Virus record (IMG/VR): IMGVR_UViG_3300025127_000047
Location: 1-55,716 of that record
Length of the DNA: 55,716 nt
Direction: 5' to 3' (one strand)
From: a virus
Lineage: Duplodnaviria; Caudoviricetes
Shown in pieces: positions 1-55,716 of this stretch. The notes under the pieces are model-generated. The model did not search any database, had not been told where the DNA came from, and saw only the letters and a program-made list of their open reading frames with translations. The position numbers were made by a program, and so were the translations under genes. How positions within the stretch are numbered: position 1 is the first letter of the stretch; every line of letters starts with the position of its first letter.

Positions 1-198
1 CTAACAGACTTTAATGATTTAACATTTAGTACAGCTACAATTACTGCAAGAGGTGCTTTAATTTATAACGAAGCTGCATCAAGCGACCCTTCAGTCTGTG
101 TGTTAGATTTTGGTGGAGATAAAACTTCAACAGCAGGTGATTTCACTATTCAATTCCCAACAGCAGATGCATCAAACGCTATTATAAGAATAGCTTAA
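1..198 (+). CDS. 5'-truncated phage virion structural protein (...TITARGALIYN...VLDFGGDKTSTAGDFTIQFPTADASNAIIRIA)
   Basis: Open frame 1 from the window start to TAA 196-198, read manually; directly precedes the tail genes. Confidence 0.75.
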   Translation, partial: LTDFNDLTFSTATITARGALIYNEAASSDPSVCVLDFGGDKTSTAGDFTIQFPTADASNAIIRIA

Positions 199-202
199 AC
201 AA

Positions 203-961
203 ATGTCTGTCGGCTGGGGTCGTGGCTCTTGGGGTTCTGATGTATGGGGCGGAACTTCTGTATCCATATCAGTAACAGGACTTAGTGCCACATCTGGTCT
301 TGGCAATGAAACTGTAGTAGCTAAAGCTATAGTAGCTGTTACAGGTCTTGCAGGTACATCATCATTAGGAAATGAAACAGTAATAGCAAAAGCTTTAGTT
401 AGTGTAACTGGAGTAAATGCTACATCATCACTAGGAAATGAATCTGTAATAGCTAAAGCTAATGTTTCTGCAACAGGTAATGTTGGTACATCAACACTAG
501 GAAACGAAACTGTTTCAGCTGATGCAAATACAACAACAACAGGATTAGCAGGTACTTCAGCATTAGGTAACGCTATAACAGCAGGTGCTGCAGTAACAGG
601 TGTATCTGGTTCTGCTTCAGTAGGAACGCTTGGTGATGAATCAGTTTCTGCAGGAGCAACAGTATCTCCAACAGGTTTATCTGCAACTAGCGGATTAGGA
701 AGTATAAGTTTAGTTACTAATAATATACTTTCAGTAACAGGACTAAAAGGAACAACAAGTTTAGGTTCTGTAACTACAATAGCAAAAGCTATTATATTAC
801 CAACAGGTGTAAGTGCTATAGGACAAACACAAACAGTTAATATTTGGAGTTTAGTAAATGATAGTCAGACACCTAATTGGGCAAACATAGATGATACACA
901 AACACCAAATTATAGTAATATAAATACTACTCAAACCCCAGATTGGGAAGAAGTAGCTTAA
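203..961 (+). CDS. Virion/tail structural protein with ~19-aa Gly/Ser/Thr/Val repeats
   Basis: Repeating VTGLxATSSLGNExVxAKA units; WG-rich N-terminus; structural context. Confidence 0.7.
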   Translation: MSVGWGRGSWGSDVWGGTSVSISVTGLSATSGLGNETVVAKAIVAVTGLAGTSSLGNETVIAKALVSVTGVNATSSLGNESVIAKANVSATGNVGTSTLGNETVSADANTTTTGLAGTSALGNAITAGAAVTGVSGSASVGTLGDESVSAGATVSPTGLSATSGLGSISLVTNNILSVTGLKGTTSLGSVTTIAKAIILPTGVSAIGQTQTVNIWSLVNDSQTPNWANIDDTQTPNYSNINTTQTPDWEEVA

Positions 962-975
962 TATAGGAATAAAAT

Positions 976-3909
976 ATGGCAACATATGTAAATGATTTAA
1001 GATTAAAAGAAATAGCAACTGGTGATGAGTCAGGTACTTGGGGTACTTCCACAAATACTAACTTAGAATTAATTGCAGAAGCATTTAGTTATGCAACTGA
1101 AGCTTCTTTTGGTAGTGATGCAGATGCAACAACTACTATAGCTGATGGTGCTACAGACCCAGCAAGAAGTTTATATTTTAAAGTAACTTCTGGTGCTAGT
1201 TTAACAGCAACTAGAACACTTACTATTGCACCAAATACAGTATCTAAAGTTTGGATTATAGAAAATGCAACTTCAGGTTCACAATCAATTAACATATCCC
1301 AAGGTAGTGGTGCTAATGTAACTATACCTAATGGTGATGTAAAAGTAGTTTATTCAGATGGAGCAGGTTCAGGAGCAGCAGTTGTTGATGCTTTTACTGA
1401 TATAAATTTATCAAGTGTTTCAAATATAAATGGCGTATCTATTCTTGCTGATACTACAAACTTTACTAATAGTATTTTAATAAAACAAGATACAACTACA
1501 GGTACTTTATCAAGTGCTAGTAGCAATACAGGTCTAGGTGATAGCGTATTCTTAAATCTTACTTCTGGTACTAATAACACAGGAGTTGGTACTGATGCTT
1601 TATTAGCTGTTACTACAGGTACAGAAAATACTGTAATGGGTAAAGGTGCTGGTGATGCAATCACAACTGGTGGCTATAACACAGCTGTAGGAACAGATGC
1701 ATTAGGAGCTAACACAACAGCAACTTTTAACACAGCCATAGGCAGAAATGCTTTATTAGTTAATACAACAGGTGGTTCTAATGTCGCTGTTGGTGGTCAA
1801 GCACTAGATGCTAATACAACAGCTTCAAACAACACCGCAGTTGGAACTTCTGCTTTAAGTGCGAATACCACAGGTGCAGGTAACGTGGCTGTTGGTGGTA
1901 GTGCTTTAGCAGCTAACACTACTTCTGATAACAATGTTTCAGTTGGATATGATGCTCTTGCATCTAATACTACAGGTGGACCAAATACTGCAGTTGGTAA
2001 AGGGTCTTTAAATGCAAACACAACTGGAGATAATAATACTGGTTTAGGTAGAGCAGCTTTAGGTAATAATACTACAGGCGGTAATAACACAGCAGTCGGT
2101 CATTTTGCTTTATTAACAAACACTACAGGTTCTGAATTAGTTGCTGTTGGTAAAGGTGCTTTAGATGCTAATACCACTGGTGCTAATATGGTAGCTGTTG
2201 GTAATAATGCTCTTGGTGCTAATACAACAGGTGTTCAACAAGTAGCTGTTGGTGATGGTGCATTAGCTGCAAATACTACAGGTAATTATAACCACGCTAT
2301 AGGTCAAGGTGTTTTAGATGCTACAACAACAGGAAGTAACAATACAGGTTTAGGTGCTTATGCACTTTCAGCTAATACTACAGCAGATAACAATACTGCT
2401 GTTGGTTATCACGCATTGCTTGACAATACTACAGGCACAGATAATGTGGCTATGGGTGTTTTGGCACTTGAAAATAATACGACAGGAACCAATAATGTTG
2501 GTTTGGGTAGAGAAGCTCTAGGGGCAAATACCACATCCAGTAACAATACAGCAGTTGGTTATCAGGCTTTATTAGTAAATACTGGTACTGATGGTAGAAA
2601 TAATACATCAGTAGGTACTTCATCAATGGATGCTAATACATCTGGTAAAAATAATGTAGCAGTTGGACATGATGCTTTAGGTGCCAATACCACCGCAGAT
2701 AATAATACAGCAGTAGGTAAAGATGCCTTATTAGCAAACACTACAGGAACACCAAACACAGCAGTTGGTCAAAATGCTTTAGCAGCAAATACAACAGGTG
2801 GTTCAAATATTGCTATGGGTAAAGGTGCATTAGATGCTAATACAACTGGCGGTAGTAATACAGCTATAGGTACTGATGCATTAACAGCTTGTACTACAGG
2901 CTCTAGTAACGTAGCTGTGGGTAAAGGAGCTTTAGTAACTTCAACTACACAAGGTACAAACGTAGCAGTTGGATTCCAAGCAGCACAAGATGTAGTTACA
3001 ACTGGAATTACAGCTATCGGTTATCAATCTTGCTTAAATACCACAACAGGTTACGATAATTCTTGCGTTGGTACTAATACTATGTTTTCAAATACTACAG
3101 GACATAGTAACGTAGCTGTTGGTTATCATGCTATGTATTCTAATTCTACAGGACTTTATAATATTGGTATCGGTGCTGCTGCTTTAGATGCCGCAACTAC
3201 CGCAAATAATAACGTAGCTGTCGGCTATACCGCACTTACAGACTGTACTACAGGTACAGGTAATGTTGCTATTAGTATTGCCGCACCAAATATTACTACA
3301 GGAAGCGATAATGTTGCTATAGGTTCTGAAGCTATGGAAGATGCAACAACGGCTTCTGATAATACTTGTGTAGGCAGATTAGCAGGACAAAGTTTAACTT
3401 CTGCTACTAACAACTTATTGCTTGGACACCATGCAGGTAGGTCAGATTCACCAGGAGGTAATTTTACTACACATAGTAATAGAATTAATCTTGGCGACAA
3501 CAGTATTATTGAAGCAGCAATTAAAGTTTCTTGGACAGTTACATCAGATAAAAGAGATAAAGCAGATGTTGAGCCATTAAAAATGGGATTAGATTTTGTA
3601 AATAAATTAGAACCTGTTACTTATAGATGGGATATGAGGTCAGATTATAGTCTTGATTTAGATATAACTCCTGATGGAACTCATAAAAAAGCAAAACTAC
3701 ATGGTGGTTTATTAGCACAAGATGTGGAAGAACTTGAAAGAGATTATGGGTATAAAGTAGAAAATGAAACTTCTATTGTTACAAGTAAAAATGCAGATGG
3801 TAATTATGGATTACAATATGAAAAATTTGTACCTATACTCATAAATGCAGTAAAAGAACTTTCATCACAAGTAGATGAATTAAAAGCTAAATTAAACGAA
3901 GGAGAATAA
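976..3909 (+). CDS. Tail fibre/spike with ~14-aa NTAVGxxALxxNTT repeats and C-terminal intramolecular chaperone (peptidase S74-like)
   Basis: Dozens of N(T/V)AVG..AL..NTTG repeats; TSDKRDK...L.PVTYRW...GLLAQDVE...LINAVKEL chaperone signature. Confidence 0.88.
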   Translation: MATYVNDLRLKEIATGDESGTWGTSTNTNLELIAEAFSYATEASFGSDADATTTIADGATDPARSLYFKVTSGASLTATRTLTIAPNTVSKVWIIENATSGSQSINISQGSGANVTIPNGDVKVVYSDGAGSGAAVVDAFTDINLSSVSNINGVSILADTTNFTNSILIKQDTTTGTLSSASSNTGLGDSVFLNLTSGTNNTGVGTDALLAVTTGTENTVMGKGAGDAITTGGYNTAVGTDALGANTTATFNTAIGRNALLVNTTGGSNVAVGGQALDANTTASNNTAVGTSALSANTTGAGNVAVGGSALAANTTSDNNVSVGYDALASNTTGGPNTAVGKGSLNANTTGDNNTGLGRAALGNNTTGGNNTAVGHFALLTNTTGSELVAVGKGALDANTTGANMVAVGNNALGANTTGVQQVAVGDGALAANTTGNYNHAIGQGVLDATTTGSNNTGLGAYALSANTTADNNTAVGYHALLDNTTGTDNVAMGVLALENNTTGTNNVGLGREALGANTTSSNNTAVGYQALLVNTGTDGRNNTSVGTSSMDANTSGKNNVAVGHDALGANTTADNNTAVGKDALLANTTGTPNTAVGQNALAANTTGGSNIAMGKGALDANTTGGSNTAIGTDALTACTTGSSNVAVGKGALVTSTTQGTNVAVGFQAAQDVVTTGITAIGYQSCLNTTTGYDNSCVGTNTMFSNTTGHSNVAVGYHAMYSNSTGLYNIGIGAAALDAATTANNNVAVGYTALTDCTTGTGNVAISIAAPNITTGSDNVAIGSEAMEDATTASDNTCVGRLAGQSLTSATNNLLLGHHAGRSDSPGGNFTTHSNRINLGDNSIIEAAIKVSWTVTSDKRDKADVEPLKMGLDFVNKLEPVTYRWDMRSDYSLDLDITPDGTHKKAKLHGGLLAQDVEELERDYGYKVENETSIVTSKNADGNYGLQYEKFVPILINAVKELSSQVDELKAKLNEGE

Positions 3910-3910
3910 T

Positions 3911-4198
3911 ATGGCACAAACAGTAAGCGAAGTCTTAACATCAGCTATGGATAGCGTAACATTAATAAATAATATTAATACCAATGCTTCTGCTGTAGCA
4001 GAACTTGCAGGTTTATCACAATCTGAAATTAATGATGTAGTAAGCAGAAACGTAGAACATTTAGAAACTATTTTAACTTATGCACCTGTTGATTCAGATG
4101 ACCCTAGACCTAATGTAGTAGGTTCATCTAGTAGTAAAAAAACTGATTGTACTAATGCTATTAATACAGGTAAAGCTTATATAGCAGCAAATAGTTAA
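3911..4198 (+). CDS. Tail-fibre-associated small protein
   Basis: ORF with GGAG RBS directly after the fibre gene. Confidence 0.6.
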   Translation: MAQTVSEVLTSAMDSVTLINNINTNASAVAELAGLSQSEINDVVSRNVEHLETILTYAPVDSDDPRPNVVGSSSSKKTDCTNAINTGKAYIAANS

Positions 4199-4200
4199 TC

Positions 4201-4416
4201 ATGGCAAATAAAAAAGAAACTGTTGAAATTGAATTAACACCTCAACAGCAAAACATACAGTTACACATCAATAGTTTAACTAAAAAAATATCACAACATC
4301 AGTTTGAAATTGATGAGCTTATGCCTAGTTTAAATATGTATCAAGAAGCTTTGGCAGAAAGCATGAAAGAGCAAGTTAATAATAATCCAAAGGAGGATAA
4401 AAATGACAACAATTAA
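4201..4416 (+). CDS. Small coiled-coil hypothetical protein
   Basis: ORF track; tight packing. Confidence 0.6.
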   Translation: MANKKETVEIELTPQQQNIQLHINSLTKKISQHQFEIDELMPSLNMYQEALAESMKEQVNNNPKEDKNDNN

Positions 4417-4564
4417 TGTATTAATGTGGGTAACTGCAATTATATCTATAGCTTCTGTTATAGCAGCAATAACACCAACTCCAAAAGATGACCATTGGTT
4501 TAGTTACTTGTATAAAGTAATTGACTGGTGTGCATTAAATGTACTTAAAGCAAAGGACAAATAA
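4403..4564 (+). CDS. Small membrane protein, holin-like (MTTINVLMWVTAIISIASVIAAITPTPKDD...)
   Basis: 53-aa ORF read manually; AGGAGG RBS at 4391; N-terminal hydrophobic helix followed by TPTPKDD. Confidence 0.65.
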   Translation: MTTINVLMWVTAIISIASVIAAITPTPKDDHWFSYLYKVIDWCALNVLKAKDK

Positions 4565-4740
4565 TGAGTTGGTTAGAAAAAATGTGGAGCAAAGTTACTG
4601 GAACTGAAAAAGTAAAAGTAAGAGCTAGAAATAAAAAAGGACATTATGTAGCTGATGATAAATCAACACCAAATGTAGATGAAGCTTGGACTACTAAAAG
4701 AGTAAAGAAAAAGAAAAACTTTACTGATAATAGTGGCTAA
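4564..4740 (+). CDS. Small basic hypothetical protein (RARNKKGHYVADDKSTPNVDEAW)
   Basis: 58-aa ORF read manually; TAATG coupling with the upstream gene. Confidence 0.65.
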   Translation: MSWLEKMWSKVTGTEKVKVRARNKKGHYVADDKSTPNVDEAWTTKRVKKKKNFTDNSG

Positions 4741-5113
4741 ATCTCCTGATGCGTTTGTTTATAACGCTACATTAGAACGAATTGTAGATGGAGACACATT
4801 TGATTGTTGTCTTGATTTAGGCTTTGATGTAAGGCTACATAAACAGCGTGTTAGACTTGCAGGTATTGATACACCTGAAAGTAGGACTAGAGATTTAGCA
4901 GAAAAAAAATTAGGTCTTGCTGCAAAAGAAAGACTTAAAGAACTTTGTACAGGAAAAATAAAAGTTAAATCTTTAGGCAAAGGAAAGTATGGTCGTATAT
5001 TAGGCATACCTTATACAGAAGATGGCAAAGATATTTGTAAATTATTAATTAAAGAAGGTCATGCTGTTGAATATCATGGAGGAAAAAAAGTTAAAGTTTG
5101 GGGTGATTATTAA
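4733..5113 (+). CDS. Thermonuclease (SNase-like) family nuclease
   Basis: RIVDGDT, RVRLAGIDTPE and GKYGRILG motifs. Confidence 0.9.
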   Translation: MAKSPDAFVYNATLERIVDGDTFDCCLDLGFDVRLHKQRVRLAGIDTPESRTRDLAEKKLGLAAKERLKELCTGKIKVKSLGKGKYGRILGIPYTEDGKDICKLLIKEGHAVEYHGGKKVKVWGDY

Positions 5114-5463
5114 TGGAGTCAGCCGTTACTTTAATTCAAGAAGTTGGATTTCCTATTGCAGCCGCACTTGGTCTTGGTTGGTTTATTTATAAACTTATTA
5201 TGCGTATTGTTGATGGTATGGAAACTAAATTAGATACTGTTGATGAAAAAGTAGAATCACAAATAGCAGCAATAGAAGAACGATTAGGTACAAAACTTGA
5301 TGCACAACACGGCATTTTAGTAGCATTGATAGATAGAGTTCGTAGTTTAGATAACGAAATTATAAGACAAGATACTTTAATAAAAACAATATTAGGAGTA
5401 CCTAATTTAATTGATAGTGGAAAAATAGCAAAGGCAGGTAGAGATGACCAAAGAAAAGACTAA
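5113..5463 (+). CDS. Membrane-anchored coiled-coil protein, probable first gene of the curli-like operon
   Basis: N-terminal VGFPIAAALGLGWFIY hydrophobic segment; overlaps the csgF-like gene. Confidence 0.65.
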   Translation: MESAVTLIQEVGFPIAAALGLGWFIYKLIMRIVDGMETKLDTVDEKVESQIAAIEERLGTKLDAQHGILVALIDRVRSLDNEIIRQDTLIKTILGVPNLIDSGKIAKAGRDDQRKD

Positions 5464-5926
5464 TATTTGGATATATAGAATAGCATTTGGCTTACTTGTT
5501 TTATTTGGATTGCTTATATTAACTAATCCTTTATGGGCAGACCAAATAGTACACAAGTTTAAATCTCCTAGCTTTAGTGGCATTGGAACATCAAGTCATT
5601 ACCTTACAATAGAAAATCAACAATATACTAGAAAGCTTACAATTAAAGAAGAAATAAAAGCTTTGCAAGAAGAAATAGAAAGAGAAAAAGAAAATTCAAC
5701 TCTCGCAAGATTTTTGCGTAATTTAGAGTCTAGGGTATATGCAGAATTATCAAGACAACTTGTAAATAATCTTTTTGGCGAAACACCATCTGACTCTGGA
5801 ACTATAACATTAGAAGGAAACACCATTGAATATACAAGTGATGGTGTAACATTAACATTAAAAATAACGGAAGCCGATGGAACAGTTACTGAAATTACGA
5901 TACCTATTGGTACTTTTTTGTTCTAG
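5444..5926 (+). CDS. csgF: Curli assembly protein CsgF homologue
   Basis: Signal peptide then HKFKSPSFSG (CsgF F.NP.FGG-like), F...LESR...LS..L...LFG, C-terminal TEITIP. Confidence 0.82.
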   Translation: MTKEKTNIWIYRIAFGLLVLFGLLILTNPLWADQIVHKFKSPSFSGIGTSSHYLTIENQQYTRKLTIKEEIKALQEEIEREKENSTLARFLRNLESRVYAELSRQLVNNLFGETPSDSGTITLEGNTIEYTSDGVTLTLKITEADGTVTEITIPIGTFLF

Positions 5927-6749
5927 CTGTTCTATATTTAATCAGATTGAAGATACTTATGAACATAGGTTTCAAAAACATAATGTAGTTAATATATCTG
6001 AATTACAATCACAAGAACTTGCTAATGTACCAAAACCAAAAATAAAACCAGTTGTAGCTGTATATCCTACAGCTTTTACAGACCAAACAGGTCAGCGTAA
6101 AAGTAATAGTGAGTTTGCTTTATTTAGCACAGCTATAACACAACAACCTAACGCATTACTTATACGAGCTTTAAAACACGCAGGTAATGGTGATTTTTTT
6201 ACAGTAGTTGAAAGAGTAGGTTTAGATAATTTAACAAAAGAAAGACAGTTAATAAGGTCAGCTAGAGAACAATCTGTATCAGATGAAGAAAAGAAAAAAC
6301 AATTAAGACCTTTATTATTTGCAGGAGTTTTAATCGAAGGTGCTGTTATTGCCTATGAAAGCAATCTTTCTACAGGAGGTGTTGGGGCTAGATATTTAGG
6401 TATTGGCTCTAGTATTCAATATAGAGAAGATAGCGTTACAGTAACCTTACGCATGGTATCAGTAGCCACAGGTGAAATACTTATAGAAGTAATGACTGAA
6501 AAAACTATATTTAGTTATGGTAAATCAGAAGATGTATTTCGTTTTATTGAAATGGGCACAGAGCTTGTTGAAATTGAATTGGGTAATTCAAGGAACGAGT
6601 CAACAACATTAGCACTTATGAAAGCTATAGAAAGTGCTGTGTTGGAAATAATTAATGTCGGATACGACAGGAGTTTTTGGAAATATGAAGAAAATAAAAT
6701 TAATAAGCCTGATTGTGATGATGAGTGCATTGCCAACATACGGGGCTGA
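5877..6749 (+). CDS. csgG: Curli secretion channel CsgG homologue (outer-membrane lipoprotein)
   Basis: Lipobox-like LFCSSC; VAVY..F.DQTGQRK, FSTAITQ, F.VVER.GLDNLTKERQLIR, LRMVSVATGEIL motifs. Confidence 0.92.
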   Translation: MEQLLKLRYLLVLFCSSCSIFNQIEDTYEHRFQKHNVVNISELQSQELANVPKPKIKPVVAVYPTAFTDQTGQRKSNSEFALFSTAITQQPNALLIRALKHAGNGDFFTVVERVGLDNLTKERQLIRSAREQSVSDEEKKKQLRPLLFAGVLIEGAVIAYESNLSTGGVGARYLGIGSSIQYREDSVTVTLRMVSVATGEILIEVMTEKTIFSYGKSEDVFRFIEMGTELVEIELGNSRNESTTLALMKAIESAVLEIINVGYDRSFWKYEENKINKPDCDDECIANIRG

Positions 6750-7416
6750 TAATGAAATTTATGTAGACCAATCTGGTACTGGTGCTAATATAGACCTAGA
6801 ACAACTAGGTATATCTAATATTATAGGAGGTTTAAATTCTACAGCAGGTAGTCTTAATCCTTTTGATTTAGATGGTAATAGTATGACACTAGATATTAAT
6901 ATGATTGGTGCAACTAATAAGTTTCTTGGTGATATATATGCTGATAACTTTACAGGATTTTATCAATTTACCGGTGGTACAAATTCTTTTACAATTCAAG
7001 TAGACCCTACAGATTCATACAGTTCAGATGGCTCTAATCAAAATGTAGCTGTTACTGGTAGCGGTAATACTTTTACATTAAATCAAGGAACATCAGCTAT
7101 AGCTGCATCACTAGATTTAGATTGGATAATACAAGGCTCTAATAACACAGTTACTTCAAATATAAATATTGATGGTGCAACTAACTATATGGATATAGAT
7201 GGTTCTGATAATACAGTTACTTATACAGGTACTGGAGTCAATGCATCAGCAGGTGGATATTTTTGGTTAGACCATACTGGAGGTTCAAGAACATTTAATA
7301 TTTCACAATTAAGTACCCAAGATAATGACTGGCTTAAAATCATATCCGTTTCTGGCACTTCTGCTTCTACTGTTTGCGTCATTCAAAACGACCAAGGTAC
7401 AAGCACAAGCTGCTAA
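6685..7416 (+). CDS. Secreted curlin-like (CsgA/CsgB-type) beta-repeat protein
   Basis: Signal peptide MKKIKLISLIVMMSALPTYG; NEIYVDQSG and repeated xxGxxNxhxh units; follows csgG; start moved to ATG 6685. Confidence 0.7.
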   Translation: MKKIKLISLIVMMSALPTYGADNEIYVDQSGTGANIDLEQLGISNIIGGLNSTAGSLNPFDLDGNSMTLDINMIGATNKFLGDIYADNFTGFYQFTGGTNSFTIQVDPTDSYSSDGSNQNVAVTGSGNTFTLNQGTSAIAASLDLDWIIQGSNNTVTSNINIDGATNYMDIDGSDNTVTYTGTGVNASAGGYFWLDHTGGSRTFNISQLSTQDNDWLKIISVSGTSASTVCVIQNDQGTSTSC

Positions 7417-8443
7417 TATTGGAGATATATCAGAACTTAATGGTGTAGCTCAAATAGTAAGAGATAAGCCTTATGAAGCTAATTTAAAATTTGCTATACA
7501 AAGTAATGATGAAGCTATTACTACGAATGGTAGAATGGCTATTACTTTTTTAGATGACTCTGTTGTAAAACTTACAGAACATTCACAATTATTAATTGAT
7601 GAATATATTTATGACCCAGACCCAAGTAAATCTAAAATGGCTATTACTTTTGGTTTGGGCACAGCTAGGTTTATAACTGGTAACTTAAACCGCATAGATA
7701 AACAAAACATATCTCTTAAAACACCTACAGCAAATATAGCTATTAGAGGTACAGATTTTACAGCTACAGTAGATGAATTAGGTCGTAGCCTTATAATACT
7801 TCTACCAGATGCTCTAGGGCTTTCTAGCGGTGAAATAGAAGTAGTTACTGCTATGGGTACTGTTGTATTAAATAAACCTTATGAAGCGACTACAGTAAGC
7901 GTATTTGAGTCTGCTCCAACTAAACCTGTAATATTAGATTTAACTTTAGATGTAATAGACAATATGCTTATTGTTACACCACCTAAAGAAGAAGTATTAG
8001 TAGAAGAAGAAAGTACATCAACTAAAACAGATAGTGTATTAGATTTTAATGATTTAGATATAGATTATTTAGCAGAAGATTTTTTTGCAGAAGATAATTT
8101 AGAATATACAGAACTTGATATAAATTATTTAGATGTAAATTATCTTGAAGATTTATTAAATGTTTTAGATGCTTTAGCTATTAAAGAAGATGAAGATGCT
8201 TTAGCTGAAGCTACAAGTACACAAATAACAGGAACACTATTAGGTAAAGACCCAGATACACAAATAACTACATTAATAACAGGTAATGTTATAAGTTTGC
8301 GTAGAAGTGTTAATGAGTCAGTAAGGTTAGATTTAGATGGAAGTAACGCTTATACAGTAATATTTATACAAGATGGTATATCAAATGTTGTAAAAATTAA
8401 TGGAGGAAGTGATAGCACTATTACTATTACTCAAAGTGATTGA
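7325..8443 (+). CDS. Periplasmic FecR-domain protein with acidic linker and beta-repeat C-terminus
   Basis: Signal peptide; D.I.T.NGRM.I.F.D.S.V.L.E.S.L.ID, TPTANIAIRGTDF, G.IEV FecR motifs. Confidence 0.85.
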   Translation: MTGLKSYPFLALLLLLFASFKTTKVQAQAANIGDISELNGVAQIVRDKPYEANLKFAIQSNDEAITTNGRMAITFLDDSVVKLTEHSQLLIDEYIYDPDPSKSKMAITFGLGTARFITGNLNRIDKQNISLKTPTANIAIRGTDFTATVDELGRSLIILLPDALGLSSGEIEVVTAMGTVVLNKPYEATTVSVFESAPTKPVILDLTLDVIDNMLIVTPPKEEVLVEEESTSTKTDSVLDFNDLDIDYLAEDFFAEDNLEYTELDINYLDVNYLEDLLNVLDALAIKEDEDALAEATSTQITGTLLGKDPDTQITTLITGNVISLRRSVNESVRLDLDGSNAYTVIFIQDGISNVVKINGGSDSTITITQSD

Positions 8444-10200
8444 TGAAAAAATTAATAATACCAATACTTATAATATTAAGTTTGCCTATTTTATTTCAAT
8501 CAACTCCAACAGAAATAATAAAATTAAAAACATTTGATGCTTTAATAAAAACACCAGAGCCATCAGGTAATTTTGTGATACTTAATATTACAGAAGAAGA
8601 TGTAGAACAAGAGGGTGGTTATCCATTACCAAGACAAAGACTTGCTGAAATACAAATGGAGCTTATAAGCAAAGGAGCTTTAGGTGTAGGCTGGGTTATA
8701 TCATTTCCTCAACCAGATAGAATGGGTGGAGATGAAACTTTTGCAAGGTCTTTAGGATATGCACCATCTGTAATAGCTATGTTTGAAGATAATAAAGGTA
8801 GTTATCCAAAAGCAACAGGCACAGTTATACTTGGAAAAAATAATGGTGGTATAATTAGTTTGGGAGTGAAGGAAAACCTATCAACATTATCCTCTCACAC
8901 ACTACAAGGGTTAGCCATTGCTCCCACTGATGTAGACCAGCTTGTAAGAAGAATACCTCTTTTAGTTAAAACACCTGATAATGAATGGATACCTAGTTTT
9001 GGTACACAAATATATAAAGCTTTATTTAATGTAAAAACTTACATTATAAAAACTAATGATAATGGTATATCAGAAATATCAATAAGAGGAATACCACCAG
9101 TTAAAACAGATAGTCTTGGTCGCAAGTGGATTAGTTGGATAAATACAGAACAAACCACTTTAAAAGAAATGAATGTAAATGGTAAGTTTGTATTTGTAGG
9201 TGTAACAGCTAACGGAGTAATGCCACAAATAGCAACACCAGTTGGATTATTAGAGCCACATAAAATACAAACAGCATTAGCAGAAAGTATATTAATACAA
9301 GATAGTCCTTATATACCTGACTGGGCAATAAGTATTAACTTGTTAATATTTATATTAAGTGTTGTTATTGTTTGGTTTGTATTATTTTATTTTGGCATAA
9401 CATGGGGAATAGTATTAAGTTTATTATCTATGTTTACTACAGCTAGTATAGGTTATTACTTTATACAAAAAGGTTTATTAATTGATGTTACTTGGAGTTT
9501 AATATCTCAATTTGTAACAGGAGCTATAGCTTTTTATCTTAGATTTAGAGAGCAATATAAACTTAGACAACAAATTAAAAAACAATTTGAACATTACCTT
9601 GACCCAAGACAAGTTAAACAACTTCAAGATAATCCAGAATTACTTAAATTAGGTGGAGAAAGAAAGTATTGTACTTTTCTTTTTACAGATGTAAGAGGTT
9701 TTACTAGCTTGTCAGAAAAATTAGAACCAGAAGAAGTAACAGAAATTATGAATAAAGCTTTAACCATACAAGCTAATGCTGTTAAAAAATATGGTGGTAT
9801 GGTAGATAAGTATATTGGTGATGCAATGATGGCTATATTTAATGCACCTATAAATATAGATATGCATGAAGATAGAGCTATACTTACAGCTATAGAAATA
9901 AAAAAACAAATGCAAGAAGCTAATCTTAATATTAAAATAGGTATAGGTATAAATAGTGGAGATGCTGTTATTGGAAATATGGGCTCTGAAACTAGATTTG
10001 ATTATACAGCTATAGGAGATGCAGTAAATTTAGCAGCAAGAATGGAAAGCAGTTGTAAAGAAGTAGGAGAAGATATAGTAATAGCAAAAAATACTGCAAT
10101 ACAAACAGATATAAAATTAGAAAAATTAAAACCTATTAAAGTAAAAGGAAAAGAAAAAGCAATAGAAATTTATACTATACAAGGAAACGAACATGGATAG
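8440..10200 (+). CDS. CHASE2-domain membrane-bound class III adenylyl cyclase
   Basis: N-terminal CHASE2-like region (VILNITEE...YPLPR, D.DQLVRRIPL), 3 TM helices, cyclase FTDVRGFT / DKYIGDAMMA / DYTAIGDAVNLAAR. Confidence 0.93.
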   Translation: MMKKLIIPILIILSLPILFQSTPTEIIKLKTFDALIKTPEPSGNFVILNITEEDVEQEGGYPLPRQRLAEIQMELISKGALGVGWVISFPQPDRMGGDETFARSLGYAPSVIAMFEDNKGSYPKATGTVILGKNNGGIISLGVKENLSTLSSHTLQGLAIAPTDVDQLVRRIPLLVKTPDNEWIPSFGTQIYKALFNVKTYIIKTNDNGISEISIRGIPPVKTDSLGRKWISWINTEQTTLKEMNVNGKFVFVGVTANGVMPQIATPVGLLEPHKIQTALAESILIQDSPYIPDWAISINLLIFILSVVIVWFVLFYFGITWGIVLSLLSMFTTASIGYYFIQKGLLIDVTWSLISQFVTGAIAFYLRFREQYKLRQQIKKQFEHYLDPRQVKQLQDNPELLKLGGERKYCTFLFTDVRGFTSLSEKLEPEEVTEIMNKALTIQANAVKKYGGMVDKYIGDAMMAIFNAPINIDMHEDRAILTAIEIKKQMQEANLNIKIGIGINSGDAVIGNMGSETRFDYTAIGDAVNLAARMESSCKEVGEDIVIAKNTAIQTDIKLEKLKPIKVKGKEKAIEIYTIQGNEHG

Positions 10201-10405
10201 ATTATTAACTGTAAGAGATGTAGCTGAAGATTTAGCTGTATCAAAAAAAGAAAATGAAGAAAGATGGAAAACAGCTTTTAATGAGTTTTCAGATATTAAA
10301 CAAGAAATAGGTAGTATTAATAACACAATGCGAATGGCAACCTTTGGAGTATTTGGATTTCTTGGTGCTTTAGCTATCGCAGTAGTAACGAGTATGTTGG
10401 TATAA
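10193..10405 (+). CDS. Small coiled-coil protein with C-terminal TM helix (lysis-associated?)
   Basis: Hydrophobic C-terminus; lies between the cyclase and the holin. Confidence 0.6.
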   Translation: MDRLLTVRDVAEDLAVSKKENEERWKTAFNEFSDIKQEIGSINNTMRMATFGVFGFLGALAIAVVTSMLV

Positions 10406-10407
10406 AA

Positions 10408-10887
10408 ATGAAAGGATTATTAAAAAATATAGTTGGTGCAGTAGCTCCTACACTTGGAACAGCAATAGCAGGACCAATGGGTAATATGGCTTTAGGCAAA
10501 ATAGCTGAAGTATTAGGTTGTTCAGCAGACCAAAAATCTGTGCAAAAAGCTGTACAAAATGCAACACCAGAACAAATGTTACAGTTAAAAAAAGCTGAAC
10601 AAGAGTTTGAAGTACAAATGAAAGAGCTAGATGTAGATGTTTTTAAACTTGAAGCACAAGAAAAACAACACGCAAGAAGTATGTTTAGTAAAGATTGGAC
10701 TGCTCGTATTATTGGTTTGGTAACTATAGCTGGATTTCTTGGATACATATTTTTAGTAACACTACAACCACCAGAACAAAACTCTGAAGCACTTATAAAT
10801 TTAGTGCTAGGTTATTTAGGAGGATTAGCAAGTGCAATTATTTCGTTCTATTTTGGAGCATCTAATTCCAGTAACAAAGGAGAATAA
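10408..10887 (+). CDS. Putative holin (GTA 3TM-holin-like)
   Basis: VAPTLGTAIAGP N-terminus, C-terminal TM helices ending IISFYFGAS; precedes the lysozyme. Confidence 0.7.
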   Translation: MKGLLKNIVGAVAPTLGTAIAGPMGNMALGKIAEVLGCSADQKSVQKAVQNATPEQMLQLKKAEQEFEVQMKELDVDVFKLEAQEKQHARSMFSKDWTARIIGLVTIAGFLGYIFLVTLQPPEQNSEALINLVLGYLGGLASAIISFYFGASNSSNKGE

Positions 10888-10888
10888 A

Positions 10889-11332
10889 ATGGAAACATCA
10901 CAAGAAGGATTATCTTTAATTAAAAAGTTTGAAGGTTGTAAACTTGAAGCTTATAAATGTGCTGCCGGTGTTTGGACTATAGGATATGGAAGTACTGATG
11001 GAGTAAACGAAGGTATGAAAATATCCCAAGAAAGAGCAGATATGTTATTGCTTGAAGATGTAGAAGTATTTGAAGAAGCTATAAATAAACTTGTAAAAGT
11101 AAATTTAGAACAAAATCAATTTGATGCTCTTATATCATGGACATTTAATCTTGGAGAAACTAATTTAAAAAACTCTACTTTATTAAAAGTATTAAACAAT
11201 AAAGATTATGAAGGAGTTCCTGCACAAATAAAAAGATGGAATAAAGCAGGTGGTAAAGTATTACAAGGTTTAATAAGAAGACGAGAAGCAGAAGCCTTAC
11301 TATTTGAAGGCAAAGAATGGCATGAGGTATAA
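10889..11332 (+). CDS. Endolysin, GH24 phage lysozyme
   Basis: LIKKFEGC.L.AY.C.AGVWTIGYG, QNQFDALISWTFNLG, GLIRRREAEA; start moved to ATG 10889 behind GGAG. Confidence 0.95.
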   Translation: METSQEGLSLIKKFEGCKLEAYKCAAGVWTIGYGSTDGVNEGMKISQERADMLLLEDVEVFEEAINKLVKVNLEQNQFDALISWTFNLGETNLKNSTLLKVLNNKDYEGVPAQIKRWNKAGGKVLQGLIRRREAEALLFEGKEWHEV

Positions 11333-11334
11333 CT

Positions 11335-13203
11335 ATGCCGTTTGCAAAGTTTGAATTTAAACCCGGAATAAACAAAGAAGGAACTAATTATTCTAATGAA
11401 AATGGTTGGTTTGATGCTGATAAAATTAGATTTAGAAAAGGCAGACCAGAAAAAATAGGTGGTTGGGAAAAATATACTTCTAATACTTTTATAGGAACTT
11501 GTAGAAAAATTCATGTATATAGTGATATAGAACAAACTAAATATAAAATATTAGGCACACATAAAAAACTTTATGTACTAGAAGGAGATATATATAACGA
11601 CATAACTCCTATCAGAAGTACAACATCTGCAGGAGATGTAACTTTTGCGGCAACTAATGGAAGCTCAACAATTACAGCAACCGATACTTCTCATGGTGCA
11701 GTAGCAGGAGACTTTGTTACATTTAGTGATGCTGCTACTTTAGGTGGCAATATTACAGCAGCAGTTTTAAATCAAGAATATGAAATAGTTTCTATACCTA
11801 GTTCTAATACATTTACATTTATAGCTAAAGATACAAGCGGAACTGAAGTAACTGCAAACAGTAGTGATACTGGTAATGGTGGTAGTTCTACAGTAGGTGC
11901 TTATCAAATTAATGTAGGCTTAGATGTTTTTGTATCATCAACAGGTTGGGGTGTAGATTCATGGGGTGCAGGAACATTTGGTTCATCAACAGCTTTATCT
12001 TTAACTAATCAATTAAGATTATGGACTATAGATAATTTTGGAGATGATGTTATAGCAGCACCTAGAGGTGGACCTTTATATTACTGGGACGAGTCCAGTG
12101 GTTTAGGAACAAGAGCAGTATTAGGTAGTACTAAAAGTGGTGCAAGTGATACGCCAGTAGCAATATCTCAATTATTAATGTCAGATGTTGACCGCCATGT
12201 TATAGCTTTAGGTTGTAATCCAATAGGCTCATCTACGATTGACCCATTATTAGTTAGATTTTCAGATGCAGAAAATGCAGTAGATTGGACACCGACAGCA
12301 ACAAATTCTGCTGGTGGCGTAAGGTTATCTACAGGTAGTTTAATTGTAGGTGGTTTACAAACAAGACAAGAAATACTTATATGGACAGATGTGGGCGTAG
12401 TTTCTATGCGTTTTGTTGGACAACCTTTTATATTTAGTTTTAATGAAGTAGCAACAGGTATGTCTTTAATATCTCCAAATGCTGCAGCTACTGCAGGTGG
12501 AGTAGTTTACTTTATGGACGATGGAGCTTTTTATCAATATGCAGGTTCTGTTCAAAAATTACCATGTACAGTATTAGATTATATATTTAGTGATTTTAAT
12601 AAAGGACAAGCTTATAAAATTTTTGCAGCACCTAATCCTAAATACAATGAAGTAATTTGGTTTTATCCTAGTGCTAGTTCAACAGAAATAGATAGATATG
12701 TAACTTATAATTATTTAGAAAATAGTTGGAGTATAGGAACAACTAATGATGGTTTTGTTAGAACAGCATGGAATCCAGCATATAGTTTAGATTACCCAAT
12801 AGCTGCTAGTAAAAATGATGACTCTGGTTTAAATTATTTATATAACCAAGAGTTTGGTTGTTTAGCAGATGGAAATGGATTTACTGCTTTTATAGAATCA
12901 TCTGATTTTGACTTAGACCCAGCAGGAGAAAAGTTTATGTTTATGTCTAAGTTAATACCAGATTTAGAATTTAGAAAATCATCTGATACAGGTAACACAG
13001 TAGATTTTATAATTAAAGGTAGAGATTATCCTTTACAAGATTTATCTACATTATCCACAACATCTGTTACACCTAGTTCTACTTTTGCAAATATTAGAGG
13101 TAGAAGCAGACAAAGTGCAATAAGAGTTAGCAATACTAATGGTGATTTTGGTTGGCGATTAGGTGATATAAGATTAGAATTAAGACAAGATGGTAAAAGA
13201 TAA
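11335..13203 (+). CDS. Tail stabilisation/nozzle protein (P22 gp10 / tail tubular B-like)
   Basis: 622 aa, beta-rich; podovirus position ahead of the ejection genes; C-terminal WRLGDIRLELRQDGKR. Confidence 0.65.
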   Translation: MPFAKFEFKPGINKEGTNYSNENGWFDADKIRFRKGRPEKIGGWEKYTSNTFIGTCRKIHVYSDIEQTKYKILGTHKKLYVLEGDIYNDITPIRSTTSAGDVTFAATNGSSTITATDTSHGAVAGDFVTFSDAATLGGNITAAVLNQEYEIVSIPSSNTFTFIAKDTSGTEVTANSSDTGNGGSSTVGAYQINVGLDVFVSSTGWGVDSWGAGTFGSSTALSLTNQLRLWTIDNFGDDVIAAPRGGPLYYWDESSGLGTRAVLGSTKSGASDTPVAISQLLMSDVDRHVIALGCNPIGSSTIDPLLVRFSDAENAVDWTPTATNSAGGVRLSTGSLIVGGLQTRQEILIWTDVGVVSMRFVGQPFIFSFNEVATGMSLISPNAAATAGGVVYFMDDGAFYQYAGSVQKLPCTVLDYIFSDFNKGQAYKIFAAPNPKYNEVIWFYPSASSTEIDRYVTYNYLENSWSIGTTNDGFVRTAWNPAYSLDYPIAASKNDDSGLNYLYNQEFGCLADGNGFTAFIESSDFDLDPAGEKFMFMSKLIPDLEFRKSSDTGNTVDFIIKGRDYPLQDLSTLSTTSVTPSSTFANIRGRSRQSAIRVSNTNGDFGWRLGDIRLELRQDGKR

Positions 13204-13406
13204 TGGCAGATAAAAGTGCAGTTCCATTACCGATAGCAACTCTTGAATATAATGAGTTAAATGAATCTATAACTAGAAGAACAATAGAACAAACTTTTCA
13301 AGATATAAATTCAGATATAGGTAATGCTAAAAGAAAACAAGATAGTGTAAGTAGTAAAGCTATGCGAAGGCATCAGTTTTTGTTAATGGGAGCAGGTAAT
13401 GGCTGA
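13203..13406 (+). CDS. Small virion-module protein
   Basis: TAATG coupling; context. Confidence 0.55.
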   Translation: MADKSAVPLPIATLEYNELNESITRRTIEQTFQDINSDIGNAKRKQDSVSSKAMRRHQFLLMGAGNG

Positions 13407-13737
13407 TAGTTTAAAAGTACTAGGACAAGTTGACCCAGCAGCTACTACCACTACAGTTCTTTATACAGTACCAGATAAAACCCAAACAACAGTTAGTTCT
13501 ATAGTAGCTGCAAATAGAACAGGCTCTGCAATAACATTTAGATTAAGTGTTCATGTAGGCGGAGCAAGTGCAGATGATAAACAATATCTTTATTATGATA
13601 AATCTGTAGCAGCAAATGACACTTTAACCATTGTAATAGGTATAACACTAGACCAAACAGATGTTATAAAAGTTTATACCAGTGCAGTAGATATGAGTTT
13701 TAATATATTTGGTTGTGAAACAACCGAGGAAAGATAA
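13399..13737 (+). CDS. Small beta-rich virion protein
   Basis: LYTVP...T.VSSIVAAN pattern; context. Confidence 0.6.
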   Translation: MADSLKVLGQVDPAATTTTVLYTVPDKTQTTVSSIVAANRTGSAITFRLSVHVGGASADDKQYLYYDKSVAANDTLTIVIGITLDQTDVIKVYTSAVDMSFNIFGCETTEER

Positions 13738-16608
13738 ATGGATATAAGACAACAAACCCAAAATGTAGCAGCACAAGGTCGTTATGGCGACAGTATGTTG
13801 CTTCATGTTAATCCTGCAGAAGTGCAAGGTTTAGCATCTGTAATGCCATTAACAAAGAATCCAGAAACAGGACAGCCTGAAGCTTTTTTACCTTTCTTAG
13901 CACCGCTATTAGGTAGTATGGCTGGTACTGCTTTGTTTACAGGTTTAAGTCCAGCAGTTGCTGGAGCATTAGGTTCTGGTATAGCAACTGCTATTCAAAC
14001 AGGTGATTTAAAAGAAGGAATAATATCAGGTATAACAGGGTTTGGTTTAGGTAAAGCATTTGGTGCTGCTGGTATTGGAGCAGAAGGTAGAGCTCTTGAA
14101 GCAGGTAGTGCTGCAAATGCAGCAGCTGATGCTGCAAATTTAGCTACAGGAGAAGGTGTTAAACAAGCACTAGCTGCTGAAGCAGCTTCAAACACAGCAC
14201 AAACTGCTGCTCAAACAGCTGCTGAACAAACACTTGGTCAAGGAGCTTCAGCTTTTGCAGATGCAATATCTAAACCGGGAGCATACTTACCAATAGTTGC
14301 AGGAGAAGGAACTTTAGAAACTCAAAGACAACAGGAAGCTTTTGAAAAAGCAATGAGAGAATATGAGCTTGGACAAAAACAAAGAGAAGAAGAAATGTAT
14401 GCTATGTATCCAGAGCAAATACCAATGAGTAGTCCATATGCTTATATGGCAGAAGGTGGAGAAATTCCAATGCCTGAAAATGTAAAAGGAGGTATTGGCA
14501 ATGTAAGTTTTTTACCCGGAAAAGGAAGACTAAGAAGACCATTTATGCCACCTAGACAATTAGTAATACCTGACCCTAATAGTTTTGAAGCTGCTATGTC
14601 TGGGCAACTTGATAGAACTTATAAAGAACCTCAACAAATTTCACGACCTGTAACAGCAGAAGCTGTACCTATAACTGACCCAACAACAGGTATGCCTATG
14701 GTATATCCTGAAGGAAGTGAATTTGCAGGACAACCAATACCATCAGGACAATTTAAACCATCTGATAATTACAGACCCGGAATAGACCCAGAGTTTAATT
14801 ATTTACCCGGAGGTAATAGACCTGCTTCATTTTTAGGTAACTATCTTGGACAAACTGGTGCTGATTTAGGAGGAGTTAATCCTTATGTGGCTGGAGATGT
14901 ATTAGAAGCTTATGGATATGGACTTCCCTATGACATGATGAATCCTTATGGAAACCCTTATGGAAATCCTTTTGATATAGGAATAGGTAATCCTTTTGGA
15001 AACCCTTACGGAAATCCTTTTGGAAACCCTTACGGAAATCCTTTTGGAAATCCTTATGATAATCCTTTTGAAAAACCTTATGAAGAATATCCTCCAATGG
15101 ACCCTGTAATTCCTTTTGGAGCTGAAATGGATTTTATGAACTTTAGTAACTTACCAAACTTAGGAGCAAACTTAGGAACTTATACAGGAAATCCATTTGG
15201 ACAAAATGATTTTACAACATCACAATTTATGCGTGATGATTTTATGATGCCACCATTAAGGGATATGGACTTTACTAATATTGGAGATGCTTATGGTTTA
15301 GGAAATTTAACTAATCCAAATTCAGAAGTAACAAACTTTCCAATGCCTAATCCAAATTTAAAAGGCTTACCAGATAATCTTGAAGACCTTGCAAACCAAG
15401 GATATTTTGGAACACCAAAAATAGATAATGACAGAATTAGTGATAATCAACTAACTGATATAAAAGGACCTATGATAAATACTACAGTAGGACCTAATAA
15501 TATTCCACCTGCGGGTAGAGGTGATTATGAACCTATTGATGATTTCAGACCTGTAACAGATATGTTAGCTAGACTGCCTGTAACAGATATGTTAGCTAGA
15601 CCTAAGTTTGATAGACAACCTATAAGAAGACCTGCGATTTCAGGTTTAGAAAATAGAGATTTAATGGACATTGATTCTTTAATAACTCCAATAGAGCAAT
15701 CACAAATACAAGCTTCTTTATTACCAAATGATTTAGCCCGACAAGCAGCTATGGATAATTTAGTAAATGCTGATGACCTTAATGCTAGTATGAGACCTAT
15801 ACTTCAACAACCACAACCTCCTCAAACTGGTGGCATACCAGTAACAGGTGGTGGACCAATAGGTAGTGGAATATTACCTGAAGCTAATTTACCTTCAGGA
15901 CCAACAGCTCCAACTGCACCTGCATCAGGAGCTAGACAAATACCATCAGGACCAGCTATGGGTGGGATAACTGCTATACCAACTCCAATACAAAATCCTT
16001 TTATGCAATTACCAACACCACCTATGCGTGATGATTTTATGTCAATAGATAGATTTAATCCTATTGCTATGCCATTTGGAATGGAAGAAGGAAGACAAAT
16101 ACCTGATGATGCAAAAGGATTACAAGCTTTAGCTAAAACAGAAAAAGGAAAAGATGCTGTAAGGGAAATGGGATATAAATTACAAGCAGGTGGATTAACA
16201 CCTAGCCCAGAAGAACTACAAGAAGTACAAATGGCTATACTGGGACAAATGCCAAATAACCAACAAGTTATTGATATGTTTGTAGAAAAATACGGCAATG
16301 AAATATTTGTAATGATAAGAGAACAAATTCTTAATCCAGAAGGAAACAGACAAACACAAGGCATGATAGAAGGTATGGGCGGTGGAATGGACGACCAAGT
16401 ATTAGGAATGATTGGTAGTCAACAAGCTGTAGCTGTATCTCCGGGTGAGTACATTGTACCAGCAGATGTTGTATCAGGATTAGGAGATGGTTCTTCTGAT
16501 GCAGGTGCAAAAGAACTTGATGGTCTATTAGATAGAGTTAGACAAGAAAGAACTAATACAACTAAACAACCAAAAGAATTAAATAAAGGAAAGGTATTAC
16601 CTAAATGA
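13738..16608 (+). CDS. Internal virion/ejection protein with low-complexity Pro-rich middle
   Basis: N-terminal GRYGDSMLLHVNPAEV...NPETGQPEAF and glycine-zipper helices; C-terminal G.GGGMDD...VSPGEYIVPADVVS. Confidence 0.7.
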   Translation: MDIRQQTQNVAAQGRYGDSMLLHVNPAEVQGLASVMPLTKNPETGQPEAFLPFLAPLLGSMAGTALFTGLSPAVAGALGSGIATAIQTGDLKEGIISGITGFGLGKAFGAAGIGAEGRALEAGSAANAAADAANLATGEGVKQALAAEAASNTAQTAAQTAAEQTLGQGASAFADAISKPGAYLPIVAGEGTLETQRQQEAFEKAMREYELGQKQREEEMYAMYPEQIPMSSPYAYMAEGGEIPMPENVKGGIGNVSFLPGKGRLRRPFMPPRQLVIPDPNSFEAAMSGQLDRTYKEPQQISRPVTAEAVPITDPTTGMPMVYPEGSEFAGQPIPSGQFKPSDNYRPGIDPEFNYLPGGNRPASFLGNYLGQTGADLGGVNPYVAGDVLEAYGYGLPYDMMNPYGNPYGNPFDIGIGNPFGNPYGNPFGNPYGNPFGNPYDNPFEKPYEEYPPMDPVIPFGAEMDFMNFSNLPNLGANLGTYTGNPFGQNDFTTSQFMRDDFMMPPLRDMDFTNIGDAYGLGNLTNPNSEVTNFPMPNPNLKGLPDNLEDLANQGYFGTPKIDNDRISDNQLTDIKGPMINTTVGPNNIPPAGRGDYEPIDDFRPVTDMLARLPVTDMLARPKFDRQPIRRPAISGLENRDLMDIDSLITPIEQSQIQASLLPNDLARQAAMDNLVNADDLNASMRPILQQPQPPQTGGIPVTGGGPIGSGILPEANLPSGPTAPTAPASGARQIPSGPAMGGITAIPTPIQNPFMQLPTPPMRDDFMSIDRFNPIAMPFGMEEGRQIPDDAKGLQALAKTEKGKDAVREMGYKLQAGGLTPSPEELQEVQMAILGQMPNNQQVIDMFVEKYGNEIFVMIREQILNPEGNRQTQGMIEGMGGGMDDQVLGMIGSQQAVAVSPGEYIVPADVVSGLGDGSSDAGAKELDGLLDRVRQERTNTTKQPKELNKGKVLPK
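14941..15080 (+). repeat. In-frame 12-bp tandem repeat encoding NP(Y/F)G
   Basis: AA(T/C)CCTT(AT/AC/TT)GGA units; about 10 copies; exact 24-bp duplications. Confidence 0.9.
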
Positions 16609-17090
16609 GTAATGTAGTTAAAATAAAAGAAAACAATAACAACACTTACAAAGTAAATAATAATTATATTGTTACTTTAGTTCCTCATCATTACATGGGA
16701 ACTATTTGGAATGATGTAGAAAAATATTTACAAAAAGCAGTTAAAAGGTCTAAAGGTAGATGGACTATAGACTATTTAAAAAATGCTATTAAAAAAGCAG
16801 AACAAGAACTTTGGGTAATTTTTACAGAAGAAGATAATGAAATAATTGGTGCAGCTACTACTGAATTTGTTTACTATCCAAATAGTAAAAAAGTTGCCGT
16901 GCAATATTTAGGTGGAGAAAATTTACCTGACTGGGCATGGAATTATTTAACAACAGTAGAAGCTTGGGCTAAAGATAATAAATGTGATGGTATAGAGTGT
17001 ACAGCTAGATTTGGTATGTGGAAATGGTTAGGCAAATCTGGTTGGGAAAAATCTTATACAATTTTTGAAAAGAGGTTTAACAATGGGTAA
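16605..17090 (+). CDS. GNAT-like acetyltransferase (podovirus internal-virion-module type)
   Basis: LWV...IIGAATTE...YLGG...W...E.WAKDNKCDGIE..AR.G.WK pattern. Confidence 0.6.
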   Translation: MSNVVKIKENNNNTYKVNNNYIVTLVPHHYMGTIWNDVEKYLQKAVKRSKGRWTIDYLKNAIKKAEQELWVIFTEEDNEIIGAATTEFVYYPNSKKVAVQYLGGENLPDWAWNYLTTVEAWAKDNKCDGIECTARFGMWKWLGKSGWEKSYTIFEKRFNNG

Positions 17091-17994
17091 AGGAAGAAGC
17101 AGCAGTAGTGCTCCACAACAAACAGAAGTAAAACAAACAACTACTAATTTACCAGAATATGCAGCACCATATTTTACTAGGTTATTAGGCAGAACAGAGT
17201 ATGAGTCTTTAAATCCATATAGAACTTATACAGGTCAAAGACTTGCAGAAAGAAGTCCAATAGCTGAACAAGTACAAGCAAGACAAACTGCTTTAGGATT
17301 AGCAGGTGCTCCAAGAGAAATGGCAGAAGCATCACAATTTGCTAGAGAAAGTGTAGTAAATCCACAAAGATTTAATACTGGTATAGCTAGTATGTATATG
17401 AATCCTTTTCAAAGATTAGTTACCGATATAGAAAAACGAGAAGCAACAAAAGCATCTGATATAACAGGAGAACAAATAGAAGGACGAGCAGCTCAATCTG
17501 GTGGTTTAGGTGGTTATCGTGAAGCTATACTTCAAGCAGAACGACAAAAAAATCTAGGACAACAATTAGGCGATATAGAAGCTAAAGGACAAAGAGATGC
17601 TTTTTCACAAGCACAAGAACAGTTTGAAAGAGATAGAGCCAATCAATTAAATGCTGCAAGACAACGATTAGGAGCAGCACAATTTTTAGGTAGTCAAGCT
17701 CCAATGCAACAACGACTAGCTTTTGATAGATTAAAAGCAGCACAAGAAGCACAAGAAGTAGGCAGAAACTTTAGACAGGCTGGGTTAGATATAGGTTATA
17801 AAGACTTCTTAAACCAAATAGCTTACCCAAGACAACAGTTAGGTTTTTATGGACAAATACTGCAAGGCTTACCAGTAACACCGGGAACACAAGTTTCACA
17901 GTACGCACCTGCTCCTTCAACTACACAGCAGTTATTAGGACTAGGTTTAGGTGGATTAGGTTTATACAGAGCTTTATCAGGTGGACAAGGATAA
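17083..17994 (+). CDS. DNA transfer/ejection protein
   Basis: MGKG.SSS start, LPEYAAPY, YMNPFQ, Gln/Ala-rich helices, C-terminal GLGLGGLGLY; start moved to ATG 17083. Confidence 0.7.
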   Translation: MGKGRSSSSAPQQTEVKQTTTNLPEYAAPYFTRLLGRTEYESLNPYRTYTGQRLAERSPIAEQVQARQTALGLAGAPREMAEASQFARESVVNPQRFNTGIASMYMNPFQRLVTDIEKREATKASDITGEQIEGRAAQSGGLGGYREAILQAERQKNLGQQLGDIEAKGQRDAFSQAQEQFERDRANQLNAARQRLGAAQFLGSQAPMQQRLAFDRLKAAQEAQEVGRNFRQAGLDIGYKDFLNQIAYPRQQLGFYGQILQGLPVTPGTQVSQYAPAPSTTQQLLGLGLGGLGLYRALSGGQG

Positions 17995-18012
17995 ATATTA
18001 AAGGATTAATAA

Positions 18013-19290
18013 ATGAATATAATAGAACTAGAAGATAACATTAAAGGCTTACCAGATAATAGTTTACAAAATGAAATGGTTAATCCTACTGGTATGTTTC
18101 CACAATACTTAGTTATGTCTGAATTGCAACGCAGACAAGAAATGCGTAAAGACTATCAAGGTCGTATGGCAGCTGAAGAAAAAACTCCTCCGCTTCCATC
18201 TATTCGTGAACAAATGATGGCAGGTATAACTCAACAACAACCAATAATGCAGGATAGCGGCATAGCAGGACTACTACCAGCTCAACCGCAAGGAGCACCA
18301 ATACCACCAACTATGTCCGCTAGTCCTGATGTAATGCCTATGTATGCTGGTGGAGTTGTGCGTATGAATACAGGTACACAAATACCTGATTTGTATGGTT
18401 TAACCACTGAAGAATTAAAATTAGCTGGTTTATATGATGACCCAAATACAGAAGAAGATGAAAGAATAACAAGTTATGAACAAGACATAATAGATTATTA
18501 TAAAACTTTACAAGAAGAACAACCTAAAAAAATAGCAGAAGAAAAAAGATTTGGAGAAGGTTTAAATTTAATGAAGGCAGGTCTTGCATTAGGTACTGCT
18601 GGTACATTTAAAGAGTTAAGTTCAGGATTAGAAAAAACTATAGATAGTATAGATGCAAGTAATAAAGCTATTTCTAAAAAAGAAGATGATTTGAAAAAAT
18701 CTAAATTAGAAAAAGCAAAAGCTATGGCTTCAATAGAAGCTAAAAGAACAGATAGATTAGCAGATTTATCTAAATTAAAAACTGAAAAACAAGCTAAACA
18801 AGCTTTGGCTGATTATTATAAATCTATGGACCCTAAAACTAAACTTAGTGGTCCGGGACAAATAGCTAAAGAAATATTAGATGGTGTATATGGACCACCA
18901 GAAAGTTTAAATATTTATAGAACAACAGATGCAGAAGGAAATGAACTTCCTAAACCAATTATTGATTCTAATAAATTATTAGAATTAGCAGCATCTAAAG
19001 TACCATCAATAGCTTCAGCAGATATTAGAACACTAGGTAGTAAACAAGAAGAACTAGCTAAATTAGTAACAGACCAAATGAGTAAATTTTCAACAATTCA
19101 AGAAGTAATTAATCTTGCAAAAGAAGAAAATATTAGTGAACAAGATGCATACGATAGAATTAAAATGAAAAAAGAACTTGAATTAAGAAAACAATTAGGT
19201 TTAGGTTCAGGAGCAGGTATGTATTCTGGTGGTGTTGTAGGTAAATCTTCTCAAAGTTTTAATGATGTGGTAAAAACCATCAATGCCTAA
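18013..19290 (+). CDS. Internal virion/ejection protein
   Basis: Helical charged protein lying between ejection genes; MYAGGVV and MYSGGVV motifs. Confidence 0.6.
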   Translation: MNIIELEDNIKGLPDNSLQNEMVNPTGMFPQYLVMSELQRRQEMRKDYQGRMAAEEKTPPLPSIREQMMAGITQQQPIMQDSGIAGLLPAQPQGAPIPPTMSASPDVMPMYAGGVVRMNTGTQIPDLYGLTTEELKLAGLYDDPNTEEDERITSYEQDIIDYYKTLQEEQPKKIAEEKRFGEGLNLMKAGLALGTAGTFKELSSGLEKTIDSIDASNKAISKKEDDLKKSKLEKAKAMASIEAKRTDRLADLSKLKTEKQAKQALADYYKSMDPKTKLSGPGQIAKEILDGVYGPPESLNIYRTTDAEGNELPKPIIDSNKLLELAASKVPSIASADIRTLGSKQEELAKLVTDQMSKFSTIQEVINLAKEENISEQDAYDRIKMKKELELRKQLGLGSGAGMYSGGVVGKSSQSFNDVVKTINA

Positions 19291-22200
19291 GTTTGTTCAA
19301 ACACCTGATGGAATAACACACCAGTTACCTGACAGTGTAACTGACGAAAACTATTTAGAAGAAAAAGAAAGATTTTTAGCTAACTATAATAAACCCCAAC
19401 TCCAAGAAGATTTCACTTCACAACCCCAACCCCAACCTCAATCTGAAATATCTACAGACTTACCCGGTCCTGCATTAATTGGTGCAAGTCTTTTAAGTAA
19501 TCTTGAAAAAAATGATGGAAGATTTTTTGATAGAAGAAATTATACTGAAGAAGATTTAGATAGAAGTGGTTTGTTATTACAAACAAGAGGTTCTTTTTCA
19601 AAATTATTTAGTGAGCAAGATGCTACTTACAATAGATTTAAAATATTAGAACAAATAGCAGAGTTAGAAAATGAAAGATTACAAATTTTATCTAAAGATG
19701 TTTTAACTGAAAAAGATAAAACTAGATTAGTTGAAATAGATAGATTAATAAATGAGGGAGAAGCACCAAATATTTCTGTAGAAGAAGCAGAAAAACAATC
19801 TATAAAAGAAGTTACAGATGCTATACCTTATATTCCTAATCCTGCTTTAATGGGCGACCCATCAGTTTATCAAGCAACTACTCTTAATCTTGCAGAAATA
19901 GAAAGAAATAAAAAACTTGGATTAAAAGATACATTAGCATACGAAACAGATAGAAGGGATAAATCTATAGAATTTCAATCAGGTATAAGATACTCTAAAA
20001 GTTTTGAAGACTTAGCTAGTGCTTCATCTTTTGATGAATCTATGGAAATATTTTTATCTGACCCATTAAGTTTAATGGGACAAGTGTTAGCTTCAAGTTC
20101 AGCACCAATGTCTGTATCTTTAACTTCTGGTGTTGTTGGAACTCTTTATGGGGGTCCAATAGTAGGTGCAGCAGCAACAGGTATTGCTTCTGGTTCAGTT
20201 GATGCAGTTTATTCTTTTACAGAATATATGCAAAAACAAGGTGTTGATATATACAATAATGATGATGTTGTAAAATTTTTACAAGACCCAGAAAAAGTAG
20301 CAGCTGCTAAAAAGTATGCAAGAACAAGAGCAACATTTATAGGTGCTTTTGATGCATTATCTTTTGGCTTAGGCTCTAAAATAATAGCACCTGCTAGAAT
20401 TGGTGGTGCTCATAGTAGAGCATTATTTAATTCATTAGTAGTTCAACCGCCATTACAAGGAACATTAGGTGGAGCAGGAGAATACTTTGCACAATTAAGT
20501 ACTTTAGAAGAAGGAGAGCAAATACGAGTTGGTGAAGTGTTTATGGAAGCTATAGGTGAATTAGCTTTTGCTCCTGTAGAAACAACACTAGCACAAGCAG
20601 GTACAGGATTTGCAGAATATAAAAGAATACAACAAGAAGCAATTCAAGAACAAAGAAAAAGATTTAAAAATTTTGAAACAAATTATGCAAACCTTACCCC
20701 AGAACAACAAAAAGCTATAGATGAAAAAGGTGCAGAAGTTTTTGAAAGAATACAAAATAATAATCCAGATAAATCTATAGAAGAAATTTTAGATTTAACA
20801 TATCAAGAATTACAAACAACCTTTGAAGCTTTTGAAGCTCGAAAAATTATTCAAGAAAATCCACTTGAAGATATTGCATACAATAAACTTGGAACAAGAA
20901 ATGAAGTTGTTTTTAAAGCAAATGAAGACGGAACTTTTAGTGTAGTAATTATAGATGAAAGACAGCCTAATAATTTAAAAATTCTTGGTACTTATAATGA
21001 AAAAGAAAAAGCAGCAAAAACTACTAGAGATTTAAACCATCAAATTAATACTTATGTAAATAGACAAACATTTCAAGAAGATGCAGTAATGCAAAACTTA
21101 AATCTTGATAATGAATTTGTAGAAGATTTTGCAAATGAAATATTAAATACTACTCTTGATGGTATATCTTTTGTAGATTTAGAAAGATTAGGGGTTGCTC
21201 CAGAAACTATAGCTCTTTTAAAAGACATAGCACAAAACGATTACACTGTACCGCCAAGTGTATTAAAAGCAAATTTATCTAAAAAACAATTTGATAAAGT
21301 AATGCAATCAAAAGCAGAAACTTTAAATGCTAAACCTAAAAAATCTATAGCAGGTACAGCTTTTAATACTTTATTAAAAAATAAAAATATTGAAAGTGAT
21401 ATTAATTCAGATAGTTTTAAAAGATTTGGATTGCATTTTGTTGGAGAACAAGATGTAAACAAAATGAGTGTAGCTCAAAAAAGAGTATTGTTTACTTTAT
21501 TAGATAACATACCAGCTTCTCCAGATAAAATAAATTTACCAGATTTTACTCCTAGAACTTTTAGTGTTGATGATTACAACAAAGCAAAAACAGAAATAGA
21601 AAATCAAGGTAAAGCTACATTAAAAATAATACAAGATGCAACAGGATTAAATAAAGTATCTGCAAAAAGAATAATGGAGTACTTTGTTACTGCTGGTTAT
21701 GTTAATAAAAAAGGTAACAAGTTTGAATTTGTTGGAACAGAAAATCAAATTTATAACTTAGATGGTACTCGTAGATTAACTTCAGATATAAATTTAAACA
21801 AAAGAATAAAGCGTATTGAAAAAATACTTGTTAATAATAATAAAATAAATCCAAATGTTCGTTCAAAAATAGCAACTTTTTTAGATGAACTTACAGACCC
21901 TAATATTAGAACAATAGCAGGTGGTAGTTATAATGCTACATTTAATGAAATACTTTATACAATAGATAGAGCAGACTTAAATTTATTAGATAAAAAATCA
22001 GACCAATATAATCCAAAAGAATTTTTAGCTACATATGCTAGATTACAAGGACACGAAAACTTTCATGCATTAGTAGAAGCAGGATTATTTACACAAGAAG
22101 AAATAAATGCACTTACAAAATTTGCAACTAATAAAAAAATAAGTAAAAAATATCAAGAAGCATTACAAAGAAAATTAAAAACAGAAGAAAAATATTCTGA

Positions 22201-25200
22201 TAAAACATATCTTGAATTTGCAACTGAACAATATACAGGTGTAGAAGGATATGAAAATCCTAATGATATATTAGAAGAAGCATGGGTTCATGCATTTGAA
22301 GACCTTATTACAACTAATGCAAAAATTACTGGCAGACCAAGAACAGCTTTAGAAAAAGTATCTAATTTTGCAAAAGCTGTAGGCAATGCTTTAGTAGGAA
22401 ATGGATTTTTTACAGTAGAAGATATTGTTGATAAAACATTACAAGGAAAAATAGCAGATAGAAATAGAGGTGTATCAAATAAAATTGAAAATACAAATAC
22501 AATATTTAATATACCTGAAGCAGAAGATGTAATTGTATCTGACCAACCAAGTGTTAAATATAGTGTAAACAGAAACTTATATTCTCAACAAAAAGAAGCA
22601 GAGATTATAAGAAACAAAATAAGTAATACACAAATAATATCAAGAAAATCAGATGGTACACCTATTTTAAATTGGGAACCTCAACTAACTTTAAATGTAT
22701 CTACTTTTATAGACAGCATTAAATTTAAAAATAATTCTGATATACGAGGTGCTGTAGGAAATAGTAACTTAAATATAATTTATTCTAAAATAATTAAATT
22801 ATTAAATAGACCTAAAGAAGAATTAATAAGTCAATATAATTTACAAGATAATGTTATTAATAATATATTAAATCCTATTCAATATAGTAGCCAACAAATA
22901 TTTGTTGAAGCAAATGAAATTTTTAGAAATTATTTACGAAATGAAAACATAGGTAATACAAGAACATTTAATCTAATGCCTTATAAAACATTAGAAGATG
23001 GTTATGAAGGTTTTGTTGTTGGTGAAAAAACAACTGATGCTAATAATTTATATTACAATCCTAGAATTTACAGCAGTCAAGCACAAGCAGAAAAAGCGTT
23101 AGAATCAAATGACGCACAATACAATCCTATACCTAATAGTAATATACAAAAAATTAGAAAGGTAAAGTTTTTTCCAAGAAATATAATTTTTAATCCAGCT
23201 TTATTAGGTTCTAAAGATGTTGAAAATAATTATCTTATTAGAAATCATAGTCCTAACAATATAACGGAGCCAACAACACAACTAATATTTAATAAATTTT
23301 TTGGAAACACTTCAGAATTACTTGTTACTAATGAAGTATTTGCTGGTGAGGTAGAAAGTTTTAATTTAGAAACTAATACACCAAAAATTAAATACTCTTT
23401 AAGAGAAACAAATGGTAGATTAATTGATGATGTAAAAGCAAAATTAGAAGAAGATTCTGGAGCTCCAACATTAGAAGGATATTTTGAACAATTATATGGA
23501 ACTGTTGCATCAATACCTCCAGCAGTAAAACAAATGTTAAGAGATGGGAGAGGAGAAGGTTCAGAATATATAGCACCATTAATGTCTTTAGGTCCAGAAG
23601 CTTTTGTAAAAACAAGAGTAGGCAAAAACACAGGTAAAGGAGTATTTTATTATGCCTTTGAATATCCAGAAGATTTAACTGTAAATCAAGCACAACAATT
23701 TTATGATGCTGTAAATTTTGTTACACAAGAATCTGTAAAATTATTTCCTGAAGAAGTGGTTGTTTATAGAGGAAGTCGTATAGATGATAGTTACAGTTTA
23801 ATTCCTACAACAACTAATAAAAGAATAGCAGAAGCTTTTGGAAAAAATTTAGATAGGAGAGATGAAAGAGTAGAAGAACTTTATTACGATAAAATAAGAG
23901 ATGGTGAAATAAGTTCAGACATAACTCTTGATGAGTTTAGAACAAATCTATTTAGTTCAAAAGGTAGCCCAAGAGATATAGCTAGATATGGTTATAATGT
24001 TCAAAGATTCCTTGTTCCTAAAGAAGCTATTGCAGTTAATATGAACGCTTTGTATAGAGGTGAATCTATACTTGGCGATGATGAAAGAAGTTTATTTTAT
24101 GATAGATATAATTATCAAAATGAACAAGAGCTTTTAATACCTACACAATTTTTAATTGATGATTATGGAGACACTAAAGGTACAGAAGTTTTAACTACGC
24201 ATCTTCAAGATGTTGCAAAAGAAAAAAGGGATAGAATTAGAATAGCAGATGATTTTGCAACTATAACATCTGGAAATTTTGCTGTTCCAAAAGACCAAGT
24301 AAAAACTTTAACCAGAACAGAACTATTAGATGCTAGGGGAGATTTAATAATCTTAGCTAATGACCCAAAGTATCAAACAAATTATGTAAGCGTAGAAGAT
24401 ATATATGAATTAGTAAATCACCCAGCTATGTTAGCTGTACAAAATGAGTCTTTAACTATTCCTGATGTTCTTGATAGTTTAACTTCTGAACAAGTAAATA
24501 AAAGAATAGAAGATATGCGACCTGATTTAATTCGTATAGCTGAAGAATATGCAGGTGGTAATTTAAAATTTGATAAACAAGCAATATTAATAATTGGACC
24601 ACCGGGCACAGGTAAGTCAACATTTGCTGAAGATATAGCAGAAAGAAAAGGTTATGCAATAGTTGATGCTGATGATGCTAAAAAACAAATGCCTGAATTT
24701 AAAAATGGTGTAGGTGCTAACGCTACACACCCATTTTCAAAATTAGTTGCTACTCAAATTCAACAAGAATTTATAGAACAAGGTGCAAATATAATAATTC
24801 CAAAAGTTGCTGGTAAGTCAAGTCGAATAACAGGTAAACCAAAAACAACAGGCATTATAGATACAATAATAGATTTACAAGCAAGAGGATATAAAGTAGA
24901 TGTTGTGTATCCAGATGCTAATATAAATCAAGCAATAATAAGAAATGTTACTAGGTATGGTGAAACAGGAAGATTTGTAAACCTTGATTATTTATTATCT
25001 ATTGATAATAAAGTAAGAGATAGTTATAACATAATAAAAGATTATTTTATTAATGAAAATAAAGGTAGGTATCCTGATATTGGTTTTACATATATTAATA
25101 ATAATTATAAATTAGGAGAGCACATTGTCGAAGAAGATACATCACAATTATTTCAAGACGATAGAGTCGTTGATGAAAGCAGAGGAAGAAGCAGAAAAGG

Positions 25201-28132
25201 CAGGGAGGGAACTTTACCCAAAAATGAAATCACAGAGGAACAAAATGCCCTTGTTGAAATTGCTAAAGAGCAAGAACAAAACTCAATAGAAGCAGGTGTA
25301 ACTCCTGTAATAAATACTAATGCTTCCCCTAGTGCTGTAGCCGCAGCAGTAAAAGCACAACAAGAAATTAAAAATAGTTCGTCTGAAAATAATGCAGATG
25401 TAGATTCTATTCTTTCTGATATACCTAATGATACTAAAATTAAATATTCATTTAATAGAAGTAACAAACCTTTAAATAAAAATGCTGAAGATTTAATAGA
25501 AAATTTAACAGTAAGAGATGACACTATTGAAAATAAAACTACCGGTCAACTTATACTAGAAGGTTTTAAACCAGTAGACCCATTAGCATTTAGAGAAGCT
25601 TTCTTAGACCAGTATGCAAGATTAGCTGAAACAGATTATAAAGCAGGTAGAAAAAATAAATACGGAGATAAGATGTTGCTTGGCAGTATGTCTGCAGGTG
25701 CAGCATTATATTTTTCTGATAGGTCAGGAGATATATTTCAACAAGCATTTTTAAGAGGTGTACCTGTATATGATAAAGATAAAGGATATACCTATGTAAC
25801 TAATGTATCTCCTATAGATGGTAAACCTATAGTTCCATTCTTTGATGTATTCAAACCAGCTTATAAAAATCCTAATTTGCTTTGGGCTTTTCAAGCAGTG
25901 CAAAGAGTTAAAAGAGAAACAAGATTTAACAAAGAAGGAAGAAAAGTAAAAGTAACAGCAGTTGATAGAAAAAGAGCTAAACAAGCTTTAAAAGATTATC
26001 CTGAATTACAAACCATGATTGATGAATATAACAGAACTAATGAACATACAGTTCAATTCTTAATTGATACAGGTGTATTAGATGAACAAACAGGTAAAGA
26101 ATGGTTAGCAAATTCAGATTACATTCCTTTTTATAGACCACTTGAAGGAGTTGAAGGATTTAAAGGACCAAAAATATTTCAAGGTTTATCTATAACTCCA
26201 TTTCAAAGAGCAAAAGGTAGTGAAGAAAAAGATATTGTTGACCCAATAACAGGCATTACAAATAATTTAAGAGCAGCTATAAATTTAGGTATGAAAAATA
26301 TAGCAGCTAATAGAGTAATGCGTAACTTTGTAGACATGGATATAGCTAAGAGAGTTAAAGGTAATGTTAAAGGACCAGACATTGTTACGATAAGAGTTAA
26401 TGGTAAAAATGTAAACTATAAAGTAGATGACCCAATGTTATATCAATCTTTTAGTGTTATGAGTCAAGGAGACTTTGCACCACAAGGATTGCTTATGAAT
26501 ATATTAAGAGGAACTAAAGGATTTGTAAGTGATTTAATTACAAGAGTTCCTGACTTTTGGTTTAGACAAATAGTAAGAGACTCTGCGTCTGCTTATGTTT
26601 TAAGTGGTGCTAATTATGTACCAATAATATCTTCTATTAAAGAAAGTATGAGTATAGCTAAAGGAATGATTACCGGTAATCTTCCAGATGAGTTTGTAAA
26701 ATTAAGAAATGCAGGAATAATTACAGGCTATGACAAAGGTGTAAGAGATATAGATAGTACTGAAAAACTTATAAATGGTTTATATAAAAATGCTTTTAAA
26801 AGTGAAAGACCATTAGCACAAAAAGTTTATATGTTTCCTATAGATTTATTAACTACTATATGGGACATAATGGGACAAGGTACAGCTATAACAGATGCTG
26901 CTACTAGAGTTGCTGTATATAAAGACACATTAAAAAGAACAGGCAATGAAGCTGAAGCTATATTCCAAGCATTAGAAGTTTTAAACTTTACAAGGCGTGG
27001 TAATAATCAGATGTTTCAATTATATGCACAGTCAACTATGTTTTTAAATCCAAGACTGCAAGGACTAGATGTTTTTTATAGAGGACTAACAGGAAGATAT
27101 GGTATAGGTAAAGGTTTATCAAGAAGTAAAAGAATGAAAGCTGTAATGATGAGAGTTGCAGCTATGGCTTCTTTATCTGTATTTTATTATTTATTAGCAA
27201 GAGACTCTGAAGAATATGAAGAAGCACCTGAAGAAATAAAGGATGCTTATTTAATTATTCCGGGCAGTAAAAAATTAGTTGGACAACCAATAGCTATACC
27301 TAAACCTTTTGAAGTAGGACTACTAACAATGACTATTCCCGAAAGGCTTACCTCTTATGCTATGGACGATATAGCAGGTAAAGATGTCGCAGATAGTTTA
27401 AAAAGAAATATAACTCATACTCTTGCAATAACACCACCAACAGCAGTTGACCCATTATTAGAAAACTTTTTTAACTATGATTTCTTTACAGGTAGACAAA
27501 TAGTACCTGATTATTTAGAGGGTACAGGAGACTTAGCATACAGACCACAAACAGATACTCTATCTAAAGTTATAGGAGATGAGTTAAACATAAGTCCTTT
27601 GTATGTAGAAAATTTATTTAGAAGTTATACTGGAACATTAGGCTCTTGGATTATGATGGCAACAGATAGTTTAATTAGAGAAGGTTTAACAGATGCAGAA
27701 AGAGTAAAGTTTGGACTCGACAGACTTCCAGTTGTAGGAACTTTTCTTTTACCAGCAGAGGGAAGCAACTATGAAAATCAATTCTATAGTTTAAAAGGAG
27801 ATGTTGATGATTTAGTTGCAACATTTAGACAGATAGAAAGTAATGTTGTTGATAAAGGAGATGGGTACGCTTTAGGAATGATTGATGAGTATAAGATAGA
27901 ATATCAAGATGCGTTAAAAGATTTACAGTCAGAGCTTACAGATACAGCCGACCAACTTAAAGAAATAAGAAACTTAGAATCTCAAATAATTAATAGCACA
28001 ACCCTTTCTTCCGAAGAAAAGAAAAGACAACTAGATAATATAAAGTCTATTAAGAATGATTTATTAAAAGGAATACCAGAACAACGCAAGTTTTATCTGG
28101 AAGAATTTAAAGAAAGAGCTGTAGTAAGATAA
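19283..28132 (+). CDS. Giant (2949 aa) polyvalent virion/ejection protein: hydrophobic helices, winged-helix, HExxH peptidase, ART-like, zeta-toxin-like kinase, LPD38-like C-terminus
   Basis: GHENFHAL..EEAW; VYRG..PTTTNKRIAEAF..NEQELL; GPPGTGKS..DADDAKK; YIPFYR, LNFTRRG..MFLNPRLQGLD, IPKPFEVG, NYDFFTGRQIVP. Confidence 0.85.
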   Translation: MPKFVQTPDGITHQLPDSVTDENYLEEKERFLANYNKPQLQEDFTSQPQPQPQSEISTDLPGPALIGASLLSNLEKNDGRFFDRRNYTEEDLDRSGLLLQTRGSFSKLFSEQDATYNRFKILEQIAELENERLQILSKDVLTEKDKTRLVEIDRLINEGEAPNISVEEAEKQSIKEVTDAIPYIPNPALMGDPSVYQATTLNLAEIERNKKLGLKDTLAYETDRRDKSIEFQSGIRYSKSFEDLASASSFDESMEIFLSDPLSLMGQVLASSSAPMSVSLTSGVVGTLYGGPIVGAAATGIASGSVDAVYSFTEYMQKQGVDIYNNDDVVKFLQDPEKVAAAKKYARTRATFIGAFDALSFGLGSKIIAPARIGGAHSRALFNSLVVQPPLQGTLGGAGEYFAQLSTLEEGEQIRVGEVFMEAIGELAFAPVETTLAQAGTGFAEYKRIQQEAIQEQRKRFKNFETNYANLTPEQQKAIDEKGAEVFERIQNNNPDKSIEEILDLTYQELQTTFEAFEARKIIQENPLEDIAYNKLGTRNEVVFKANEDGTFSVVIIDERQPNNLKILGTYNEKEKAAKTTRDLNHQINTYVNRQTFQEDAVMQNLNLDNEFVEDFANEILNTTLDGISFVDLERLGVAPETIALLKDIAQNDYTVPPSVLKANLSKKQFDKVMQSKAETLNAKPKKSIAGTAFNTLLKNKNIESDINSDSFKRFGLHFVGEQDVNKMSVAQKRVLFTLLDNIPASPDKINLPDFTPRTFSVDDYNKAKTEIENQGKATLKIIQDATGLNKVSAKRIMEYFVTAGYVNKKGNKFEFVGTENQIYNLDGTRRLTSDINLNKRIKRIEKILVNNNKINPNVRSKIATFLDELTDPNIRTIAGGSYNATFNEILYTIDRADLNLLDKKSDQYNPKEFLATYARLQGHENFHALVEAGLFTQEEINALTKFATNKKISKKYQEALQRKLKTEEKYSDKTYLEFATEQYTGVEGYENPNDILEEAWVHAFEDLITTNAKITGRPRTALEKVSNFAKAVGNALVGNGFFTVEDIVDKTLQGKIADRNRGVSNKIENTNTIFNIPEAEDVIVSDQPSVKYSVNRNLYSQQKEAEIIRNKISNTQIISRKSDGTPILNWEPQLTLNVSTFIDSIKFKNNSDIRGAVGNSNLNIIYSKIIKLLNRPKEELISQYNLQDNVINNILNPIQYSSQQIFVEANEIFRNYLRNENIGNTRTFNLMPYKTLEDGYEGFVVGEKTTDANNLYYNPRIYSSQAQAEKALESNDAQYNPIPNSNIQKIRKVKFFPRNIIFNPALLGSKDVENNYLIRNHSPNNITEPTTQLIFNKFFGNTSELLVTNEVFAGEVESFNLETNTPKIKYSLRETNGRLIDDVKAKLEEDSGAPTLEGYFEQLYGTVASIPPAVKQMLRDGRGEGSEYIAPLMSLGPEAFVKTRVGKNTGKGVFYYAFEYPEDLTVNQAQQFYDAVNFVTQESVKLFPEEVVVYRGSRIDDSYSLIPTTTNKRIAEAFGKNLDRRDERVEELYYDKIRDGEISSDITLDEFRTNLFSSKGSPRDIARYGYNVQRFLVPKEAIAVNMNALYRGESILGDDERSLFYDRYNYQNEQELLIPTQFLIDDYGDTKGTEVLTTHLQDVAKEKRDRIRIADDFATITSGNFAVPKDQVKTLTRTELLDARGDLIILANDPKYQTNYVSVEDIYELVNHPAMLAVQNESLTIPDVLDSLTSEQVNKRIEDMRPDLIRIAEEYAGGNLKFDKQAILIIGPPGTGKSTFAEDIAERKGYAIVDADDAKKQMPEFKNGVGANATHPFSKLVATQIQQEFIEQGANIIIPKVAGKSSRITGKPKTTGIIDTIIDLQARGYKVDVVYPDANINQAIIRNVTRYGETGRFVNLDYLLSIDNKVRDSYNIIKDYFINENKGRYPDIGFTYINNNYKLGEHIVEEDTSQLFQDDRVVDESRGRSRKGREGTLPKNEITEEQNALVEIAKEQEQNSIEAGVTPVINTNASPSAVAAAVKAQQEIKNSSSENNADVDSILSDIPNDTKIKYSFNRSNKPLNKNAEDLIENLTVRDDTIENKTTGQLILEGFKPVDPLAFREAFLDQYARLAETDYKAGRKNKYGDKMLLGSMSAGAALYFSDRSGDIFQQAFLRGVPVYDKDKGYTYVTNVSPIDGKPIVPFFDVFKPAYKNPNLLWAFQAVQRVKRETRFNKEGRKVKVTAVDRKRAKQALKDYPELQTMIDEYNRTNEHTVQFLIDTGVLDEQTGKEWLANSDYIPFYRPLEGVEGFKGPKIFQGLSITPFQRAKGSEEKDIVDPITGITNNLRAAINLGMKNIAANRVMRNFVDMDIAKRVKGNVKGPDIVTIRVNGKNVNYKVDDPMLYQSFSVMSQGDFAPQGLLMNILRGTKGFVSDLITRVPDFWFRQIVRDSASAYVLSGANYVPIISSIKESMSIAKGMITGNLPDEFVKLRNAGIITGYDKGVRDIDSTEKLINGLYKNAFKSERPLAQKVYMFPIDLLTTIWDIMGQGTAITDAATRVAVYKDTLKRTGNEAEAIFQALEVLNFTRRGNNQMFQLYAQSTMFLNPRLQGLDVFYRGLTGRYGIGKGLSRSKRMKAVMMRVAAMASLSVFYYLLARDSEEYEEAPEEIKDAYLIIPGSKKLVGQPIAIPKPFEVGLLTMTIPERLTSYAMDDIAGKDVADSLKRNITHTLAITPPTAVDPLLENFFNYDFFTGRQIVPDYLEGTGDLAYRPQTDTLSKVIGDELNISPLYVENLFRSYTGTLGSWIMMATDSLIREGLTDAERVKFGLDRLPVVGTFLLPAEGSNYENQFYSLKGDVDDLVATFRQIESNVVDKGDGYALGMIDEYKIEYQDALKDLQSELTDTADQLKEIRNLESQIINSTTLSSEEKKRQLDNIKSIKNDLLKGIPEQRKFYLEEFKERAVVR

Positions 28133-28207
28133 ATATTAAAGCGTTAATATTTGTTTGAGCTATAAGGATTAAGAATTTTTTTTATCACCTAGCCTACAAC
28201 CCTTTGT

Positions 28208-28630
28208 TTAAAGGGTTTTGTTTTTCTGTTTGTTAGTCTGGTTAGGACGCTGCGAAAACGCTGCGATTTTCAAAACACATCTAGGATTAACTTTATCAAT
28301 CCCACCAAATTTATAAATGACTTCTTTGATTTGCTCAAAGCTATCATCTTCTAATACTTCTGCTTTTACCAAAGCATCACAAGTAAACTTATCAATAATA
28401 GAACAAGGATTACTAACATCTAATCTCCTTTTACTCTTAGCGTAATATGTATAGGTTAAACGAACAGGGGTTTTATATTTAGGATAACTAATCCTAGAAA
28501 CTAAATCTTCTGCGTATATCTTTTTGGCACTCGCTAATGTTCTGTAATGAGCATTGCGGTAGTTATTAAGATTAAGAATGAACTTCTTATTCTTTGAGTA
28601 ATAAACCTCTAATGGTAAATCAATTTTCAC
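28208..28630 (-). CDS. rusA: RusA-like Holliday junction resolvase
   Basis: RRLDVSN...KFTCDALVKAEVLEDDS catalytic pattern. Confidence 0.75.
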   Translation of the reverse strand: MKIDLPLEVYYSKNKKFILNLNNYRNAHYRTLASAKKIYAEDLVSRISYPKYKTPVRLTYTYYAKSKRRLDVSNPCSIIDKFTCDALVKAEVLEDDSFEQIKEVIYKFGGIDKVNPRCVLKIAAFSQRPNQTNKQKNKTL

Positions 28631-28634
28631 TATT

Positions 28635-28931
28635 TTATTTTTCTTCTTTTAAAGGTCTTATTCTAAAAAAATTTGCGTGTTTTGGATAGGTGTGAATAAA
28701 GTATCTTGCGTAGTAGCAGATAAAGTCGTTGGATATTTTAAAGCAATCGCCTTTAGTATTGACATCTGTTTCCCATCTAATGCGTTGCATGACAGCCCAG
28801 TGAGAGTAATGTTTCCTACCTGAACGAATAGCTTCAAAGGTAAACTTTTGAAACAGTACCCACACTTTAGGATTTTTTTTATGCCAAGCCCACCATCTTT
28901 CTTTGTTAGTAAGCTTCTCCTCTACACCCAT
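28635..28931 (-). CDS. Phage hypothetical protein (WHKKNPKVW...RIRWET...KISNDF..YYAR)
   Basis: ORF track; operon context. Confidence 0.65.
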   Translation of the reverse strand: MGVEEKLTNKERWWAWHKKNPKVWVLFQKFTFEAIRSGRKHYSHWAVMQRIRWETDVNTKGDCFKISNDFICYYARYFIHTYPKHANFFRIRPLKEEK

Positions 28932-29392
28932 TCGCTGAATTGGTCTATAAGTTCACGAAGCTTTTCTCTAGCTTCCTTGTTATCCATTAATTCTTTTCTA
29001 CTTTCAATCCCAATATAATCTCTTACATACACTGCTGTTTCTTTTTCTCCAAATTCTTTTTCAACTCTGTAAAAAGCATCTTCACTTTTTTCCATTTGAT
29101 ATTTTTCTGCACAAAAATTTTGGAAGTCAGTATCTTTACACATTAAACCTGCTCTCGCTATTGCTCTCTCTCCCTCTGTTTTTTCTTTTGGAACTACTGG
29201 CTGTTCGTTATCATCTAATTGCACCATAGCCACTTGATACCTAGAGCCAACCCAATCCCTAAATAAACTTTCAGGAACTTCGTCAGGGTGTACTGATAGC
29301 GTTAATATAAATCCATGCTTGTCTTGTCGCATGGTAAGTTTGATAGCTTCAAAATTAATCGTTGCTCTTTTCATTTGATTTTCATAATCCAT
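28922..29392 (-). CDS. Phage hypothetical protein
   Basis: ORF track; overlaps neighbours. Confidence 0.65.
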   Translation of the reverse strand: MDYENQMKRATINFEAIKLTMRQDKHGFILTLSVHPDEVPESLFRDWVGSRYQVAMVQLDDNEQPVVPKEKTEGERAIARAGLMCKDTDFQNFCAEKYQMEKSEDAFYRVEKEFGEKETAVYVRDYIGIESRKELMDNKEAREKLRELIDQFSEWV

Positions 29393-29485
29393 AATTACCT
29401 CTTGTCTATTTCATCTTTAATAATTAAGTACATCATTGTTGCCACAATATATATACTACCCACAAATAATAATCCCAATAAAATA

Positions 29486-29638
29486 TCAATCATTATCTTT
29501 ATTTTTTTTAGATACTATTTCGTAATGATTAACTAAATCTTTTTCATATTTTTCTTTAAACATTTTTTTTAATTCAGGATATGTTTTATCTATTACATTT
29601 TCTTCAGTATAAATAACAGCTTTAATTGTGTTGCTCAT
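29486..29638 (-). CDS. Small hypothetical protein
   Basis: Probable start ATG 29638 (MSNTIK). Confidence 0.45.
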   Translation of the reverse strand: MSNTIKAVIYTEENVIDKTYPELKKMFKEKYEKDLVNHYEIVSKKNKDND

Positions 29639-29936
29639 CTTTATCCTCTTGACTTGTGTATTCTCCATATACCATGTAATTCATTTTCGCCCATTCAATA
29701 GCATCTATTCCATGCAAAGCCCACCATCTAGCTTCCTTACCAGTTCTATGACAATCCATGTGATGTTCTCTGCATAAAGGCACTGCCCACTGGTCGCCAT
29801 TTTTTAAACCCCAACCTCTATGCTGTGCGTGTCTTAGGTGGTGTGCATCAACATCTTTTCTGCCACAAACCAAACAACCACTACCGCTTTTCCTTACATA
29901 AGCTAAATACTTTTTATCTCTTATTCTTTCTGTCAT
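29622..29936 (-). CDS. DUF968 / HNH-like zinc-binding nuclease
   Basis: CLVCG...DAHH...G.GLK..D.WAVPLCREHH..CH; start moved to ATG 29936. Confidence 0.8.
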   Translation of the reverse strand: MTERIRDKKYLAYVRKSGSGCLVCGRKDVDAHHLRHAQHRGWGLKNGDQWAVPLCREHHMDCHRTGKEARWWALHGIDAIEWAKMNYMVYGEYTSQEDKDEQHN

Positions 29937-30042
29937 TTTTTTTCTTTTTCTTTTTACCAAATATTGCTTCAAAGTTTTTATCAAACTTATCTTTATCGTA
30001 GGGCTTTTGCATACTGCCTTTGCCCCCATGCCATTTAGTCAT
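29914..30042 (-). CDS. Small basic phage protein (MTKWHGGKGS...DKFDKNFEAIFGKK)
   Basis: 42-aa ORF read manually. Confidence 0.55.
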   Translation of the reverse strand: MTKWHGGKGSMQKPYDKDKFDKNFEAIFGKKKKKKNDRKNKR

Positions 30043-30284
30043 TGTCTTTTCTTGACTGCGTGTAATTGCTCATATTCAACCAATCAATATCATCTTCCTC
30101 TTTTCTACTATCAAAGTAATAGATAAAAGATGCGTAGGTATTTCTCCACATCTTATCTATAAAGTTATCAATTTTTTTTAACAGTTTTATCAATTACATT
30201 CTCCCTCTAAATAAATAGAACAAAGCTTTTAATCTCCATTCAGACAAATATCTAAGGTGTTCAGGTATCTTTCTCTTATCCATA

Positions 30285-30638
30285 TTAAAAAGGTATCTCC
30301 TCATCATCTTCAAATTTATAACTGCTTTCAGCATTAACACTATCCATTGCTTGTTGTGATGCCATTTCTTTTTTCATTTGGTAATCATCTATTTCAAGAA
30401 CAGTGTAATAGTATTCAGTTTTCTTTTCGTTGTTTGATATTCTGTTCCACATAGCAACTGAAATATCAACTCCCTTTTCAACCCTACCATCATTCTTAAT
30501 AAAATTTACCATCTGCTGTAAGAAGTCAGGTGTAATCTTTATCGTTGATTTAAAGTCAGGCTGTTTATCGTTGCTCTTAAATCCATTCTTGTAGATGTAG
30601 CAAACTTGTTTTGGTTTATCGTTTTTAAAATCAGACAT
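30285..30638 (-). CDS. Putative single-stranded DNA-binding protein
   Basis: K.NDKQPDF motif; acidic C-terminal DDEEIPF tail; adjacent to the annealase. Confidence 0.65.
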   Translation of the reverse strand: MSDFKNDKPKQVCYIYKNGFKSNDKQPDFKSTIKITPDFLQQMVNFIKNDGRVEKGVDISVAMWNRISNNEKKTEYYYTVLEIDDYQMKKEMASQQAMDSVNAESSYKFEDDEEIPF

Positions 30639-30639
30639 T

Positions 30640-31311
30640 TTAGTTCTCCTCGTTTTGTAGTTCTGTTTTTTTAAGTTTAAATTTATTTAATACTTCTTCA
30701 GATATATCTGCATATCTTTCTTTCAAAATATTAAACTGCGGTTTATTGGTGTCGCTAGTGTAAAGACTTTGTAAATCACTAACTGTTTTAGATTTTTTAA
30801 TAAGTAGTTCCATACTTTCAGCAAACAACTTCGCCCAAGCTTCATCATACTTATCTTTTACTTCAGGCTTATTATCTTTTTCTTCAGAGGGTAAATGATT
30901 ATCCCATTGTGCAAAGACACTCATACCTAGTCCAAACATAGCTAAGTTTTTAACAAGACATCTCATGCGGTTATCATTCAACTGTCTTGCATCTATATCT
31001 TTTACAGGATTGTTCTTATAATCCATGATAGGTAGAGCCATTTGTCTTGTATGTTTACCTATAGTTATTTCAGTAATAACTTCAGCACTACCATCAGGTA
31101 GTAATCTGTATGGCAGTCCATCAATATCACAGAACTTATACTTCATCTCATACACATTGGATACAAGCATGACTGCTCTAGCCCAAGATAAATAAGTTAA
31201 GTTCATCTTTTGCTCTGTATATTCAGACACATCAATCGCACTCAATGTATCCCATATTTCTTTAAAGGTTAAATCATTTTCAGACTTAACCACTTCAGCT
31301 TCTTTTTTCAT
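30640..31311 (-). CDS. Sak3/DUF1071-like single-strand annealing protein
   Basis: LTYLSWA, LPIMDYKNN, N.NRMRCLVKNLAMFGLG. Confidence 0.85.
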   Translation of the reverse strand: MKKEAEVVKSENDLTFKEIWDTLSAIDVSEYTEQKMNLTYLSWARAVMLVSNVYEMKYKFCDIDGLPYRLLPDGSAEVITEITIGKHTRQMALPIMDYKNNPVKDIDARQLNDNRMRCLVKNLAMFGLGMSVFAQWDNHLPSEEKDNKPEVKDKYDEAWAKLFAESMELLIKKSKTVSDLQSLYTSDTNKPQFNILKERYADISEEVLNKFKLKKTELQNEEN

Positions 31312-31522
31312 TTTGCATACTCCTTGCTATTTGAATTAAAAGTTTTGTATCAGTAGATACAAATTGGTCAAAACTCATTTGCGTTGTTTTAATAATCGCA
31401 TTTGAATAATCTTGTATTGATACAGTCCTATCATCTTCTATCACAACTTTAATCTGTGATAGGTTTTCTCTTGATAACAACTGCATAAAACCTAAAATCT
31501 TTCTCTCTATTTCATTTACCAT
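31295..31522 (-). CDS. Hypothetical protein
   Basis: Probable start ATG 31522 behind AGGA. Confidence 0.55.
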   Translation of the reverse strand: MVNEIERKILGFMQLLSRENLSQIKVVIEDDRTVSIQDYSNAIIKTTQMSFDQFVSTDTKLLIQIARSMQNEKRS

Positions 31523-31527
31523 AAATA

Positions 31528-32409
31528 TTAATCCTTTAATACTTGTTGATATTGCGGACACCACTCATTAACTTTACAGTAGTTATCCTCACATCTAACT
31601 GACACACCTTGTCTAAATTCTATGTCGTACTCCTCTCCCTTTTTCTTTGCAAACTCTCTAGCTTCTTCTTCGTTTTCAAAAACTTTTAATGCCCTAACAT
31701 TCTTTTTCTTTTTGACAGCGTATGTGTCCTCTCTTTTCCACATCTCATCAAAGCTACACTCAACCATATCTTTTCCATTCATGTAGTCTTGTAAGGCTTC
31801 TTGATGCGTTCTAACCCTATCAGCTACATACTTACTCTGTTCTTCAAAACTCCATAGCTTTATAGGTACAACTACTATCTGTTGTTGTGGATAATTGCTA
31901 TCTCTTTTTGCATTGTTCCTATTCCAATCTCGTAAGAAACAAATAATTTTTAACTCTTTAATTTTTACTTTCTTGTTTGCTTCTACTAGATACGCATAAC
32001 AATTTAATTGTCTCTCCCAATCTAATTTAGGATTCTTTACAGCCCAAACACTCGTAAACTTATAATCCATAATCGTAATAGACCCATCATCTTCTAGCTT
32101 TTGCACATCAATCGCACCTGATATAGTCCAGTCCTCTACATCTACAAACAATCTTTCTTCTACCAAGTGTTCATCATCAGCACCTTTCTCTGTAATGTGA
32201 TGTAATGCACTACCCAAGTTAGCCCAAAAAGTATCAACCACATCTTCAGTGATTCTGTTTTCGTTAATCATTCTTAATACTGATATTTGTGGGGCATCTA
32301 TTAACTGCGTAATACTTCTATGTGAATTGCCCCTAGAATAATCTCTGCTTTCAGCAAGATTAACTAAGGTTTGTGGTAGGTTATATTTGTTTGTTATTGT
32401 GTTCGCCAT
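31528..32409 (-). CDS. PD-(D/E)XK exonuclease (Cas4/RecB-like)
   Basis: LGSALHHI..., EERLF, ISGAIDVQ, IMDYKFT, QLNCY, C..YC....WC. Confidence 0.85.
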   Translation of the reverse strand: MANTITNKYNLPQTLVNLAESRDYSRGNSHRSITQLIDAPQISVLRMINENRITEDVVDTFWANLGSALHHITEKGADDEHLVEERLFVDVEDWTISGAIDVQKLEDDGSITIMDYKFTSVWAVKNPKLDWERQLNCYAYLVEANKKVKIKELKIICFLRDWNRNNAKRDSNYPQQQIVVVPIKLWSFEEQSKYVADRVRTHQEALQDYMNGKDMVECSFDEMWKREDTYAVKKKKNVRALKVFENEEEAREFAKKKGEEYDIEFRQGVSVRCEDNYCKVNEWCPQYQQVLKD

Positions 32410-32645
32410 ACCCTAATACCTAAATCTATTTCTCTTGTAGTAAAAGAAAAACTTTTTGGAAGATGTAGTTTTGTGTAGTTCAATTTGTTTCTAACCTTAT
32501 GAACTTCAGTAGTTCCATCTTCAGGTATAGGGATTACAAAAGACTGTCCAACCTCTAGGCTAGATAATGCAGTAAACAAGGCGTTGTTTCTAGGCTTTCT
32601 AATTATAGGTGGTATAGGAATATTATCTTCTATCTTATAATCCAT
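32394..32645 (-). CDS. Small putative DNA-binding protein (IEDNIPIP...LEVGQSF...GIRVWR)
   Basis: Pattern typical of small phage DNA-binding proteins; first gene of the leftward operon. Confidence 0.6.
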   Translation of the reverse strand: MDYKIEDNIPIPPIIRKPRNNALFTALSSLEVGQSFVIPIPEDGTTEVHKVRNKLNYTKLHLPKSFSFTTREIDLGIRVWRTQ

Positions 32646-32735
32646 AGTATTTTTCTCTCTCTATTTTTTACTTACTGCTTGTTATTATATGAATTTTATT
32701 ATTAAATACAATATGAATTTAAAATTATTTTTTTT

Positions 32736-33005
32736 ATGAGTAAGCTAAAAGAAATTTATTTATCAGTAATTATCCAAGCCATTAGAGATATAGCTAGTAG
32801 CGATAAGAAAAAATATAAAGATGGTATTGACTGGATAGTATCAAAAGAATTTATTGATGTTTGTGGTATCGTAGGTATTCAACCTCATGCCATTAGACAA
32901 TCTTTGTTAGGGTTATTAAACACTTCAAACAAAAAGAAATTATCTGAAGATATTATCTCATCAATATCAGCGACAGTTTGGCAAAGGGAAAATATAACTG
33001 ATTAG
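32736..33005 (+). CDS. Hypothetical protein
   Basis: VI.QAI.D...W....F..VC pattern; ORF track. Confidence 0.6.
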   Translation: MSKLKEIYLSVIIQAIRDIASSDKKKYKDGIDWIVSKEFIDVCGIVGIQPHAIRQSLLGLLNTSNKKKLSEDIISSISATVWQRENITD

Positions 33006-33088
33006 TGTATTACTAGATTAGTAATATACTATATATTTAATATTAGTTATTCACTAGAATAAATAGTATAAACCTAAAAGGAGTAAGT

Positions 33089-34849
33089 ATGCAAATCCAA
33101 GAACATTATATTAATGATGAGTACCTAGATGATGGACAAAATAAAAGAATAACTTGTCCATCTTGTAGTCATTTGCGAAAAAAGAAACACGAAAAGACCC
33201 TCTCTCTTACAAGAGATGGGGATAAAATTTTATATCAATGTTGGCATTGCCAACTATCAGGGGCAGTAAACATGAACAAGCAACCATATAAACCAACAAC
33301 AAAAAAGACAACACCTATTGCTGTATTAAAGACTTCAGAATACGAAAACACAGCAGTAGCTACCAGTAAATTATCTGCAACTGAAAAAAAATTCCTTAAA
33401 TCTAGGGGCATATCAGAGGATACAGCAAAAAAATATGGAATATTATTTGATGAAAGAGGTTTCAATGGCGTTGGTAAAAAACAAGCAATAGGATTTCCAT
33501 ATCATGTAAACGACAAACTTCAAGCAGTGAAATGGAGAAGCATAGATGGAAAAAGTTTTACCCAAGATGGGGCTTCAAGAAGTTTATTTGGTTTTGATAA
33601 ATTAAATATTAACGACTTAATAGTTATTTGTGAAGGGGAGTTAGATGCACTTGCACTTTATGAAGCGGGTATAGATTGTGCTGTATCAGTTCCTAATGGG
33701 GCTGTGATGAAAGTGTCAAATAATAAAATATCTCCTGAAGAAGATAAGAAGTTTAGTTATATATGGGAAGTAGCAGAAAAGCTAGACGCTATTAAAAAAA
33801 TTGTTTTATGTTGTGATAATGATGAAAGCGGTAAAGCTTTAACAGAAGAATTAGCTAGACGAATTGGAAAAAATAAAGTGTTCCTAGCTGAAATGCCTAA
33901 TGGATACAAAGATGCTAATGAATGTTTGTTATCAGGGGGGAAAGAGATACTGCAAAAAGTTATCAATGATGCCAAGCCATATCCTTTATCCTCTTTGTAT
34001 AAGAGTAGTCATTATGAGAACAGTGTTGTTGAATTGTATGACAAGGGTTTTATGACTGGTATTTCTACAGGCTTTGATAATGTAGATGAATTATTTAGGA
34101 TTGCTGGTGGACAATTATCTATTATAACAGGCATACCAAGTTCAGGTAAGTCTGAATTTATAGACCAAATGATGATTAACCTAGCAAGAAATGAAGATTG
34201 GAAGTTTGCTATTTGTAGTTTTGAGAATCCACCTGACTTACATATTGCAAAACTTGTGGAAAAGTATGTGGGTAAATCTTTTTTTAGTGGGGCAACTCAA
34301 CGCATGACAGAAGATGAGAGAGATAACGCACTTAGATTCGTTGAAGAACATTTTTTGTTTATTGATTTTACAGGCGGGGAAAATCCTACAATAGATAGTA
34401 TCCTTGAAAAAGGTATAGGGGCTGTAAGACAGATGGGTTGTAGAGGTATAGTGATAGACCCTTACAACTATATTGATATGGACAGAAGCTTTAGTGAGAC
34501 TGATAGCATATCTCGTATGCTTACTAAAGTTTCCCAGTATGCAAAAGCCCATGATGTTCATGTATTTTTTGTAGCACACCCTATGAAACTTTATCCTGAT
34601 AGCAAAGGTAATATACCAATTCCGACTGGCTATAATATAAGTGGCTCTGCTTCGTGGTTTTCTAAAGCTGATGTAGGCATAACAGTTCATAGAGAAGATA
34701 ATGATATGGTCTCTATAAACTGTTGGAAGTGTAGGTTTAAGTGGATAGGTAAACAAGGACAAACCATGCTAGACTATGATGTACCAACAGGAGTTTATTC
34801 TGATATGACACAAATTGATTTTGATGAAAAGTATGACTTCACATTTTAA
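33089..34849 (+). CDS. Primase-helicase (T7 gp4/Twinkle-like)
   Basis: Zn finger CPSC...CWHC; TOPRIM ICEGELDAL, DNDESG, KDANE; Walker A TGIPSSGKS; IVIDPYN; FVAHP. Confidence 0.93.
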   Translation: MQIQEHYINDEYLDDGQNKRITCPSCSHLRKKKHEKTLSLTRDGDKILYQCWHCQLSGAVNMNKQPYKPTTKKTTPIAVLKTSEYENTAVATSKLSATEKKFLKSRGISEDTAKKYGILFDERGFNGVGKKQAIGFPYHVNDKLQAVKWRSIDGKSFTQDGASRSLFGFDKLNINDLIVICEGELDALALYEAGIDCAVSVPNGAVMKVSNNKISPEEDKKFSYIWEVAEKLDAIKKIVLCCDNDESGKALTEELARRIGKNKVFLAEMPNGYKDANECLLSGGKEILQKVINDAKPYPLSSLYKSSHYENSVVELYDKGFMTGISTGFDNVDELFRIAGGQLSIITGIPSSGKSEFIDQMMINLARNEDWKFAICSFENPPDLHIAKLVEKYVGKSFFSGATQRMTEDERDNALRFVEEHFLFIDFTGGENPTIDSILEKGIGAVRQMGCRGIVIDPYNYIDMDRSFSETDSISRMLTKVSQYAKAHDVHVFFVAHPMKLYPDSKGNIPIPTGYNISGSASWFSKADVGITVHREDNDMVSINCWKCRFKWIGKQGQTMLDYDVPTGVYSDMTQIDFDEKYDFTF

Positions 34850-35345
34850 ATCTACTGACTTAGGTACTAAGTTCTTACATCAACATAGTGTTTTTGTAAT
34901 AGAAGATTTAGGGAAGAAATATTTTAGATGCAGGAATACTACAGAAAATATAATAGATAAGTTATATATTAACTCGTTAATAGATGATAAAGAATATCAT
35001 GCGGGTCAATTTGTTTTGTATGTTTGTTTGCAGTCAGGATTATTAGGACAAGGTGGGATTAACTTATCCCTTGCGGGTAAGTCAACTGATGAAAAGCAAT
35101 CTTCGTATAGATTACTAAAGTCTATGAGATTAAAACAGATTACCAATATGTTTAATAAAGATAAAAAACATTTGGGTAATTTTGTTATTAAAGTGATTAG
35201 TGATAATAAAGAAATCAACAAGCAATCTGATATGGCTCTCTTTAAAAGGGGGCTACACCAAATATCAAATCGCTTGTATCATTCAAGTTTAAACAACGCA
35301 AAAACTACTTGTCATTACGCTGTTCAATCTGTTGTCGAAGCATAA
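34833..35345 (+). CDS. Hypothetical protein
   Basis: ORF overlapping the helicase end; start uncertain. Confidence 0.55.
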   Translation: MTSHFKSTDLGTKFLHQHSVFVIEDLGKKYFRCRNTTENIIDKLYINSLIDDKEYHAGQFVLYVCLQSGLLGQGGINLSLAGKSTDEKQSSYRLLKSMRLKQITNMFNKDKKHLGNFVIKVISDNKEINKQSDMALFKRGLHQISNRLYHSSLNNAKTTCHYAVQSVVEA

Positions 35346-35475
35346 AGATTATTTGTGAAGATAAACTTCTACAATTCTTATCTGCTTCTGCTTGTATTTT
35401 TTTTCGCATATCGTCAGGCATACGAATCGTAAAATAATTTTTACTTACTATTGGTTTTTTAAAAGCTGTTGTCAT
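35305..35475 (-). CDS. Arc-like ribbon-helix-helix repressor (missed by the ORF track)
   Basis: 56 aa, MTTAFKKPIVSKNYFTIRMPDDMRKKIQAEADKNCRSLSSQIIFML..., aligns by eye to Arc F.LR.P......V...A..N.RS..SEI; AGGAG RBS. Confidence 0.85.
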   Translation of the reverse strand: MTTAFKKPIVSKNYFTIRMPDDMRKKIQAEADKNCRSLSSQIIFMLRQQIEQRNDK

Positions 35476-35484
35476 TTTTTACTC

Positions 35485-35655
35485 CTATAATTTATAAGCT
35501 TTATCAATTAATTTATTAGCTTCAAGTCTTAAAAGAAAAACTTCATCTTGCATCTTCTTTAATTTATCTTTAGCCATTCTTAATTTATCTTCTGCTGTTG
35601 CTATATCTGATTGAATTTTATTAATCAGTTCCATTTTTTTTCTATCTTTTATCAT
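35485..35655 (-). CDS. Small coiled-coil protein
   Basis: 56-aa ORF read manually; AAGGAG RBS. Confidence 0.55.
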   Translation of the reverse strand: MIKDRKKMELINKIQSDIATAEDKLRMAKDKLKKMQDEVFLLRLEANKLIDKAYKL

Positions 35656-35658
35656 TAC

Positions 35659-35877
35659 TTACTCCTTATTTTTATTTTTAATTCTTAAAATTCTAGTTTT
35701 TTTATCCCAAGTATATTTAAGTTCTTTACCTTTATACATTCGTTTAAAACTATTTTTTTTAAACACATAATTATTTGTGTCTCCAAGTTCTTCTTTAAAG
35801 ATAATTTTTATTTCATCAATATCATCAACAATATTTTTATCTTCTTCTATTAGTTCAAAAAATTCTTCTATTAACAT
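35659..35877 (-). CDS. Hypothetical protein
   Basis: ORF with AAGGAG RBS. Confidence 0.6.
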   Translation of the reverse strand: MLIEEFFELIEEDKNIVDDIDEIKIIFKEELGDTNNYVFKKNSFKRMYKGKELKYTWDKKTRILRIKNKNKE

Positions 35878-35886
35878 TCTTACTCC

Positions 35887-36069
35887 TTAATATTTATGAT
35901 AGATTTCTTCTGCTATGTGAAATAAGATGTCATCTCTGTCATCATCTTCACACAACCCTAATCTTTTGCTTATGTACTGCACTTCTTCTTCAAGCAATCC
36001 TTTGCTGTCATCTTCCTCAACTTGTTGCATTACTTTTTCAAATGCTTGTTCGTTATGTTGATTACTCAT
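35887..36069 (-). CDS. Small acidic hypothetical protein
   Basis: ORF with GGAG RBS. Confidence 0.6.
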   Translation of the reverse strand: MSNQHNEQAFEKVMQQVEEDDSKGLLEEEVQYISKRLGLCEDDDRDDILFHIAEEIYHKY

Positions 36070-36782
36070 TTATTGTTCTCCTCTAAGTAATAATTTAATA
36101 TCTGTTTTGTATCATTCATATCTCTATAAGTTTGGTCGCCATGCCACACCCATTTAGATATTAACCAGTGTGTATTATCTTTAGGTAATAAAGGACTGTA
36201 TGCGGACACACCAAACGCATCTAGGTTTTTTATAATATCGTCTAACCAAATAGATGAAGCACCATATCCATTGTCATAAGTTCTGCTATCGCATGAATAC
36301 CTAGAATACCTATCTTTTAAAAGTTCTAATTTATTTTCAAAAGATGTAGGAATAGTTCTATCAACATACCAGTATCTTTCGCTGTCTTTTTTTAAAAATC
36401 TTTCCATGTTCATACCATTGCCAAAGTTTCTAATAACAAACCAGTCAGGATTTTTTCTGCCTTTATATTTGTAGTCAGTAAGATTAACAAACCAAACAAC
36501 ATCTGATAAACACCACATCATTTCTTTTATAGCAAAAAAATTTTGATGTATGTATCTGTTCTCTTTAGCTTTTCTTGTTGAATTTGGATACATAAAACTA
36601 GATTTAAGTTTTACTGGATTACCAAGCAAATTTTTTAATTCATCATAAGTACAATTTAAGTATCCACTTCTATTAACCTCATTTATTACAGAAAAATAAG
36701 GACTAAATTTATTCATTGTAAAGTCTGATACATCTTTAAATCCCACGCTGTTATGAGTTTCAATAGGGTATTTATATTCCAT
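36066..36782 (-). CDS. Hypothetical protein
   Basis: 238-aa ORF, translationally coupled. Confidence 0.65.
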   Translation of the reverse strand: MEYKYPIETHNSVGFKDVSDFTMNKFSPYFSVINEVNRSGYLNCTYDELKNLLGNPVKLKSSFMYPNSTRKAKENRYIHQNFFAIKEMMWCLSDVVWFVNLTDYKYKGRKNPDWFVIRNFGNGMNMERFLKKDSERYWYVDRTIPTSFENKLELLKDRYSRYSCDSRTYDNGYGASSIWLDDIIKNLDAFGVSAYSPLLPKDNTHWLISKWVWHGDQTYRDMNDTKQILNYYLEENNK

Positions 36783-37108
36783 TACTTCTCCCAGTTAAAT
36801 TCTTGTTTTAAAGTTTCAACTTCCATCTCTATTATCTCAACGACATCTTCGTTATCTTCTTCTGTCTGCTTGAATACTAGATGTTTAGCTTTAGGTATCT
36901 TCCCGCTTTCATGTCGTTCAGGATATAAAATATCTAAGGCTCTCTGATTAACTTCAACTAAAGTATTAAATGATTTAACTAACATAAAGTCAGCATCACT
37001 TTTTTTCTTTGGTGTTCTATCTATATGCTTATAGATTTCATTACAGGTATTGATATTGGCATCAATCATTTGTCTTAAAAGTTCATTGTTATTATTTACT
37101 AAATACAT
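36782..37108 (-). CDS. Hypothetical protein
   Basis: ORF with AAGGAG RBS. Confidence 0.6.
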   Translation of the reverse strand: MYLVNNNNELLRQMIDANINTCNEIYKHIDRTPKKKSDADFMLVKSFNTLVEVNQRALDILYPERHESGKIPKAKHLVFKQTEEDNEDVVEIIEMEVETLKQEFNWEK

Positions 37109-37110
37109 AA

Positions 37111-37827
37111 TTACTCCTTGTTAAGTATTACTTCGTTAATAGATAAAGGGTTTTCCCACATTAATTTTTTGGATAGCTTTCTATATCTGCTACCCATAAT
37201 TCTATAGTTCATCAAAGTTATTGTTGGGTCAGAATAATCCCAAACTTTGTTAGCATCTAAGACAGAATATCTTTTAATGCTTTCAGGTTTAATCTCTCCA
37301 AGATAACAGGCATTACCTAGATACTCTAAACTGTTAGTATAATCATCTTGAAATTCAGATATATTATCTCTAAAGTATTCAGTTCTAGCTGTCATATCTT
37401 CATGTCCGATAGACATAAAATAATCTTGCCACATAGTATTATTTCTTGTAGCTTGTTCCATAAAATCTTCATCAGGATAAAGATTACAGGCATCAACCTC
37501 TACTTCTAGGACTACAGGCTTTACAAAGCCATCATACATATCATCTTCGCCTATAGAACATATAGCAAAGTAAACTGCATAAGAGTTCGTGAGATACACC
37601 ATATCATTTCTACTGCGTATGGTATGTGTCCAATTACCCTCGCTGTTTCCTCTAGGATATAGCCCATCTTTAAGTATCTTATCCAAGTTATTTGTATTAG
37701 TTCCATGATAAAGAACAACTTTACCTGTGGAATAATCTTCAACTGGATAGTTCAAATCGCAGTCATTTTTTTCTTTCAAAAGATTGTCTGCCATATCTTT
37801 ATATTTTTTTAGTTCTGCTTTGTTCAC
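37111..37827 (-). CDS. ADP-ribosyltransferase-fold protein (H-type, Tpt1/KptA-like)
   Basis: LYHGT....LDKILKDGL.P, VYLT...A..FA, PVVLEV, IKPESI. Confidence 0.7.
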   Translation of the reverse strand: MNKAELKKYKDMADNLLKEKNDCDLNYPVEDYSTGKVVLYHGTNTNNLDKILKDGLYPRGNSEGNWTHTIRSRNDMVYLTNSYAVYFAICSIGEDDMYDGFVKPVVLEVEVDACNLYPDEDFMEQATRNNTMWQDYFMSIGHEDMTARTEYFRDNISEFQDDYTNSLEYLGNACYLGEIKPESIKRYSVLDANKVWDYSDPTITLMNYRIMGSRYRKLSKKLMWENPLSINEVILNKE

Positions 37828-37915
37828 TTTCTTAACTCCTTTTCGTTTATATAAATTGTTGCTATCAATACTATTGAAAGTATTGTGTAGCTAAGTATTT
37901 CTAGCTTAGTCATTC

Positions 37916-38083
37916 TTACTCCTCATCAATAGTAATTATTTTAACTAATACTGCTCTACCACCTTTAAAAAAGTCTTTGTATTTATCTGTATCAAAGTCT
38001 TTTTTTAAGTGTTGCAGTAATTCCATTTCATTATTGCTATCGCTTATAATGTCTTTGTCGCTTATAAGTGCATATTCTTTCAT
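37916..38083 (-). CDS. Small hypothetical protein (MKEYALISDK...)
   Basis: 55-aa ORF read manually; AAGGAG RBS. Confidence 0.5.
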   Translation of the reverse strand: MKEYALISDKDIISDSNNEMELLQHLKKDFDTDKYKDFFKGGRAVLVKIITIDEE

Positions 38084-38128
38084 AATATTTTTTTACTCCT
38101 TATAAATATTAATCTGTTAATAAATAGG

Positions 38129-39325
38129 TTATTCAACATCAACAACCTCTCCAAATTTAAAGTATCTTGATGTTCCAGTAGTAGCCCATATAACAGGATA
38201 GTCAGGCTCACTAAAACTGTCCCAACAATATCCATCAGTGAGATAAACAAGAAAGGCAATGTCATTGTCTAGCTGTTTATCTATATACTTGAATACAGGC
38301 TCATAAGCAGTACCACCACCACAAATATAATCCAACTCAACTTCTTCGCCTTGCGAATAGGTATCATATTTTCTTATACAATCATCACAATAAAGAATTG
38401 TTAGTTCTTCAAAGTTAGCAACAGGGATAATGTTGTTAATCGCATCTTGCATGAAAGCCATATCTTCTTTTGACACACTCCCGCTAATATCAAGAGCAAT
38501 AACACCTTTAGGACTAGGTTTTTTCTCAATAGATGGTAAGTACATATCTTGATATACATATCTTCTATTTGGATTATTAAAGTTATAATCATCACTAGAA
38601 GTTTTATCTAGTATCAAATTGCCTAGCACTTCTTCCCAAGATACTGATTGATGTCTAACCATATCCATAATAGATTTAAAAGCATCTCCGCCTTTACCTA
38701 CGCTTTTGGATACTTGCGTTGCATCAATAACTTTTGCATTTATTTCTTCTTCTAACTTTTGTATTTGTTCTTCGTTAGATACGCCCTCAACTTCTTCAAT
38801 GACTGCATCAATAACTTCTCCAAACATCTTGTCAGCTAAAGATTGTCTATCATCATCTCCGCTATCAGATGTATCATCAGAAGTACTATCTCCGCCATCA
38901 GTGTTAGCATCTTGTTTATCATTTTCTTTATAGACTTCTTTATACACTTTCTCTGTGGTAGAGCCTTTGTATGAGTAGTCAATCAAGCCACCCTCAGGCA
39001 GTGTAAAGCCCTCATCTATTAGAATGTAATTGATTACATAGTCTCCCGCTACATTCCAGTAGAAAGCATCTCTGTCGTTCCTACGCAAATGATGTTTAAA
39101 GACAACATGAAGCACCTCATGGGCTATCACTCCAACTACCTCAAGAAAAGTAATTTTGTGTACAAAATCAGGGTTATAAAATATTCTCTGCCCATCAACC
39201 GCCATAGTGTCAAATTGTTTGCTTTCAACAAACTCTAAATCCATAGCAAGTTTTCCATAGAAAGGATTATTTTTTAACAAGTAAACCCTAGCCTTAGTCA
39301 TTATGTTTTTTGCTTTCTTATCCAT
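38129..39325 (-). CDS. DUF2201-type metallopeptidase + vWA domain protein
   Basis: TMAVDG..IFYNPDF, AHEVLH, WNVAGDY.IN; MIDAS LDISGS, GGGT, YLTDGY. Confidence 0.9.
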   Translation of the reverse strand: MDKKAKNIMTKARVYLLKNNPFYGKLAMDLEFVESKQFDTMAVDGQRIFYNPDFVHKITFLEVVGVIAHEVLHVVFKHHLRRNDRDAFYWNVAGDYVINYILIDEGFTLPEGGLIDYSYKGSTTEKVYKEVYKENDKQDANTDGGDSTSDDTSDSGDDDRQSLADKMFGEVIDAVIEEVEGVSNEEQIQKLEEEINAKVIDATQVSKSVGKGGDAFKSIMDMVRHQSVSWEEVLGNLILDKTSSDDYNFNNPNRRYVYQDMYLPSIEKKPSPKGVIALDISGSVSKEDMAFMQDAINNIIPVANFEELTILYCDDCIRKYDTYSQGEEVELDYICGGGTAYEPVFKYIDKQLDNDIAFLVYLTDGYCWDSFSEPDYPVIWATTGTSRYFKFGEVVDVE

Positions 39326-40206
39326 TAATCAAAGTACCCCACTTTTTTATCTAAATCAGAAACAATATCTTTAGCTGTATCAGATAATTCTTTTGCTAAT
39401 TCTTTATCATCTCTAACTTTATCTGCTGTTAAATCTCTGCTATAGAATGTATCCATAGCTTTTTGATGTACTGCTTGAATACTGGCATCTCCATTGATAT
39501 TCAATGCAGGAAGCACTTCGCAAAGTTCGATAAGCTTTTCAACAGTTTTATCTCTAAATGTTTCTCCGCTATCAATCTTATCTGCAAAGTGTTTGCACAC
39601 ACCTTTAACCTTATCAACAACCGCACCAGTTATCTTTTCAACCTTTGCATCTTCTTCTGCTTTGGCATTAGCTTTCAACTCTGCTATCTCATTAGCAGGT
39701 AAGTTCACTCTAATATCATCACTAGATGGGATAGGTTTCTTGTAAATACTACATTCAAATAAACCCTCTATCTCATCTCTATCAGGGAAGTCAGAAAGAT
39801 TAAATGCAGTACCCAAATCAGTCTTAGCTTCTGCAACAATACTGTCATATTGTTTTACAAAATCTTTTACTAATTTTTCTCTGTCATTTTGATAACCAGT
39901 AAAATCTTTTTCAAACCTATCTTTTAATTCAATAGGTAATAAATAAGTTCCTTGATTATCCCATGCCAAACAATAACCGCTATAACCTGCACCGCTATAG
40001 ATAACATCAGTTCTTATCTTGCCATCAATCTTTTTGATTTCTTTCAAGATAGGACTGTTAGTAAGCTTTTTGTTTACAGTCAGTCTTGTCTCATCAATAG
40101 AATGATTATCAGCTAATTCATCTCTCAATGATTTATCAGTTTTAACACCACTCCACTTTTTTAAATTAAGTTCAATGAGTAATGCTTTATCTCTTAATTG
40201 AGCCAT
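39325..40206 (-). CDS. DUF3150-like protein
   Basis: WSG.K.D, L.WDN.G..LLP, LG..FN..DFP; lies between the MoxR and vWA genes. Confidence 0.65.
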   Translation of the reverse strand: MAQLRDKALLIELNLKKWSGVKTDKSLRDELADNHSIDETRLTVNKKLTNSPILKEIKKIDGKIRTDVIYSGAGYSGYCLAWDNQGTYLLPIELKDRFEKDFTGYQNDREKLVKDFVKQYDSIVAEAKTDLGTAFNLSDFPDRDEIEGLFECSIYKKPIPSSDDIRVNLPANEIAELKANAKAEEDAKVEKITGAVVDKVKGVCKHFADKIDSGETFRDKTVEKLIELCEVLPALNINGDASIQAVHQKAMDTFYSRDLTADKVRDDKELAKELSDTAKDIVSDLDKKVGYFD

Positions 40207-40248
40207 AAGTTCTCCTTAAATATTAATTGGTTAATAGATAAGGGGCTG

Positions 40249-41250
40249 TTAAGCCCCAATATCTTGATATTCAATTTCGTAGTCAATGTACGCTTTTGTT
40301 TTCTTCAAGCCCTCATCTCTAGCAGTAGCCATAGTCATAGCCATAACTAAAAATTCATCTTGAATTTCTTCAGTATCTTTCAAGAAATCATAGTACTTTT
40401 GGATATTGTTCTTGTTCATGTTTTTAGCTAGAACACCAACAATCAGATAAATCACATCAGATTGAAGTTCAATATCTTCAAGCACACTTTCAGGATTTTT
40501 GACTAAGTTATCAACATCAGGTAAGTTTCTGAATCTTCTCACAAATGCTGTAAACTCTGCGGAAATACCCTCTCCAATAGCACCTGCATAAAGTTCTTGC
40601 TCTATGTCGCTATCAGGGTCAGTAGCAAGTAAATTACTTGTATATTCCCATGCTCTAGGCGTTGCATTGACTGAAGCATTTTTATCAAAATGATATAAAT
40701 AATCTTCGCCTTGCCATGAAATAAAAGACAACACTTCTTGTCTTATTCTTCCAGTTTTACCGCCCCACTCAATCCACTCATCATGGCATACATCTAAGTT
40801 CAAATGAACAAATCTGTCTCCAAGAGCAGTATTGACTCTATTTGCACCTGCTTTGTCTTGCACTCTATTACCCGCACTTACAATCACAGTATCTTCAGGC
40901 AATGTGTATTCGCCAAGCTTTCTATCCTTAATCAACTGAAACAATGCGTTTTGCACAGATGGACTGCCTTGCGGAAGTTCATCAAGAAACAACAATGTTT
41001 TAGGCTGTTCATTACTAGGTAAAAATACAGGCGGATTAAAAACAGTTCTTCCATCTTTAACACTAGGTACACCTCTAAGGTCAACAGGGTCAAGTAAGGC
41101 AACCCTTACATCTTCAACCCTGTATCCCAAGTTTTCAGCTACTTTGTGGACAATCTCTGATTTACCCACTCCAACTCCACCCCATATAAAACAGGGCTGT
41201 TTGATAGAGATTAATTTCTCTATCGTTTTTTCTAATTGCTTTGCTTTCAT
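40249..41250 (-). CDS. MoxR-like AAA+ ATPase
   Basis: WGGVGVGKS, DPVDLRGVP, LLFLDEL, SAGNR, DRFVH, TPRAWE; start moved to ATG 41250. Confidence 0.9.
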   Translation of the reverse strand: MKAKQLEKTIEKLISIKQPCFIWGGVGVGKSEIVHKVAENLGYRVEDVRVALLDPVDLRGVPSVKDGRTVFNPPVFLPSNEQPKTLLFLDELPQGSPSVQNALFQLIKDRKLGEYTLPEDTVIVSAGNRVQDKAGANRVNTALGDRFVHLNLDVCHDEWIEWGGKTGRIRQEVLSFISWQGEDYLYHFDKNASVNATPRAWEYTSNLLATDPDSDIEQELYAGAIGEGISAEFTAFVRRFRNLPDVDNLVKNPESVLEDIELQSDVIYLIVGVLAKNMNKNNIQKYYDFLKDTEEIQDEFLVMAMTMATARDEGLKKTKAYIDYEIEYQDIGA

Positions 41251-41258
41251 ATTTACTC

Positions 41259-41402
41259 CTATAAAATTATTAAAGCCACTACAACAAGTACTAAGGCTAT
41301 AGGCTTTAGCACATACCAATTTATTCTAAACAAAAGACTTTCACTGCATTGTTTAGCAAAGTCTTTTTTGAATAGATTCCATTCTTTTTTAAATGTTTCC
41401 AT
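41259..41402 (-). CDS. Small membrane protein (METFKKEW...IALVLVVVALIIL)
   Basis: 47-aa ORF read manually; GGAG RBS; hydrophobic C-terminus. Confidence 0.6.
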   Translation of the reverse strand: METFKKEWNLFKKDFAKQCSESLLFRINWYVLKPIALVLVVVALIIL

Positions 41403-41442
41403 ACTTACTCCAGTAGAAACTAATTAATTTTTCTAAATAAAA

Positions 41443-41497
41443 ATACTGTTTCGTGGTATCTCATTCAGCTACAACTACCAATGTTGTAGGACAGTAT
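41443..41497 (-). ncRNA. Type III hammerhead ribozyme with variant core CUGAAUGA and loop I-loop II pseudoknot
   Basis: AUACUGU-C-CUACAAC-AUUGGUA-GUUGUAG-CUGAAUGA-G-AUACCA-C-GAA-ACAGUAU: 7-bp stem III, GUC site, 7-bp stem I, UGGUA/UACCA pseudoknot. Confidence 0.85.
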
Positions 41498-41597
41498 AAA
41501 AAAAAAGTAAGTACTTACTATCAGGAAAGATAAGGGGCTACAGCCAATATGAATAATAGCTTTTAGGAAAGCCATAGCCCCACATCTTTACAAAAGA

Positions 41598-41825
41598 TTA
41601 ATCAAAGTTAGCAACCCAACTTTGCTTTGTTTTGCCACTAGGAAGCTTTACTGCTTCTGCTTCGATAACATAATCCGCTTCAGCCAATATGTGTATCGTA
41701 TCAAACGATAATGTTTTACCGCCTTGTATTTTCAGGAACATTTTTGCAGTATCACAAACTGGATAATACAAAGTTCTTCCATACACCTTTTCAGGTCTTA
41801 CAATTATTTTAGTTTTTGTTTCCAT
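41598..41825 (-). CDS. Small early protein (VYGRTLYYPVC..AK.F..I.G.KTL)
   Basis: ORF with TAGGAGTAAAT RBS. Confidence 0.65.
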   Translation of the reverse strand: METKTKIIVRPEKVYGRTLYYPVCDTAKMFLKIQGGKTLSFDTIHILAEADYVIEAEAVKLPSGKTKQSWVANFD

Positions 41826-41833
41826 ATTTACTC

Positions 41834-42079
41834 CTATGTAAATTTTTTATCAAGTTGCCATAAATTAAATACTTTCATAGCATCTTCTCTAGTCAATCCT
41901 AGACTTCTTCTATTTAAAAAGAACTCTCTAGGGTCATTTTCGGGTACATCTTCAAGATGTTCGTATGTTGTCATGCCACTAGATAATTCTTCTAATTCTA
42001 GTGTAGACCACGCAATTTGTGATGAACTTGTAATAGTATCATCATTCAGATATTGCTCTGCTGTATATCCATATTTCAT
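41834..42079 (-). CDS. Small early protein
   Basis: ORF with AAGGAGTAAAT RBS. Confidence 0.6.
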   Translation of the reverse strand: MKYGYTAEQYLNDDTITSSSQIAWSTLELEELSSGMTTYEHLEDVPENDPREFFLNRRSLGLTREDAMKVFNLWQLDKKFT

Positions 42080-42081
42080 AT

Positions 42082-42396
42082 TTACTCCTTATTTATTCTT
42101 CCATAGTTATTAGCTTCAAGGCTTTTGACATACGCTATTGTTTCTGCAACCTCATCTGCTGTTTGATAGCTTTGAACATCATCTCCCTTGTATTTTAAAA
42201 ACTTTCCATTTGGTTTAAATATTGCTGTCTCACAATTATTACAGCTATCTAAACTGTGAAGATTGCTTTTAGCTAGAAATTTATTTGAACAATAGTTTAT
42301 TCTGCCAAATTGAATAGATACCTCATATCCATTTTCAAAAGACATATTTAAGCCTAGATAAAGTCCTTCTTTATCATCTTTTCTTATTTTTAACAT
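42082..42396 (-). CDS. Small early protein (F.NGYEVSIQFG..NYCSN)
   Basis: ORF with TAGGAGT RBS. Confidence 0.65.
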   Translation of the reverse strand: MLKIRKDDKEGLYLGLNMSFENGYEVSIQFGRINYCSNKFLAKSNLHSLDSCNNCETAIFKPNGKFLKYKGDDVQSYQTADEVAETIAYVKSLEANNYGRINKE

Positions 42397-42416
42397 ACTT
42401 ACTCCTATAAAAATTT

Positions 42417-42477
42417 ACCTAGAAAGCGAACAAATGTCCGCTTTTTCGCCACCTTTCTGTGTTGCTTATCAATAGGT
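42417..42477 (-). ncRNA. Type I hammerhead ribozyme with C3U/G8A compensatory core
   Basis: ACCUA-UUGAUAA-GC(AA)CAC AGAAAG GUGGC-GAA-AAAGCGGAC AUUU GUUCGCUUU-C-UAGGU; all three stems pair; UUC site. Confidence 0.8.
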
Positions 42478-42480
42478 TTA

Positions 42481-42876
42481 TTAGAAATTTCTATCGTACA
42501 TTTCTTGCGTTTCATATCTATCGTGAACAGGTAGATATTTAGGTATTGGATAACCAACAAATGCTTTTAATTGTTGACAAATATCAAATGGTATTTCAGC
42601 AATTACTCCATTATTCATAGCACCAATTAAATTAGGTCTATCTTCGTTATATGGCTTCAAATGAAAGCCAAATTGTCTTCTATACTCTAATTTATAAAGA
42701 TTTTTATTATTTTTATCTTCTTCAGCAGTAGCACAATATTTGCTAAAAACCAGTTCATCTTTTCTATCTTCATTATTCCAGTCTATTTCTTTTGAAATCA
42801 CTATCTCATCAAGCCCATTGGTATAACCTTTGCTACCATATTTTGATGTAGTGATTGTTGCTGTATTAAAACTCAT
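42481..42876 (-). CDS. Early hypothetical protein
   Basis: ORF with TAGGAGTAAAT RBS; C-terminal LPVHDRYE. Confidence 0.65.
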   Translation of the reverse strand: MSFNTATITTSKYGSKGYTNGLDEIVISKEIDWNNEDRKDELVFSKYCATAEEDKNNKNLYKLEYRRQFGFHLKPYNEDRPNLIGAMNNGVIAEIPFDICQQLKAFVGYPIPKYLPVHDRYETQEMYDRNF

Positions 42877-42909
42877 ATTTACTCCTATAAAAATTAATAT
42901 ATTTACCTA

Positions 42910-43173
42910 TTAAGAAATCCATTTTTGTAAGTTTGGATTATCTTCGCCTTTCATTCCATGATGTTCACAATATAATTTCATTGCACTGTCAATTCTTCTG
43001 TCAACACTACGTTTCAGTTCTTCTCTACTCCAAAAGTGCATTTTCATAGCACCATTCAGCCCCATGTATGAAACACTTTTTACATTACCATTGAATGTTG
43101 TGTCTCTATGCACATTGAAATAAAACCCTCTGTAATTCACAACAAAATCGTTTACTTTAGTTATTTTATTCAT
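42910..43173 (-). CDS. First gene of the early operon, hypothetical
   Basis: Start moved to ATG 43173 behind TAGGAGTAAAT. Confidence 0.6.
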   Translation of the reverse strand: MNKITKVNDFVVNYRGFYFNVHRDTTFNGNVKSVSYMGLNGAMKMHFWSREELKRSVDRRIDSAMKLYCEHHGMKGEDNPNLQKWIS

Positions 43174-43188
43174 ATTTACTCCTAAATA

Positions 43189-43248
43189 AATTATGTTTCT
43201 TGTACCCTTGCGGATACTCATTCAGCTTGTTAATTCAAGGACATAATC
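43189..43248 (-). ncRNA. Type III hammerhead-like ribozyme, variant (CUGAAUGA core, AA insert before GAAA)
   Basis: GAUUAUGU-C-CUUG AAUUAA CAAG-CUGAAUGA-GUAUCC GCAA GGGUAC-AA-GAA-ACAUAAUU. Confidence 0.7.
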
Positions 43249-43279
43249 AAATATTAAATCGTTAATACATAAGAAAAAA

Positions 43280-43725
43280 AACTCACAACAGCATGGGATT
43301 TTCTGACTACACACAACACCTATTAGCCCCTAGAGATAGACTTTGCTACACCATCAGAATTAGCACTTTTACTGCTACGCCCTGTTCCATGTTCTGTGGG
43401 AACTAAAGCCAACTTTAAAAACTCCATCAAGGGTAGAGTCGCCACACTCTCCGCAAGACAGGTATTGAGCCATCAATAGCAACACTGTCAGGACACTGGG
43501 TAAACGCACAAACTTTTGAAAAGCGGATTTTTCGTGATAGGGATTCCCAGTTTACCCTGTTCTGTTTGCTTCCTTGATACCTTGCATTGCTCTAGGCAAC
43601 CCAAATCGTTAGTCTTTATTGCAAAGCCCAACTTCAAGGAAACTAGATGTCTCACTATGGGTGTTTTGGAAAGGGGAGTTAGCTACTGTTTCTTCGCTTT
43701 TTTGGGTCTCATCAATCCCTCAACG
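43280..43725 (-). ncRNA. Candidate large structured non-coding/leader RNA (about 430-450 nt)
   Basis: More than 10 complementary segments in nested multibranch arrangement; ends pair (43295-43300 with 43714-43719); mismatches read as G-U on the minus strand; directly downstream of a promoter. Confidence 0.65.
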
Positions 43726-43731
43726 AAACGA

Positions 43732-43761
43732 ACTATAGTTTATTGTGGGGTATCGTGTCAA
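43732..43761 (-). promoter_or_regulatory. Sigma70-like early promoter TTGACA-N18-TATAGT
   Basis: Perfect -35 (43761-43756), TATAGT -10 (43737-43732), AT-rich upstream tract. Confidence 0.7.
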
Positions 43762-43803
43762 GAAAAAAGTGTAATTATTTTCTACAAATGTTCGTGAACA
43801 TAT

Positions 43804-43833
43804 TTGTTGTTGCTTACGAAGTAAGCGTATAAT
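43804..43833 (+). promoter_or_regulatory. Probable terS promoter: TATAAT at 43828-43833 preceded by the palindrome GCTTAC-GAA-GTAAGC
   Basis: Perfect -10, weak -35; inverted repeat 43812-43826. Confidence 0.4.
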
Positions 43834-43897
43834 AGACCTACAGTGATAGTAAGCACTATCAAAATAATTTTAAATATTAAGGAATTAATAGATAGAT

Positions 43898-44368
43898 ATG
43901 AGCAATAAAGACAGTAATAACAAGGACAATATAACTAACATATCAGGGCTTACTCCAAAGCAAGAGAAGTTCGTTCAAGGTGTCTTATCAGGTATGACAG
44001 CAAGTGAGTCATATCGCAACGCATATAGCACAGAGAACATGAAAGATAGTAGCGTATGGACAGAAGCTTCAAAGCTTATGAGTAGCCCTAAGGTATCCCA
44101 AAGGGTAAAGCAGGGATTGAAGCGAAAGAATGAGTATGCTTCCACTACAGGGCTCTCCCTTAGACAGATGGTACTGGAACAGCTACAAAAGGAAGCACTG
44201 GATACAAATAACAATGAATCATCAAGAATAAGGGCTTTGGAACTACTAGGCAAAGTATCAGAGGTGGCATTATTCACAGAGAGATTAGAAACAACTACAA
44301 GCAATCAATCATCAGATGAGATAAGACTGGAACTAGAACAGAAGATACAGTCAATGTTTAATAAGTAA
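43898..44368 (+). CDS. terS: Terminase small subunit
   Basis: LTPKQEKFV......ASESYRNAY...ASKLM..PKV..., RIRALELLGK. Confidence 0.85.
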   Translation: MSNKDSNNKDNITNISGLTPKQEKFVQGVLSGMTASESYRNAYSTENMKDSSVWTEASKLMSSPKVSQRVKQGLKRKNEYASTTGLSLRQMVLEQLQKEALDTNNNESSRIRALELLGKVSEVALFTERLETTTSNQSSDEIRLELEQKIQSMFNK

Positions 44369-44495
44369 GTACTCACTATCAGGGAAACCCTTTTTGCATA
44401 TGGATTTACCCCACCTACCCCCACCCACCCACATATAAAAAAATTGTGTGTATGGGGTACATACTATTTTGCACATATAATTTCATAATTTTCAT

Positions 44496-44514
44496 AGGGG
44501 GGTACCCCTTTTTT
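44496..44514 (+). terminator. Intrinsic terminator candidate AGGGG-GGTA-CCCCT-TTTTT
   Basis: GC stem plus T tract downstream of terS. Confidence 0.5.
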
Positions 44515-44534
44515 ATTTTCGGCTAACTTGCAGA

Positions 44535-44567
44535 TTGCGTTTTTATAGGAATGTTCGTATAATGTTC
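44535..44567 (+). promoter_or_regulatory. Promoter TTGCGT-N17-TATAAT overlapped by GTTC-N7-GTTC (alphaproteobacterial LexA-box pattern)
   Basis: -35 at 44535-44540, -10 at 44558-44563, GTTC at 44553 and 44564; immediately upstream of the LexA-like gene. Confidence 0.6.
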
Positions 44568-44598
44568 TAGGGTCCCATACGAGGGGGGTATATATATT

Positions 44599-44853
44599 AT
44601 GACAAGTAAACAATTAAAACTTTTAGAAACCATAGAAGAATACTGGGACGAGTTTGGTTGCGGTCCTAGTCTTGATGCTTTAGCTGACGCTTTAGGTTTA
44701 TCCTCTAAGAGCACCATACACGCTATGCTACATAGATTAAAAGATGGTGGCTGGGTTACTATGCAACCTAATAGATGGCGTACAGTGATGAGCACTAGAA
44801 ACAGTCCATTTAAAAAAGTTGAAAAAACTATTGACGAATCTGTGAAGGTATGA
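44599..44853 (+). CDS. LexA-type winged-helix DNA-binding protein lacking the peptidase domain
   Basis: MT.KQ..LL..I.......G.GPS...LA.ALGL.SKSTIH..L..L...GW......R.R. Confidence 0.85.
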   Translation: MTSKQLKLLETIEEYWDEFGCGPSLDALADALGLSSKSTIHAMLHRLKDGGWVTMQPNRWRTVMSTRNSPFKKVEKTIDESVKV

Positions 44854-45050
44854 AACTATGTCCATAATAGGGTATATTGCCCCTAGTGATTTACTAAAGA
44901 GTAATACACTAGATTTTAGTTTATATAGTATTATTACTAGAGCTAGTAATATACTAGGTAGTTTTTGCGGTATCTTTATACTGTTATATTCATTATATTT
45001 ACTCCTCTACTATTTACTTACTCCAGTAGAATTTAAAGGTGCCGCAATTT

Positions 45051-46538
45051 ATGTTTGATATTGATAAGTTAAGCACACTGTCCCCTCAACAACAAAAAGA
45101 AGTGTTAGAGATAGTTGCTCGATATGAGTCTGCTAAACGCAGAGAGAACTGCTCTGATGACTTCATTGCTTTTGTGAAAGAAATGTGGGCTGCCTTTATT
45201 GAAGGTTATCACCATAAGATTATGTCTGATGCTTTCAATGATGTTAAAAACGGCAAGTTAAAGCGTTTGATTATAAATATGCCCCCTAGACATACAAAAT
45301 CAGAGTTTGCTTCTTATCTATTACCCGCTTGGTTTTTAGGCTGCTTTCCACAAAAGAAGATAATCCAAGTGGCTCACACTGCAGAACTTGCTGTAGGTTT
45401 TGGTCGTAAGGTTAGAAACCTTGTTGGTTCTGCAGATTTTAAAAAAGTTTTTAGTGATGTGGGTTTGCAATCGGATAGTAAGGCTGCTGGTCGTTGGAAT
45501 ACGAATAAAGGCGGAGAATACTTTGCGATTGGTGTAGGCGGTGCTGTAACTGGTAAAGGTGCGGACTTGCTTATCATAGATGACCCTCATTCAGAACAAG
45601 AGGGACAAAGTAATGACCCTTCTGTGTTTGACAAGGTGTATGAATACTATACATCTGGTCCCCGTCAGCGTCTGCAACCCGGTGGTGCAATCATTATTGT
45701 AATGACAAGATGGCACAAACGGGACCTGACTGGGCAAATACTAAAGTCTTCAGCCCAAAGAGATGGTGCTGATGAATGGAAAGTTATAGAGTTTCCTGCG
45801 ATATTGCCATCAGGTAAAAGTTTATGGCAAGAGTTTTGGGATATAAAAGAACTAGAAAAGTTACGAGCAGAGTTACCTTTATCTAAATGGTCTGCTCAAT
45901 ATCAACAAAACCCTACTGCAGAAGAATCTGCAATTATTAAACGAGAATGGTGGCGTGTCTGGGAGTACGACAATCCCCCACAATGCGATTTTATAATTCA
46001 GTCATGGGATACAGCCTTTTTAAAAACACAGCGTTCTGACTACTCTGCGTGTACGACATGGGGTGTTTTTTACCAACCAGACGATACAGGTGTAACACAG
46101 CCTAATGTAATACTCTTAGATGCGTATAAAGAAAGATTAGAGTTTCCAGAATTAAAAAAGAAAGCTTTTGAAATGTATAAAGATTGGCAACCAGAAGCTT
46201 TTATTGTAGAAGCTAAAGCTGCAGGTATGCCTTTAATCTTTGAACTTAGGCAAATGGGAATACCAGTATCAGAATACACGCCTAGTCGTGGTAATGATAA
46301 AATAGCAAGGGTTAATGCTGTTGCTGATTTATTTGCATCTGGTATTGTATGGGCACCTGAAAGAAAGTTTGCAGAAGAAGTTATAGAAGAATTTGCATCT
46401 TTTCCTGCTGGTGAACATGATGACTTAGTTGACTCATCAACCCAAGCATTAATAAGATTTAGACAAGGTGGGTTTATTCCTTTACACTCTGACGAAGAAG
46501 AAGAAGATTTACCGCCAAGAGAAGCCAATTATTATTAG
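45051..46538 (+). CDS. terL: Terminase large subunit
   Basis: RLIINMPPRHTKSE, GKGADLLIIDDPH, IVMTRWH, SWDTAF, EAKAAG, HDDLVDS; start 45051 (ATG) or 45039 (GTG). Confidence 0.95.
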   Translation: MFDIDKLSTLSPQQQKEVLEIVARYESAKRRENCSDDFIAFVKEMWAAFIEGYHHKIMSDAFNDVKNGKLKRLIINMPPRHTKSEFASYLLPAWFLGCFPQKKIIQVAHTAELAVGFGRKVRNLVGSADFKKVFSDVGLQSDSKAAGRWNTNKGGEYFAIGVGGAVTGKGADLLIIDDPHSEQEGQSNDPSVFDKVYEYYTSGPRQRLQPGGAIIIVMTRWHKRDLTGQILKSSAQRDGADEWKVIEFPAILPSGKSLWQEFWDIKELEKLRAELPLSKWSAQYQQNPTAEESAIIKREWWRVWEYDNPPQCDFIIQSWDTAFLKTQRSDYSACTTWGVFYQPDDTGVTQPNVILLDAYKERLEFPELKKKAFEMYKDWQPEAFIVEAKAAGMPLIFELRQMGIPVSEYTPSRGNDKIARVNAVADLFASGIVWAPERKFAEEVIEEFASFPAGEHDDLVDSSTQALIRFRQGGFIPLHSDEEEEDLPPREANYY

Positions 46539-46546
46539 GAGATTAA

Positions 46547-48985
46547 ATGGCAGAAAAACCATTACAAACCCCAGAAAAAAAGTACAAAGATTCTCCTGTT
46601 GAAGTTTTAGTAACTAATCCTGATGAAGTTGCAATAGCAACAGAAGATGGTGGTTTAATTATAGATTTTGATGAAGGTGCTGAATTAGGCACACCAAACT
46701 TTGATGATAATATTGCAGAGTTTATGGAAGAAGCTGAACTACAGCTATTATCTAGTGAACTTATAAGTTATTTTAATGCAGACAGAGAATCAAGAAAAGA
46801 CTGGGAAGAAACATATACTAAAGGATTAGACCAACTAGGTTTAAAAATTGAAGATAGAACTCTGCCTTGGCAGGGTGCTTGTGGTGTGTTTCACCCATTA
46901 TTAACAGAATCTGTGGTTCGTTTCCAAGCTGAATGTGTTAGTGAAATATTTCCAGCCAAAGGTCCTGTAGATACTAAGATTGTTGGCGAAATAGATGCAG
47001 AAAAACAAGAACAGTCAGAAAGAGTTAAAGACTACTTAAACTATTTGCTTACAGAAAAGATGAGTGAATACAGAACAGAAACAGAAAAATTATTATTTAA
47101 TTTACCATTAGCAGGTTCTGCGTTTAGAAAAATATATTACGACCCAAGTTTAAACAGACCAGCAAGTATGTTTGTACCTGCTGAAGATTTTGTGGTTAGC
47201 TATGGTGCATCTGATTTAAGCACTTGCGAAAGAGCAACCCATGTAATGAAAAAAGCTACTAATGATATTAGAAAGCTACAGGTTATAGGTTTTTATAGAG
47301 ATGTTGAACTACAAACTCCTAATGATGAGTTAAGCAACATACAGTCTAAGTATAATGAATTAACAGGCTCTAGTCAGAGTTATGAAAACGACCAAAGACA
47401 TACCATACTTGAAATGCAAGTAGAGCTTGATATACAGGGCTTTGAAGATAGAAAAGATGGTAAAGTAACAGGTATAGCCTTACCTTATGTAGTAACTTTA
47501 GATTATCAATCTGGAACTATATTAGCTATTCGTAGGAATTATTTAGAAGATGACCCTATGAAAAAGAAAAGAGAACACTATGTTCACTATCAATATTTAC
47601 CCGGATTAGGTTTTTATGGCTTTGGTTTAATACATTTAATAGGCGGTATATCTAAATCTGCTACAAGTTTATTAAGACAGTTAGTAGATGCTGGTACATT
47701 ATCTAATCTTCCGGGTGGTTTAAAATCCAGAGGATTAAGAATTAAAGGAGATGATACTCCTATTATGCCCGGTGAATTTAGAGATGTAGATGTACCCGGT
47801 GGGGCTATCAAAGATAATATTACATTCTTGCCTTACAAAGAACCATCAGGAACTTTATATACTTTGTTACAAAACTTAGTAGAAGAAGGCAGAAGATTTG
47901 CTTCACTAGCTGATTTAAAAGTATCTGATATGAGCAGTCAGGCTCCTGTAGGTACTACATTAGCTTTACTAGAAAGGTCTTTAAAAGTTATAGGTTCAGT
48001 ACAATCAAGAATACATAACTCTATGAAACATGAGTTAAGAATATTATCAAGAATAATATTTGATTTTGGTCCAACAGAATATCCTTATCAAATACAAGGT
48101 AGAGAACTTTTAAAAGAAGACTTTGATGGCAGAGTAGATGTCGTTCCTGTATCAGACCCTAACGCTTCTACTAAGGCACAAAAAATTATGCAATATCAAG
48201 CAGCTTTGCAGTTATCGCAACAAGCTCCTGAAATGTATAATATGCAAGAGTTACACAGACAAATGTTAGATGTATTAGGTATTCAAGACGCAGATAAGAT
48301 TGTACCTCTTGAAACTGAAATATCACCGACTGACCCTGTATCAGAAAATATGAATATGCTTAATGGTAAACCTGTTAAAGCCTTTATTTATCAAGACCAT
48401 GAAGCACATATTAAAGTTCATATGTCTGCTATGGAAGACCCTAAAATGAGAGAAATGGTTGGTCAAAGTCCTAATGCTAATAGAATTATGGCTGCATTTA
48501 CAGAACACATAACAGAACACATTGCATTTCAATATCGTAAAGAAATTGAAAAACAACTTGGTGCTCCACTACCACCGCCTGATGAACCGCTACCAGAAGA
48601 TATTGAATTGCGTTTATCAGAACTGGTATCAGCAGCAGCTGAAAGAGTATTAGCTTCTAGTCAAGCAGAAGAAAGAGCACAAGAAATAAATGAAAAACTA
48701 GAAGACCCTGTAATACAACAAAGAGAAAAAGAGTTAGCTATTAAAGAAGCTGAAGTACAAAGAAAAATGAAAGCAGATGCTGAACGAATAGCACTTGATT
48801 TAGAAAGAACAAAAGCAAATCAAGAGATAGAAAAAGAAAGAATAGCATCACAAGAAAGAATAGCTGGTGCTAAAATTGGATATGATGCTGCATCAGATAA
48901 TGCAAAAATATCTAGTAAAGAACGCATAGAAGGTGCTAAGATAGGCAAAGATATAGCGGAAACTTTATTAGATAAAGAAAACTAA
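46547..48985 (+). CDS. Portal protein
   Basis: 812 aa after TerL; PWQGACGVFHPLL.E.VVRFQA, LPLAGSAFRKIY, FYGFGLIHL; long helical C-terminus. Confidence 0.88.
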   Translation: MAEKPLQTPEKKYKDSPVEVLVTNPDEVAIATEDGGLIIDFDEGAELGTPNFDDNIAEFMEEAELQLLSSELISYFNADRESRKDWEETYTKGLDQLGLKIEDRTLPWQGACGVFHPLLTESVVRFQAECVSEIFPAKGPVDTKIVGEIDAEKQEQSERVKDYLNYLLTEKMSEYRTETEKLLFNLPLAGSAFRKIYYDPSLNRPASMFVPAEDFVVSYGASDLSTCERATHVMKKATNDIRKLQVIGFYRDVELQTPNDELSNIQSKYNELTGSSQSYENDQRHTILEMQVELDIQGFEDRKDGKVTGIALPYVVTLDYQSGTILAIRRNYLEDDPMKKKREHYVHYQYLPGLGFYGFGLIHLIGGISKSATSLLRQLVDAGTLSNLPGGLKSRGLRIKGDDTPIMPGEFRDVDVPGGAIKDNITFLPYKEPSGTLYTLLQNLVEEGRRFASLADLKVSDMSSQAPVGTTLALLERSLKVIGSVQSRIHNSMKHELRILSRIIFDFGPTEYPYQIQGRELLKEDFDGRVDVVPVSDPNASTKAQKIMQYQAALQLSQQAPEMYNMQELHRQMLDVLGIQDADKIVPLETEISPTDPVSENMNMLNGKPVKAFIYQDHEAHIKVHMSAMEDPKMREMVGQSPNANRIMAAFTEHITEHIAFQYRKEIEKQLGAPLPPPDEPLPEDIELRLSELVSAAAERVLASSQAEERAQEINEKLEDPVIQQREKELAIKEAEVQRKMKADAERIALDLERTKANQEIEKERIASQERIAGAKIGYDAASDNAKISSKERIEGAKIGKDIAETLLDKEN

Positions 48986-49185
48986 TGGCTGCATCAGACG
49001 CAAATATAATAGATGCTCTAAGAAAAAAAATTAGAGAGCATATGAACGAACACGCTGACCATCTTTCAGGAGGTGGCTGTAAAAATTTTGAGGAGTACAG
49101 ACATTTAACAGGTGTAATTGCTGGACTCGCTATAGTAGAAAGAGATATACTCGACCTACAGGAAATAGCAAATCGTCAACAATGA
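48985..49185 (+). CDS. Small head-module protein
   Basis: L.GG...FEEYR.L.G.I.GL pattern; coupled to the portal gene. Confidence 0.6.
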   Translation: MAASDANIIDALRKKIREHMNEHADHLSGGGCKNFEEYRHLTGVIAGLAIVERDILDLQEIANRQQ

Positions 49186-49225
49186 CGCAAGGACCTAGAC
49201 CTTAATCTAGTGCAAGGAGAAAAAA

Positions 49226-49615
49226 ATGAGTGAACCTGCAAAGGCTGTAAAAAAAACTGAAACAGTTGAAGAAAAAACAGCAAAACAATTACCAATACCA
49301 AAAGGTTATAAAATCTTAATAGCTCTACCCGAGCCCGAAGAACAAACAAAAGGTGGAATAATAAAAGCTTCACAAACAATGCAAGTTGAAGAAGTTGGTT
49401 CTATCTGTGGTTTTATTCTGGATATGGGAGAAGACTGCTATCAAGATAAAAAAAGATTTCCAAATGGTCCTTATTGTAAAAAAGGCGATTGGATTATTAT
49501 GCGTTCTTATTCAGGTACAAGATTTAAAGTACATGGAAAAGAATTTCGTTTAATTAATGATGACAGTGTAGAAGCTGTTGTTGAAGACCCAAGAGGTATC
49601 GTAAAGGTAATTTAA
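49226..49615 (+). CDS. groES: GroES-like co-chaperonin
   Basis: P.GYKILI....EEQTKGGII, G.D.Y, KGD, YSGT...V.G.E.RLINDDSV.AVV. Confidence 0.8.
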   Translation: MSEPAKAVKKTETVEEKTAKQLPIPKGYKILIALPEPEEQTKGGIIKASQTMQVEEVGSICGFILDMGEDCYQDKKRFPNGPYCKKGDWIIMRSYSGTRFKVHGKEFRLINDDSVEAVVEDPRGIVKVI

Positions 49616-49616
49616 T

Positions 49617-50675
49617 ATGAGTGAAAATACTACAGCAAATCAAGAAGTTACGGAACAAATACCGCAACATTCTAAAGAAGAAAAATTCTTTGGTGTTAAA
49701 ACCACCTTTGAAAAAGAACCTAAAACAGAGTCAACAGATGAACTTCAAGTTGAAGTTATAGATGATAGACCTGCAGAAGATAGAAGACCACCTAAAGTAA
49801 AAACTGCTAATAATGCAGTTGAAGAAGAAATAGATGGTATTAGTGAAAAAGTCCAAAAAAGAATTGATAAAATTAAATACGACTATCACGAAGAAAGACG
49901 AGCAAAAGAAGCTTCAGAAAAACTAAGAGATGAAGCAGTTGGTTATGCTCAAAAAATCCAAGATGAAAATAAAAGATTATCTGCTTTAATTAATAAAGGA
50001 GAAGAAGCTTTACTTGGACAAATATCAGCTAAAGCCACAGCAGAGTTAGAACAAGGCAAAGCTGAATTTAAAGAAGCCTATGAAGCTGGTGATACGGATA
50101 AAATGTTAGCTGCTAACGAAAAGATTTTATCTGCACAAGTAGATGCAAAAAGTGCTAATGAAAAACTTAACTACTATCAAAAGCAAACAGAAGCTAGGCA
50201 ACAACAAATGCAACAACAACAAAATGTTGCACAACCACAACCACAACAAGTACCACCGCAACATACACCGCCTGACCCAAAAGCGGTAGATTGGTTGCAA
50301 AAAAATACTTGGTTTGGTAATAAAGAACATAAAGACATGACTGGTTATGCTTATGGGTTACATGAAACTCTTATACAAGATGAAGGCATATATCCTACTA
50401 CTGACCAGTATTATCAGGAAGTTGATAAGCGTATGCGACAAAGATTTCCTGAGTTTTTTGGAGAAGAAGAAGCCCCTGTCGACAACGAAGAACAAGTTGT
50501 TGAAACTGTGATTTCCAAAAAACCTTCCGCTGTCGTAGCACCAGCAACAAGAAATAATGGTGCTATGCCTCGCAAAGTACAGTTGACAGGAACCCAAGTT
50601 GCTCTCGCAAGGCGTTTGGGTTTAACACCAGAACAATATGCCAAACAACTCGCCAAGGAGGTGCAGAATGGCTGA
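49617..50675 (+). CDS. Capsid scaffolding protein
   Basis: Acidic coiled coil; DPKA..W...N.WFG; C-terminal LT..QVALARRLGLTPEQYAK; upstream of the capsid genes. Confidence 0.7.
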   Translation: MSENTTANQEVTEQIPQHSKEEKFFGVKTTFEKEPKTESTDELQVEVIDDRPAEDRRPPKVKTANNAVEEEIDGISEKVQKRIDKIKYDYHEERRAKEASEKLRDEAVGYAQKIQDENKRLSALINKGEEALLGQISAKATAELEQGKAEFKEAYEAGDTDKMLAANEKILSAQVDAKSANEKLNYYQKQTEARQQQMQQQQNVAQPQPQQVPPQHTPPDPKAVDWLQKNTWFGNKEHKDMTGYAYGLHETLIQDEGIYPTTDQYYQEVDKRMRQRFPEFFGEEEAPVDNEEQVVETVISKKPSAVVAPATRNNGAMPRKVQLTGTQVALARRLGLTPEQYAKQLAKEVQNG

Positions 50676-51147
50676 TAATGAAAATGTAACCGAAGAAGTT
50701 ACAAGAGCTGCAAGAGAAACGGAAACCAGAGAGGTCAAACAAAGACCACAATCTTGGGAACCACAATCCAAACTACCTAGTCCAACACCGCAAGATGGTT
50801 GGGTTTTTAGGTGGATAGCTACATCAATATTAGGGCAACCTAATAATGTTAATGTTAGTTCTAAATTTAGAGAAGGTTGGGAACCTGTGAGAGCAGAAGA
50901 CCACCCTGAATTACATTTAGTTTGTGATGTGGACTCCGAGTGGGCGGACAAAGGTAACATGGAAGTAGGCGGTTTATTGCTTTGTAAAGCTCCTAGAGAG
51001 TTAATGGAACAAAGAGATGAATACTACAGAAAAGTTGCTAGAGACCAAATGGAAGCCGTTGATAATAATTACTTAAAAGAAAATGACCCTCGTATGCCGC
51101 TGTTACAACCAGACCGCAAAACGAGGACTACATTTGGCGGCAAATAA
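50668..51147 (+). CDS. Head-module protein
   Basis: FRWI......REGWEPV, VGGLLLCK; start moved to ATG 50668 behind AAGGAGG. Confidence 0.65.
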   Translation: MADNENVTEEVTRAARETETREVKQRPQSWEPQSKLPSPTPQDGWVFRWIATSILGQPNNVNVSSKFREGWEPVRAEDHPELHLVCDVDSEWADKGNMEVGGLLLCKAPRELMEQRDEYYRKVARDQMEAVDNNYLKENDPRMPLLQPDRKTRTTFGGK

Positions 51148-51202
51148 CTAAATAATAATTTAGCTAGAAGCCGACTTTTAAACTTAAACTTAGGAGAATA
51201 AT

Positions 51203-51781
51203 ATGGCTGCTTCAGCTACCCCAATGGGTGCCGAGCCTGTAGGTTGTCTTAGTTCTAATGGTTCCTTTACAGGAAAAGTTAGACATTACAAGATAGCTTC
51301 TAACTATGGTACCGCTATATTCTACGGAGATTTTGTAAAGCTTGTTAGTTCTGGCACTGTTGAAAAAGACACAGGAACTACAGCTTGTACTCCAGTAGGA
51401 GTATTTGTAGGTGTGTCATACACTGACCCAAATACAAATCAAAAAACATTCTCACAATATTACCCAGCTTCAACAGTTGCTAGTGATATTAGTGCGTATG
51501 TTGTTGACGACCCTTTTGTTGAAATGAAAATGCAAGGTGATGCTTCACTTGCACAAACAGCATTAGGAAACAATGCTGCTGTTGTTCAAACAGCAGGTAG
51601 TACAAGTATAGGTCGTAGTAAAAATGCTGTGGATAGCAGTACGATTGCTACAACAAATACTTTGCCAGTTAAAATTATTGAGTTCGTAGACGGACCTGAT
51701 AGTGCAGTTGGCGACTCATTTACAGATGTTATTGTTGTCTTTAACGCAGGACATCAATTAACTAATACAACAGGCGTTTAA
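51203..51781 (+). CDS. Capsid decoration/minor head protein
   Basis: AIFYGD.V, GVFVGVSYTD, YVVDDP; immediately before the major capsid gene. Confidence 0.65.
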   Translation: MAASATPMGAEPVGCLSSNGSFTGKVRHYKIASNYGTAIFYGDFVKLVSSGTVEKDTGTTACTPVGVFVGVSYTDPNTNQKTFSQYYPASTVASDISAYVVDDPFVEMKMQGDASLAQTALGNNAAVVQTAGSTSIGRSKNAVDSSTIATTNTLPVKIIEFVDGPDSAVGDSFTDVIVVFNAGHQLTNTTGV

Positions 51782-51797
51782 TATAGGAGAATAAAAT

Positions 51798-52736
51798 ATG
51801 GCTATTTCAAGAGCACAAATGTTAAAAGAACTCCTACCCGGACTAAACGCATTGTTTGGATTGGAGTACGAAAAGTACGAAGATGAGCACACCATGATTT
51901 ACGAAACTGAAAATTCTGATAGAAGTTTTGAAGAAGAAGTTCAGTTAAGTGGATTTGGTCAAGCAGTTGTTAAAGATGAAGGTGCAGCAATCACTTATGA
52001 TTCAGCACAAGAAAGCTTTACAGCTAGATACAACCATGAAACCATTGCTTTAGGTTTTGCGATTACAGAAGAAGCTATAGAGGATAACCTTTATGACTCA
52101 CTTTCTGCTCGTTACACCAAAGCATTAGCAAGAGCTATGGCTTACACTAAGCAAGTCAAAGCTGCTTTCCCACTCAATAATGGGTTTACAAACTCTTTCC
52201 AATCAGGAGATGGAGTAAACTTATTTACTGCAGATGGTGATGGTGTTACTGGTGGGGACGGACACCCATTAGTAGATGGTAGTAAAAACTCTAATAGACC
52301 TGCTACTGCAGCAGACCTTAATGAAACATCTTTAGAAGATGCTGTTATTAATATCGGCAACTTTAAAGACCAAAGAGGTTTGAAGATAGCAGCTAGACCT
52401 AAAAGATTAATTGTTCCTTCTGCTCTGCAGTTTACGGCAACTAGACTTTTAGAGTCTCAATTTAGAGTTGGTACATCTGATAATGATATTAATGCTATAT
52501 CCTCTAATGGTGCTATACCAGAAGGATATATGATTAACCATTATCTTACTGATACTAATGCTTTCTTCATCATTACTGATGTTCCAAACGGCATGAAACA
52601 TTTCAATAGAACCGGAATGGAAACATCTATGGACGGAGATTTTGACACCGGAAATGTCAGATACAAAGCTAGAGAAAGATACTCATTTGGAGTATCAGAC
52701 CCGCTTGGTATTTACGGCTCACCGGGTTCAAGCTAA
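51798..52736 (+). CDS. Major capsid protein
   Basis: MAISRAQMLKELLPGLNALFGLEY, SDRSFEEE, ITEEAIEDNLY, DFDTGNVRYKARERYSFG; followed by a strong terminator. Confidence 0.9.
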   Translation: MAISRAQMLKELLPGLNALFGLEYEKYEDEHTMIYETENSDRSFEEEVQLSGFGQAVVKDEGAAITYDSAQESFTARYNHETIALGFAITEEAIEDNLYDSLSARYTKALARAMAYTKQVKAAFPLNNGFTNSFQSGDGVNLFTADGDGVTGGDGHPLVDGSKNSNRPATAADLNETSLEDAVINIGNFKDQRGLKIAARPKRLIVPSALQFTATRLLESQFRVGTSDNDINAISSNGAIPEGYMINHYLTDTNAFFIITDVPNGMKHFNRTGMETSMDGDFDTGNVRYKARERYSFGVSDPLGIYGSPGSS

Positions 52737-52743
52737 ACTTTAT

Positions 52744-52768
52744 GGGGAGCCTTGTGCTCCCCTTTTTT
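52744..52768 (+). terminator. Intrinsic terminator after the major capsid gene
   Basis: GGGGAGC-CTTGT-GCTCCCC-TTTTTT. Confidence 0.88.
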
Positions 52769-52773
52769 CGTAA

Positions 52774-52832
52774 CTAGGGATTTATTAATTGTCTATCAAC
52801 TGCCCTAGCAGACTTTGCCAAGATGATAGATA
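52774..52832 (+). ncRNA. Candidate pseudoknotted cis-regulatory RNA
   Basis: CTAGGG (52774-79)/CCCTAG (52803-08) crossed with TGTCTATCA (52790-98)/TGATAGATA (52824-32). Confidence 0.45.
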
Positions 52833-52852
52833 TTTTCTTTTAGGAGAAATAT

Positions 52853-53377
52853 ATGGCTAATTCAACCTTTAATGGACCAGTTAGGTCCGAGAACGGCTTT
52901 CAGGTCGTATCTAAAAATTCAACTACAGGTGCTATAACTACCGAGTTCACTTTAAATGGTGATGGTATGCAAGTTACTCCTGTAGCTTTAGCTGACACTA
53001 CAGCTATTTCTTTAACAGCAACTGCTCATGGCGGTAGAGTTTCTGTTGTTCCTGCATTGTCTGCGAACTGCACATTAACATTACCTTCTCCATCAGCAGG
53101 GGTTTACTTTAAATTAATTTATGGTGGTGCTGCAGAAGAAACAGAAAACTTAATTATTAGCACAGGGTCTAATACTAACTTCTACATAGGTGGTATAGTA
53201 CATTTAGATTCTAACGCAGATAATGTTTCTGTATATTCAGATGGTAACTCTAACTCTATATTAACTCTTACAGACTTTGGTTTGTTTGAAATTAATATCT
53301 TAGCTAAAGATAGTACTAATTGGTACATCTGGGGTAACCAAGAAGGTGCAGATGCTCCAGCTTTCTCTGACGCATAG
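52853..53377 (+). CDS. Virion structural protein (head fibre/decoration-like)
   Basis: MANSTFNGPVRSENGF N-terminus; TLTLP motif; follows the capsid gene. Confidence 0.65.
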   Translation: MANSTFNGPVRSENGFQVVSKNSTTGAITTEFTLNGDGMQVTPVALADTTAISLTATAHGGRVSVVPALSANCTLTLPSPSAGVYFKLIYGGAAEETENLIISTGSNTNFYIGGIVHLDSNADNVSVYSDGNSNSILTLTDFGLFEINILAKDSTNWYIWGNQEGADAPAFSDA

Positions 53378-53386
53378 GAGTAAGTA

Positions 53387-53791
53387 ATGGCTGATACAGT
53401 AACAACACAAACTATACAAGATGGCGACAAAATCGCTATTATGAAGTTTACTAATGTTAGTGATGGCACTGGTGAATCAGCAGTAAAAAAAGTTGATGTG
53501 TCTGCCTTAAACTCAAATAGTTTAGGGCAGTCATGCACTTCAGTTTCAGTAGCAAGAATATATTGGGCTTGTAGAGGTATGGGCGTAAACATAGAGTTTG
53601 ACGCTAGTACCAATGTTTTAATTACAGGTTTGCCTACTGATAGCACTGGAGATGAATACTATGATTTATTTTCTGGTATTCCTAATAATGCAGGGTCAGG
53701 TAAAACTGGCGATATTGACTTTACTACTGTTAGTCATTCAGACGGTGATACATATTCTATAATATTAGTATTAAATAAAATTTACGAGTAG
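53387..53791 (+). CDS. Virion structural protein
   Basis: MAD.VT.QTI.DG...K.TNVSDGTGESAV.KVDVSAL; TGDIDFTT. Confidence 0.65.
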   Translation: MADTVTTQTIQDGDKIAIMKFTNVSDGTGESAVKKVDVSALNSNSLGQSCTSVSVARIYWACRGMGVNIEFDASTNVLITGLPTDSTGDEYYDLFSGIPNNAGSGKTGDIDFTTVSHSDGDTYSIILVLNKIYE

Positions 53792-53799
53792 GTGAAACT

Positions 53800-53988
53800 A
53801 TGGCAATTAAAAAAGAAGAAAACGGGCACTTTGAAAATGGCGACCCAGCTTTTGTTATATGGAATGGCGAAGAATTAGTAGCCGGACCATTAAGAGCAAA
53901 AGAAGCTGACGCTATGCTTAAAGAACTTAAACCAAAAAAGAAACCAGCTGCAAAAAAACCAGCTAAAAAAACTAAGGTGAAGAAATGA
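53800..53988 (+). CDS. Small protein with Lys/Ala-rich tail
   Basis: KPKKKPAAKKPAKK tail. Confidence 0.6.
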   Translation: MAIKKEENGHFENGDPAFVIWNGEELVAGPLRAKEADAMLKELKPKKKPAAKKPAKKTKVKK

Positions 53989-54125
53989 AAAAATCAAAAT
54001 ATAAATCTATGAAAGGTGGCAAGTCCACTAAATACAAATCAATGAGAGGTGGTAGACAAACTAAATCTAGTATGCCACAAACTTTTAATGAGATTGTTAA
54101 AAAGAAAATAGGCGGTAAAGTTTAA
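53985..54125 (+). CDS. Small basic protein (MKKSKYKSMKGGKSTKYKSMRGG...)
   Basis: 46-aa ORF read manually; ATGA coupling. Confidence 0.55.
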   Translation: MKKSKYKSMKGGKSTKYKSMRGGRQTKSSMPQTFNEIVKKKIGGKV

Positions 54126-54131
54126 TTAAAA

Positions 54132-54425
54132 ATGAGCCGTGCTACTAAAGACTCTCGTTTAAAAAGAGCAGGTGTTAGTGGGTACAACAAACCAAAGCGT
54201 ACCCCTAACCACCCTAAGAAATCTCATATAGTTGTTGCAAAAGAAGGCAGCAAAATAAAAACTATTAGGTTTGGCGAGAAAGGTGCTAAAACTGCAGGTA
54301 AACCTAAAAAGGGTGAGTCTCGCAGAATGAAAATGAAAAGAAAATCTTTTAAAGCTAGACACGCTAAAAATATTAGAAAAGGTAAAATGTCAGCTGCATA
54401 CTGGGCAGATAAAGTAAAATGGTAA
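54132..54425 (+). CDS. Small basic protein
   Basis: GYNKPKRTPNHPKKSH.V.A...IRFG...SFKARH...SAAYWADKVKW. Confidence 0.7.
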   Translation: MSRATKDSRLKRAGVSGYNKPKRTPNHPKKSHIVVAKEGSKIKTIRFGEKGAKTAGKPKKGESRRMKMKRKSFKARHAKNIRKGKMSAAYWADKVKW

Positions 54426-54494
54426 TGTCTAGGACAGCTTTTAAACAAAGCACTTTAAAAGCACCAGCATCTAAAAAAAATAAAGTTTCAAAAA

Positions 54495-54791
54495 ATGCGA
54501 AGCAAAAAAGACCCAAAAGTAGGAACAGGTAAAAAACCTAAAGGCTCTGGTCGTAGGTTATACACTGACGAAAATCCAAAAGATACAGTAGGTATTAAGT
54601 TTGCTACACCTGCAGATGCTAGAGCAACTGTAGCTAAAGTAAAAAAAAATTAAAAAACCATTTGTCGTAAAATTCAAATACTTACAGTAGGTGAACAAAG
54701 GTCAAAGGTTATGGGTAAAAAAGAAGTAGCAAGTATATTTAAAAAAGGTAAAGAAGCAATAAGGAAGTTACATGGTAAAACAAAGACTTAG
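54495..54791 (+). pseudogene. Basic phage protein interrupted by an in-frame TAA (double frameshift or sequencing error)
   Basis: KDPKVGTGKKPKGSGRRLYTDENPKDT...VAKVKKN* then RKIQILTVGEQR... in the same frame; A9 run at 54641-54649. Confidence 0.6.
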
Positions 54792-55005
54792 AAGCACACT
54801 TGAAAACGGAAGCTATAAAAAAGGTGGCAAAACTAAAAGCAAAGTTAATGAAGCTGGTAATTATACTAAACCTAGTTTGCGTAAAAGAATATTTAATAGA
54901 ATAAAAGCAGGTGGTAAAGGTGGTAAGCCCGGTCAATGGTCTGCTCGTAAAGCACAGATGTTAGCAAAAGCTTATAAAAAAGCAGGTGGAGGATATAAAA
55001 ATTAA
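54772..55005 (+). CDS. Small basic protein (NYTKPSLRKR...GGKPGQWSARKAQMLA..YKKAGGGY)
   Basis: ORF track; coupled to neighbours. Confidence 0.7.
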   Translation: MVKQRLRSTLENGSYKKGGKTKSKVNEAGNYTKPSLRKRIFNRIKAGGKGGKPGQWSARKAQMLAKAYKKAGGGYKN

Positions 55006-55679
55006 TGTCTTATCTAATCAGCAACATACCACATTTTAAATGTTGGGTTAGAAAAGAATTTACCGCTAATCACGAACAATATCATGGAGAATATTTACAC
55101 GCTATAGCAATAGCAGTAAATACTATTCCTGACAGGTCTTTATCATTTCAAGTAGTATTTACAGGTTGTGATGAAGATGAAAATGTACATGGTGGAGCTA
55201 TGTGGGCTCGTATGCCAATACAAGCTTTAATAGCAGATATACCTTGTGATACTTGGGGCAAACCAATGGAAGACCATTTAGCACAACCTTGGGATTGCGA
55301 ATCAAGAAATCATTCTGTTGTAGTAATAGACAGAGTAAGTTCTAGTCCTTGGTTATGCAAAATAGATAATGAATTTTATCGTGGTAAATATATGTTTACT
55401 GTAGATTATACAGGCAACTCAATAGCTGATTGTCCTGCACAACATAAACAATCTCATGTGTTATATATAACAGAAGATTGTAAATGGAAAGGTAATTTTG
55501 TAGCACTACCTAATAATAGAGTAAGAGCTACAAGTCCTGCATTATGGGTAACAGGAGAAGGACCACCAGATTTTACACCATCACAGTATCTACATTCTGC
55601 AGAAGGACATGAAAGTTATTTAGACCCTGAAATAACATTTAATAATTTATATAGCGAAGGATTAAACGAGGAAGAATAA
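55005..55679 (+). CDS. Phage hypothetical protein
   Basis: GGAMWARMPI.AL, QPWDC, HKQSHV, ALPNNRVR. Confidence 0.7.
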   Translation: MSYLISNIPHFKCWVRKEFTANHEQYHGEYLHAIAIAVNTIPDRSLSFQVVFTGCDEDENVHGGAMWARMPIQALIADIPCDTWGKPMEDHLAQPWDCESRNHSVVVIDRVSSSPWLCKIDNEFYRGKYMFTVDYTGNSIADCPAQHKQSHVLYITEDCKWKGNFVALPNNRVRATSPALWVTGEGPPDFTPSQYLHSAEGHESYLDPEITFNNLYSEGLNEEE

Positions 55680-55716
55680 TGCCATTAAAAAAATCACAAA
55701 GGTCTTTAAAAGACTG
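55679..55716 (+). CDS. 3'-truncated small protein (MPLKKSQRSLKD...)
   Basis: TAATG coupling; open to the window end. Confidence 0.45.
   Translation, partial: MPLKKSQRSLKD

Follow-up and report, generated by a model that had tools for sequence, protein, structure and literature searches.

The six genes at positions 5113-10200 of this podophage genome are probably one more copy of the curli cassette described for pelagiphages, a bacterial envelope operon taken up by phage that would export a subunit and link periplasmic sensing to cAMP, and that sits in a variable auxiliary slot. The window, meaning the whole 55,716-base virus record that we analysed, is a near-complete HTVC023P-type genome (estimated 96% complete) whose portal protein shares 41-42% identity with its counterparts in HTVC023P, HTVC027P and 023Pt_psg01, and we infer the presumed host from kinship with cultured pelagiphages. 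The module is not new: excerpts of Wittmers 2022 (PMC9599517) already give a cassette in the same order for HTVC023P-type podophages and pelagimyophages, both SAR11 phages, as 'HK', CsgF, CsgG, CsgA/B, FecR, an optional second CsgA/B and adenylate cyclase. Nor is it a phage invention, as it is also present in a bacterial chromosome. Beyond published work we contribute a survey of gene order in viruses, the lack of a kinase domain in the gene labelled a kinase, the bacterial counterpart and the FecR/CHASE2 pairs, counts of lysozyme adjacency, and a census of cyclases and cNMP-binding domains in the presumed host order. The word CHASE2 has 0 occurrences in PMC9599517.

Table 1. Genes of the cassette and the adjoining lysis region, with the basis of each assignment.
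Feature	Position	Strand	Basis
Small membrane protein, 116 aa	5113..5463	+	ORF, hydropathy scan, phrog_18771
CsgF homologue, 160 aa	5444..5926	+	Pfam CsgF, phrog_35372
CsgG homologue, 290 aa	5877..6749	+	Pfam CsgG, 4uv2 alignment
Curlin-like beta-solenoid, 243 aa from Met 6685	6685..7416	+	AF2 model, structural match, Curlin_rpt in relatives
Periplasmic FecR-domain protein, 372 aa	7325..8443	+	Pfam FecR, phrog_37870, AF2 model
Receptor adenylyl cyclase, 586 aa from TTG 8440, more likely ATG 8443	8440..10200	+	Pfam, hydropathy, alignments
70-aa protein, possibly part of the lysis set	10193..10405	+	Hydropathy: C-terminal hydrophobic segment 46-70
Putative holin, 159 aa	10408..10887	+	Hydrophobic segments at 98-150; weak family matches
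Endolysin, phage lysozyme family, 166 aa	10832..11332	+	Pfam Phage_lysozyme, phrog_7

The six genes are co-directional and, as a sequence-only reading of this DNA had described, overlap one another and continue into the putative holin and lysozyme genes, with the 70-aa gene coming first. The overlaps also agree with that reading, at 20, 50, 95 (65 counted from Met 6685), 92 and 4 nt. The fourth ORF opens at 6655 (6655-7416, 253 aa), and the Met at 6685 starts the signal-peptide-like MKKIKLISLIVMM. The 4-nt FecR/cyclase overlap applies to the TTG at 8440 and becomes 1 nt (TGATG) if the cyclase begins at the ATG at 8443, the start used by its relatives; its stop overlaps the ATG of the 70-aa gene by 8 nt. 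We found no promoter or terminator signals separating the cassette from the long late-gene block. The gene identities proposed earlier were right, with Pfam scores (given throughout as bits against the curated cut-off of each family) above threshold for CsgF, CsgG, FecR, CHASE2, Guanylate_cyc and Phage_lysozyme, but the curlin-like and 'holin' labels, both below their Pfam cut-offs, are weaker than had been stated.

The CsgF homologue matches Pfam CsgF across profile positions 2-132 of 132 (E 9.4e-16, 58.6 bits vs 25.8) and phrog_35372 (8.4e-45), carries a hydrophobic signal-like N-terminal segment ahead of a mature end that starts DQIVHKFKSPSFSG, and lies upstream of CsgG in every surveyed locus whose contig extends that far. 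From its sequence, the CsgG homologue is the predicted outer-membrane lipoprotein channel of type VIII secretion: it matches Pfam CsgG (E 1.4e-51, 175.2 bits vs 20.8), aligns to E. coli CsgG 4uv2 over residues 46-275 (E 6.9e-49), is 52% identical to the CsgG of Pelagibacter phage HTVC008M and 40% to that of Methylophilales phage Melnitz, and has an N-terminus, LLVLFCSSCS, that resembles a lipoprotein signal. Neither CsgE (PF10627) nor CsgC (PF10610) was detected in the window by a search that recovered the E. coli control, in line with the earlier statement; excerpts of PMC9599517 had already remarked on the absence of CsgE from the viral cassette.

The residues T, G, S, N and D abound in the curlin-like protein, which begins with a QSGTGANIDLEQ curlin-type repeat. 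Its own Curlin_rpt match falls below threshold (13.5 vs 20.7 bits, E 0.073), and 3 of 16 relatives match the family, the best at 1.2e-7. The AF2 model (pLDDT 77.7, pTM 0.75, 18 strands) has as its best structural match among 48,161 chains the Pontibacter CsgA 8c50 (Z 18.4, rmsd 8.9 A, 202 aligned, 18% identity), with other solenoids nearly as good (Z 16.5-14.6), and Foldseek returned no match at E <= 0.001. As modelled, the protein looks like a secreted CsgA-type solenoid, which would fit fibre export as well as display and does not tip the balance between the sensor favoured earlier and a biofilm module.

The FecR protein starts with a signal-like N-terminal helix, followed by a FecR beta domain (about 31-191). 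An acidic, disordered linker (about 215-295) comes next, and a small beta domain (about 300-370) forms the C-terminus; there is no transmembrane anchor past the N-terminal helix and no anti-sigma domain. It matches Pfam FecR (E 2e-9, 38.2 bits vs 24) and phrog_37870 (5.3e-70), and more than 6,800 relatives were found in the protein collection at E <= 0.001. Foldseek searches with its AF2 model retrieved an anti-sigma periplasmic domain (4m0h, E 5.7e-5) and, at E 3.1e-3, the cell-surface signalling domain of PupR (6ovk). The modelled N-terminal domain resembles the periplasmic domains by which FecR-type regulators contact outer-membrane proteins. In the cyclase, an N-terminal transmembrane segment leads into a periplasmic CHASE2 domain (about 22-295; 9.7e-26, 91.3 bits vs 26.3). 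Next come a hydrophobic block, which spans 291-342 and beyond, and the class III cyclase domain (about 405-581; Guanylate_cyc 2e-21, 76.8 bits vs 21.9); in the hydropathy scan segment 1-27 and block 291-342 flank CHASE2. Alignment with CyaB 3r5g, an adenylyl cyclase of P. aeruginosa, reaches 1.2e-29, and the phage protein has Lys at the position where guanylyl cyclase 2w01 has Glu. Comparison of 23 homologues, viral and bacterial, shows no variation at D417, K457, D461 or R534 and at least 90% conservation at N530. These intact adenylyl-cyclase residues, read from the 3r5g/2w01 alignment and the 23 homologues, bear out the predicted identity of the enzyme.

The first gene encodes a short N-tail, a single N-terminal hydrophobic segment (about 11-33, by hydropathy), the conserved helix LVALIDRVRSLDNEIIR and a charged C-tail. 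Its published label, 'histidine kinase', is not supported by Pfam, which finds no kinase domain in it, just sub-threshold coiled-coil matches. The protein matches phrog_18771 (2.9e-16), and a profile search gave 940 representatives at E <= 0.001, which span 64-209 aa among the 150 matches listed; 5 of 52 relatives also match the holin family phrog_4898, weakly. Among 50,697 phage records it occurs only in HTVC008M and Melnitz, and it was found in 0/2 of the Caulobacteraceae MAG genomes that carry the operon, with controls at 4/4. This gene, the first of the cassette, is phage-specific.

The genes co-occur across related phages, as the sequence-only reading required, and their order is kept in 160/160 viral loci from IMG/VR (80/80 podophage-type and 80/80 myophage-type), an arrangement far beyond chance. 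All six families are present in 61/80 podophage-type and 28/80 myophage-type loci; loci with fewer are cut by contig ends or gave no tblastn match to the curlin-like gene, which is divergent. The podophage set lacks none of the internal genes. The claim that the module is fused to the lysis cassette, however, holds in this podophage clade only. A lysozyme follows the cyclase in 0/20 evaluable myophage loci and in 33/39 evaluable podophage loci, so the module may be functionally linked to lysis in this clade. The same slot of HTVC023P and 023Pt_psg01, which lies upstream of the 622-aa structural gene, is filled by other auxiliary genes. In the window the endolysin matches its families (Phage_lysozyme 9.1e-51, 171.9 bits vs 22.3; phrog_7 endolysin 3.8e-66); the 70-aa protein gave sub-threshold family matches only. 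The putative holin matches GTA_holin_3TM under the cut-off (E 0.0058, 17.6 bits vs 24.8), phrog_1544 of unknown function at 1.4e-25 and the holin family phrog_3427 at 0.0065; a homologue stands ahead of the lysozyme in just 4 of the 33 loci that have this gene no more than 3 kb past the cyclase.

A chromosomal counterpart is found in two Caulobacteraceae MAGs (L163 and L164), where CsgF, CsgG, two curlin-like genes, FecR and the CHASE2 cyclase are contiguous. In L164 the operon is flanked by genes for methylmalonyl-CoA mutase, acyl-CoA dehydrogenase, amidohydrolase, TetR, TauD and phosphoesterase, without lysis genes, and the GC content of the module is 0.516, with flanks at 0.546 and 0.563. 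A full-length FecR orthologue is present in 1/401 sampled genomes of this MAG's class, namely the query genome itself, with one further partial match; with a counterpart this rare, transfer between bacteria and phages may have run either way. That FecR beside CHASE2 is a recurrent bacterial pairing was borne out: excerpts of a Burkholderia study (PMC5192318) place a LysM-FecR gene directly upstream of a CHASE2 histidine kinase, and we found FecR directly before a CHASE2 cyclase, without CsgG or CsgF, at five bacterial loci, in Sulfurovum, Sulfurimonas, two more Campylobacterota MAGs and one betaproteobacterial MAG.

We therefore favour an account in which the core is a five-gene bacterial envelope operon (CsgF, CsgG, curlin-like subunit, FecR protein and CHASE2 cyclase) that would have been acquired as a block, with phages adding one or two copies of the small membrane protein. 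Late in infection the host cell would build a CsgG/CsgF outer-membrane channel that, we infer, serves to export the beta-solenoid subunit. Within this envelope, soluble FecR may contact the CHASE2 domain, the two forming a periplasmic sensing pair that would let the cyclase turn a periplasmic or secretion-related cue into cytoplasmic cAMP, its presumed product, with a possible effect on infection. Adjacency to lysis genes would then reflect a slot in which this phage lineage carries varying auxiliary genes, and not a fixed functional fusion. On the host side, class III cyclases are found in 0/81 and cNMP_binding domains in 8/81 genomes of the presumed host order (that of a Candidatus Pelagibacter MAG), and no cNMP_binding domain was found encoded by the phage, so no receptor for the predicted cAMP is in view; the proposal of an action on host CRP-dependent metabolism is weakened by the same counts. 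We counted this receptor result against the favoured account, together with the sub-threshold Curlin_rpt score, the high rmsd of the CsgA match and the nearly equal scores of general beta-solenoids, the rarity of the bacterial counterpart and the lysozyme in 33/39 loci.

The interpretation put forward in excerpts of PMC9599517, that curli-type fibres on infected cells cause aggregation ('sibling capture') or shield against superinfection while FecR and the cyclase merely regulate fibre production, seems unlikely to us. It is favoured by the presence and conservation of CsgG, CsgF and a signal-peptide-bearing CsgA-like solenoid, and the Curlin_rpt matches among relatives point the same way, but excerpts of Buchholz et al. 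2022 (PMC9004378) report no clumping in Melnitz infections by cytograms or TEM, and for the cyclase we see neither a cAMP receptor nor a CsgD-type regulator (CsgD was not searched as a family). A CsgD-type transcriptional regulator is not required by a phage late operon.

Rather improbable is the original proposal that a solenoid displayed through CsgG senses superinfecting phage or cell contact and signals through FecR to the CHASE2 cyclase, with cAMP setting lysis timing or CRP-dependent metabolism. It draws on the recurrent bacterial FecR/CHASE2 pairs, on the modelled FecR fold, which is that of regulators receiving signals from outer-membrane proteins, and on excerpts of work in S. meliloti, where a CyaD1 construct without CHASE2 makes cAMP constitutively (PMC5498481) and signal transduction requires an outer-membrane-associated protein (PMC7529298); lysozyme adjacency in podophages and the weak holin-family matches of the small membrane protein also speak for it. 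Against these stand the myophage loci, none with a nearby lysozyme, the L164 operon without lysis genes and the cyclase and cNMP_binding counts given above, and display of the subunit, as opposed to its release, is putative.

We give very little weight to a third possibility, that the CsgG channel, with or without CsgF, is itself a pinholin-like or gated lysis or permeability device whose gating is the task of the remaining genes: excerpts of PMC9004378 propose a role of the pore in lysis timing for Melnitz, the CsgE gate is absent and the cassette adjoins holin and lysozyme in this clade, but CsgG is an outer-membrane channel and therefore cannot depolarise the inner membrane, the bacterial chromosome has the same five genes without lysis genes, and myophage cassettes are not near them.

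In comparison with known systems, the cassette favoured here as an acquired envelope operon shares families, order, phage lineage and absent CsgE with the viral T8SS/curli cassette in excerpts of PMC9599517, and differs in nothing essential there: in the window the small membrane gene is single, a second curlin gene is lacking and the cassette lies directly before lysis genes. The T4-like myophages HTVC008M and Melnitz carry the six families on a single strand in this order too, but protein identities are 29-52%, an extra gene lies between FecR and cyclase, and the cassette, which has no lysozyme nearby, is placed with an ssDNA-binding gene on one side and baseplate or tape-measure genes on the other. 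Of the six families, five make up the Caulobacteraceae operon, uninterrupted and in unchanged order, with a full-length FecR including the C-terminal domain; it has two curlin-like genes, no small membrane protein and metabolic-gene flanks, its identity to the window is about 35-38%, and its cyclase has a C-terminal extension of about 80 aa. Stand-alone bacterial FecR/CHASE2 pairs likewise encode a secreted FecR-domain protein directly upstream of a membrane CHASE2 sensor, but lack CsgG/CsgF and often have a kinase as output domain, and their FecR (232-315 aa) matches the profile at positions about 9-179 only, which is its N-terminal FecR part. FecR/PupR cell-surface signalling regulators appear, from the model, to share the periplasmic FecR domain fold, whereas the cassette FecR has no cytoplasmic anti-sigma domain and its sole membrane-type segment is the signal-like helix. 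With E. coli csgBAC/csgDEFG the cassette has in common the CsgG channel, CsgF and a secreted repeat subunit, although it is without CsgE and CsgC (CsgD not searched as a family) and its subunit is weakly curlin-like by sequence; unlike in the E. coli curli system, the FecR protein and the cyclase belong to the phage operon itself.

The six cassette genes lie within a plus-strand ORF block (203-28132), between the tail fibre on one side and a gene for a 622-aa protein on the other, whose homologues carry stabilization, constituent or tail protein annotations in related phages. Together they occupy 5,088 of 55,716 bases, about 9% of the phage genome. The ORFs of 3911-13203 inside this block abut or overlap, and the overlaps of 20, 50, 65, 92 and 4 nt between cassette genes, proposed in a sequence-only reading of this genome, are correct on the ORF listing, the 65-nt value being that for a fourth gene starting at Met 6685, the start of a signal-peptide-like sequence. 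The FecR/cyclase junction takes the form TGATG if the cyclase begins at ATG 8443, the start used by its relatives, and the cyclase stop overlaps the start of the next gene by 8 nt. A consensus scan of 3500-13500 returned 31 promoter-like sites vs 50.6 in shuffles, fewer than in shuffled sequence, and 4 terminator-like sites vs 3.8, which is chance level, so no transcription unit can be defined from the scan. At least half of the sampled window words are present in each of six DNA runs, all of marine or seawater metagenomes, and no RNA run holding the window sequence appears among the sequencing runs listed.

The record is an estimated 96% complete and also encodes a terminase, a primase-helicase and a portal with 41-42% identity to the portals of HTVC023P, HTVC027P and 023Pt_psg01. 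The 2,949-aa protein is possibly an ejected internal virion protein, and the Sak-type and nuclease genes look like a phage recombination pair. The adjacent ATPase, DUF3150 and metallopeptidase genes form a three-gene set that may resemble CobS/CobT-like pairs, which have been reported among the auxiliary genes of pelagiphages.

Positions of the cassette, its surroundings and the bacterial loci compared with it
Sequence	Feature	Position	Strand	Details
Window	Tail-fibre-like protein, 977 aa	976-3909	+	Short 'NTT'/'NTA' repeats; Peptidase_S74 chaperone domain 857-920, E 5.5e-10
Window	SNase nuclease and 53-aa membrane gene	4733-5113	+	5' of cassette
Window	Small membrane protein	5113-5463	+	Cassette
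Window	CsgF	5444-5926	+	Cassette
Window	CsgG	5877-6749	+	Cassette
Window	Curlin-like protein	6655-7416	+	Cassette
Window	FecR-domain protein	7325-8443	+	Cassette
Window	CHASE2 cyclase	8440-10200	+	Cassette
Window	ORF	10193-10405	+	3' of cassette
Window	ORF	10408-10887	+	3' of cassette
Window	Endolysin	10832-11332	+	3' of cassette
Window	2,949-aa protein	19283-28132	+	Zeta_toxin-type P-loop kinase 1765-1919, E 6.7e-11; LPD38 2643-2817, E 2.6e-31; end of structural block
Window	DUF968/HNH-like gene	29622-30029		
Window	Sak-type single-strand annealing protein and adjoining PD-(D/E)XK nuclease	30640-32409	-	Sak E 2.3e-27
Window	DUF2201 metallopeptidase/VWA	38129-39325	-	Adjacent to next two
Window	Weak DUF3150 match	39325-40206	-	
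Window	MoxR-type AAA_5 ATPase	40249-41319	-	
L163	CsgF-CsgG-curlin-curlin-FecR (full length)-CHASE2 cyclase	7082-13100		Caulobacteraceae MAG; contiguous, no small membrane gene
L164	As L163	7101-13100		Second Caulobacteraceae MAG; as L163
L222	FecR directly 5' of CHASE2 class III cyclase	9956-12808		Sulfurovum; no CsgG/CsgF
L223	As L222	5246-8299		Sulfurimonas; no CsgG/CsgF
L227	FecR directly 5' of CHASE2 cyclase	1202-4042		Campylobacterota MAG; no CsgG/CsgF
L231	As L227	4154-6712		Campylobacterota MAG; no CsgG/CsgF
L232	As L227	3867-5434		Betaproteobacterial MAG; no CsgG/CsgF

Five of the six cassette proteins and the lysozyme score over curated Pfam cut-offs (CsgF, CsgG, FecR, and a single protein with both CHASE2 and Guanylate_cyc), so that the names first given to CsgF, CsgG, FecR, the CHASE2 cyclase and the lysozyme stand and only the curlin and holin labels are softer. 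CsgG reaches 175.2 bits vs a cut-off of 20.8 and, at E 6.9e-49, aligns with solved E. coli CsgG; CsgF covers its full profile at 58.6 bits vs 25.8, with no phmmer match among PDB sequences. The fourth protein scores 13.5 bits vs 20.7 for Curlin_rpt (E 0.073), a domain found at E <= 0.01 in 3 of 16 relatives (best 1.2e-7). Its model, built from a 16-row alignment (pLDDT 77.7, pTM 0.75), is an all-beta stack of 18 strands, for which exhaustive alignment against 48,161 chains placed Pontibacter korlensis CsgA (8c50) first, at Z 18.4, rmsd 8.9 A and 18% identity over 202 aligned residues, followed by general solenoids such as SufBD-type proteins (Z 16.5-14.6); Foldseek returned nothing from the PDB at E <= 0.001. 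'Curlin-like secreted solenoid' suits it, as a candidate member of the curlin family, and export or fibre formation by the cassette is a prediction. The lack of csgE and csgC noted earlier was borne out, with no PF10627 or PF10610 match in the window at E <= 0.1 and the E. coli positive control detected, and according to Wittmers et al. 2022 (PMC9599517) alphaproteobacterial and viral T8SS likewise lack CsgE and CsgC.

The FecR protein (38.2 bits vs a cut-off of 24) has its FecR domain beginning about 30 residues from the N-terminus, behind one signal-like helix. Its model (pLDDT 71.9) has two confidently predicted beta domains, one N-terminal and a small one at the C-terminus, joined by about 80 acidic, disordered residues. 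The N-terminal domain matches 4m0h, the periplasmic part of a putative anti-sigma factor, at E 5.7e-5, and the cell-surface signalling domain of PupR (6ovk) at E 3.1e-3. Pfam detected no further domain and no cytoplasmic anti-sigma domain, so strictly it is a FecR-domain protein and no FecR-type regulator; an anti-sigma factor of the FecR type is ruled out by the missing anti-sigma domain and the lack of any membrane span other than the signal-like helix. More than 6,800 FecR relatives occur in the protein collection, the best 120 all at least 84% identical, and homologues for a diverse alignment were taken from the scanned loci.

In the cyclase, CHASE2 spans residues 13-306 (91.3 bits vs 26.3), flanked by hydrophobic segments at 1-27 and from 291 by hydropathy, and is joined to a Guanylate_cyc catalytic domain (76.8 bits). 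D417, K457, D461 and R534 do not vary among 23 homologues from viruses and bacteria, in which N530 reaches at least 90% conservation; we take D417 and D461 to be the metal-binding Asp pair, K457 the substrate- or base-selecting Lys, and N530 and R534 the transition-state residues of class III enzymes. The first specificity position holds Lys vs Glu in the guanylyl cyclase Cya2 (2w01), and the Thr at the second is shared with the adenylyl cyclase CyaB (3r5g). By these features the protein is a CHASE2 receptor-type class III adenylyl cyclase, predicted to synthesize cAMP. A complex prediction pairing CHASE2 residues 22-296 (alignment A3) with FecR 28-222 (alignment A2) gave 0.00 in both control-free runs, below the mark of the method, and we draw no conclusion from it. 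The FecR and cyclase genes overlap in the window, with no extra gene between them. They are separated by 0.4-2.5 kb in podophage loci L049-L052, L055-L057, L059, L068, L069 and L071 and in all myophage loci, reaching 6.3 kb in L152, and in the T4-like phages HTVC008M and Melnitz the gap holds an extra gene, annotated in Melnitz as a curlin-repeat protein.

Scanning IMG/VR with the window CsgG gave 200 relatives, and with the HTVC008M FecR 305; the best 80 loci of each were kept as podophage and myophage sets. By tblastn, order and strand of the six families are maintained in 80/80 podophage and 80/80 myophage loci, all six being present in 61 and 28 loci respectively and the remainder cut by contig ends. 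The podophage set lacks none of the internal genes, and the divergent curlin-like gene had no tblastn match in 14 of 73 myophage loci. The co-occurrence across related phages on which the sequence-only reading had staked its case thus holds, and the cassette is a unit. The cassette itself is already published and is real, conserved and abundant: Wittmers et al. describe it from pelagimyophages and from nine genomes of HTVC023P-type podophages, in the order 'histidine kinase' (in some cases two), CsgF, CsgG, a fibre gene of CsgA/B type, FecR, in many cases another fibre gene, then adenylate cyclase, with CsgE missing, all parts at all 65 GOV2.0 stations, and trees suggesting alphaproteobacterial origin and transfer between phage families (PMC9599517). 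By term count, the word CHASE2 does not occur in that publication.

The product of the first gene, 116 aa long, combines a single hydrophobic segment near the N-terminus with a conserved helix and a charged tail. A 17-member profile retrieved 940 cluster representatives at E <= 0.001. Of the relatives that were scanned, all 52 belong to phrog_18771, a family of unknown function, and five also match a holin PHROG (best 2.2e-5). The published label of histidine kinase is rejected, as no HisKA/DHp or HATPase_c match appeared in Pfam at E <= 0.1 and the best 150 of the 940 relatives are 64-209 aa long. An ESM Atlas search gave only viral 'hypothetical protein' clusters, and possible links to Holin_BhlA and Mu releasin, with scores under 0.9, were set aside. 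Among 50,697 phage records the protein occurs only in the cassette-bearing HTVC008M and Melnitz (6/6 records), and it was found in neither of the two bacterial genomes with the operon, the same profile being positive in 4/4 controls; by this distribution it is a phage-specific addition to the cassette.

To place the cassette among bacteria, one genome per species was scanned with the FecR alignment, and 80 loci kept from 510 confirmed relatives were scored with profiles of the six families. Eight of these 80 have the cassette whole or nearly so, and in five of the eight (L165, L166, L167, L168 and L170) the small membrane gene is present too; strong PHROG matches in its flanks mark L170 as phage-like, two flanking ORFs of L168 had no match, and 43 other window proteins found no tblastn match in L163-L170. 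The two Caulobacteraceae loci, L163 and L164, are the bacterial version of the cassette. L164 is a chromosomal operon, flanked by genes for methylmalonyl-CoA mutase, acyl-CoA dehydrogenase, an amidohydrolase, a TetR regulator, TauD and a phosphoesterase, with a module GC content of 0.516, close to the 0.546 and 0.563 of the flanks. Both cyclases have a C-terminal extension of about 80 aa that recurs in Campylobacterota and some phage-like copies and that the window's clade has lost. This operon is uncommon: only 1 of 401 sampled genomes of the class, the query genome itself, had a full-length orthologue of its FecR, beside one partial match.

FecR genes next to CHASE2 genes, noted earlier as a bacterial habit, were indeed seen at L222, L223, L227, L231 and L232 without CsgG, encoding FecR-domain proteins of 232-347 aa, which suggests that FecR and CHASE2 are a signalling pair in their own right; these phages and a single bacterial lineage have it joined to the T8SS set. 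The reading we favour, and consider rather more likely than not as a whole, is that the cassette is an envelope operon of bacteria that has been captured. In the late phase of infection the CsgG/CsgF channel would be built and the CsgA-like subunit exported through it, and FecR, presumably in contact with CHASE2, would pass a periplasmic and probably secretion-related cue to the cyclase, yielding cAMP. The published alternative, that fibres or aggregation are the purpose and FecR and the cyclase only regulators, fits the CsgA-like solenoid; for the Melnitz copy, Buchholz et al. 2022 describe infected cells without clumping and propose that the pore regulates lysis timing (PMC9004378). We regard this alternative as unlikely.

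That proposal gives the lysis idea of the sequence-only reading a precedent. Downstream of the cassette, the endolysin is secure (Phage_lysozyme 171.9 bits vs 22.3; phrog_7), and a 159-aa putative holin with hydrophobic segments at 98-150 scores 17.6 bits vs 24.8 for GTA_holin_3TM and matches a holin PHROG at 0.0065. Among loci reaching at least 2.5 kb past the cyclase, a homologue of the lysozyme occurs in the 3 kb downstream of it in 33/39 podophage and 0/20 myophage loci, so that fusion to the lysis cassette describes the podophages and fails in the myophages, whose cassettes sit between an ssDNA-binding gene and baseplate/tape-measure genes. Only 4 of the 33 lysozyme-bearing podophage loci have a homologue of the putative holin. 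The SNase and 53-aa genes, which precede the cassette in the window, are found between cyclase and lysozyme in L037, L049, L057, L058, L066-L069, L073 and L079-L081, indicating that either the cassette or those genes moved within the slot. In HTVC023P and 023Pt_psg01, which have no cassette, the slot 5' of the 622-aa homologue contains 2OG-Fe(II) oxygenases, ferrochelatase and endonuclease V. We read lysis adjacency as placement in this lineage's variable auxiliary-gene slot; in this clade it may also have a functional side. Six podophage loci (L061, L063, L070, L072, L074, L075) showed no lysozyme homologue past the cyclase and have the 622-aa gene 0.7-3 kb on, implying a different lysin, or none, in that place. 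An outside-in sensor, in which CsgG display signals through FecR and cAMP to time lysis, draws on the podophage arrangement, is not matched by the myophage one, and seems to us quite improbable; that the pore itself serves lysis, as the Melnitz proposal might suggest, is the least credible reading given the same myophage loci.

The main question is the receptor of the predicted cAMP. No cNMP_binding domain was found in the phage and no obvious cyclic-nucleotide receptor among 29 other window ORFs (Pfam). The host is presumed from relatedness to cultured pelagiphages. Its order was sampled by way of L166, a cassette locus in a MAG titled Candidatus Pelagibacter, and in 81 genomes and MAGs of that order we found cNMP_binding in 8, a class III cyclase domain in 0 and CsgG in 1, the MAG holding L166 itself. 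Host CRP-dependent metabolism, suggested earlier as the target, is disfavoured by the first two counts, which speak against CRP-type regulation. A bolder scheme, which we hold to be very unlikely, is that the phage gives a complete receptor-cyclase pathway to a host lineage whose sampled genomes showed no class III cyclase and, for the most part, no protein that binds cNMP. Here the target of cAMP or another cNMP would be non-canonical or made by the phage itself. The obvious candidate is the small membrane protein, weakly holin-like and confined to phage versions of the cassette, through which the state of the CsgG channel or curlin fibre would set lysis time or block superinfection. If true, this would be a phage-private second-messenger circuit across the whole envelope.

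Phages of SAR11 and OM43 are among the sea's most abundant viruses. A cassette that takes up such a share of the genome and is very common in metagenomes must pay its way. Three published proposals disagree on its function. The question can now be tested in E. coli or in two cultured phage-host pairs, and is narrowed by three observations: a bacterial operon together with a phage-only membrane protein, a stand-alone FecR/CHASE2-cyclase pair, and a presumed host in which the usual cAMP machinery was not found. Relative to the published accounts, the CHASE2 receptor architecture, the absence of a kinase, the bacterial operon, the stand-alone pairs, the clade-specific lysis adjacency and the lack of a visible cAMP receptor sharpen the question and do not settle it. 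The pairing itself has a known parallel in Burkholderia, where a LysM-FecR protein adjoins a CHASE2 histidine kinase (PMC5192318), and the published claim that FecR and the cyclase lie outside bacterial T8SS operons (PMC9599517) needs one qualification, the Caulobacteraceae operon of L163 and L164.

Follow-up and report, generated by a model that had tools for sequence, protein, structure and literature searches.

The minus strand of the window (the whole 55.7-kb stretch of phage DNA analysed here) carries three hammerhead motifs in one leftward operon, designated c1, c2 and c3. A three-way junction fits all three sites at the coordinates and cut sites proposed in a preliminary description of this DNA, and reading the sequence located every catalytic letter at each of them; the observation of three hammerheads is confirmed. 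They are probably genuine self-cleaving ribozymes of the hammerhead class, which would resolve the leftward polycistron into units with 5′-OH ends. The phage is marine and pelagiphage-like.

Layout of the locus

The relevant features are as follows, in the order of leftward transcription.

43732..43761, minus strand: sigma-70-like promoter, TTGACA-18-TATAGT (consensus scan, 11/12 hexamer positions)
43249..43725, minus strand: structured leader RNA of ~480 nt between promoter and c1 (5′ end placed from the promoter)
43189..43248, minus strand: c1, type III hammerhead (sequence, fold, homologues)
43179..43183, minus strand: Shine–Dalgarno sequence (SD) AGGAG for the ORF starting at 43173, 6 nt past the c1 3′ end
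42417..42477, minus strand: c2, type I hammerhead (sequence, fold, homologues)
42402..42406, minus strand: SD AGGAG for the ORF starting at 42396, inside the predicted 5′-OH product of the c2 cut
41505..41525, minus strand: 21-nt motif, a 14-nt perfect palindrome then U9, directly upstream of c3
41443..41497, minus strand: c3, type III hammerhead (sequence, relatives, sub-threshold Rfam Hammerhead_3 alignment)
41408..41412, minus strand: SD UGGAG past c3, serving the ORF of 47 aa that starts at 41402

The promoter probably drives both the leader and the operon, which continues through five small ORFans and genes for a MoxR-type ATPase, DUF3150 and VWA proteins. Early timing and the extent of the transcript are suggested by the promoter consensus match and the gene order. 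The ORF starts at 43173, 42396 and 41402 lie downstream of the elements as the preliminary description had them, each with its SD, and the gaps from c1, c2 and c3 to these start codons are 15, 20 and 40 nt. c2 begins 3 nt past the stop codon of the ORF at 42876-42481.

The minus strand of the leader has no ORF longer than 55 aa. The leader is kept in six contigs at 91% identity, and RNAalifold predicts 146 pairs in it, 23 of them with compensatory changes. No match to Rfam was obtained at E ≤ 10, and an nhmmer profile built from the cluster 1 leaders did not match the leader of the window. The window leader and the cluster 1 leaders are alike in architecture.

The 21-nt motif upstream of c3 recurs at 44363-44383 (two matches against zero expected) and looks like a terminator or an operator. 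The copy at 41505..41525 was not called by the terminator scan; when it was considered as a promoter or operator, no promoter consensus was found there.

Detection and significance of the motifs

A relaxed type I / type III descriptor, composed after the candidates had been seen, returned exactly c1, c2 and c3 from both strands of the window. Among 200 dinucleotide shuffles it gave a type I match in none, one type III match in three and two type III matches in none. Chance is excluded because the descriptor gives three matches in the window against almost none in the shuffles. The unconstrained minimum free energy (MFE) structure is the three-way junction for both c1 (z −2.2) and c2 (z −2.6); for c3, stems I and III form. 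A third match to CTGAATGAG, at 45586-45594, falls within the terminase gene in antisense orientation and was dismissed as chance.

Standard searches miss all three elements, as the preliminary description anticipated. Rfam gave no match at the gathering threshold over the whole window, none at E ≤ 10 over 41000-44500 and no hammerhead match at E ≤ 10 in short windows around c1 and c2. The only match was an end-to-end alignment of c3 with Hammerhead_3 (RF00008) at 16.6 bits, the cut-off being 48.5. Twelve family loci likewise gave no match at gathering, and a member with a canonical core (L065, type A, defined below) gave no hammerhead match at E ≤ 10. A canonical type III hammerhead on the L072 contig scores 42.8 bits against the cut-off of 48.5, and a canonical type I hammerhead on the L013 contig 17.2 bits against a cut-off of 34. 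The Rfam cut-offs thus also exclude canonical hammerheads in related phages, and the failure of Rfam therefore says little about class membership. With blastn, neither the region searched against 50,697 phage records nor a canonical type A ribozyme searched against the phage database gave a match.

c1 and the type A family

Stem III of c1 is AUUAUGU/ACAUAAU; C17 is 43240 and the cut is predicted 3′ of it. Stem I (43239-43226) has 4 bp, CUUG-AAUUAA-CAAG. The core strand CUGAAUGA (43225-43218) is 8 nt rather than 7, and stem II (43217-43202) is the hairpin GUAUCC-GCAA-GGGUAC. An AA bulge (43201-43200) is followed by G12-A13-A14-A15.1 at 43199-43196. We define type A as GUC, a 4-bp stem I with AAUUAA loop, CUGA(N)NGA, stem II G-WAUCC...GGGUW-C, AA and GAAAC, and c1 agrees with this definition at every position. 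Model R1 scores c1 at 67 bits, c1 having belonged to the R1 training alignment.

The pattern GAATTAACNNGCTGAN{1,2}GAG occurs at no fewer than 119 viral loci, and in marine viral contigs the type A family has at least 92 unique members, all of them type III hammerheads; because the rows were retrieved by element-derived patterns and are mutually related, these counts overstate the number of independent events. Among the 100 unique anchor matches listed, 92 also show three features left free by the pattern, namely a downstream CAAGAAA, two stem I pairs and U16.1-H17-C1.1 in register. In an alignment of 77 members, 99.8% of 1001 cells pair and both sides have changed in 6/13 pairs. This covariation score was reached by 0/500 shuffles, and slid controls pair in 22-42%. 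U16.1, C3, U4, G5, G8, A9, G12-A14 and A15.1 are invariant in the 77 aligned members. The AA bulge (C11.1 to G12) is present in 46/46 members and the AAUUAA loop I on a 4-bp stem in 45/46; with both loop I and the bulge of c1 invariant, there is no covariation signal between them. The length of the core strand alternates between 7 and 8 nt. The 8-nt forms among the 92 unique members listed are AU (30) and AC (4), and for eight of the 29 members with 8 nt there is a 7-nt twin identical elsewhere (20/29 if up to three differences are allowed).

Syntenic copies of c1 were found in L004, L023, L037, L071, L102 and L213, and on one metagenome contig the upstream sequence switches exactly at 43243. 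A type A scan of genome contigs gave two matches, both without the upstream U-H-C and stem I features, and no prophage or host. Model R1 found nothing in the closest complete phages, HTVC027P, HTVC023P and 023Pt_psg01, in a search whose control returned matches in the window and two family contigs.

c2, a type I hammerhead

Stem I of c2 is ACCUA/UAGGU, pairing 42477-42473 with 42421-42417. In the core strand UUGAUAA (42472-42466), U3-A8 replaces C3-G8. Stem II (42465-42448) is GC(AA)CAC-AGAAAG-GUGGC, GAA occupies 42447-42445, and stem III (42444-42423) is a 9-bp hairpin with an A-U closing pair; the predicted cut lies 3′ of C17, which is C42422. Eleven distinct homologues have 130/130 counted cells paired. 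Pair 3-8 is CG in seven and UA in four, and changes on both sides are seen in 4/12 counted pairs, pair 3-8 included. A stem II-anchored check, unconditioned on core strand, stem I or stem III, gave a complementary 3-8 pair in all 13 cases (9 CG, 4 UA). Across 1.68 Mb of phage loci and the window we count 40 unique type I hammerheads (36 with C3/G8, 4 with U3/A8), and A15.1-U16.1 and C17 are kept across three unrelated stem III hairpins.

The syntenic c2 copies in L023, L037 and L102 have the canonical core (CUGANGA). Three metagenome contigs from relatives have the c2 stem III hairpin but are short of 19 nt in the 5′ half of the element; c2 is therefore dispensable in some relatives. Pairing between the c2 5′ flank and loop II is possible in three of four variants and absent in one, and a c2 pseudoknot was dropped as inconsistent among copies. 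Beyond relatives of the window and the L014 group, scans of viral contigs for c2-type and type B elements gave only chance matches in coding regions.

c3 and its reduced stem II

Stem III of c3 is AUACUGU/ACAGUAU and stem I has 7 bp; the cut is predicted 3′ of C17, here C41490. The core strand (41468-41461) is again the 8-nt CUGAAUGA. Stem II is the single pair G41460-C41453 (G-AUACCA-C), followed by GAAA. Within the 6-nt loop, UACCA (41458-41454) is complementary to UGGUA of loop I (41480-41476), and a pseudoknot is predicted. The extra base after A6 is common to c1 and c3.

Model R1, whose training set does not contain c3, scores it at 17.7 bits (E 0.013). Among seven distinct relatives, 7/14 stem I/III pairs have changed on both sides and 88.8% of 98 cells pair, a score reached by 0/500 shuffles. 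The pseudoknot UGGUA/UACCA becomes UGGCUA/UAGCCA in the L014 group. Its energy was matched by 46/500 shuffles for the 5-bp form of the window vs 1-3/500 for the 6-bp form; the window's 5-bp pseudoknot alone is not significant.

Compensatory change in related phages, which accompanied the preliminary description as a check, is thus seen for c1, c2 and c3 alike, in the fractions of pairs given above. The order c1 (III), c2 (I), c3 (III) is common to the window, L004, L023 and L037, in all of which a start codon follows each ribozyme by +10 to +54 nt. The genes between the ribozymes differ among related phages. The assigned types, sense orientation, intergenic placement and predicted cut sites of the preliminary description hold on the junction fit, the compensatory changes among homologues and the conserved order. 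Its statement that the cores deviate from CUGANGA is right in that variants are present, but 'deviate' is too strong, since U3-A8, the added base following A6 and the 1-bp stem II with pseudoknot are documented natural variants (part of PMC3088659 drawn on here).

Proposed function and alternatives

In the mechanism we propose, each ribozyme would cut co-transcriptionally 3′ of C17 (43240, 42422 and 41490), leaving a 2′,3′-cyclic phosphate upstream and a 5′-OH downstream. The cut in c1 would split the leader RNA off the mRNA and form the leader 3′ end. The message upstream of c2 would retain the folded c2 body, 9-bp hairpin included, at its 3′ end, and the next SD would be freed on an unstructured leader of 26 nt. 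In the type III elements c1 and c3, the folded ribozyme would stay with the downstream message, as a cap-like structure at its 5′ end. The overall outcome would be units with a defined 5′-OH end 15-40 nt before the start codon, insulated from upstream sequence. The preliminary description likewise inferred self-processing into separately stabilised cassettes and release of the leader.

Cleavage may serve to license translation rather than to stabilise the units, a possibility to which we attach limited weight. An anti-SD strand 5′ of the cut would extend stem III by pairing with the SD, and cleavage would release this strand, switching on the gene and also freeing the leader; the window copies would then be a relaxed form with the SD just outside stem III. 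The arrangement of the family is consistent with such a switch: an SD and start codon fall within 45 nt in 88 of the 92 unique type A members listed (median start 22 nt past A15.1), and CUCC or CCUC occurs within 18 nt upstream of the cut in 65 of the 92 listed, compared with 0/92 and 5/92 in control windows further upstream. An ORF starts within 60 nt after the ribozyme in 78 of the 82 listed, and in only 19/82 does an ORF on the same strand, 50 codons or longer, end within 120 nt before it. In 44 of 88 members listed, three or more of the four SD bases are paired in the MFE structure with the strand 5′ of the cut, but in the other 44 of the 88 this structure favours a local hairpin or a free SD. 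None of the window's three SDs lies within a ribozyme stem, the c1 subgroup has no anti-SD, and extended stems of 10-12 bp may stay bound after cleavage, all of which speak against the switch.

It is unlikely, in our judgement, that the elements are hammerhead-derived but catalytically weak or dead and retained as structured RNA (protective hairpins at 3′ ends, attenuators or 5′ UTR folds). The idea would bear chiefly on c1 and c3, which have an 8-nt core strand, and on the GC-rich hairpin of c2 followed by UUUCU. The sole natural hammerhead with an A6a insertion (one more base after A6) assayed in the part of PMC3088659 drawn on here had low activity, some relatives keep the c2 hairpin without the 19 nt of the 5′ half, c3 follows the palindrome and U9, and a hammerhead in L088 directly follows a terminator. 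Against loss of catalysis, the catalytic nucleotides do not vary in any of the 77 aligned type A members, and pair 3-8 changes solely in a compensatory way (13/13). The existence of 7-nt twins, identical elsewhere for 8/29 of the 8-nt members, is easier to reconcile with a variant that is tolerated or tuned than with decay, and the terminator scan does not call the c2 hairpin. Chance resemblance, or sites acting at the DNA level such as cassette recombination junctions or operators, is very improbable and already disfavoured. The gene content between the conserved elements does vary among related phages and the one metagenome contig does change its upstream sequence at 43243, but a ribozyme that travels as a portable module could also lie at a mosaic junction. 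Shuffles almost never yield such matches, and base pairing conserved through compensatory changes on one strand only is an RNA-level signature.

Taking the elements as active ribozymes that divide the polycistron, a broader and more speculative picture can be drawn for marine pelagiphage-like phages. Their first operon might be punctuated by ribozymes: a promoter would drive a structured leader of 300-480 nt, a type III hammerhead would both release it and, by way of an anti-SD/SD stem III, license translation of the first gene, fixed type I and III hammerheads would bound swapped cassettes as portable punctuation, and the 7/8-nt toggle would tune the cleavage rate. If true, the ribozyme-punctuated operon would give phage genomic hammerheads a concrete, testable function. 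The role of bacterial and phage hammerheads is listed as unresolved in the part of PMC6765202 drawn on here, and this locus with its relatives offers a compact natural system for the question. It provides three architectures in one operon, 7-/8-nt twins, C3-G8/U3-A8 twins at the same genomic position and a family-wide coupling to a ribosome-binding site and a large leader RNA. A large part of the hammerheads in marine phages go undetected by the present Rfam hammerhead models and cut-offs, and surveys built on those models therefore under-count them.

Comparison with known systems

Hammerhead_3 (RF00008) and Hammerhead_1 (RF00163) of Rfam have the same fold and core as the present elements, which score far below the cut-offs. 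A literature search found no natural SD-masking hammerhead, no CUGAAUGA core and no loop/bulge motif of this kind. In engineered bacterial devices, a hammerhead stem masks the ribosome-binding site (RBS), and ribozyme insulators precede the RBS. The likeness is that a hammerhead sits directly 5′ of an SD and cleavage sets the 5′ end or frees the SD, those devices being synthetic; by analogy, the type A family would be a natural counterpart of these designs.

Clustered hammerheads flanking phage genes are already known, having been described in 2011 (Perreault et al., PMC3088659; the comparisons that follow refer to the part of that paper drawn on here). There, multiple hammerheads flank prophage genes and were proposed to process a long transcript into gene-length mRNAs; three such arrays cleave in vitro and one in E. 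coli. Those arrays resemble ours in having mixed types within ~2 kb, in sense orientation, between single phage genes or short blocks. They differ in being from prophage, whereas the present genome is marine, pelagiphage-like and of lytic type; here all three elements are core or architecture variants known from sequence alone, and the first follows a 480-nt leader. Natural variants in the same paper include U3-A8 covariation, insertion of A6a, and a stem II of 1 bp combined with a loop I pseudoknot. c2 shares the U3-A8 pair, c1 and c3 the extra base, and c3 the 1-bp stem II with pseudoknot; by contrast, the 8-nt strand is common in type A, where ribozymes that are otherwise identical may have either it or the 7-nt strand. 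No mention of the AA bulge combined with the AAUUAA loop I was found in the part of PMC3088659 drawn on here; the supplementary data of that paper may contain such sequences.

HHphage of haloviruses HF1/HF2 (PMC3088659, same part) is likewise a core-variant hammerhead in an early region, 13 nt before a start codon. Unlike the present elements it is a single, salt-dependent element of an archaeal halovirus with insertions near C3 and stem I. The 5′ UTR hammerheads of RNA viruses, as given in the part of PMC13725137 drawn on here, are also viral and conserved just upstream of ORFs, some with a helix II of 1-2 bp or none; they are type I, belong to eukaryotic RNA viruses and are associated with cap-independent translation, whereas ours belong to DNA phages with SD-led genes. 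What is apparently new at the family level is the placement of the hammerheads ~22 nt before start codons, often with anti-SD/SD pairing and often behind a large structured leader.

Three hammerhead elements in the window

The preliminary description placed three hammerhead ribozymes on the minus strand of this viral contig (55.7 kb, estimated completeness 96%). Our analysis confirms the observation of three sites. Their positions and topologies (type I or type III) are as follows, C17 being the nucleotide 5′ of the predicted cut.

43248–43189, minus strand: c1, type III; stem III of 7 bp, GUC cut site, C17 at 43240
42477–42417, minus strand: c2, type I; stem I of 5 bp (ACCUA/UAGGU), C17 at 42422
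41497–41443, minus strand: c3, type III; stems III and I both of 7 bp, core strand CUGAAUGA, C17 at 41490

In c1, stem I has 4 bp and an AAUUAA cap, the core strand is CUGAAUGA, and stem II (6 bp with a GCAA loop) is followed by two extra A residues before GAAA. The core strand of c2 is UUGAUAA; a bulged stem II comes next, then GAA and a 9-bp stem III hairpin closed by an A-U pair. In c3 only G-AUACCA-C lies between A9 and G12. When folded without constraints, c1 and c2 gave the three-way junction; c3 gave stems I and III. A relaxed hammerhead descriptor, drawn up after the candidates had been seen, matched exactly c1, c2 and c3 in the window; across 200 shuffled sequences it gave no type I match, and a single type III match in three. 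The C17 positions proposed earlier agree with the structures read from the sequence. The placement also holds: every element lies between genes, in the same sense as the ORFs, and the distances from their 3′ ends to the starts at 43173, 42396 and 41402 are 15, 20 and 40 nt. The identity of c1, c2 and c3 as hammerheads is well supported, and they are variants of an already known class.

It had been supposed that standard searches might miss these elements, and indeed a scan of the whole window with Rfam at the gathering threshold returned no matches. None of the three reached the cut-off of an Rfam hammerhead model. For c1 and c2 there was no hammerhead match at E ≤ 10, even with 86-nt queries; c3 scored 16.6 bits against Hammerhead_3 (cut-off 48.5). 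This silence carries little weight, because canonical hammerheads of related phage contigs also fall below the cut-offs: a type III element (G007, the contig of locus L072, 723–777) scored 42.8 bits against the RF00008 cut-off of 48.5, and a type I element (G006, the contig of locus L013, 10501–10564) 17.2 bits against the RF00163 cut-off of 34. Surveys based on Rfam would therefore miss such elements.

Relatives and compensatory changes

The preliminary description had looked to covariation in related phages, and compensatory changes are present among the relatives of c1, c2 and c3 alike. The phage type III family that includes c1 (type A) was retrieved by scanning viral contigs with a pattern fixing loop I and part of the core only, which gave at least 119 loci. 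Among the matches listed there are 100 unique anchor matches, two of them from a later genome scan. U16.1-H17-C1.1 in register, two stem I pairs and a downstream CAAGAAA, none of which the pattern fixed, are found together in 92 of these 100; of the other listed matches, seven lack the features and one is interrupted by a contig end. We aligned 77 of 85 parsed rows, the excluded ones being two chance matches and six whose stem II has a long insertion. In this alignment 99.8% of 1001 cells are paired and 6 of 13 pairs have changes on both sides; none of 500 shuffles reached the covariation score, and slid controls pair at 22–42%. The 92 unique members listed divide into 31 with U at N7, 21 with A, 6 with C, and those with an 8-nt core strand, which has AU (30) or AC (4). 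For 8 of 29 aligned 8-nt members there is a 7-nt twin identical elsewhere, and for 20 of 29 one within three differences. When a further scan fixed neither loop I nor the two bases preceding GAAAC, AA preceded GAAAC in 46/46 and loop I was AAUUAA in 45/46. In the related hammerhead of locus L088, stem I is 5 bp long and bears the same loop, and stem II has a 2-nt bulge two pairs up, a position that, in this one example, fits a contact between loop I and the stem II bulge.

In 1.68 Mb of fetched loci the descriptor recognised 39 unique hammerheads of type I and 34 of type III, c2 bringing the type I set to 40. At positions 3 and 8, 36 of these 40 carry C/G and 4 carry U/A; at H17, 35 carry C and 5 carry A. 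Circularity in the test of c2 was avoided by anchoring on the stem II motif alone. All 13 unique sequences so obtained have stem I, stem III and a complementary 3–8 pair (9 CG, 4 UA). The UUGAUAA core is found in the window, in L004/L213 (two copies) and in L211; at the operon position of c2, L023, L037 and L102 have CUGAUGA or CUGAAGA. Stem III takes three unrelated hairpin forms, each closed by A15.1-U16.1 and followed by C17. In contigs of relatives a G-U pair of c2 stem III becomes G-C and the loop is also altered. From these sequences c2 is best read as a canonical member of its family, in which the core has changed in a compensatory way. Three relatives' metagenome contigs lack 19 nt of the 5′ half of c2 (window 42458–42480) and keep the hairpin. 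An extra 62-aa ORF lies between the two c2 copies of L004 (3613–3965), and the minus-strand junction at 42880–42915 in the window, before the ORF at 42876, has a sequence resembling the 3′ flank of that L004 copy but no ribozyme.

The c3 group (type B) comprises seven distinct sequences from the window, L004, L023, L037 and the L014 group. Of 98 cells 88.8% are paired, with both-sided changes in 7 of 14 stem I/III pairs and a covariation score reached by 0/500 shuffles. Loop I can pair with the inter-core segment. The pairing is UGGUA/UACCA for sequences of the window group; for those of the L014 group it is UGGCUA/UAGCCA, and only this longer form was better than in shuffles. A covariance model built from type A members, with c3 absent from training, scored c3 at 17.7 bits (E 0.013) and did not report c2.

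Operon and leader RNA

Two features precede c1.

43732–43761, minus strand: sigma-70-like promoter by consensus match (11/12 hexamer positions), at the operon start
43249–43725, minus strand: leader RNA of about 480 nt between promoter and c1, with no ORF above 55 aa

Six contigs share the conserved leader, at 91% identity. The RNAalifold structure has 146 predicted pairs, of which 23 show compensatory changes, and Rfam gave no match at E ≤ 10. By eye, it is GC-richer than its AT-rich flanks. Five small ORFs without Pfam or PHROG matches follow, and then genes for a MoxR-type AAA ATPase, DUF3150 and DUF2201/VWA. The order c1, c2, c3 is common to the window, L004, L023 and L037; the genes between the ribozymes differ. 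In one relative's contig a different upstream sequence, bearing an anti-Shine–Dalgarno strand, is joined to c1 exactly at 43243, the boundary of stem III and cut site. In the large terminase, identity to the Pelagibacter phages HTVC027P and HTVC023P is 55%, so that a SAR11 host is a reasonable inference, nothing more.

Several other features were noted. A 14-nt perfect palindrome forms part of a 21-nt motif with two copies on the minus strand (0 expected). One copy, at 41505–41525, is followed by U9 and lies directly upstream of c3; the other, at 44363–44383, is where the small-terminase gene ends. The motif could serve as a weak terminator, or as an operator for the HTH protein encoded nearby (44599–44853). 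The 47-aa ORF after c3 (41259–41402, minus strand) has a hydrophobic C-terminus, is conserved in L004 and probably encodes a small membrane protein just before the MoxR-type ATPase gene. On the plus strand, a 2949-aa ORF (19283–28132) with LPD38 (large polyvalent protein) and zeta-toxin-like/AAA domains resembles the large polyvalent proteins found in phages and in conjugative elements. In many contigs (e.g. L070, L017, L013, L115 and L162) a few kb contain several hammerheads of differing architecture; among them are type A, type I and type III of canonical form, lacking the AA bulge.

Ribosome-binding sites and proposed working

Among the matches listed, 88 of 92 unique type A members have a Shine–Dalgarno (SD) sequence and start codon within 45 nt, the start codon lying at a median of 22 nt after A15.1. 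CUCC or CCUC occurs within 18 nt upstream of the cut in 65 of these 92 (control windows, 0/92 and 5/92), and for 44 of 88 listed members the SD is paired in the MFE fold, its partner being the strand upstream of the cut. At c1, c2 and c3 in the window no SD falls within a ribozyme stem; masking of the SD therefore fits most relatives and not the window contig. An ORF starts within 60 nt downstream of 78 of 82 listed members; on the upstream side, only 19 of 82 have an ORF on the same strand, 50 codons or longer, that ends within 120 nt. Clustering by blastn divided the upstream regions of 94 unique listed members into groups of 64, 19, 7 (that of the window), 2, 1 and 1. In the largest (64/94 listed), a conserved leader of about 280–450 nt precedes the type A hammerhead. 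It begins near the motif AATGCTCACA (L094, L077, L080, L111, L127 and 21 other loci), forms hairpins with 8 of 11 predicted pairs covarying in one 100-nt block, and appears to be noncoding. No sequence similarity was found between this leader and that of the window.

The hammerhead fold and core, the compensatory changes of relatives and the conserved placement are direct observations. Each ribozyme would cut 3′ of C17 while the transcript is being made. Cleavage at c1 would define the 3′ end of the leader RNA. With the type III elements c1 and c3, the folded ribozyme would stay on the 5′-OH end of the downstream message; with type I c2, the upstream message would carry the folded body, GC-rich hairpin included, at its 3′ end, and a short unstructured leader bearing the next SD would be released. 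The benefit of cutting may be stability, insulation or translational licensing.

Comparison with published hammerheads

In the literature searched, including main-text passages of PMC3088659, we found no description of hammerheads that naturally mask an SD, of the AA bulge, or of an 8-nt core strand being common. In that paper (Perreault et al. 2011) the words “ribosome”, “Shine” and “translation” do not occur. Of most interest for further work are the wider families, the way they are coupled to ribosome-binding sites, and the leader RNAs. A 2019 review (PMC6765202) still calls hammerhead function open. PMC3088659 reports natural covariation of U3-A8, low activity for an A6a insertion, a natural 1-bp stem II with a pseudoknot, and a halovirus hammerhead 13 nt ahead of an early gene's start codon. 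It also describes prophage genes flanked by multiple hammerheads, for which transcript processing was proposed; with this precedent, transcript processing is a plausible function of the ribozymes described here.

Follow-up and report, generated by a model that had tools for sequence, protein, structure and literature searches.

The locus described here raises the question of whether an RNA element that has the stems, the cleavage site and every conserved letter of a type III hammerhead ribozyme, together with one core nucleotide too many, is a genuine and maintained hammerhead or something else. That core is generally regarded as near-invariant, and the 7-nt sequence CUGANGA is built into search descriptors and Rfam models alike. 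The window (the whole stretch of 55,716 nucleotides that was analysed) contains two elements with an 8-nt core. Its IMG/VR record (55,716 b) is rated 96% complete and so represents a complete or near-complete genome, the large terminase of which is nearest to those of the Pelagibacter phages HTVC027P and HTVC023P, the marine phage 023Pt_psg01 and DSL-LC04 (~53-57% at the amino acid level). The datasets listed as containing the region include no RNA run; the metagenomes with its DNA come chiefly under marine labels and in some cases under wetland ones. A nucleotide search of window positions 40000-45000 against GenBank phages gave no match, and a pattern running from the core to GAAAC had one match across the records of the four cultured relatives named above. 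Among other features of the window, a single ORF of 2,949 aa occupies 19283-28132 on the plus strand, and a search of the window for tRNAs detected none.

Two hammerhead folds in a leftward operon

Copy 1 (41443..41497, minus strand, 55 nt), a type III element of the family defined below as type A, was recognized by a descriptor scan, its minimum free energy (MFE) fold and its conservation. From 41497 to 41443 it reads, 5'->3', AUACUGU-C-CUACAAC-AUUGGUA-GUUGUAG-CUGAAUGA-G-AUACCA-C-GAA-ACAGUAU. The 5' strand of stem III, AUACUGU (41491..41497), forms 7 bp with ACAGUAU (41449..41443), and the stem I hairpin (41469..41489) consists of CUACAAC (41489..41483), loop I AUUGGUA (41482..41476) and GUUGUAG (41475..41469), likewise with 7 bp. 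The 8-nt core CUGAAUGA (41461..41468) stands where the canonical sequence is CUGANGA, and is followed by a stem II (41453..41460) of one pair, G 41460 - C 41453 (G10.1-C11.1), which closes loop II AUACCA (41459..41454). The remaining strand (41443..41452) contains GAA (41452..41450) and the 3' half of stem III; it reads C-GAA-A after stem II, with G12 A13 A14 following that stem directly. The cleavage site is GUC with C17 at 41490, and cleavage is predicted 3' of C17, between 41490 and 41489. The UGGUA of loop I (41480..41476) is complementary to the UACCA of loop II and could form a candidate pseudoknot of 5 bp. Stems I and III are recovered in the MFE fold.

Copy 2 (43189..43248, minus strand, 60 nt) is a type III element of the type B family, was found by the same descriptor scan and has a three-way junction as its MFE fold. 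Its sequence from 43248 to 43189 is, 5'->3', GAUUAUGU-C-CUUG-AAUUAA-CAAG-CUGAAUGA-GUAUCC-GCAA-GGGUAC-AA-GAA-ACAUAAUU. Here stem I (43226..43239, CUUG/CAAG) has 4 bp and the loop AAUUAA, the core lies at 43218..43225, and stem II (43202..43217, GUAUCC/GGGUAC) has 6 bp and a GCAA loop. The site is again GUC, with C17 at 43240 and predicted cleavage between 43240 and 43239. An extra AA (43200..43201) separates C11.1 of stem II from G12; this second departure from the canonical arrangement, absent from the first-pass annotation of the window, is a hallmark of type B that is independent of core length. Neither a loop-loop pseudoknot nor any other contact between the stems or loops I and II was identified in copy 2.

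The first-pass annotation had described for copy 1 perfect 7-bp stems I and III, a GUC site, one G-C pair in stem II and complementary loops UGGUA and UACCA, all of which are present on the minus strand, and had noted that the 8-nt core recurs at 43189-43248 among different stems, as it does: both copies read CUGAAUGA. The letters of the hammerhead core are complete in both (C3 U4 G5 A6, G8 A9, G12 A13 A14, A15.1-U16.1 and C17). What neither copy contains is the exact 7-nt core, since the six conserved letters occur in order around a doubled variable position. MFE folds and covariation agree on a three-helix junction in which stems I and II are closed by loops and stem III is open.

Both hammerheads lie inside a minus-strand gene block that heads leftward from a sigma-70-like promoter (43761..43732, TTGACA-18-TATAGT), which by its consensus match alone (11 of 12 positions) is the candidate driver of the operon. 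Copy 2 is located ~480 nt downstream of this promoter and directly 5' of the operon's first ORF (42910..43173, minus strand, 87 aa), for which a comparison with PHROG gave no match and whose Shine-Dalgarno sequence (SD), AGGAG, is 6 nt past stem III. The first ORF 3' of copy 1 encodes 47 aa with a hydrophobic C-terminus (41259..41402, minus strand); its SD, GGAG, begins at 41411, 31 nt past stem III, and the next gene (41250..40249, minus strand) is that of an ATPase (phrog_1297, E 3.3e-83). Each of the two copies is therefore followed by an SD and an ATG.

Several other minus-strand features were noted in the same block. The ORF-poor leader of ~470 nt that extends from the promoter to copy 2 (43262-43735) is 85-90% conserved in the relatives L008, L009 and L012; as a candidate structured RNA it was rejected, with no match in Rfam and a fold (z +0.46) no better than that of shuffled sequences. 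Directly 5' of copy 1, a weak hairpin, AGUAA-GUAC-UUACU, is followed by a run of 8 U (41498..41519) and looks terminator-like by eye; a consensus terminator scan made no call there, and in relative L004 the hairpin is retained with the U run down to four. Between this hairpin and the ORF at 41598..41825 there is a long G+C-rich hairpin (~41530-41575, GGGGCUAUGG ... CUGUAGCCCC) that is also present in L004 (about 3690-3740). An intergenic element at 42399-42480, between the ORFs 42481..42876 and 42082..42396, occurs once in the window, includes the hairpin GAAAG..GCGAA..UUCGC..CUUUC, and shares 94-98% identity with L008 and L009, as compared to 73-86% for the adjoining sequence. Its contig depth is 95x and 67x in runs X1 and X4, versus ~26x and 6x around it, and it is therefore common to other, more abundant genomes.

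The frequency with which such elements would arise by chance was estimated with a descriptor composed of U-H at the cleavage site, stems I and III of >=4 bp each, a core of 7 or 8 nt, a closing pair of stem II and GAAA. Over the window this descriptor, which was also run in a looser version, finds exactly two sites, copies 1 and 2; on simulated windows the mean is 0.125, and 2 of 200 reach two sites. The bare word CTGAATGA has 5 sites in the window as compared to 2.16 expected, a number reached by 6 of 100 shuffles and not significant; the remaining sites (42042, 45587 and 53734) lie inside ORFs, show no other hammerhead features and were set aside. Folding energies, with z-scores of -1.12 (copy 1) and -2.25 (copy 2), are weakly informative. 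Both cores are spanned without an indel by Logan contigs of four sequencing runs, each from a different study and some possibly the window's own source, and the presence of the extra base in contigs of four runs excludes a sequencing error.

Relatives, covariation and the pseudoknot

The first close relative, L004/L008, was reached through the ATPase encoded downstream of copy 1 (88% aa). In L004 the copy 1 homologue carries a compensatory change from C-G to U-A in stem I, and the copy 2 homologue in L008 has the core CUGAACGA, in which the extra A is kept and position 7 has changed from U to C. Both ribozymes, each with an 8-nt core, are found in L009 and L012, so that copy 1 is conserved in L004/L008, L009 and L012 and copy 2 has homologues in L008, L009 and L012.

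Larger numbers of relatives were collected from IMG/VR by pattern scans that were anchored at loop I and left the 5' strands of stems I and III and the cleavage site free. Type A was defined by a 7-bp stem I, the loop AUUGGUA, a stem II of 1-2 bp and an ACC-containing loop II. Its scan returned 66 stretches, 48 of them unique, and all 48 are well-formed in the sense of having at least 6 of 7 stem I positions paired, U-H at the cleavage site and at least 3 bp in stem III. Together with the window there are 50 unique type A sequences, with 36 distinct 5' strands of stem I, and pairing in stem I extends to 349 of 350 cells, where sets with shuffled partners average 211 and do not exceed 236. All 50 retain the A15.1-U16.1 pair, and at H17 there are 36 with C, 14 with U and none with G.

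Type B was defined by a 4-bp stem I, the loop AAUUAA, a stem II of 6-9 bp and AA before GAAA. At least 114 stretches matched; among the matches listed, 90 are unique, 61 of which have 4/4 stem I pairs and U-H, while the other 29 have 0-2 stem I pairs, a bimodal distribution by which real and chance matches separate cleanly. These 61 well-formed sequences among the matches listed have 10 distinct stem I sequences, C in 60 and U in one at H17, never G, and the extra AA before G12 in 60 (a separate count gave 59 of 60), with either a 7- or an 8-nt core. As a negative control the type B pattern was run against 185,579 prokaryote genomes, where it gave 10 stretches, none of them well-formed (0-2 of 4 stem I pairs). 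No family-wide pairing partner was found for the type B loop AAUUAA or for the extra AA, as loop I is conserved and loop II varies.

Other hammerhead-like elements came to light in the course of these searches. L021, L026, L031, L035, L037 and L040 belong to another family in IMG/VR, CUGAUGAG-AUCA-GAAAC, in which the palindrome GAUC occurs instead of stem II, an arrangement that would suit pairing between two molecules or the lack of a stem II; several of its members have record numbers near those of the window's relatives. Several hammerheads can also lie near one another on a contig: in L028, two canonical type III copies of nearly the same sequence are separated by 486 nt.

Compensatory changes were scored in two alignments of 8-nt-core members exclusively, A1 (copy 1 type) and A2 (copy 2 type). 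With the caveat that part of their members had been chosen by a filter (stem I >=4 bp, stem III >=3 bp), a bias of which the loop-anchored scans are free, A1 has 9 pairs changed on both sides and a covariation score of 0.464, versus 0.189 in shuffled alignments, and A2 has 6 such pairs and a score of 0.273, versus 0.084; none of 500 shuffles reaches the observed value in either case, and both scores are also well above slid controls. In A1, both-side changes occur at 6 of 7 pairs of stem I, with 100% of cells paired, and there is covariation at 3 of 7 pairs of stem III; the G-C pair of stem II is retained in 9 of 9. In A2, stem I has both-side changes at 3 of 4 pairs and stem II has one pair changed on both sides (U-A to A-U) and one single-side change, again with 100% of cells paired in each stem. 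The G-U pairs in the stems are compatible with the minus strand only, which is the strand of the genes. Such changes within alignments composed entirely of 8-nt cores mean that the structure has been maintained after the insertion arose. As read from alignments, this covariation proves a conserved fold, not catalysis.

The pseudoknot of copy 1 is a different matter, for although 89.6% of its cells are paired in A1, the pairs are invariant within the AUUGGUA group and hence uninformative either way. Complementarity of 3-5 bp between loops I and II exists in all 48 type A relatives, and the two partners vary in step from one subgroup to another (UGGUA/UACCA, UUGGU/ACCAA, UGGCUA/UAGCCA and UGGC/GCCA). 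For copy 1, the complementarity and these joint changes point to the loop-loop pseudoknot that the first-pass annotation had proposed as a candidate contact; it does not extend to copy 2, which has no pseudoknot.

Neither copy reaches the gathering threshold of the current Rfam models. The whole window gave no matches at the gathering threshold, and a 5-kb scan by E-value gave no hammerhead. Searched alone, 81 nt around copy 1 matched Hammerhead_3 with 16.6 bits (E 0.18), as compared to a gathering threshold of 48.5 (RF00008); the alignment extends over the full length of the model (positions 1-54), places the fifth base of the core in an insertion behind CUGA and shows stem II as deleted. Copy 2 with its leader (601 nt) had no Rfam match at E<=10. 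Siblings with canonical cores were also missed at the gathering threshold (9 of the 12 loci scanned are canonical-core loci), so the failure is not specific to the extra base, and both families, being missed even with canonical cores, appear to lie outside current models. Rfam does call two Hammerhead_II ribozymes elsewhere in L337 (8710-8774 and 8962-9030, minus strand), a contig that also carries a type A ribozyme.

Core length at position 7

Both families contain a mixture of core lengths. Among the 50 unique type A sequences, 29 have a 7-nt core, with C (13), U (8) or A (8) as N7, and 21 have an 8-nt core, with AU (17), UU (3) or AC (1) in its place. The 61 well-formed type B sequences among the matches listed divide into 40 with a 7-nt core (U 23, A 14, C 3) and 21 with an 8-nt core (AU 18, AC 3). 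A scan that allowed any two letters in the core (CTGANNGA) with the flanks of the window's family found a real stem I in 9 of 27 unique sequences (AU 7, AC 2); the other 18 are chance matches. Three type A members, L344, L351 and L356, have the 8-nt core CUGAUUGA, so that the doubled position 7 is not limited to A followed by a pyrimidine.

The two core lengths alternate in ribozymes that are otherwise identical or homologous, as in L253 versus L056 and L326 versus L114, and the canonical core of L039 and the 8-nt core of L016 occupy a homologous site with identical flanks. The existence of siblings with and without the extra base implies that the 8-nt core is a frequent length polymorphism at position 7 which, as judged from these sequences, is distributed within two families and is not a separate class with an architecture of its own. 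The first-pass annotation had argued for a real variant class rather than a sequencing error. The variant is real, as the contigs from four runs and the covarying 8-nt relatives attest, and the word class has to be given up in favour of polymorphism within families of mixed core length. The pattern search of viromes that had been suggested at the same time did bring such cores to light in IMG/VR, in 21 of the 50 sequences of type A and, among the matches listed, in 21 of the 61 of type B. By descent and by every core letter, these elements are hammerheads, and the expansion of position 7 by one nucleotide is natural, frequent and evolutionarily maintained.

With 34-42% of the unique members (for type B, of the matches listed) having 8 nt and a fold that is still under purifying selection, either an additional nucleotide is much less harmful to the core than a single assay of 2011 suggested or the phages keep a ribozyme that is slower or differently regulated. 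Natural sibling pairs that differ by the extra base alone are ready-made controls for experiments.

Proposed function and comparison with known hammerheads

We consider it probable that both copies are type III hammerheads that act upstream of genes in the leftward operon and are able to cleave themselves 3' of C17. Each would be transcribed from the minus strand as part of a longer RNA, in an untranslated stretch just before a gene, and would fold into a three-stem hammerhead junction in which two nucleotides (A-U) take the place of the single variable N7. In copy 1, one G-C pair and the 5-bp pseudoknot between loops I and II would stand in for a real stem II; copy 2 joins a 4-bp stem I, whose loop AAUUAA is conserved, to a stem II of greater length. 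Self-cleavage, predicted to follow C17 at 41490 and 43240, would separate an upstream RNA with a 2',3'-cyclic phosphate end from an mRNA with a 5'-OH terminus, at the head of which stands the stem I hairpin. The second core-adjacent insertion of copy 2 (AA before G12) counts against this explanation, as do the Rfam scores short of the gathering threshold and the low activity of the one natural insertion after A6 that was assayed in 2011 (PMC3088659).

A more specific use is suggested by the relatives of copy 2. Among the type B matches listed, 57 of 62 have GGAG and a start codon within 45 nt downstream, and 42 of 62 have CUCC 5' and GGAG 3' of stem III, as compared to 0 with the motifs swapped as a control. 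In those 42 of 62, stem III continues into a CCUCC/GGAGG helix that pairs the SD with an anti-SD, for example in L007, L010, L056 and L253. Such a buried SD suggests that cleavage in these type B relatives would detach the anti-SD strand and thereby unmask the ribosome-binding site. The same role was considered and rejected for the window's two copies, where the predicted probability that the SD is unpaired barely differs between cleaved and uncleaved RNA and the CUCC/GGAG arrangement is absent. With no sequestration of the SD and hardly any predicted change in its accessibility, we infer for these two copies self-cleavage that would serve simply to process or insulate the polycistronic transcript. 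The position before ribosome-binding sites, together with the pairing of the SD in many relatives, provides a concrete candidate function for phage and bacterial hammerheads.

A broader proposal, which we put forward tentatively and as less likely than not, is that position 7 is naturally a linker of 1-2 nt, that ribozymes with CUGA-AU/AC/UU-GA might be fully functional and that they make up at least a third of two abundant marine-phage families missed by models. Phages may then be able to toggle between 7 and 8 nt by a single-base indel and in this way tune the cleavage rate or metal dependence, and with it the release or translation of mRNA. A related reading, a sub-case of the explanation that we prefer and on its own rather doubtful, is that ribozymes with the 8-nt core are active under certain conditions or have been re-tuned, for example to a different metal-ion preference or a slower rate, and in them the one-base indel would be a switch that sets the release of downstream mRNA. 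It is consistent with the occurrence of near-identical 7-nt and 8-nt pairs, with the retention of the 8-nt core in both ribozymes of the window, L008, L009 and L012, and by analogy with the natural A6C hammerhead of phage Bcep176, which works poorly with Mg2+ and well with Mn2+ (PMC7151607); the polymorphism could equally be neutral.

It is unlikely that the conserved elements are hammerheads crippled in catalysis, in which the extra core nucleotide (together with the AA in copy 2) leaves little or no cleavage and the fold is kept as an insulating or stabilising structure of the 5'-UTR or as a site for a protein or an RNase. The low activity that the main text of the 2011 study gives for a natural A6a insertion (PMC3088659) would fit this reading, as would the facts that covariation speaks for the fold alone and that the accessibility of the SD in the window's copies is predicted to be the same with and without cleavage. 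The catalytic nucleotides, however, are invariant in all 8-nt-core members (in the columns of A1 and A2), which is unexpected because lost catalysis would not preserve them. Moreover, the two core lengths replace each other inside one and the same family, on many distinct stems and with an 8-nt share of 34-42% (for type B, among the matches listed), and position 17 stays C or U and is never G. Finally, chance resemblance or a sequencing or assembly artefact, for which one might cite the lack of significant enrichment of CTGAATGA and the unremarkable folding energy of copy 1, has a negligible probability in the face of two descriptor sites where 0.125 are expected, concordant contigs from four runs and dozens of covarying relatives, the last two of which refute it.

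The preferred reading, that of self-cleaving type III hammerheads with an expanded position 7, can be placed among systems already described. With the type III hammerhead of Rfam (RF00008, clan CL00010) the two copies share an open stem III, the CUGA..GA and GAAA strands, A15.1-U16.1 and GUC; they differ in that the core has 8 nt, not 7, that stem II is a single pair in copy 1 and has an extra AA behind it in copy 2, and that their scores are far under the gathering threshold. RiboJ is an engineered insulator, in which the variable 5' leader is removed by a hammerhead placed immediately before the SD. The type B relatives likewise have a hammerhead before an SD, natural in their case and synthetic in RiboJ; in this comparison the window's own two copies are those that leave the SD unsequestered. 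For bacterial and phage ribozymes in general, transcript processing is a role that a review of 2019 describes as suggested and undemonstrated, calling the biology undefined (PMC6765202).

Phage hammerheads with a non-consensus core have been described before. That of Bcep176 is, like the two copies, a phage intergenic hammerhead with a change beside position 7, and it is active, with a preference for Mn2+ over Mg2+; the change is a substitution (A6C) in one phage, in contrast to an insertion in populous families here (PMC7151607). The hammerheads of halophiles, from hypersaline archaea and metagenomes, have, as do the present ones, a longer than usual core strand joining stems I and II, and in the main text of the 2011 paper their insertions are near C3, at the end of stem I and not at position 7 (PMC3088659). 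In a literature search whose coverage excluded most subscription journals, CUGAAUGA was not found in connection with hammerheads, the sole relevant match for a hammerhead 'A6a' was Perreault et al. 2011, and no description of these families or of a populous 8-nt-core group was encountered.

The closest precedents are thus those of Perreault et al. 2011 (PMC3088659), whose main text reports hammerheads in phage intergenic regions, where they flank phage genes, and pseudoknots in ~40% of hammerheads of all three types. The same text describes a stem II that is often of two pairs and in one case of a single pair, as well as a natural insertion after A6 ('A6a') that had low activity and was judged detrimental to the core (PMC3088659). 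The departures of copies 1 and 2, namely the A6-adjacent insertion, the one-pair stem II and the pseudoknot, each have a counterpart there, and what is new is the commonness and the conservation of the 8-nt variant: as compared by the main-text description, A6a is rare in that collection (PMC3088659), whereas in the present families 21 of the 50 sequences of type A and, among the matches listed, 21 of the 61 of type B have the 8-nt core, together with covariation of the stems around it.

Follow-up and report, generated by a model that had tools for sequence, protein, structure and literature searches.

To our knowledge, large RNAs (more than 400 nt) with complex, conserved folds are seldom discovered in bacteria or phages. 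The described ones, among them RNase P RNA, group I and II introns, OLE, GOLLD, ROOL (approximately 580 nt), and HEARO, are ribozymes, protein-RNA machines, or RNA cages. The nascent put RNA of phage HK022 (approximately 70 nt) stays with or acts on RNA polymerase and causes processive antitermination, and the pRNA of phi29, which is included in the Rfam library, is produced from an early promoter and multimerizes via complementary loops. GOLLD and ROOL form multimers via kissing loops, some of which are self-complementary (bioRxiv 10.1101/2024.12.08.627333).

In the window (the whole stretch of DNA that was analyzed, 55,716 nt), positions 43288-43725 very probably encode, on the minus strand, a real structured RNA of a new family. 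It resembles GOLLD and ROOL in being a large phage-encoded noncoding RNA with many helices, pseudoknots, conserved loops, and no known function. However, it matches neither of the two Rfam models and is not a member of either family. GOLLD and ROOL are usually found near tRNA genes, whereas the 55.7-kb window contains no tRNA or tmRNA genes according to ARAGORN, and the RNA heads the early operon beside terS. It is also shorter, approximately 440 nt compared with more than 800 nt given for GOLLD in the same preprint (bioRxiv 10.1101/2024.12.08.627333). With HK022 put the RNA shares a place directly behind an early promoter that host RNA polymerase would read, in a phage in which no polymerase of its own was found; it is roughly sixfold larger, with a much more elaborate fold, and is likened to put by position. 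The likeness to phi29 pRNA, another phage RNA, would be an analogy suggested by the linkage to the terminase genes, whereas no Rfam match was obtained and the phage encodes both terS and terL, which are not so used in phi29-type motors. The RNA matches no described family and would head the infection program of relatives of the abundant SAR11 phages.

Genomic context at the head of the leftward operon

The locus contains the following features.

43898-44368, plus strand: terS (phrog_51), divergent from the RNA and its constant neighbor
43732-43761, minus strand: sigma-70-type promoter TTGACA-N18-TATAGT (11/12 match)
43288-43725, minus strand: structured RNA of approximately 438 nt, from the predicted start to the 3' strand of helix P13
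43274-43281, minus strand: U tract (U8 in the window)
43190-43247, minus strand: hammerhead-shaped three-way junction, with stem III at 43241-47/43190-96, GUC ending at 43240, stem I at 43226-39, CUGAAUGA at 43218-25, stem II at 43202-17, and AAGAAAC at 43195-201
42910-43173, minus strand: first open reading frame of the leftward operon, 87 aa, unknown function

The source phage is a marine podovirus related to SAR11 phages of the HTVC023P type. No phage-own RNA polymerase was found among the proteins scanned, and HTVC027P is likewise stated to have none (PMC12753301). The position of the RNA is conserved: in 49 of the 56 loci, terS is found at a distance of 168-225 nt from the 5' end of the RNA, and the remaining 7 loci stop short of terS. 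The TTGACA promoter that the first-pass annotation had placed upstream of the RNA was recovered on the minus strand at 43761-43732 as the sole 11/12 match within 28000-44000. Judging from its sequence, transcription would start at approximately 43725; with a start at the strongest promoter of the region, the RNA would be the first product of the 15-kb leftward operon. Promoter-like sites are present at the same relative place in two relatives (L007 and L010) and absent in a third (L004).

The leftward operon includes small genes of unknown function as well as genes for a MoxR-type ATPase, a VWA-type protein, and recombination proteins. The true start of its first open reading frame is the ATG at 43173 behind GGAG, not 43221. 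The 87-aa product has no match in Pfam or PHROG, and relatives carry other genes in its place. Compared with clade B of the homologues described below, nucleotide similarity begins inside the RNA and continues through terS and terL, and the small early genes have no nucleotide match in that clade. Compared with clade A, conservation restarts precisely where the hammerhead-shaped element ends, at 43191.

RNA II of ColE1 primes DNA replication, and a structured transcript at the place where the gene arms diverge could likewise prime or activate replication. The RNA sits at the switch from the minus to the plus gene arm, which coincides with the minimum of the cumulative GC skew, its promoter is strong, and the proteins scanned include a primase-helicase and recombination proteins and no DNA polymerase. 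Nevertheless, the change of coding strand alone explains the skew minimum, and conserved loops and a pseudoknot are not required of a primer; we assign this reading a very slight probability.

Evidence for a conserved structured RNA

A total of 24 distinct homologues were found in marine viral and metagenome contigs, forming two main clades (A and B) and a small third one, with 61-69% identity between clades. An RNAalifold model of 12 sequences has 88 pairs, 32 of them with compensatory change, and 97.6% of its cells are paired (41.5-50.9% with the partners slid). The refined model of all 24 sequences contains 106 base pairs in 19 helices and one covarying pseudoknot. Compensatory changes were observed in 47 of its pairs, compared with 4-13 in slid controls, although many of the compensatory cells trace to few events owing to the narrow diversity of the homologues. 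The proportion of paired cells (94.6 vs. 40.7-47.7% slid) and the covariation score (0.432 vs. 0.074-0.124) behave similarly. For four measures, the value observed with this model was reached in none of 500 shuffles; a further measure, the number of further standard pair types, was below the shuffles (94 vs. 103.9) and was reached by 499 of the 500. Compensatory pairs were also found within clade A (23 vs. 0-4 slid) and within clade B (14 vs. 0-6 slid). The absence of covariation, named in the first-pass annotation as a refuting outcome, is therefore contradicted by the 47 compensatory pairs.

The same annotation had deduced the minus-strand orientation from an asymmetry between G-U and C-A pairs, and the homologues agree: only 78.5% of the cells pair in the plus sense, and the minus-sense model has 429 G-U cells against 23 A-C cells. 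The stretch is also GC-richer, as had been stated (0.42-0.455 over 43300-43699, 0.27-0.33 in the flanks), and carries no coding signal. In the window, all minus-strand open reading frames at the RNA are at most 55 aa long, and the plus strand has one 93-aa frame starting with TTG. In all 23 homologues without N, each of the six frames contains at least three stops. Variable columns are distributed 70/76/82 by position modulo 3, and homologues differ by indels of 1, 2, 6, 23, and 24 nt. A conserved DNA element (a pac site or operators) or an unrecognized small protein gene would account for the adjacency to terS wherever the locus reaches it (49/56) and for the conserved palindromes in the promoter region adjoining the RNA. 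Set against the compensatory changes, the strand-specific G-U excess, the six closed frames, and the presence of the stretch in RNA-library contigs, such readings are strongly disfavored and practically negligible.

The folding energy, proposed as a further check, gave the opposite outcome. The whole RNA is no more stable than shuffled controls (z = +0.90 on the minus strand, with equal or better folding in 81 of 100 shuffles, and z = -0.40 on the plus strand), and the values by domain are -0.02 (3' domain), -1.85 (central domain), +0.70, and -1.97. This thermodynamic test is not discriminating; it counts against the RNA without overriding the covariation.

A cmscan of the window against all 4227 families of Rfam 15 produced no match at the gathering score. 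At E <= 10, only an unrelated miRNA hit was obtained in 42800-44000, and no Rfam 15 match was found in the loci of 12 relatives (143,885 bases). RNase P RNA, tmRNA, group I and II introns, 6S RNA, and riboswitches thus gave no family-model match, and the ARAGORN search for tmRNA was equally negative, in line with the failure of the first-pass annotation to recognize tmRNA, RNase P, or intron motifs. Three of the four tests attached to that annotation (covariation, noncoding character, and absence from described families) came out in its favor, whereas stability failed. Its core proposal, a novel large multi-domain RNA that starts the leftward transcript on the minus strand, is upheld by the covariation, the lack of coding signal, and the lack of an Rfam 15 match. 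The functions it suggested, a GOLLD/ROOL-like role or that of an antitermination or decoy RNA, stand as candidates.

The RNA would fold into a 5' hairpin, a central domain, a pseudoknot tying the central domain to the next one, and a long 3' arm, with the following elements.

43668-43719, minus strand: 5' hairpin, P1 (43716-19/43668-71) and P1a (43708-10/43676-78)
43534-43655, minus strand: central domain, in which P2 (43652-55/43534-37) encloses P3, P3a, P3b, and P4
43634-43/43568-77, minus strand: helix P3, inside P2
43608-32, minus strand: hairpin P3a of the central domain
43581-605, minus strand: hairpin P3b of the central domain
43591-43595, minus strand: P3b loop CUAGA, candidate partner of UCUAG in the P12 loop (43330-43334)
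43555-58/43539-42, minus strand: helix P4, inside P2
43495-43551, minus strand: pseudoknot PK1, P4 loop ACUGGG (43546-51) with CCCAGU (43495-500)
43512-43524, minus strand: hairpin P5, 3/5 pairs with compensatory change
43379-43494, minus strand: domain closed by P6 (43489-94/43379-84)
43480-85/43462-67, minus strand: helix P7 of the P6 domain, which never varies
43457-61/43424-28, minus strand: helix P9, enclosing P8
43446-50/43435-39, minus strand: helix P8, with conserved loop GU(A/G)GCG
43288-43375, minus strand: 3' domain, comprising P13, P11, and P12
43371-75/43288-92 and 43364-66/43293-95, minus strand: helix P13 of the 3' domain
43353-59/43301-07, minus strand: helix P11 of the 3' domain
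43336-46/43313-23, minus strand: helix P12 of the 3' domain, with an invariant 12-nt loop CUCUAGGGGCUA (43324-35)

P1 and P1a are paired in 100% of cells, with compensatory changes in 5 of their 7 pairs, and their loop carries an A-rich insertion of 23-24 nt (43683-43706) in clade A only. All six pairs of PK1 are likewise formed throughout, four of them with compensatory change, and occur as ACUGGG/CCCAGU, ACUGGA/UCCAGU, ACUAGG/CCUAGU, and ACAGAA/UUCUGU. Two invariant single strands, CGAAAAAUCCG and UUUGUGCGUUUA, border hairpin P5. Single-sequence MFE folding recovers P2, P3, P3a, and P3b of the central domain (z = -1.85) as well as the 3' domain, for which a covariance model (R1) scores the window at 121.7 bits. 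Within the P6 domain, alignment columns 250-370 fold differently under the ribosum scoring of RNAalifold, so that the pairing of 43385-43423 and the partner choice for 43379-84 are provisional; a rival partner of 43380-383 taken from the first-pass annotation (43430-33) is also 100% paired. The P3b and P12 loops, both with a palindromic CUAG core, can pair in each of the 24 sequences; however, only one of the five pairs varies at all, and it does so on one side in one sequence, so that the contact is put forward as a proposal from sequence complementarity.

All 15 helices listed in the first-pass annotation are complementary in the window itself (14 fully and one in 9/10 positions), and about one-third of them proved right. 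Four were kept and covary in the relatives (43568-577/43634-643, 43608-617/43623-632, 43435-439/43446-450, and 43301-307/43353-359). Approximately six others were displaced by better-covarying alternatives. Thus, 43498-505/43550-557, 43507-512/43531-536, 43457-461/43485-489, 43361-365/43373-377, and 43384-388/43399-403 gave way to pairings with compensatory changes, the alternatives to these five and to the proposed closing helix being P1, PK1, P2, P9, and P13. The closing helix, 43295-300/43714-719, pairs in 94% of cells, yet it fails exactly where P1 covaries (L004, L068, and L002) and is ruled out as a conserved pairing. The two long-range pseudoknots suggested earlier (43327-331/43672-676 and 43315-320/43660-665) join invariant or nearly invariant stretches.

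The 3' end and the hammerhead-shaped junction

The U tract described in the first-pass annotation is present after the RNA at 43274-43281 and is found as U5-U8 in 10 clade-A sequences. No canonical terminator hairpin was found at the locus, nor any hairpin beside the U tract. The first ribosome-binding site lies approximately 105 nt downstream in clade A and approximately 25 nt after P13 in clade B, where neither the U tract nor the three-way junction is present and the RNA is physically a 5' UTR.

The three-way junction was observed in 13 of 14 clade-A sequences, i.e., in all whose locus reaches it (L075 ends in the U tract). Among 10 aligned sequences, compensatory changes occur in stem I (L067) and in stem II (L067, L058, and L002). 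Like a type III hammerhead, the element has three stems at a junction, GUC before stem I as the NUH cleavage triplet, and CUGA...GA and GAAAC on opposite sides. Unlike the canonical core CUGANGA...GAAA, it has one extra base in CUGAA(U/C)GA and two extra A residues before GAAAC (C-AA-GAAAC). No hammerhead model matched at E <= 10, whether in 42800-44000, in the whole record (RF00008), or in the 81-nt stretch alone. The hammerhead of the first-pass annotation is accordingly retained as a conserved hammerhead-shaped junction, whereas its identification as the known ribozyme is not borne out, given three extra core nucleotides and the lack of a model match; since the junction fails every hammerhead model, self-cleavage is at most putative. 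In a more distant terS relative (L027), four Rfam hammerheads, two of them above the gathering score, lie between genes of the same leftward operon.

Contigs from four marine metatranscriptome runs (three studies) cover 43229-43703; this evidence consists of contigs, from which strand, ends, and level cannot be read, and the libraries may contain DNA. One contig stops at 43280 and continues with an A-rich run in the RNA sense, a weak hint of the RNA 3' end. None of the contigs spans the putative cleavage site at 43240 with 31 nt to each side, and no joints were seen within the contigs. For the flanking genes, we found one contig on 41072-41218 (X1) and several pieces of 34-150 nt (X2) and nothing more, a scarcity that carries no weight, given that the RNA stretch itself had been used to find the runs and that expression cannot be ranked from contigs.

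A catalytic core, for example one that processes the early transcript or another substrate, would fit the size of the RNA, its covarying pseudoknot, and junction nucleotides that stay invariant and unpaired across clades of only 61-69% identity. The self-cleaving ribozymes in the same operon of the relative and the hammerhead-shaped element adjoining the RNA point in the same direction. Nonetheless, there is no match to the ribozyme families of Rfam (RNase P, group I and II introns, small self-cleavers), no candidate reaction or cleavage site was found inside the RNA, and the contigs are without a joint. We consider a ribozyme very unlikely.

A cis-acting leader is a stronger contender, though still rather unlikely in our estimate. 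The nascent RNA would stay with or act on host RNA polymerase (antitermination) or set the passage of the U tract, thereby controlling the whole operon. It begins approximately 6 nt after the predicted start, behind the single strong promoter of the 15-kb operon, and is followed by the U tract in clade A; in clade B it leads directly to the first ribosome-binding site with no 3'-end signal. Its independence from the identity of the first gene fits a leader equally well. On the other hand, terminator-like sites in the operon occur at chance (7 vs. 6.1 in shuffles), so nothing shows a need for antitermination, and no alternative terminator/antiterminator pairing was found. The U tract is not conserved in clade B. 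Moreover, with its 440 nt, at least 14 helices, pseudoknot, and numerous invariant junctions, the RNA goes far beyond the needs of known leaders of this kind.

Proposed function and search for relatives

The best overall explanation, which we hold to have about an even chance of being right, is a noncoding RNA of approximately 440 nt from an undescribed family that is discrete, stable, and released from the leader. Host sigma-70 RNA polymerase would start at approximately 43725, at the strongest promoter of the region, and the product would work as a stable, discrete RNA, not as a leader specific to one gene. Its release in clade A could occur at the U tract, at the hammerhead-shaped junction 50 nt beyond, or at both; in clade B, the task of freeing it from the mRNA would fall to host RNases. 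Once free, the RNA may bind a macromolecule of the host or the phage early in infection, possibly after multimerizing through the two complementary invariant loops. Action in trans as a discrete RNA is a tentative reading, a little on the doubtful side of the balance. If made before any phage protein, such an RNA could be a takeover, anti-defense, or polymerase-modifying device.

A bolder version is distinctly unlikely. It supposes a new class of large self-assembling or catalytic RNA, borne by relatives of the most abundant SAR11 phage group of the ocean, in which the loops CCUAGAG (43590-43596) and CUCUAGG (43329-43335) would link copies to form a ring or cage, in the manner of ROOL, GOLLD, and phi29 pRNA. 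Such an assembly would target a host machine or work together with the neighboring terminase right after infection, and the adjacent element would be a working hammerhead variant cutting the RNA free. The counterparts of the kissing loops of GOLLD and ROOL would be these two invariant complementary loops with their palindromic CUAG core.

Further relatives were sought by several methods, and no cultured phage was found to carry the RNA. A blastn search of 43200-43900 against 50,697 phage records gave no match, and nhmmer found nothing in loci L017-L033 or L035. In HTVC027P, HTVC023P, 023Pt_psg01, and DSL-LC04, the RNA was detected neither by nhmmer (best E 4.9) nor by model R1, which over 20 sources (177,994 bases) found the window and two misplaced 12.4-bit hits (E 1.7). 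Twelve short conserved motifs gave only scattered hits with 1-2 mismatches in the upstream regions of distant relatives. Five new loci (L084-L088) from a second pattern scan of viral contigs were discarded, having no nhmmer match and being protein-coding by eye. A scan of genomes of 185,579 species yielded two hits in Dolichospermum, where R1 finds nothing and the region is coding by eye; they were rejected as chance, the estimated chance expectation being approximately 2 hits for 21 fixed bases.

Literature searches on pelagiphage noncoding RNA, Flavobacterium-1, and marine GOLLD/ROOL returned nothing on this RNA. PMC9599517 makes no mention of noncoding or intergenic RNA, promoters, or the small terminase, and PMC12753301 makes none of noncoding, intergenic, or sRNA. 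As far as these searches and Rfam 15 reach, the RNA appears to be undescribed. Several contigs with the RNA are IMG/VR records, and IMG/VR intergenic regions are also the source of the candidate structured RNAs of Fremin et al. (2023). With lengths of 29-151 nt (PMC10690425), those candidates could cover only fragments of an RNA of approximately 440 nt, and such fragments may already be among them.

In HTVC027P, the equivalent genomic place in the leader is occupied by a different structured RNA, Flavobacterium-1 (RF02976). RF02976 does not match the record of the window at E <= 10, whereas it finds HTVC027P at 90.2 bits, in a 548-nt gap (GC 0.44 vs. 0.36) that separates the leftward genes from the rightward arm and follows a TTGACA promoter. 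The early genes of HTVC027P, the type member, are all of unknown function according to its description (PMC12753301). Taken with the hammerheads in the operon of the relative L027, the different structured RNA of HTVC027P suggests that RNA-level devices may be general in the early gene expression of these phages, where they have possibly been overlooked.

Genomic context and distribution of the RNA

The RNA under study is encoded in a near-complete phage record of 55.7 kb whose terL shares 53-57% identity with the terL of 023Pt_psg01, the Pelagibacter phages HTVC027P and HTVC023P, and DSL-LC04. The locus sits where a leftward and a rightward gene arm part, and its GC content is 0.42-0.455, versus 0.27-0.33 alongside. 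The features of this region are as follows:

43898-44368, plus strand: terS, which opens the rightward arm and is followed by terL, portal, and structural genes
43761-43732, minus strand (leftward): promoter TTGACA-N18-TATAGT, matching 11 of 12 consensus positions
43288-43725, minus strand: the RNA
43190-43247, minus strand: hammerhead-shaped three-way junction between the RNA and the first ORF
42910-43173, minus strand: first leftward ORF, starting at 43173 with GGAG ahead of the start
Leftward arm, minus strand: small ORFs of unknown function, a MoxR-type AAA ATPase, DUF3150, and a DUF2201/VWA protein
Leftward arm, minus strand, further genes: an exonuclease, a Sak-like annealing protein, an HNH protein, and a RusA-like resolvase

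The RNA begins a few bases past this strong host-type promoter, the top promoter-like site within 28000-44000 and the sole 11-of-12 match there. Matches to sigma-70-like promoters are far rarer in this interval than in shuffled sequence (41 versus 76.2, sd 9.3), a deficit suggesting that stray promoters in the leftward arm are selected against. The window proteins scanned included no RNA polymerase or reverse transcriptase. The mechanically called ORF 42910-43221 begins at ATG 43221; this start was rejected in favor of 43173, since homology covers only residues 13-103 or 18-103, a GGAG box is present, and conservation breaks there. The 48 nt upstream of 43173 are part of the hammerhead-shaped element.

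Relatives of terS in IMG/VR provided 33 loci, to which pattern scans added 1 viral and 26 metagenome contigs. Identity of the intergenic stretch is 87-92% in the close clade and 66-70% in the second; the stretch is undetectable in relatives with terS identity of 50% or less. An nhmmer search over 77 loci gave 57 matches (51 near full length), which reduce to 24 distinct sequences in two clades, A and B, the latter taking in a small third group that lacks the 3' insertion. Identity of the RNA is 81-100% inside clade A, 83-100% inside clade B, and 61-69% between them. A divergent terS lies 168-225 nt from the RNA 5' end in 49 of 56 loci, the remaining 7 stopping short. A pattern scan of 185,579 prokaryote species matched only Dolichospermum (n = 2); these matches were dismissed as chance, since approximately 2 are expected by our estimate, the model gives no match, and the region reads as coding.

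Compared with clade B, nucleotide similarity starts within the RNA and extends across terS and terL, with nothing there corresponding to the small early genes. Compared with clade A, the first ORF is swapped and similarity picks up at the very edge of the hammerhead-shaped element, position 43191. These boundaries indicate that the RNA, accompanied in clade A by the element, is passed on together with the promoter region and terminase genes regardless of which gene follows.

Covariation and the refined fold

RNAalifold applied to 12 sequences yielded 88 pairs, of which 32 show compensatory changes, and 97.6% of cells were paired versus 41.5-50.9% after the pair partners had been shifted (slid controls). 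For the refined model, all column pairs were searched for stacked, conserved, covarying runs, and the alignment was then read by eye. The resulting 106 pairs in 19 helices (24 sequences) are paired in 94.6% of 2520 cells, versus 40.7-47.7% in slid controls. Compensatory change was observed in 47 pairs (slid, 4-13) and 361 cells (slid, 27-57), and the covariation score is 0.432 (slid, 0.074-0.124). On four measures, none of 500 shuffles attains what was observed; on the fifth, further pair types, the model has 94, under the 103.9 of the shuffles. Taken clade by clade, compensatory pairs number 23 in A (slid, 0-4) and 14 in B (slid, 0-6); the signal is thus not one ancient split counted repeatedly.

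The model pairs 94.6% of cells in the minus sense versus 78.5% in the plus sense, with 429 G-U against 23 A-C cells, in agreement with the strand originally assigned. Each frame contains at least three stops in all 23 of 23 sequences, variable columns follow no triplet periodicity, and most indels have lengths not divisible by three. That the conserved stretch is not an RNA at all has a very low probability.

The best single feature of the fold is a pseudoknot between the P4 loop (43546-51) and 43495-500, found in four sequence versions, 100% paired, with compensatory changes in 4 of 6 pairs. Homologues have gained or lost optional hairpins, as is typical of structured RNAs: clade A carries an A-rich insertion of 23-24 nt in the P1a loop, and 8 of 10 clade-B sequences have a 24-nt hairpin in P13. 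The unpaired segments CGAAAAAUCCG, GGUGUAGC, GUGUGUAGU, CUCUAGGGGCUAA, and AUCCCAUG are invariant in all 24 sequences, as is GCGUUUA inside UUUGUGCGUUUA, the flank of which is nearly invariant. Domains folded one by one from a single sequence recover the same helices; folding energies of the whole RNA and most of its parts are unremarkable, and the expected excess of stability over shuffled sequence was not observed.

All 15 helices of the first-pass annotation are complementary in the window sequence. Only four are retained and covary:

43568-577/43634-643, minus strand
43608-617/43623-632, minus strand
43435-439/43446-450, minus strand
43301-307/43353-359, minus strand

The 8-bp helix 43498-505/43550-557 was in the wrong register, the true pairing being the pseudoknot; the sequences in which P1 covaries are precisely those that break the closing helix; and the real partner of 43457-461 is 43424-428, not 43485-489. 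The two long-range pseudoknots proposed earlier link invariant or nearly invariant stretches. A rival candidate contact joins CUAGA in the P3b loop to UCUAG in the P12 loop, which are paired in 24 of 24 sequences, 4 of the 5 pairs never varying.

The element downstream of the RNA

Past the end of the RNA, clade A has U5-U8, then an A/U hairpin, then the highly conserved element 43190-43247, present in all 13 sequences that reach it; the 14th, L075, ends in the U tract. Its outline is that of a type III hammerhead (stem III, GUC, stem I, CUGAA(U/C)GA, stem II, AAGAAAC, stem III); stems I and II carry compensatory changes, and the sole variable core base falls at the position of hammerhead N7. 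The core is longer by one base on one side and by two on the opposite side, and Rfam hammerhead models do not report the element even in a search of 81 nt alone. The hammerhead label given to it earlier therefore does not hold, and the element could be a variant or decayed ribozyme. That the large RNA itself acts as a ribozyme is very unlikely. Clade B is devoid of the U tract, the A/U hairpin, and the three-way junction, and its first RBS lies approximately 25 nt past the RNA.

In L027, a terS relative at greater distance, four hammerhead matches fall in the gaps separating consecutive small ORFs of the leftward operon (L027:1144-2556, minus strand): two of type II (42.1 and 37.9 bits, both exceeding the gathering score of 37) and two of type III (41.0 and 34.9 bits, short of 48.5). 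Given their location, the early polycistronic mRNA of L027 is probably cleaved from one gene to the next, and ribozyme processing of this operon can be taken as real in the wider group.

Novelty, proposed role, and equivalent gaps

Rfam 15 gave no match at the gathering score in the window and none on the loci of 12 relatives (143,885 bases); at E<=10 within 42800-44000, the sole match was a chance miRNA outside the RNA. ARAGORN detected neither tRNA nor tmRNA. These negatives place the RNA outside GOLLD, ROOL, RNase P, introns, 6S, riboswitches, and all curated families, and our literature searches returned no report of a noncoding RNA in these phages. A catalogue from IMG/VR that holds 8,495 short candidate RNAs of 29-151 nt (PMC10690425) may include fragments of it. 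By covariation, closed frames, and lack of a family match, the main claim of the first-pass annotation stands: 43288-43725, read on the minus strand, specifies a large structured phage RNA that is real, new, and non-coding.

Contigs on 43229-43703 come from four marine metatranscriptome runs of three studies. Contigs are no proof of transcription, nor of its strand, ends, or level. One of 331 nt, from a small 454 library, ends at 43280 in the U tract and continues into an A-rich run in the RNA sense, a weak hint of a tailed 3' end.

We tentatively read the RNA as a discrete, released molecule, a folded particle that would bind some partner. It would be the first product of infection. In clade A, it would part from the mRNA where transcription terminates in the U tract and/or where the junction is cleaved; in clade B, host RNases would free it. 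The large size, the pseudoknot, and the invariance of the junctions suggest that it adopts a precisely defined shape in three dimensions. The two palindromic loops, which are complementary to each other, could either close the fold or link copies of the RNA, a possible parallel to ROOL and GOLLD, whose copies are joined through loops (bioRxiv 10.1101/2024.12.08.627333). A cis-acting leader working on RNA polymerase is the next most probable reading, though a less likely one; antitermination is slightly disfavored, as nothing we found pointed to terminators that would have to be suppressed. That it serves as a primer or origin RNA is very unlikely, and some probability is assigned to none of these readings.

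The equivalent gap of the cultured phage HTVC027P (L078:1201-1748, minus strand; 548 nt, unannotated, GC 0.44 versus 0.36) also lies behind a TTGACA box, and a second such box precedes gp34. The two adjoining genes (gp33 and gp34) form their own class with high expression from early to middle infection, and the phage depends on host RNA polymerase (PMC12753301). The gap contains a strong, unannotated match to Rfam Flavobacterium-1 RNA (L078:1283-1403, 90.2 bits, gathering score 58.9), which occupies the equivalent genomic place yet is unrelated to the RNA described here. The closest named relative, 023Pt_psg01, has an unannotated 636-nt gap beside terS (L079:916-1551, GC 0.44 versus 0.37), with neither similarity to our RNA nor an Rfam match at E<=0.1.

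The divergent promoter region (43784-43833, plus strand) contains two conserved inverted repeats, ACAAATGTTC..GAACATATTTGT at 43784-43807 and the perfect palindrome GCTTAC-GAA-GTAAGC at 43812-43826, the latter adjoining the TATAAT box ahead of terS. Locus L015, from a relative, has the palindrome altered in both arms with symmetry retained (GCTGCT-GTA-AGCAGC). The palindrome is likely an operator or a hairpin that controls the late arm. The structural arm ends with a single ORF of 2949 aa (19283-28132, plus strand).
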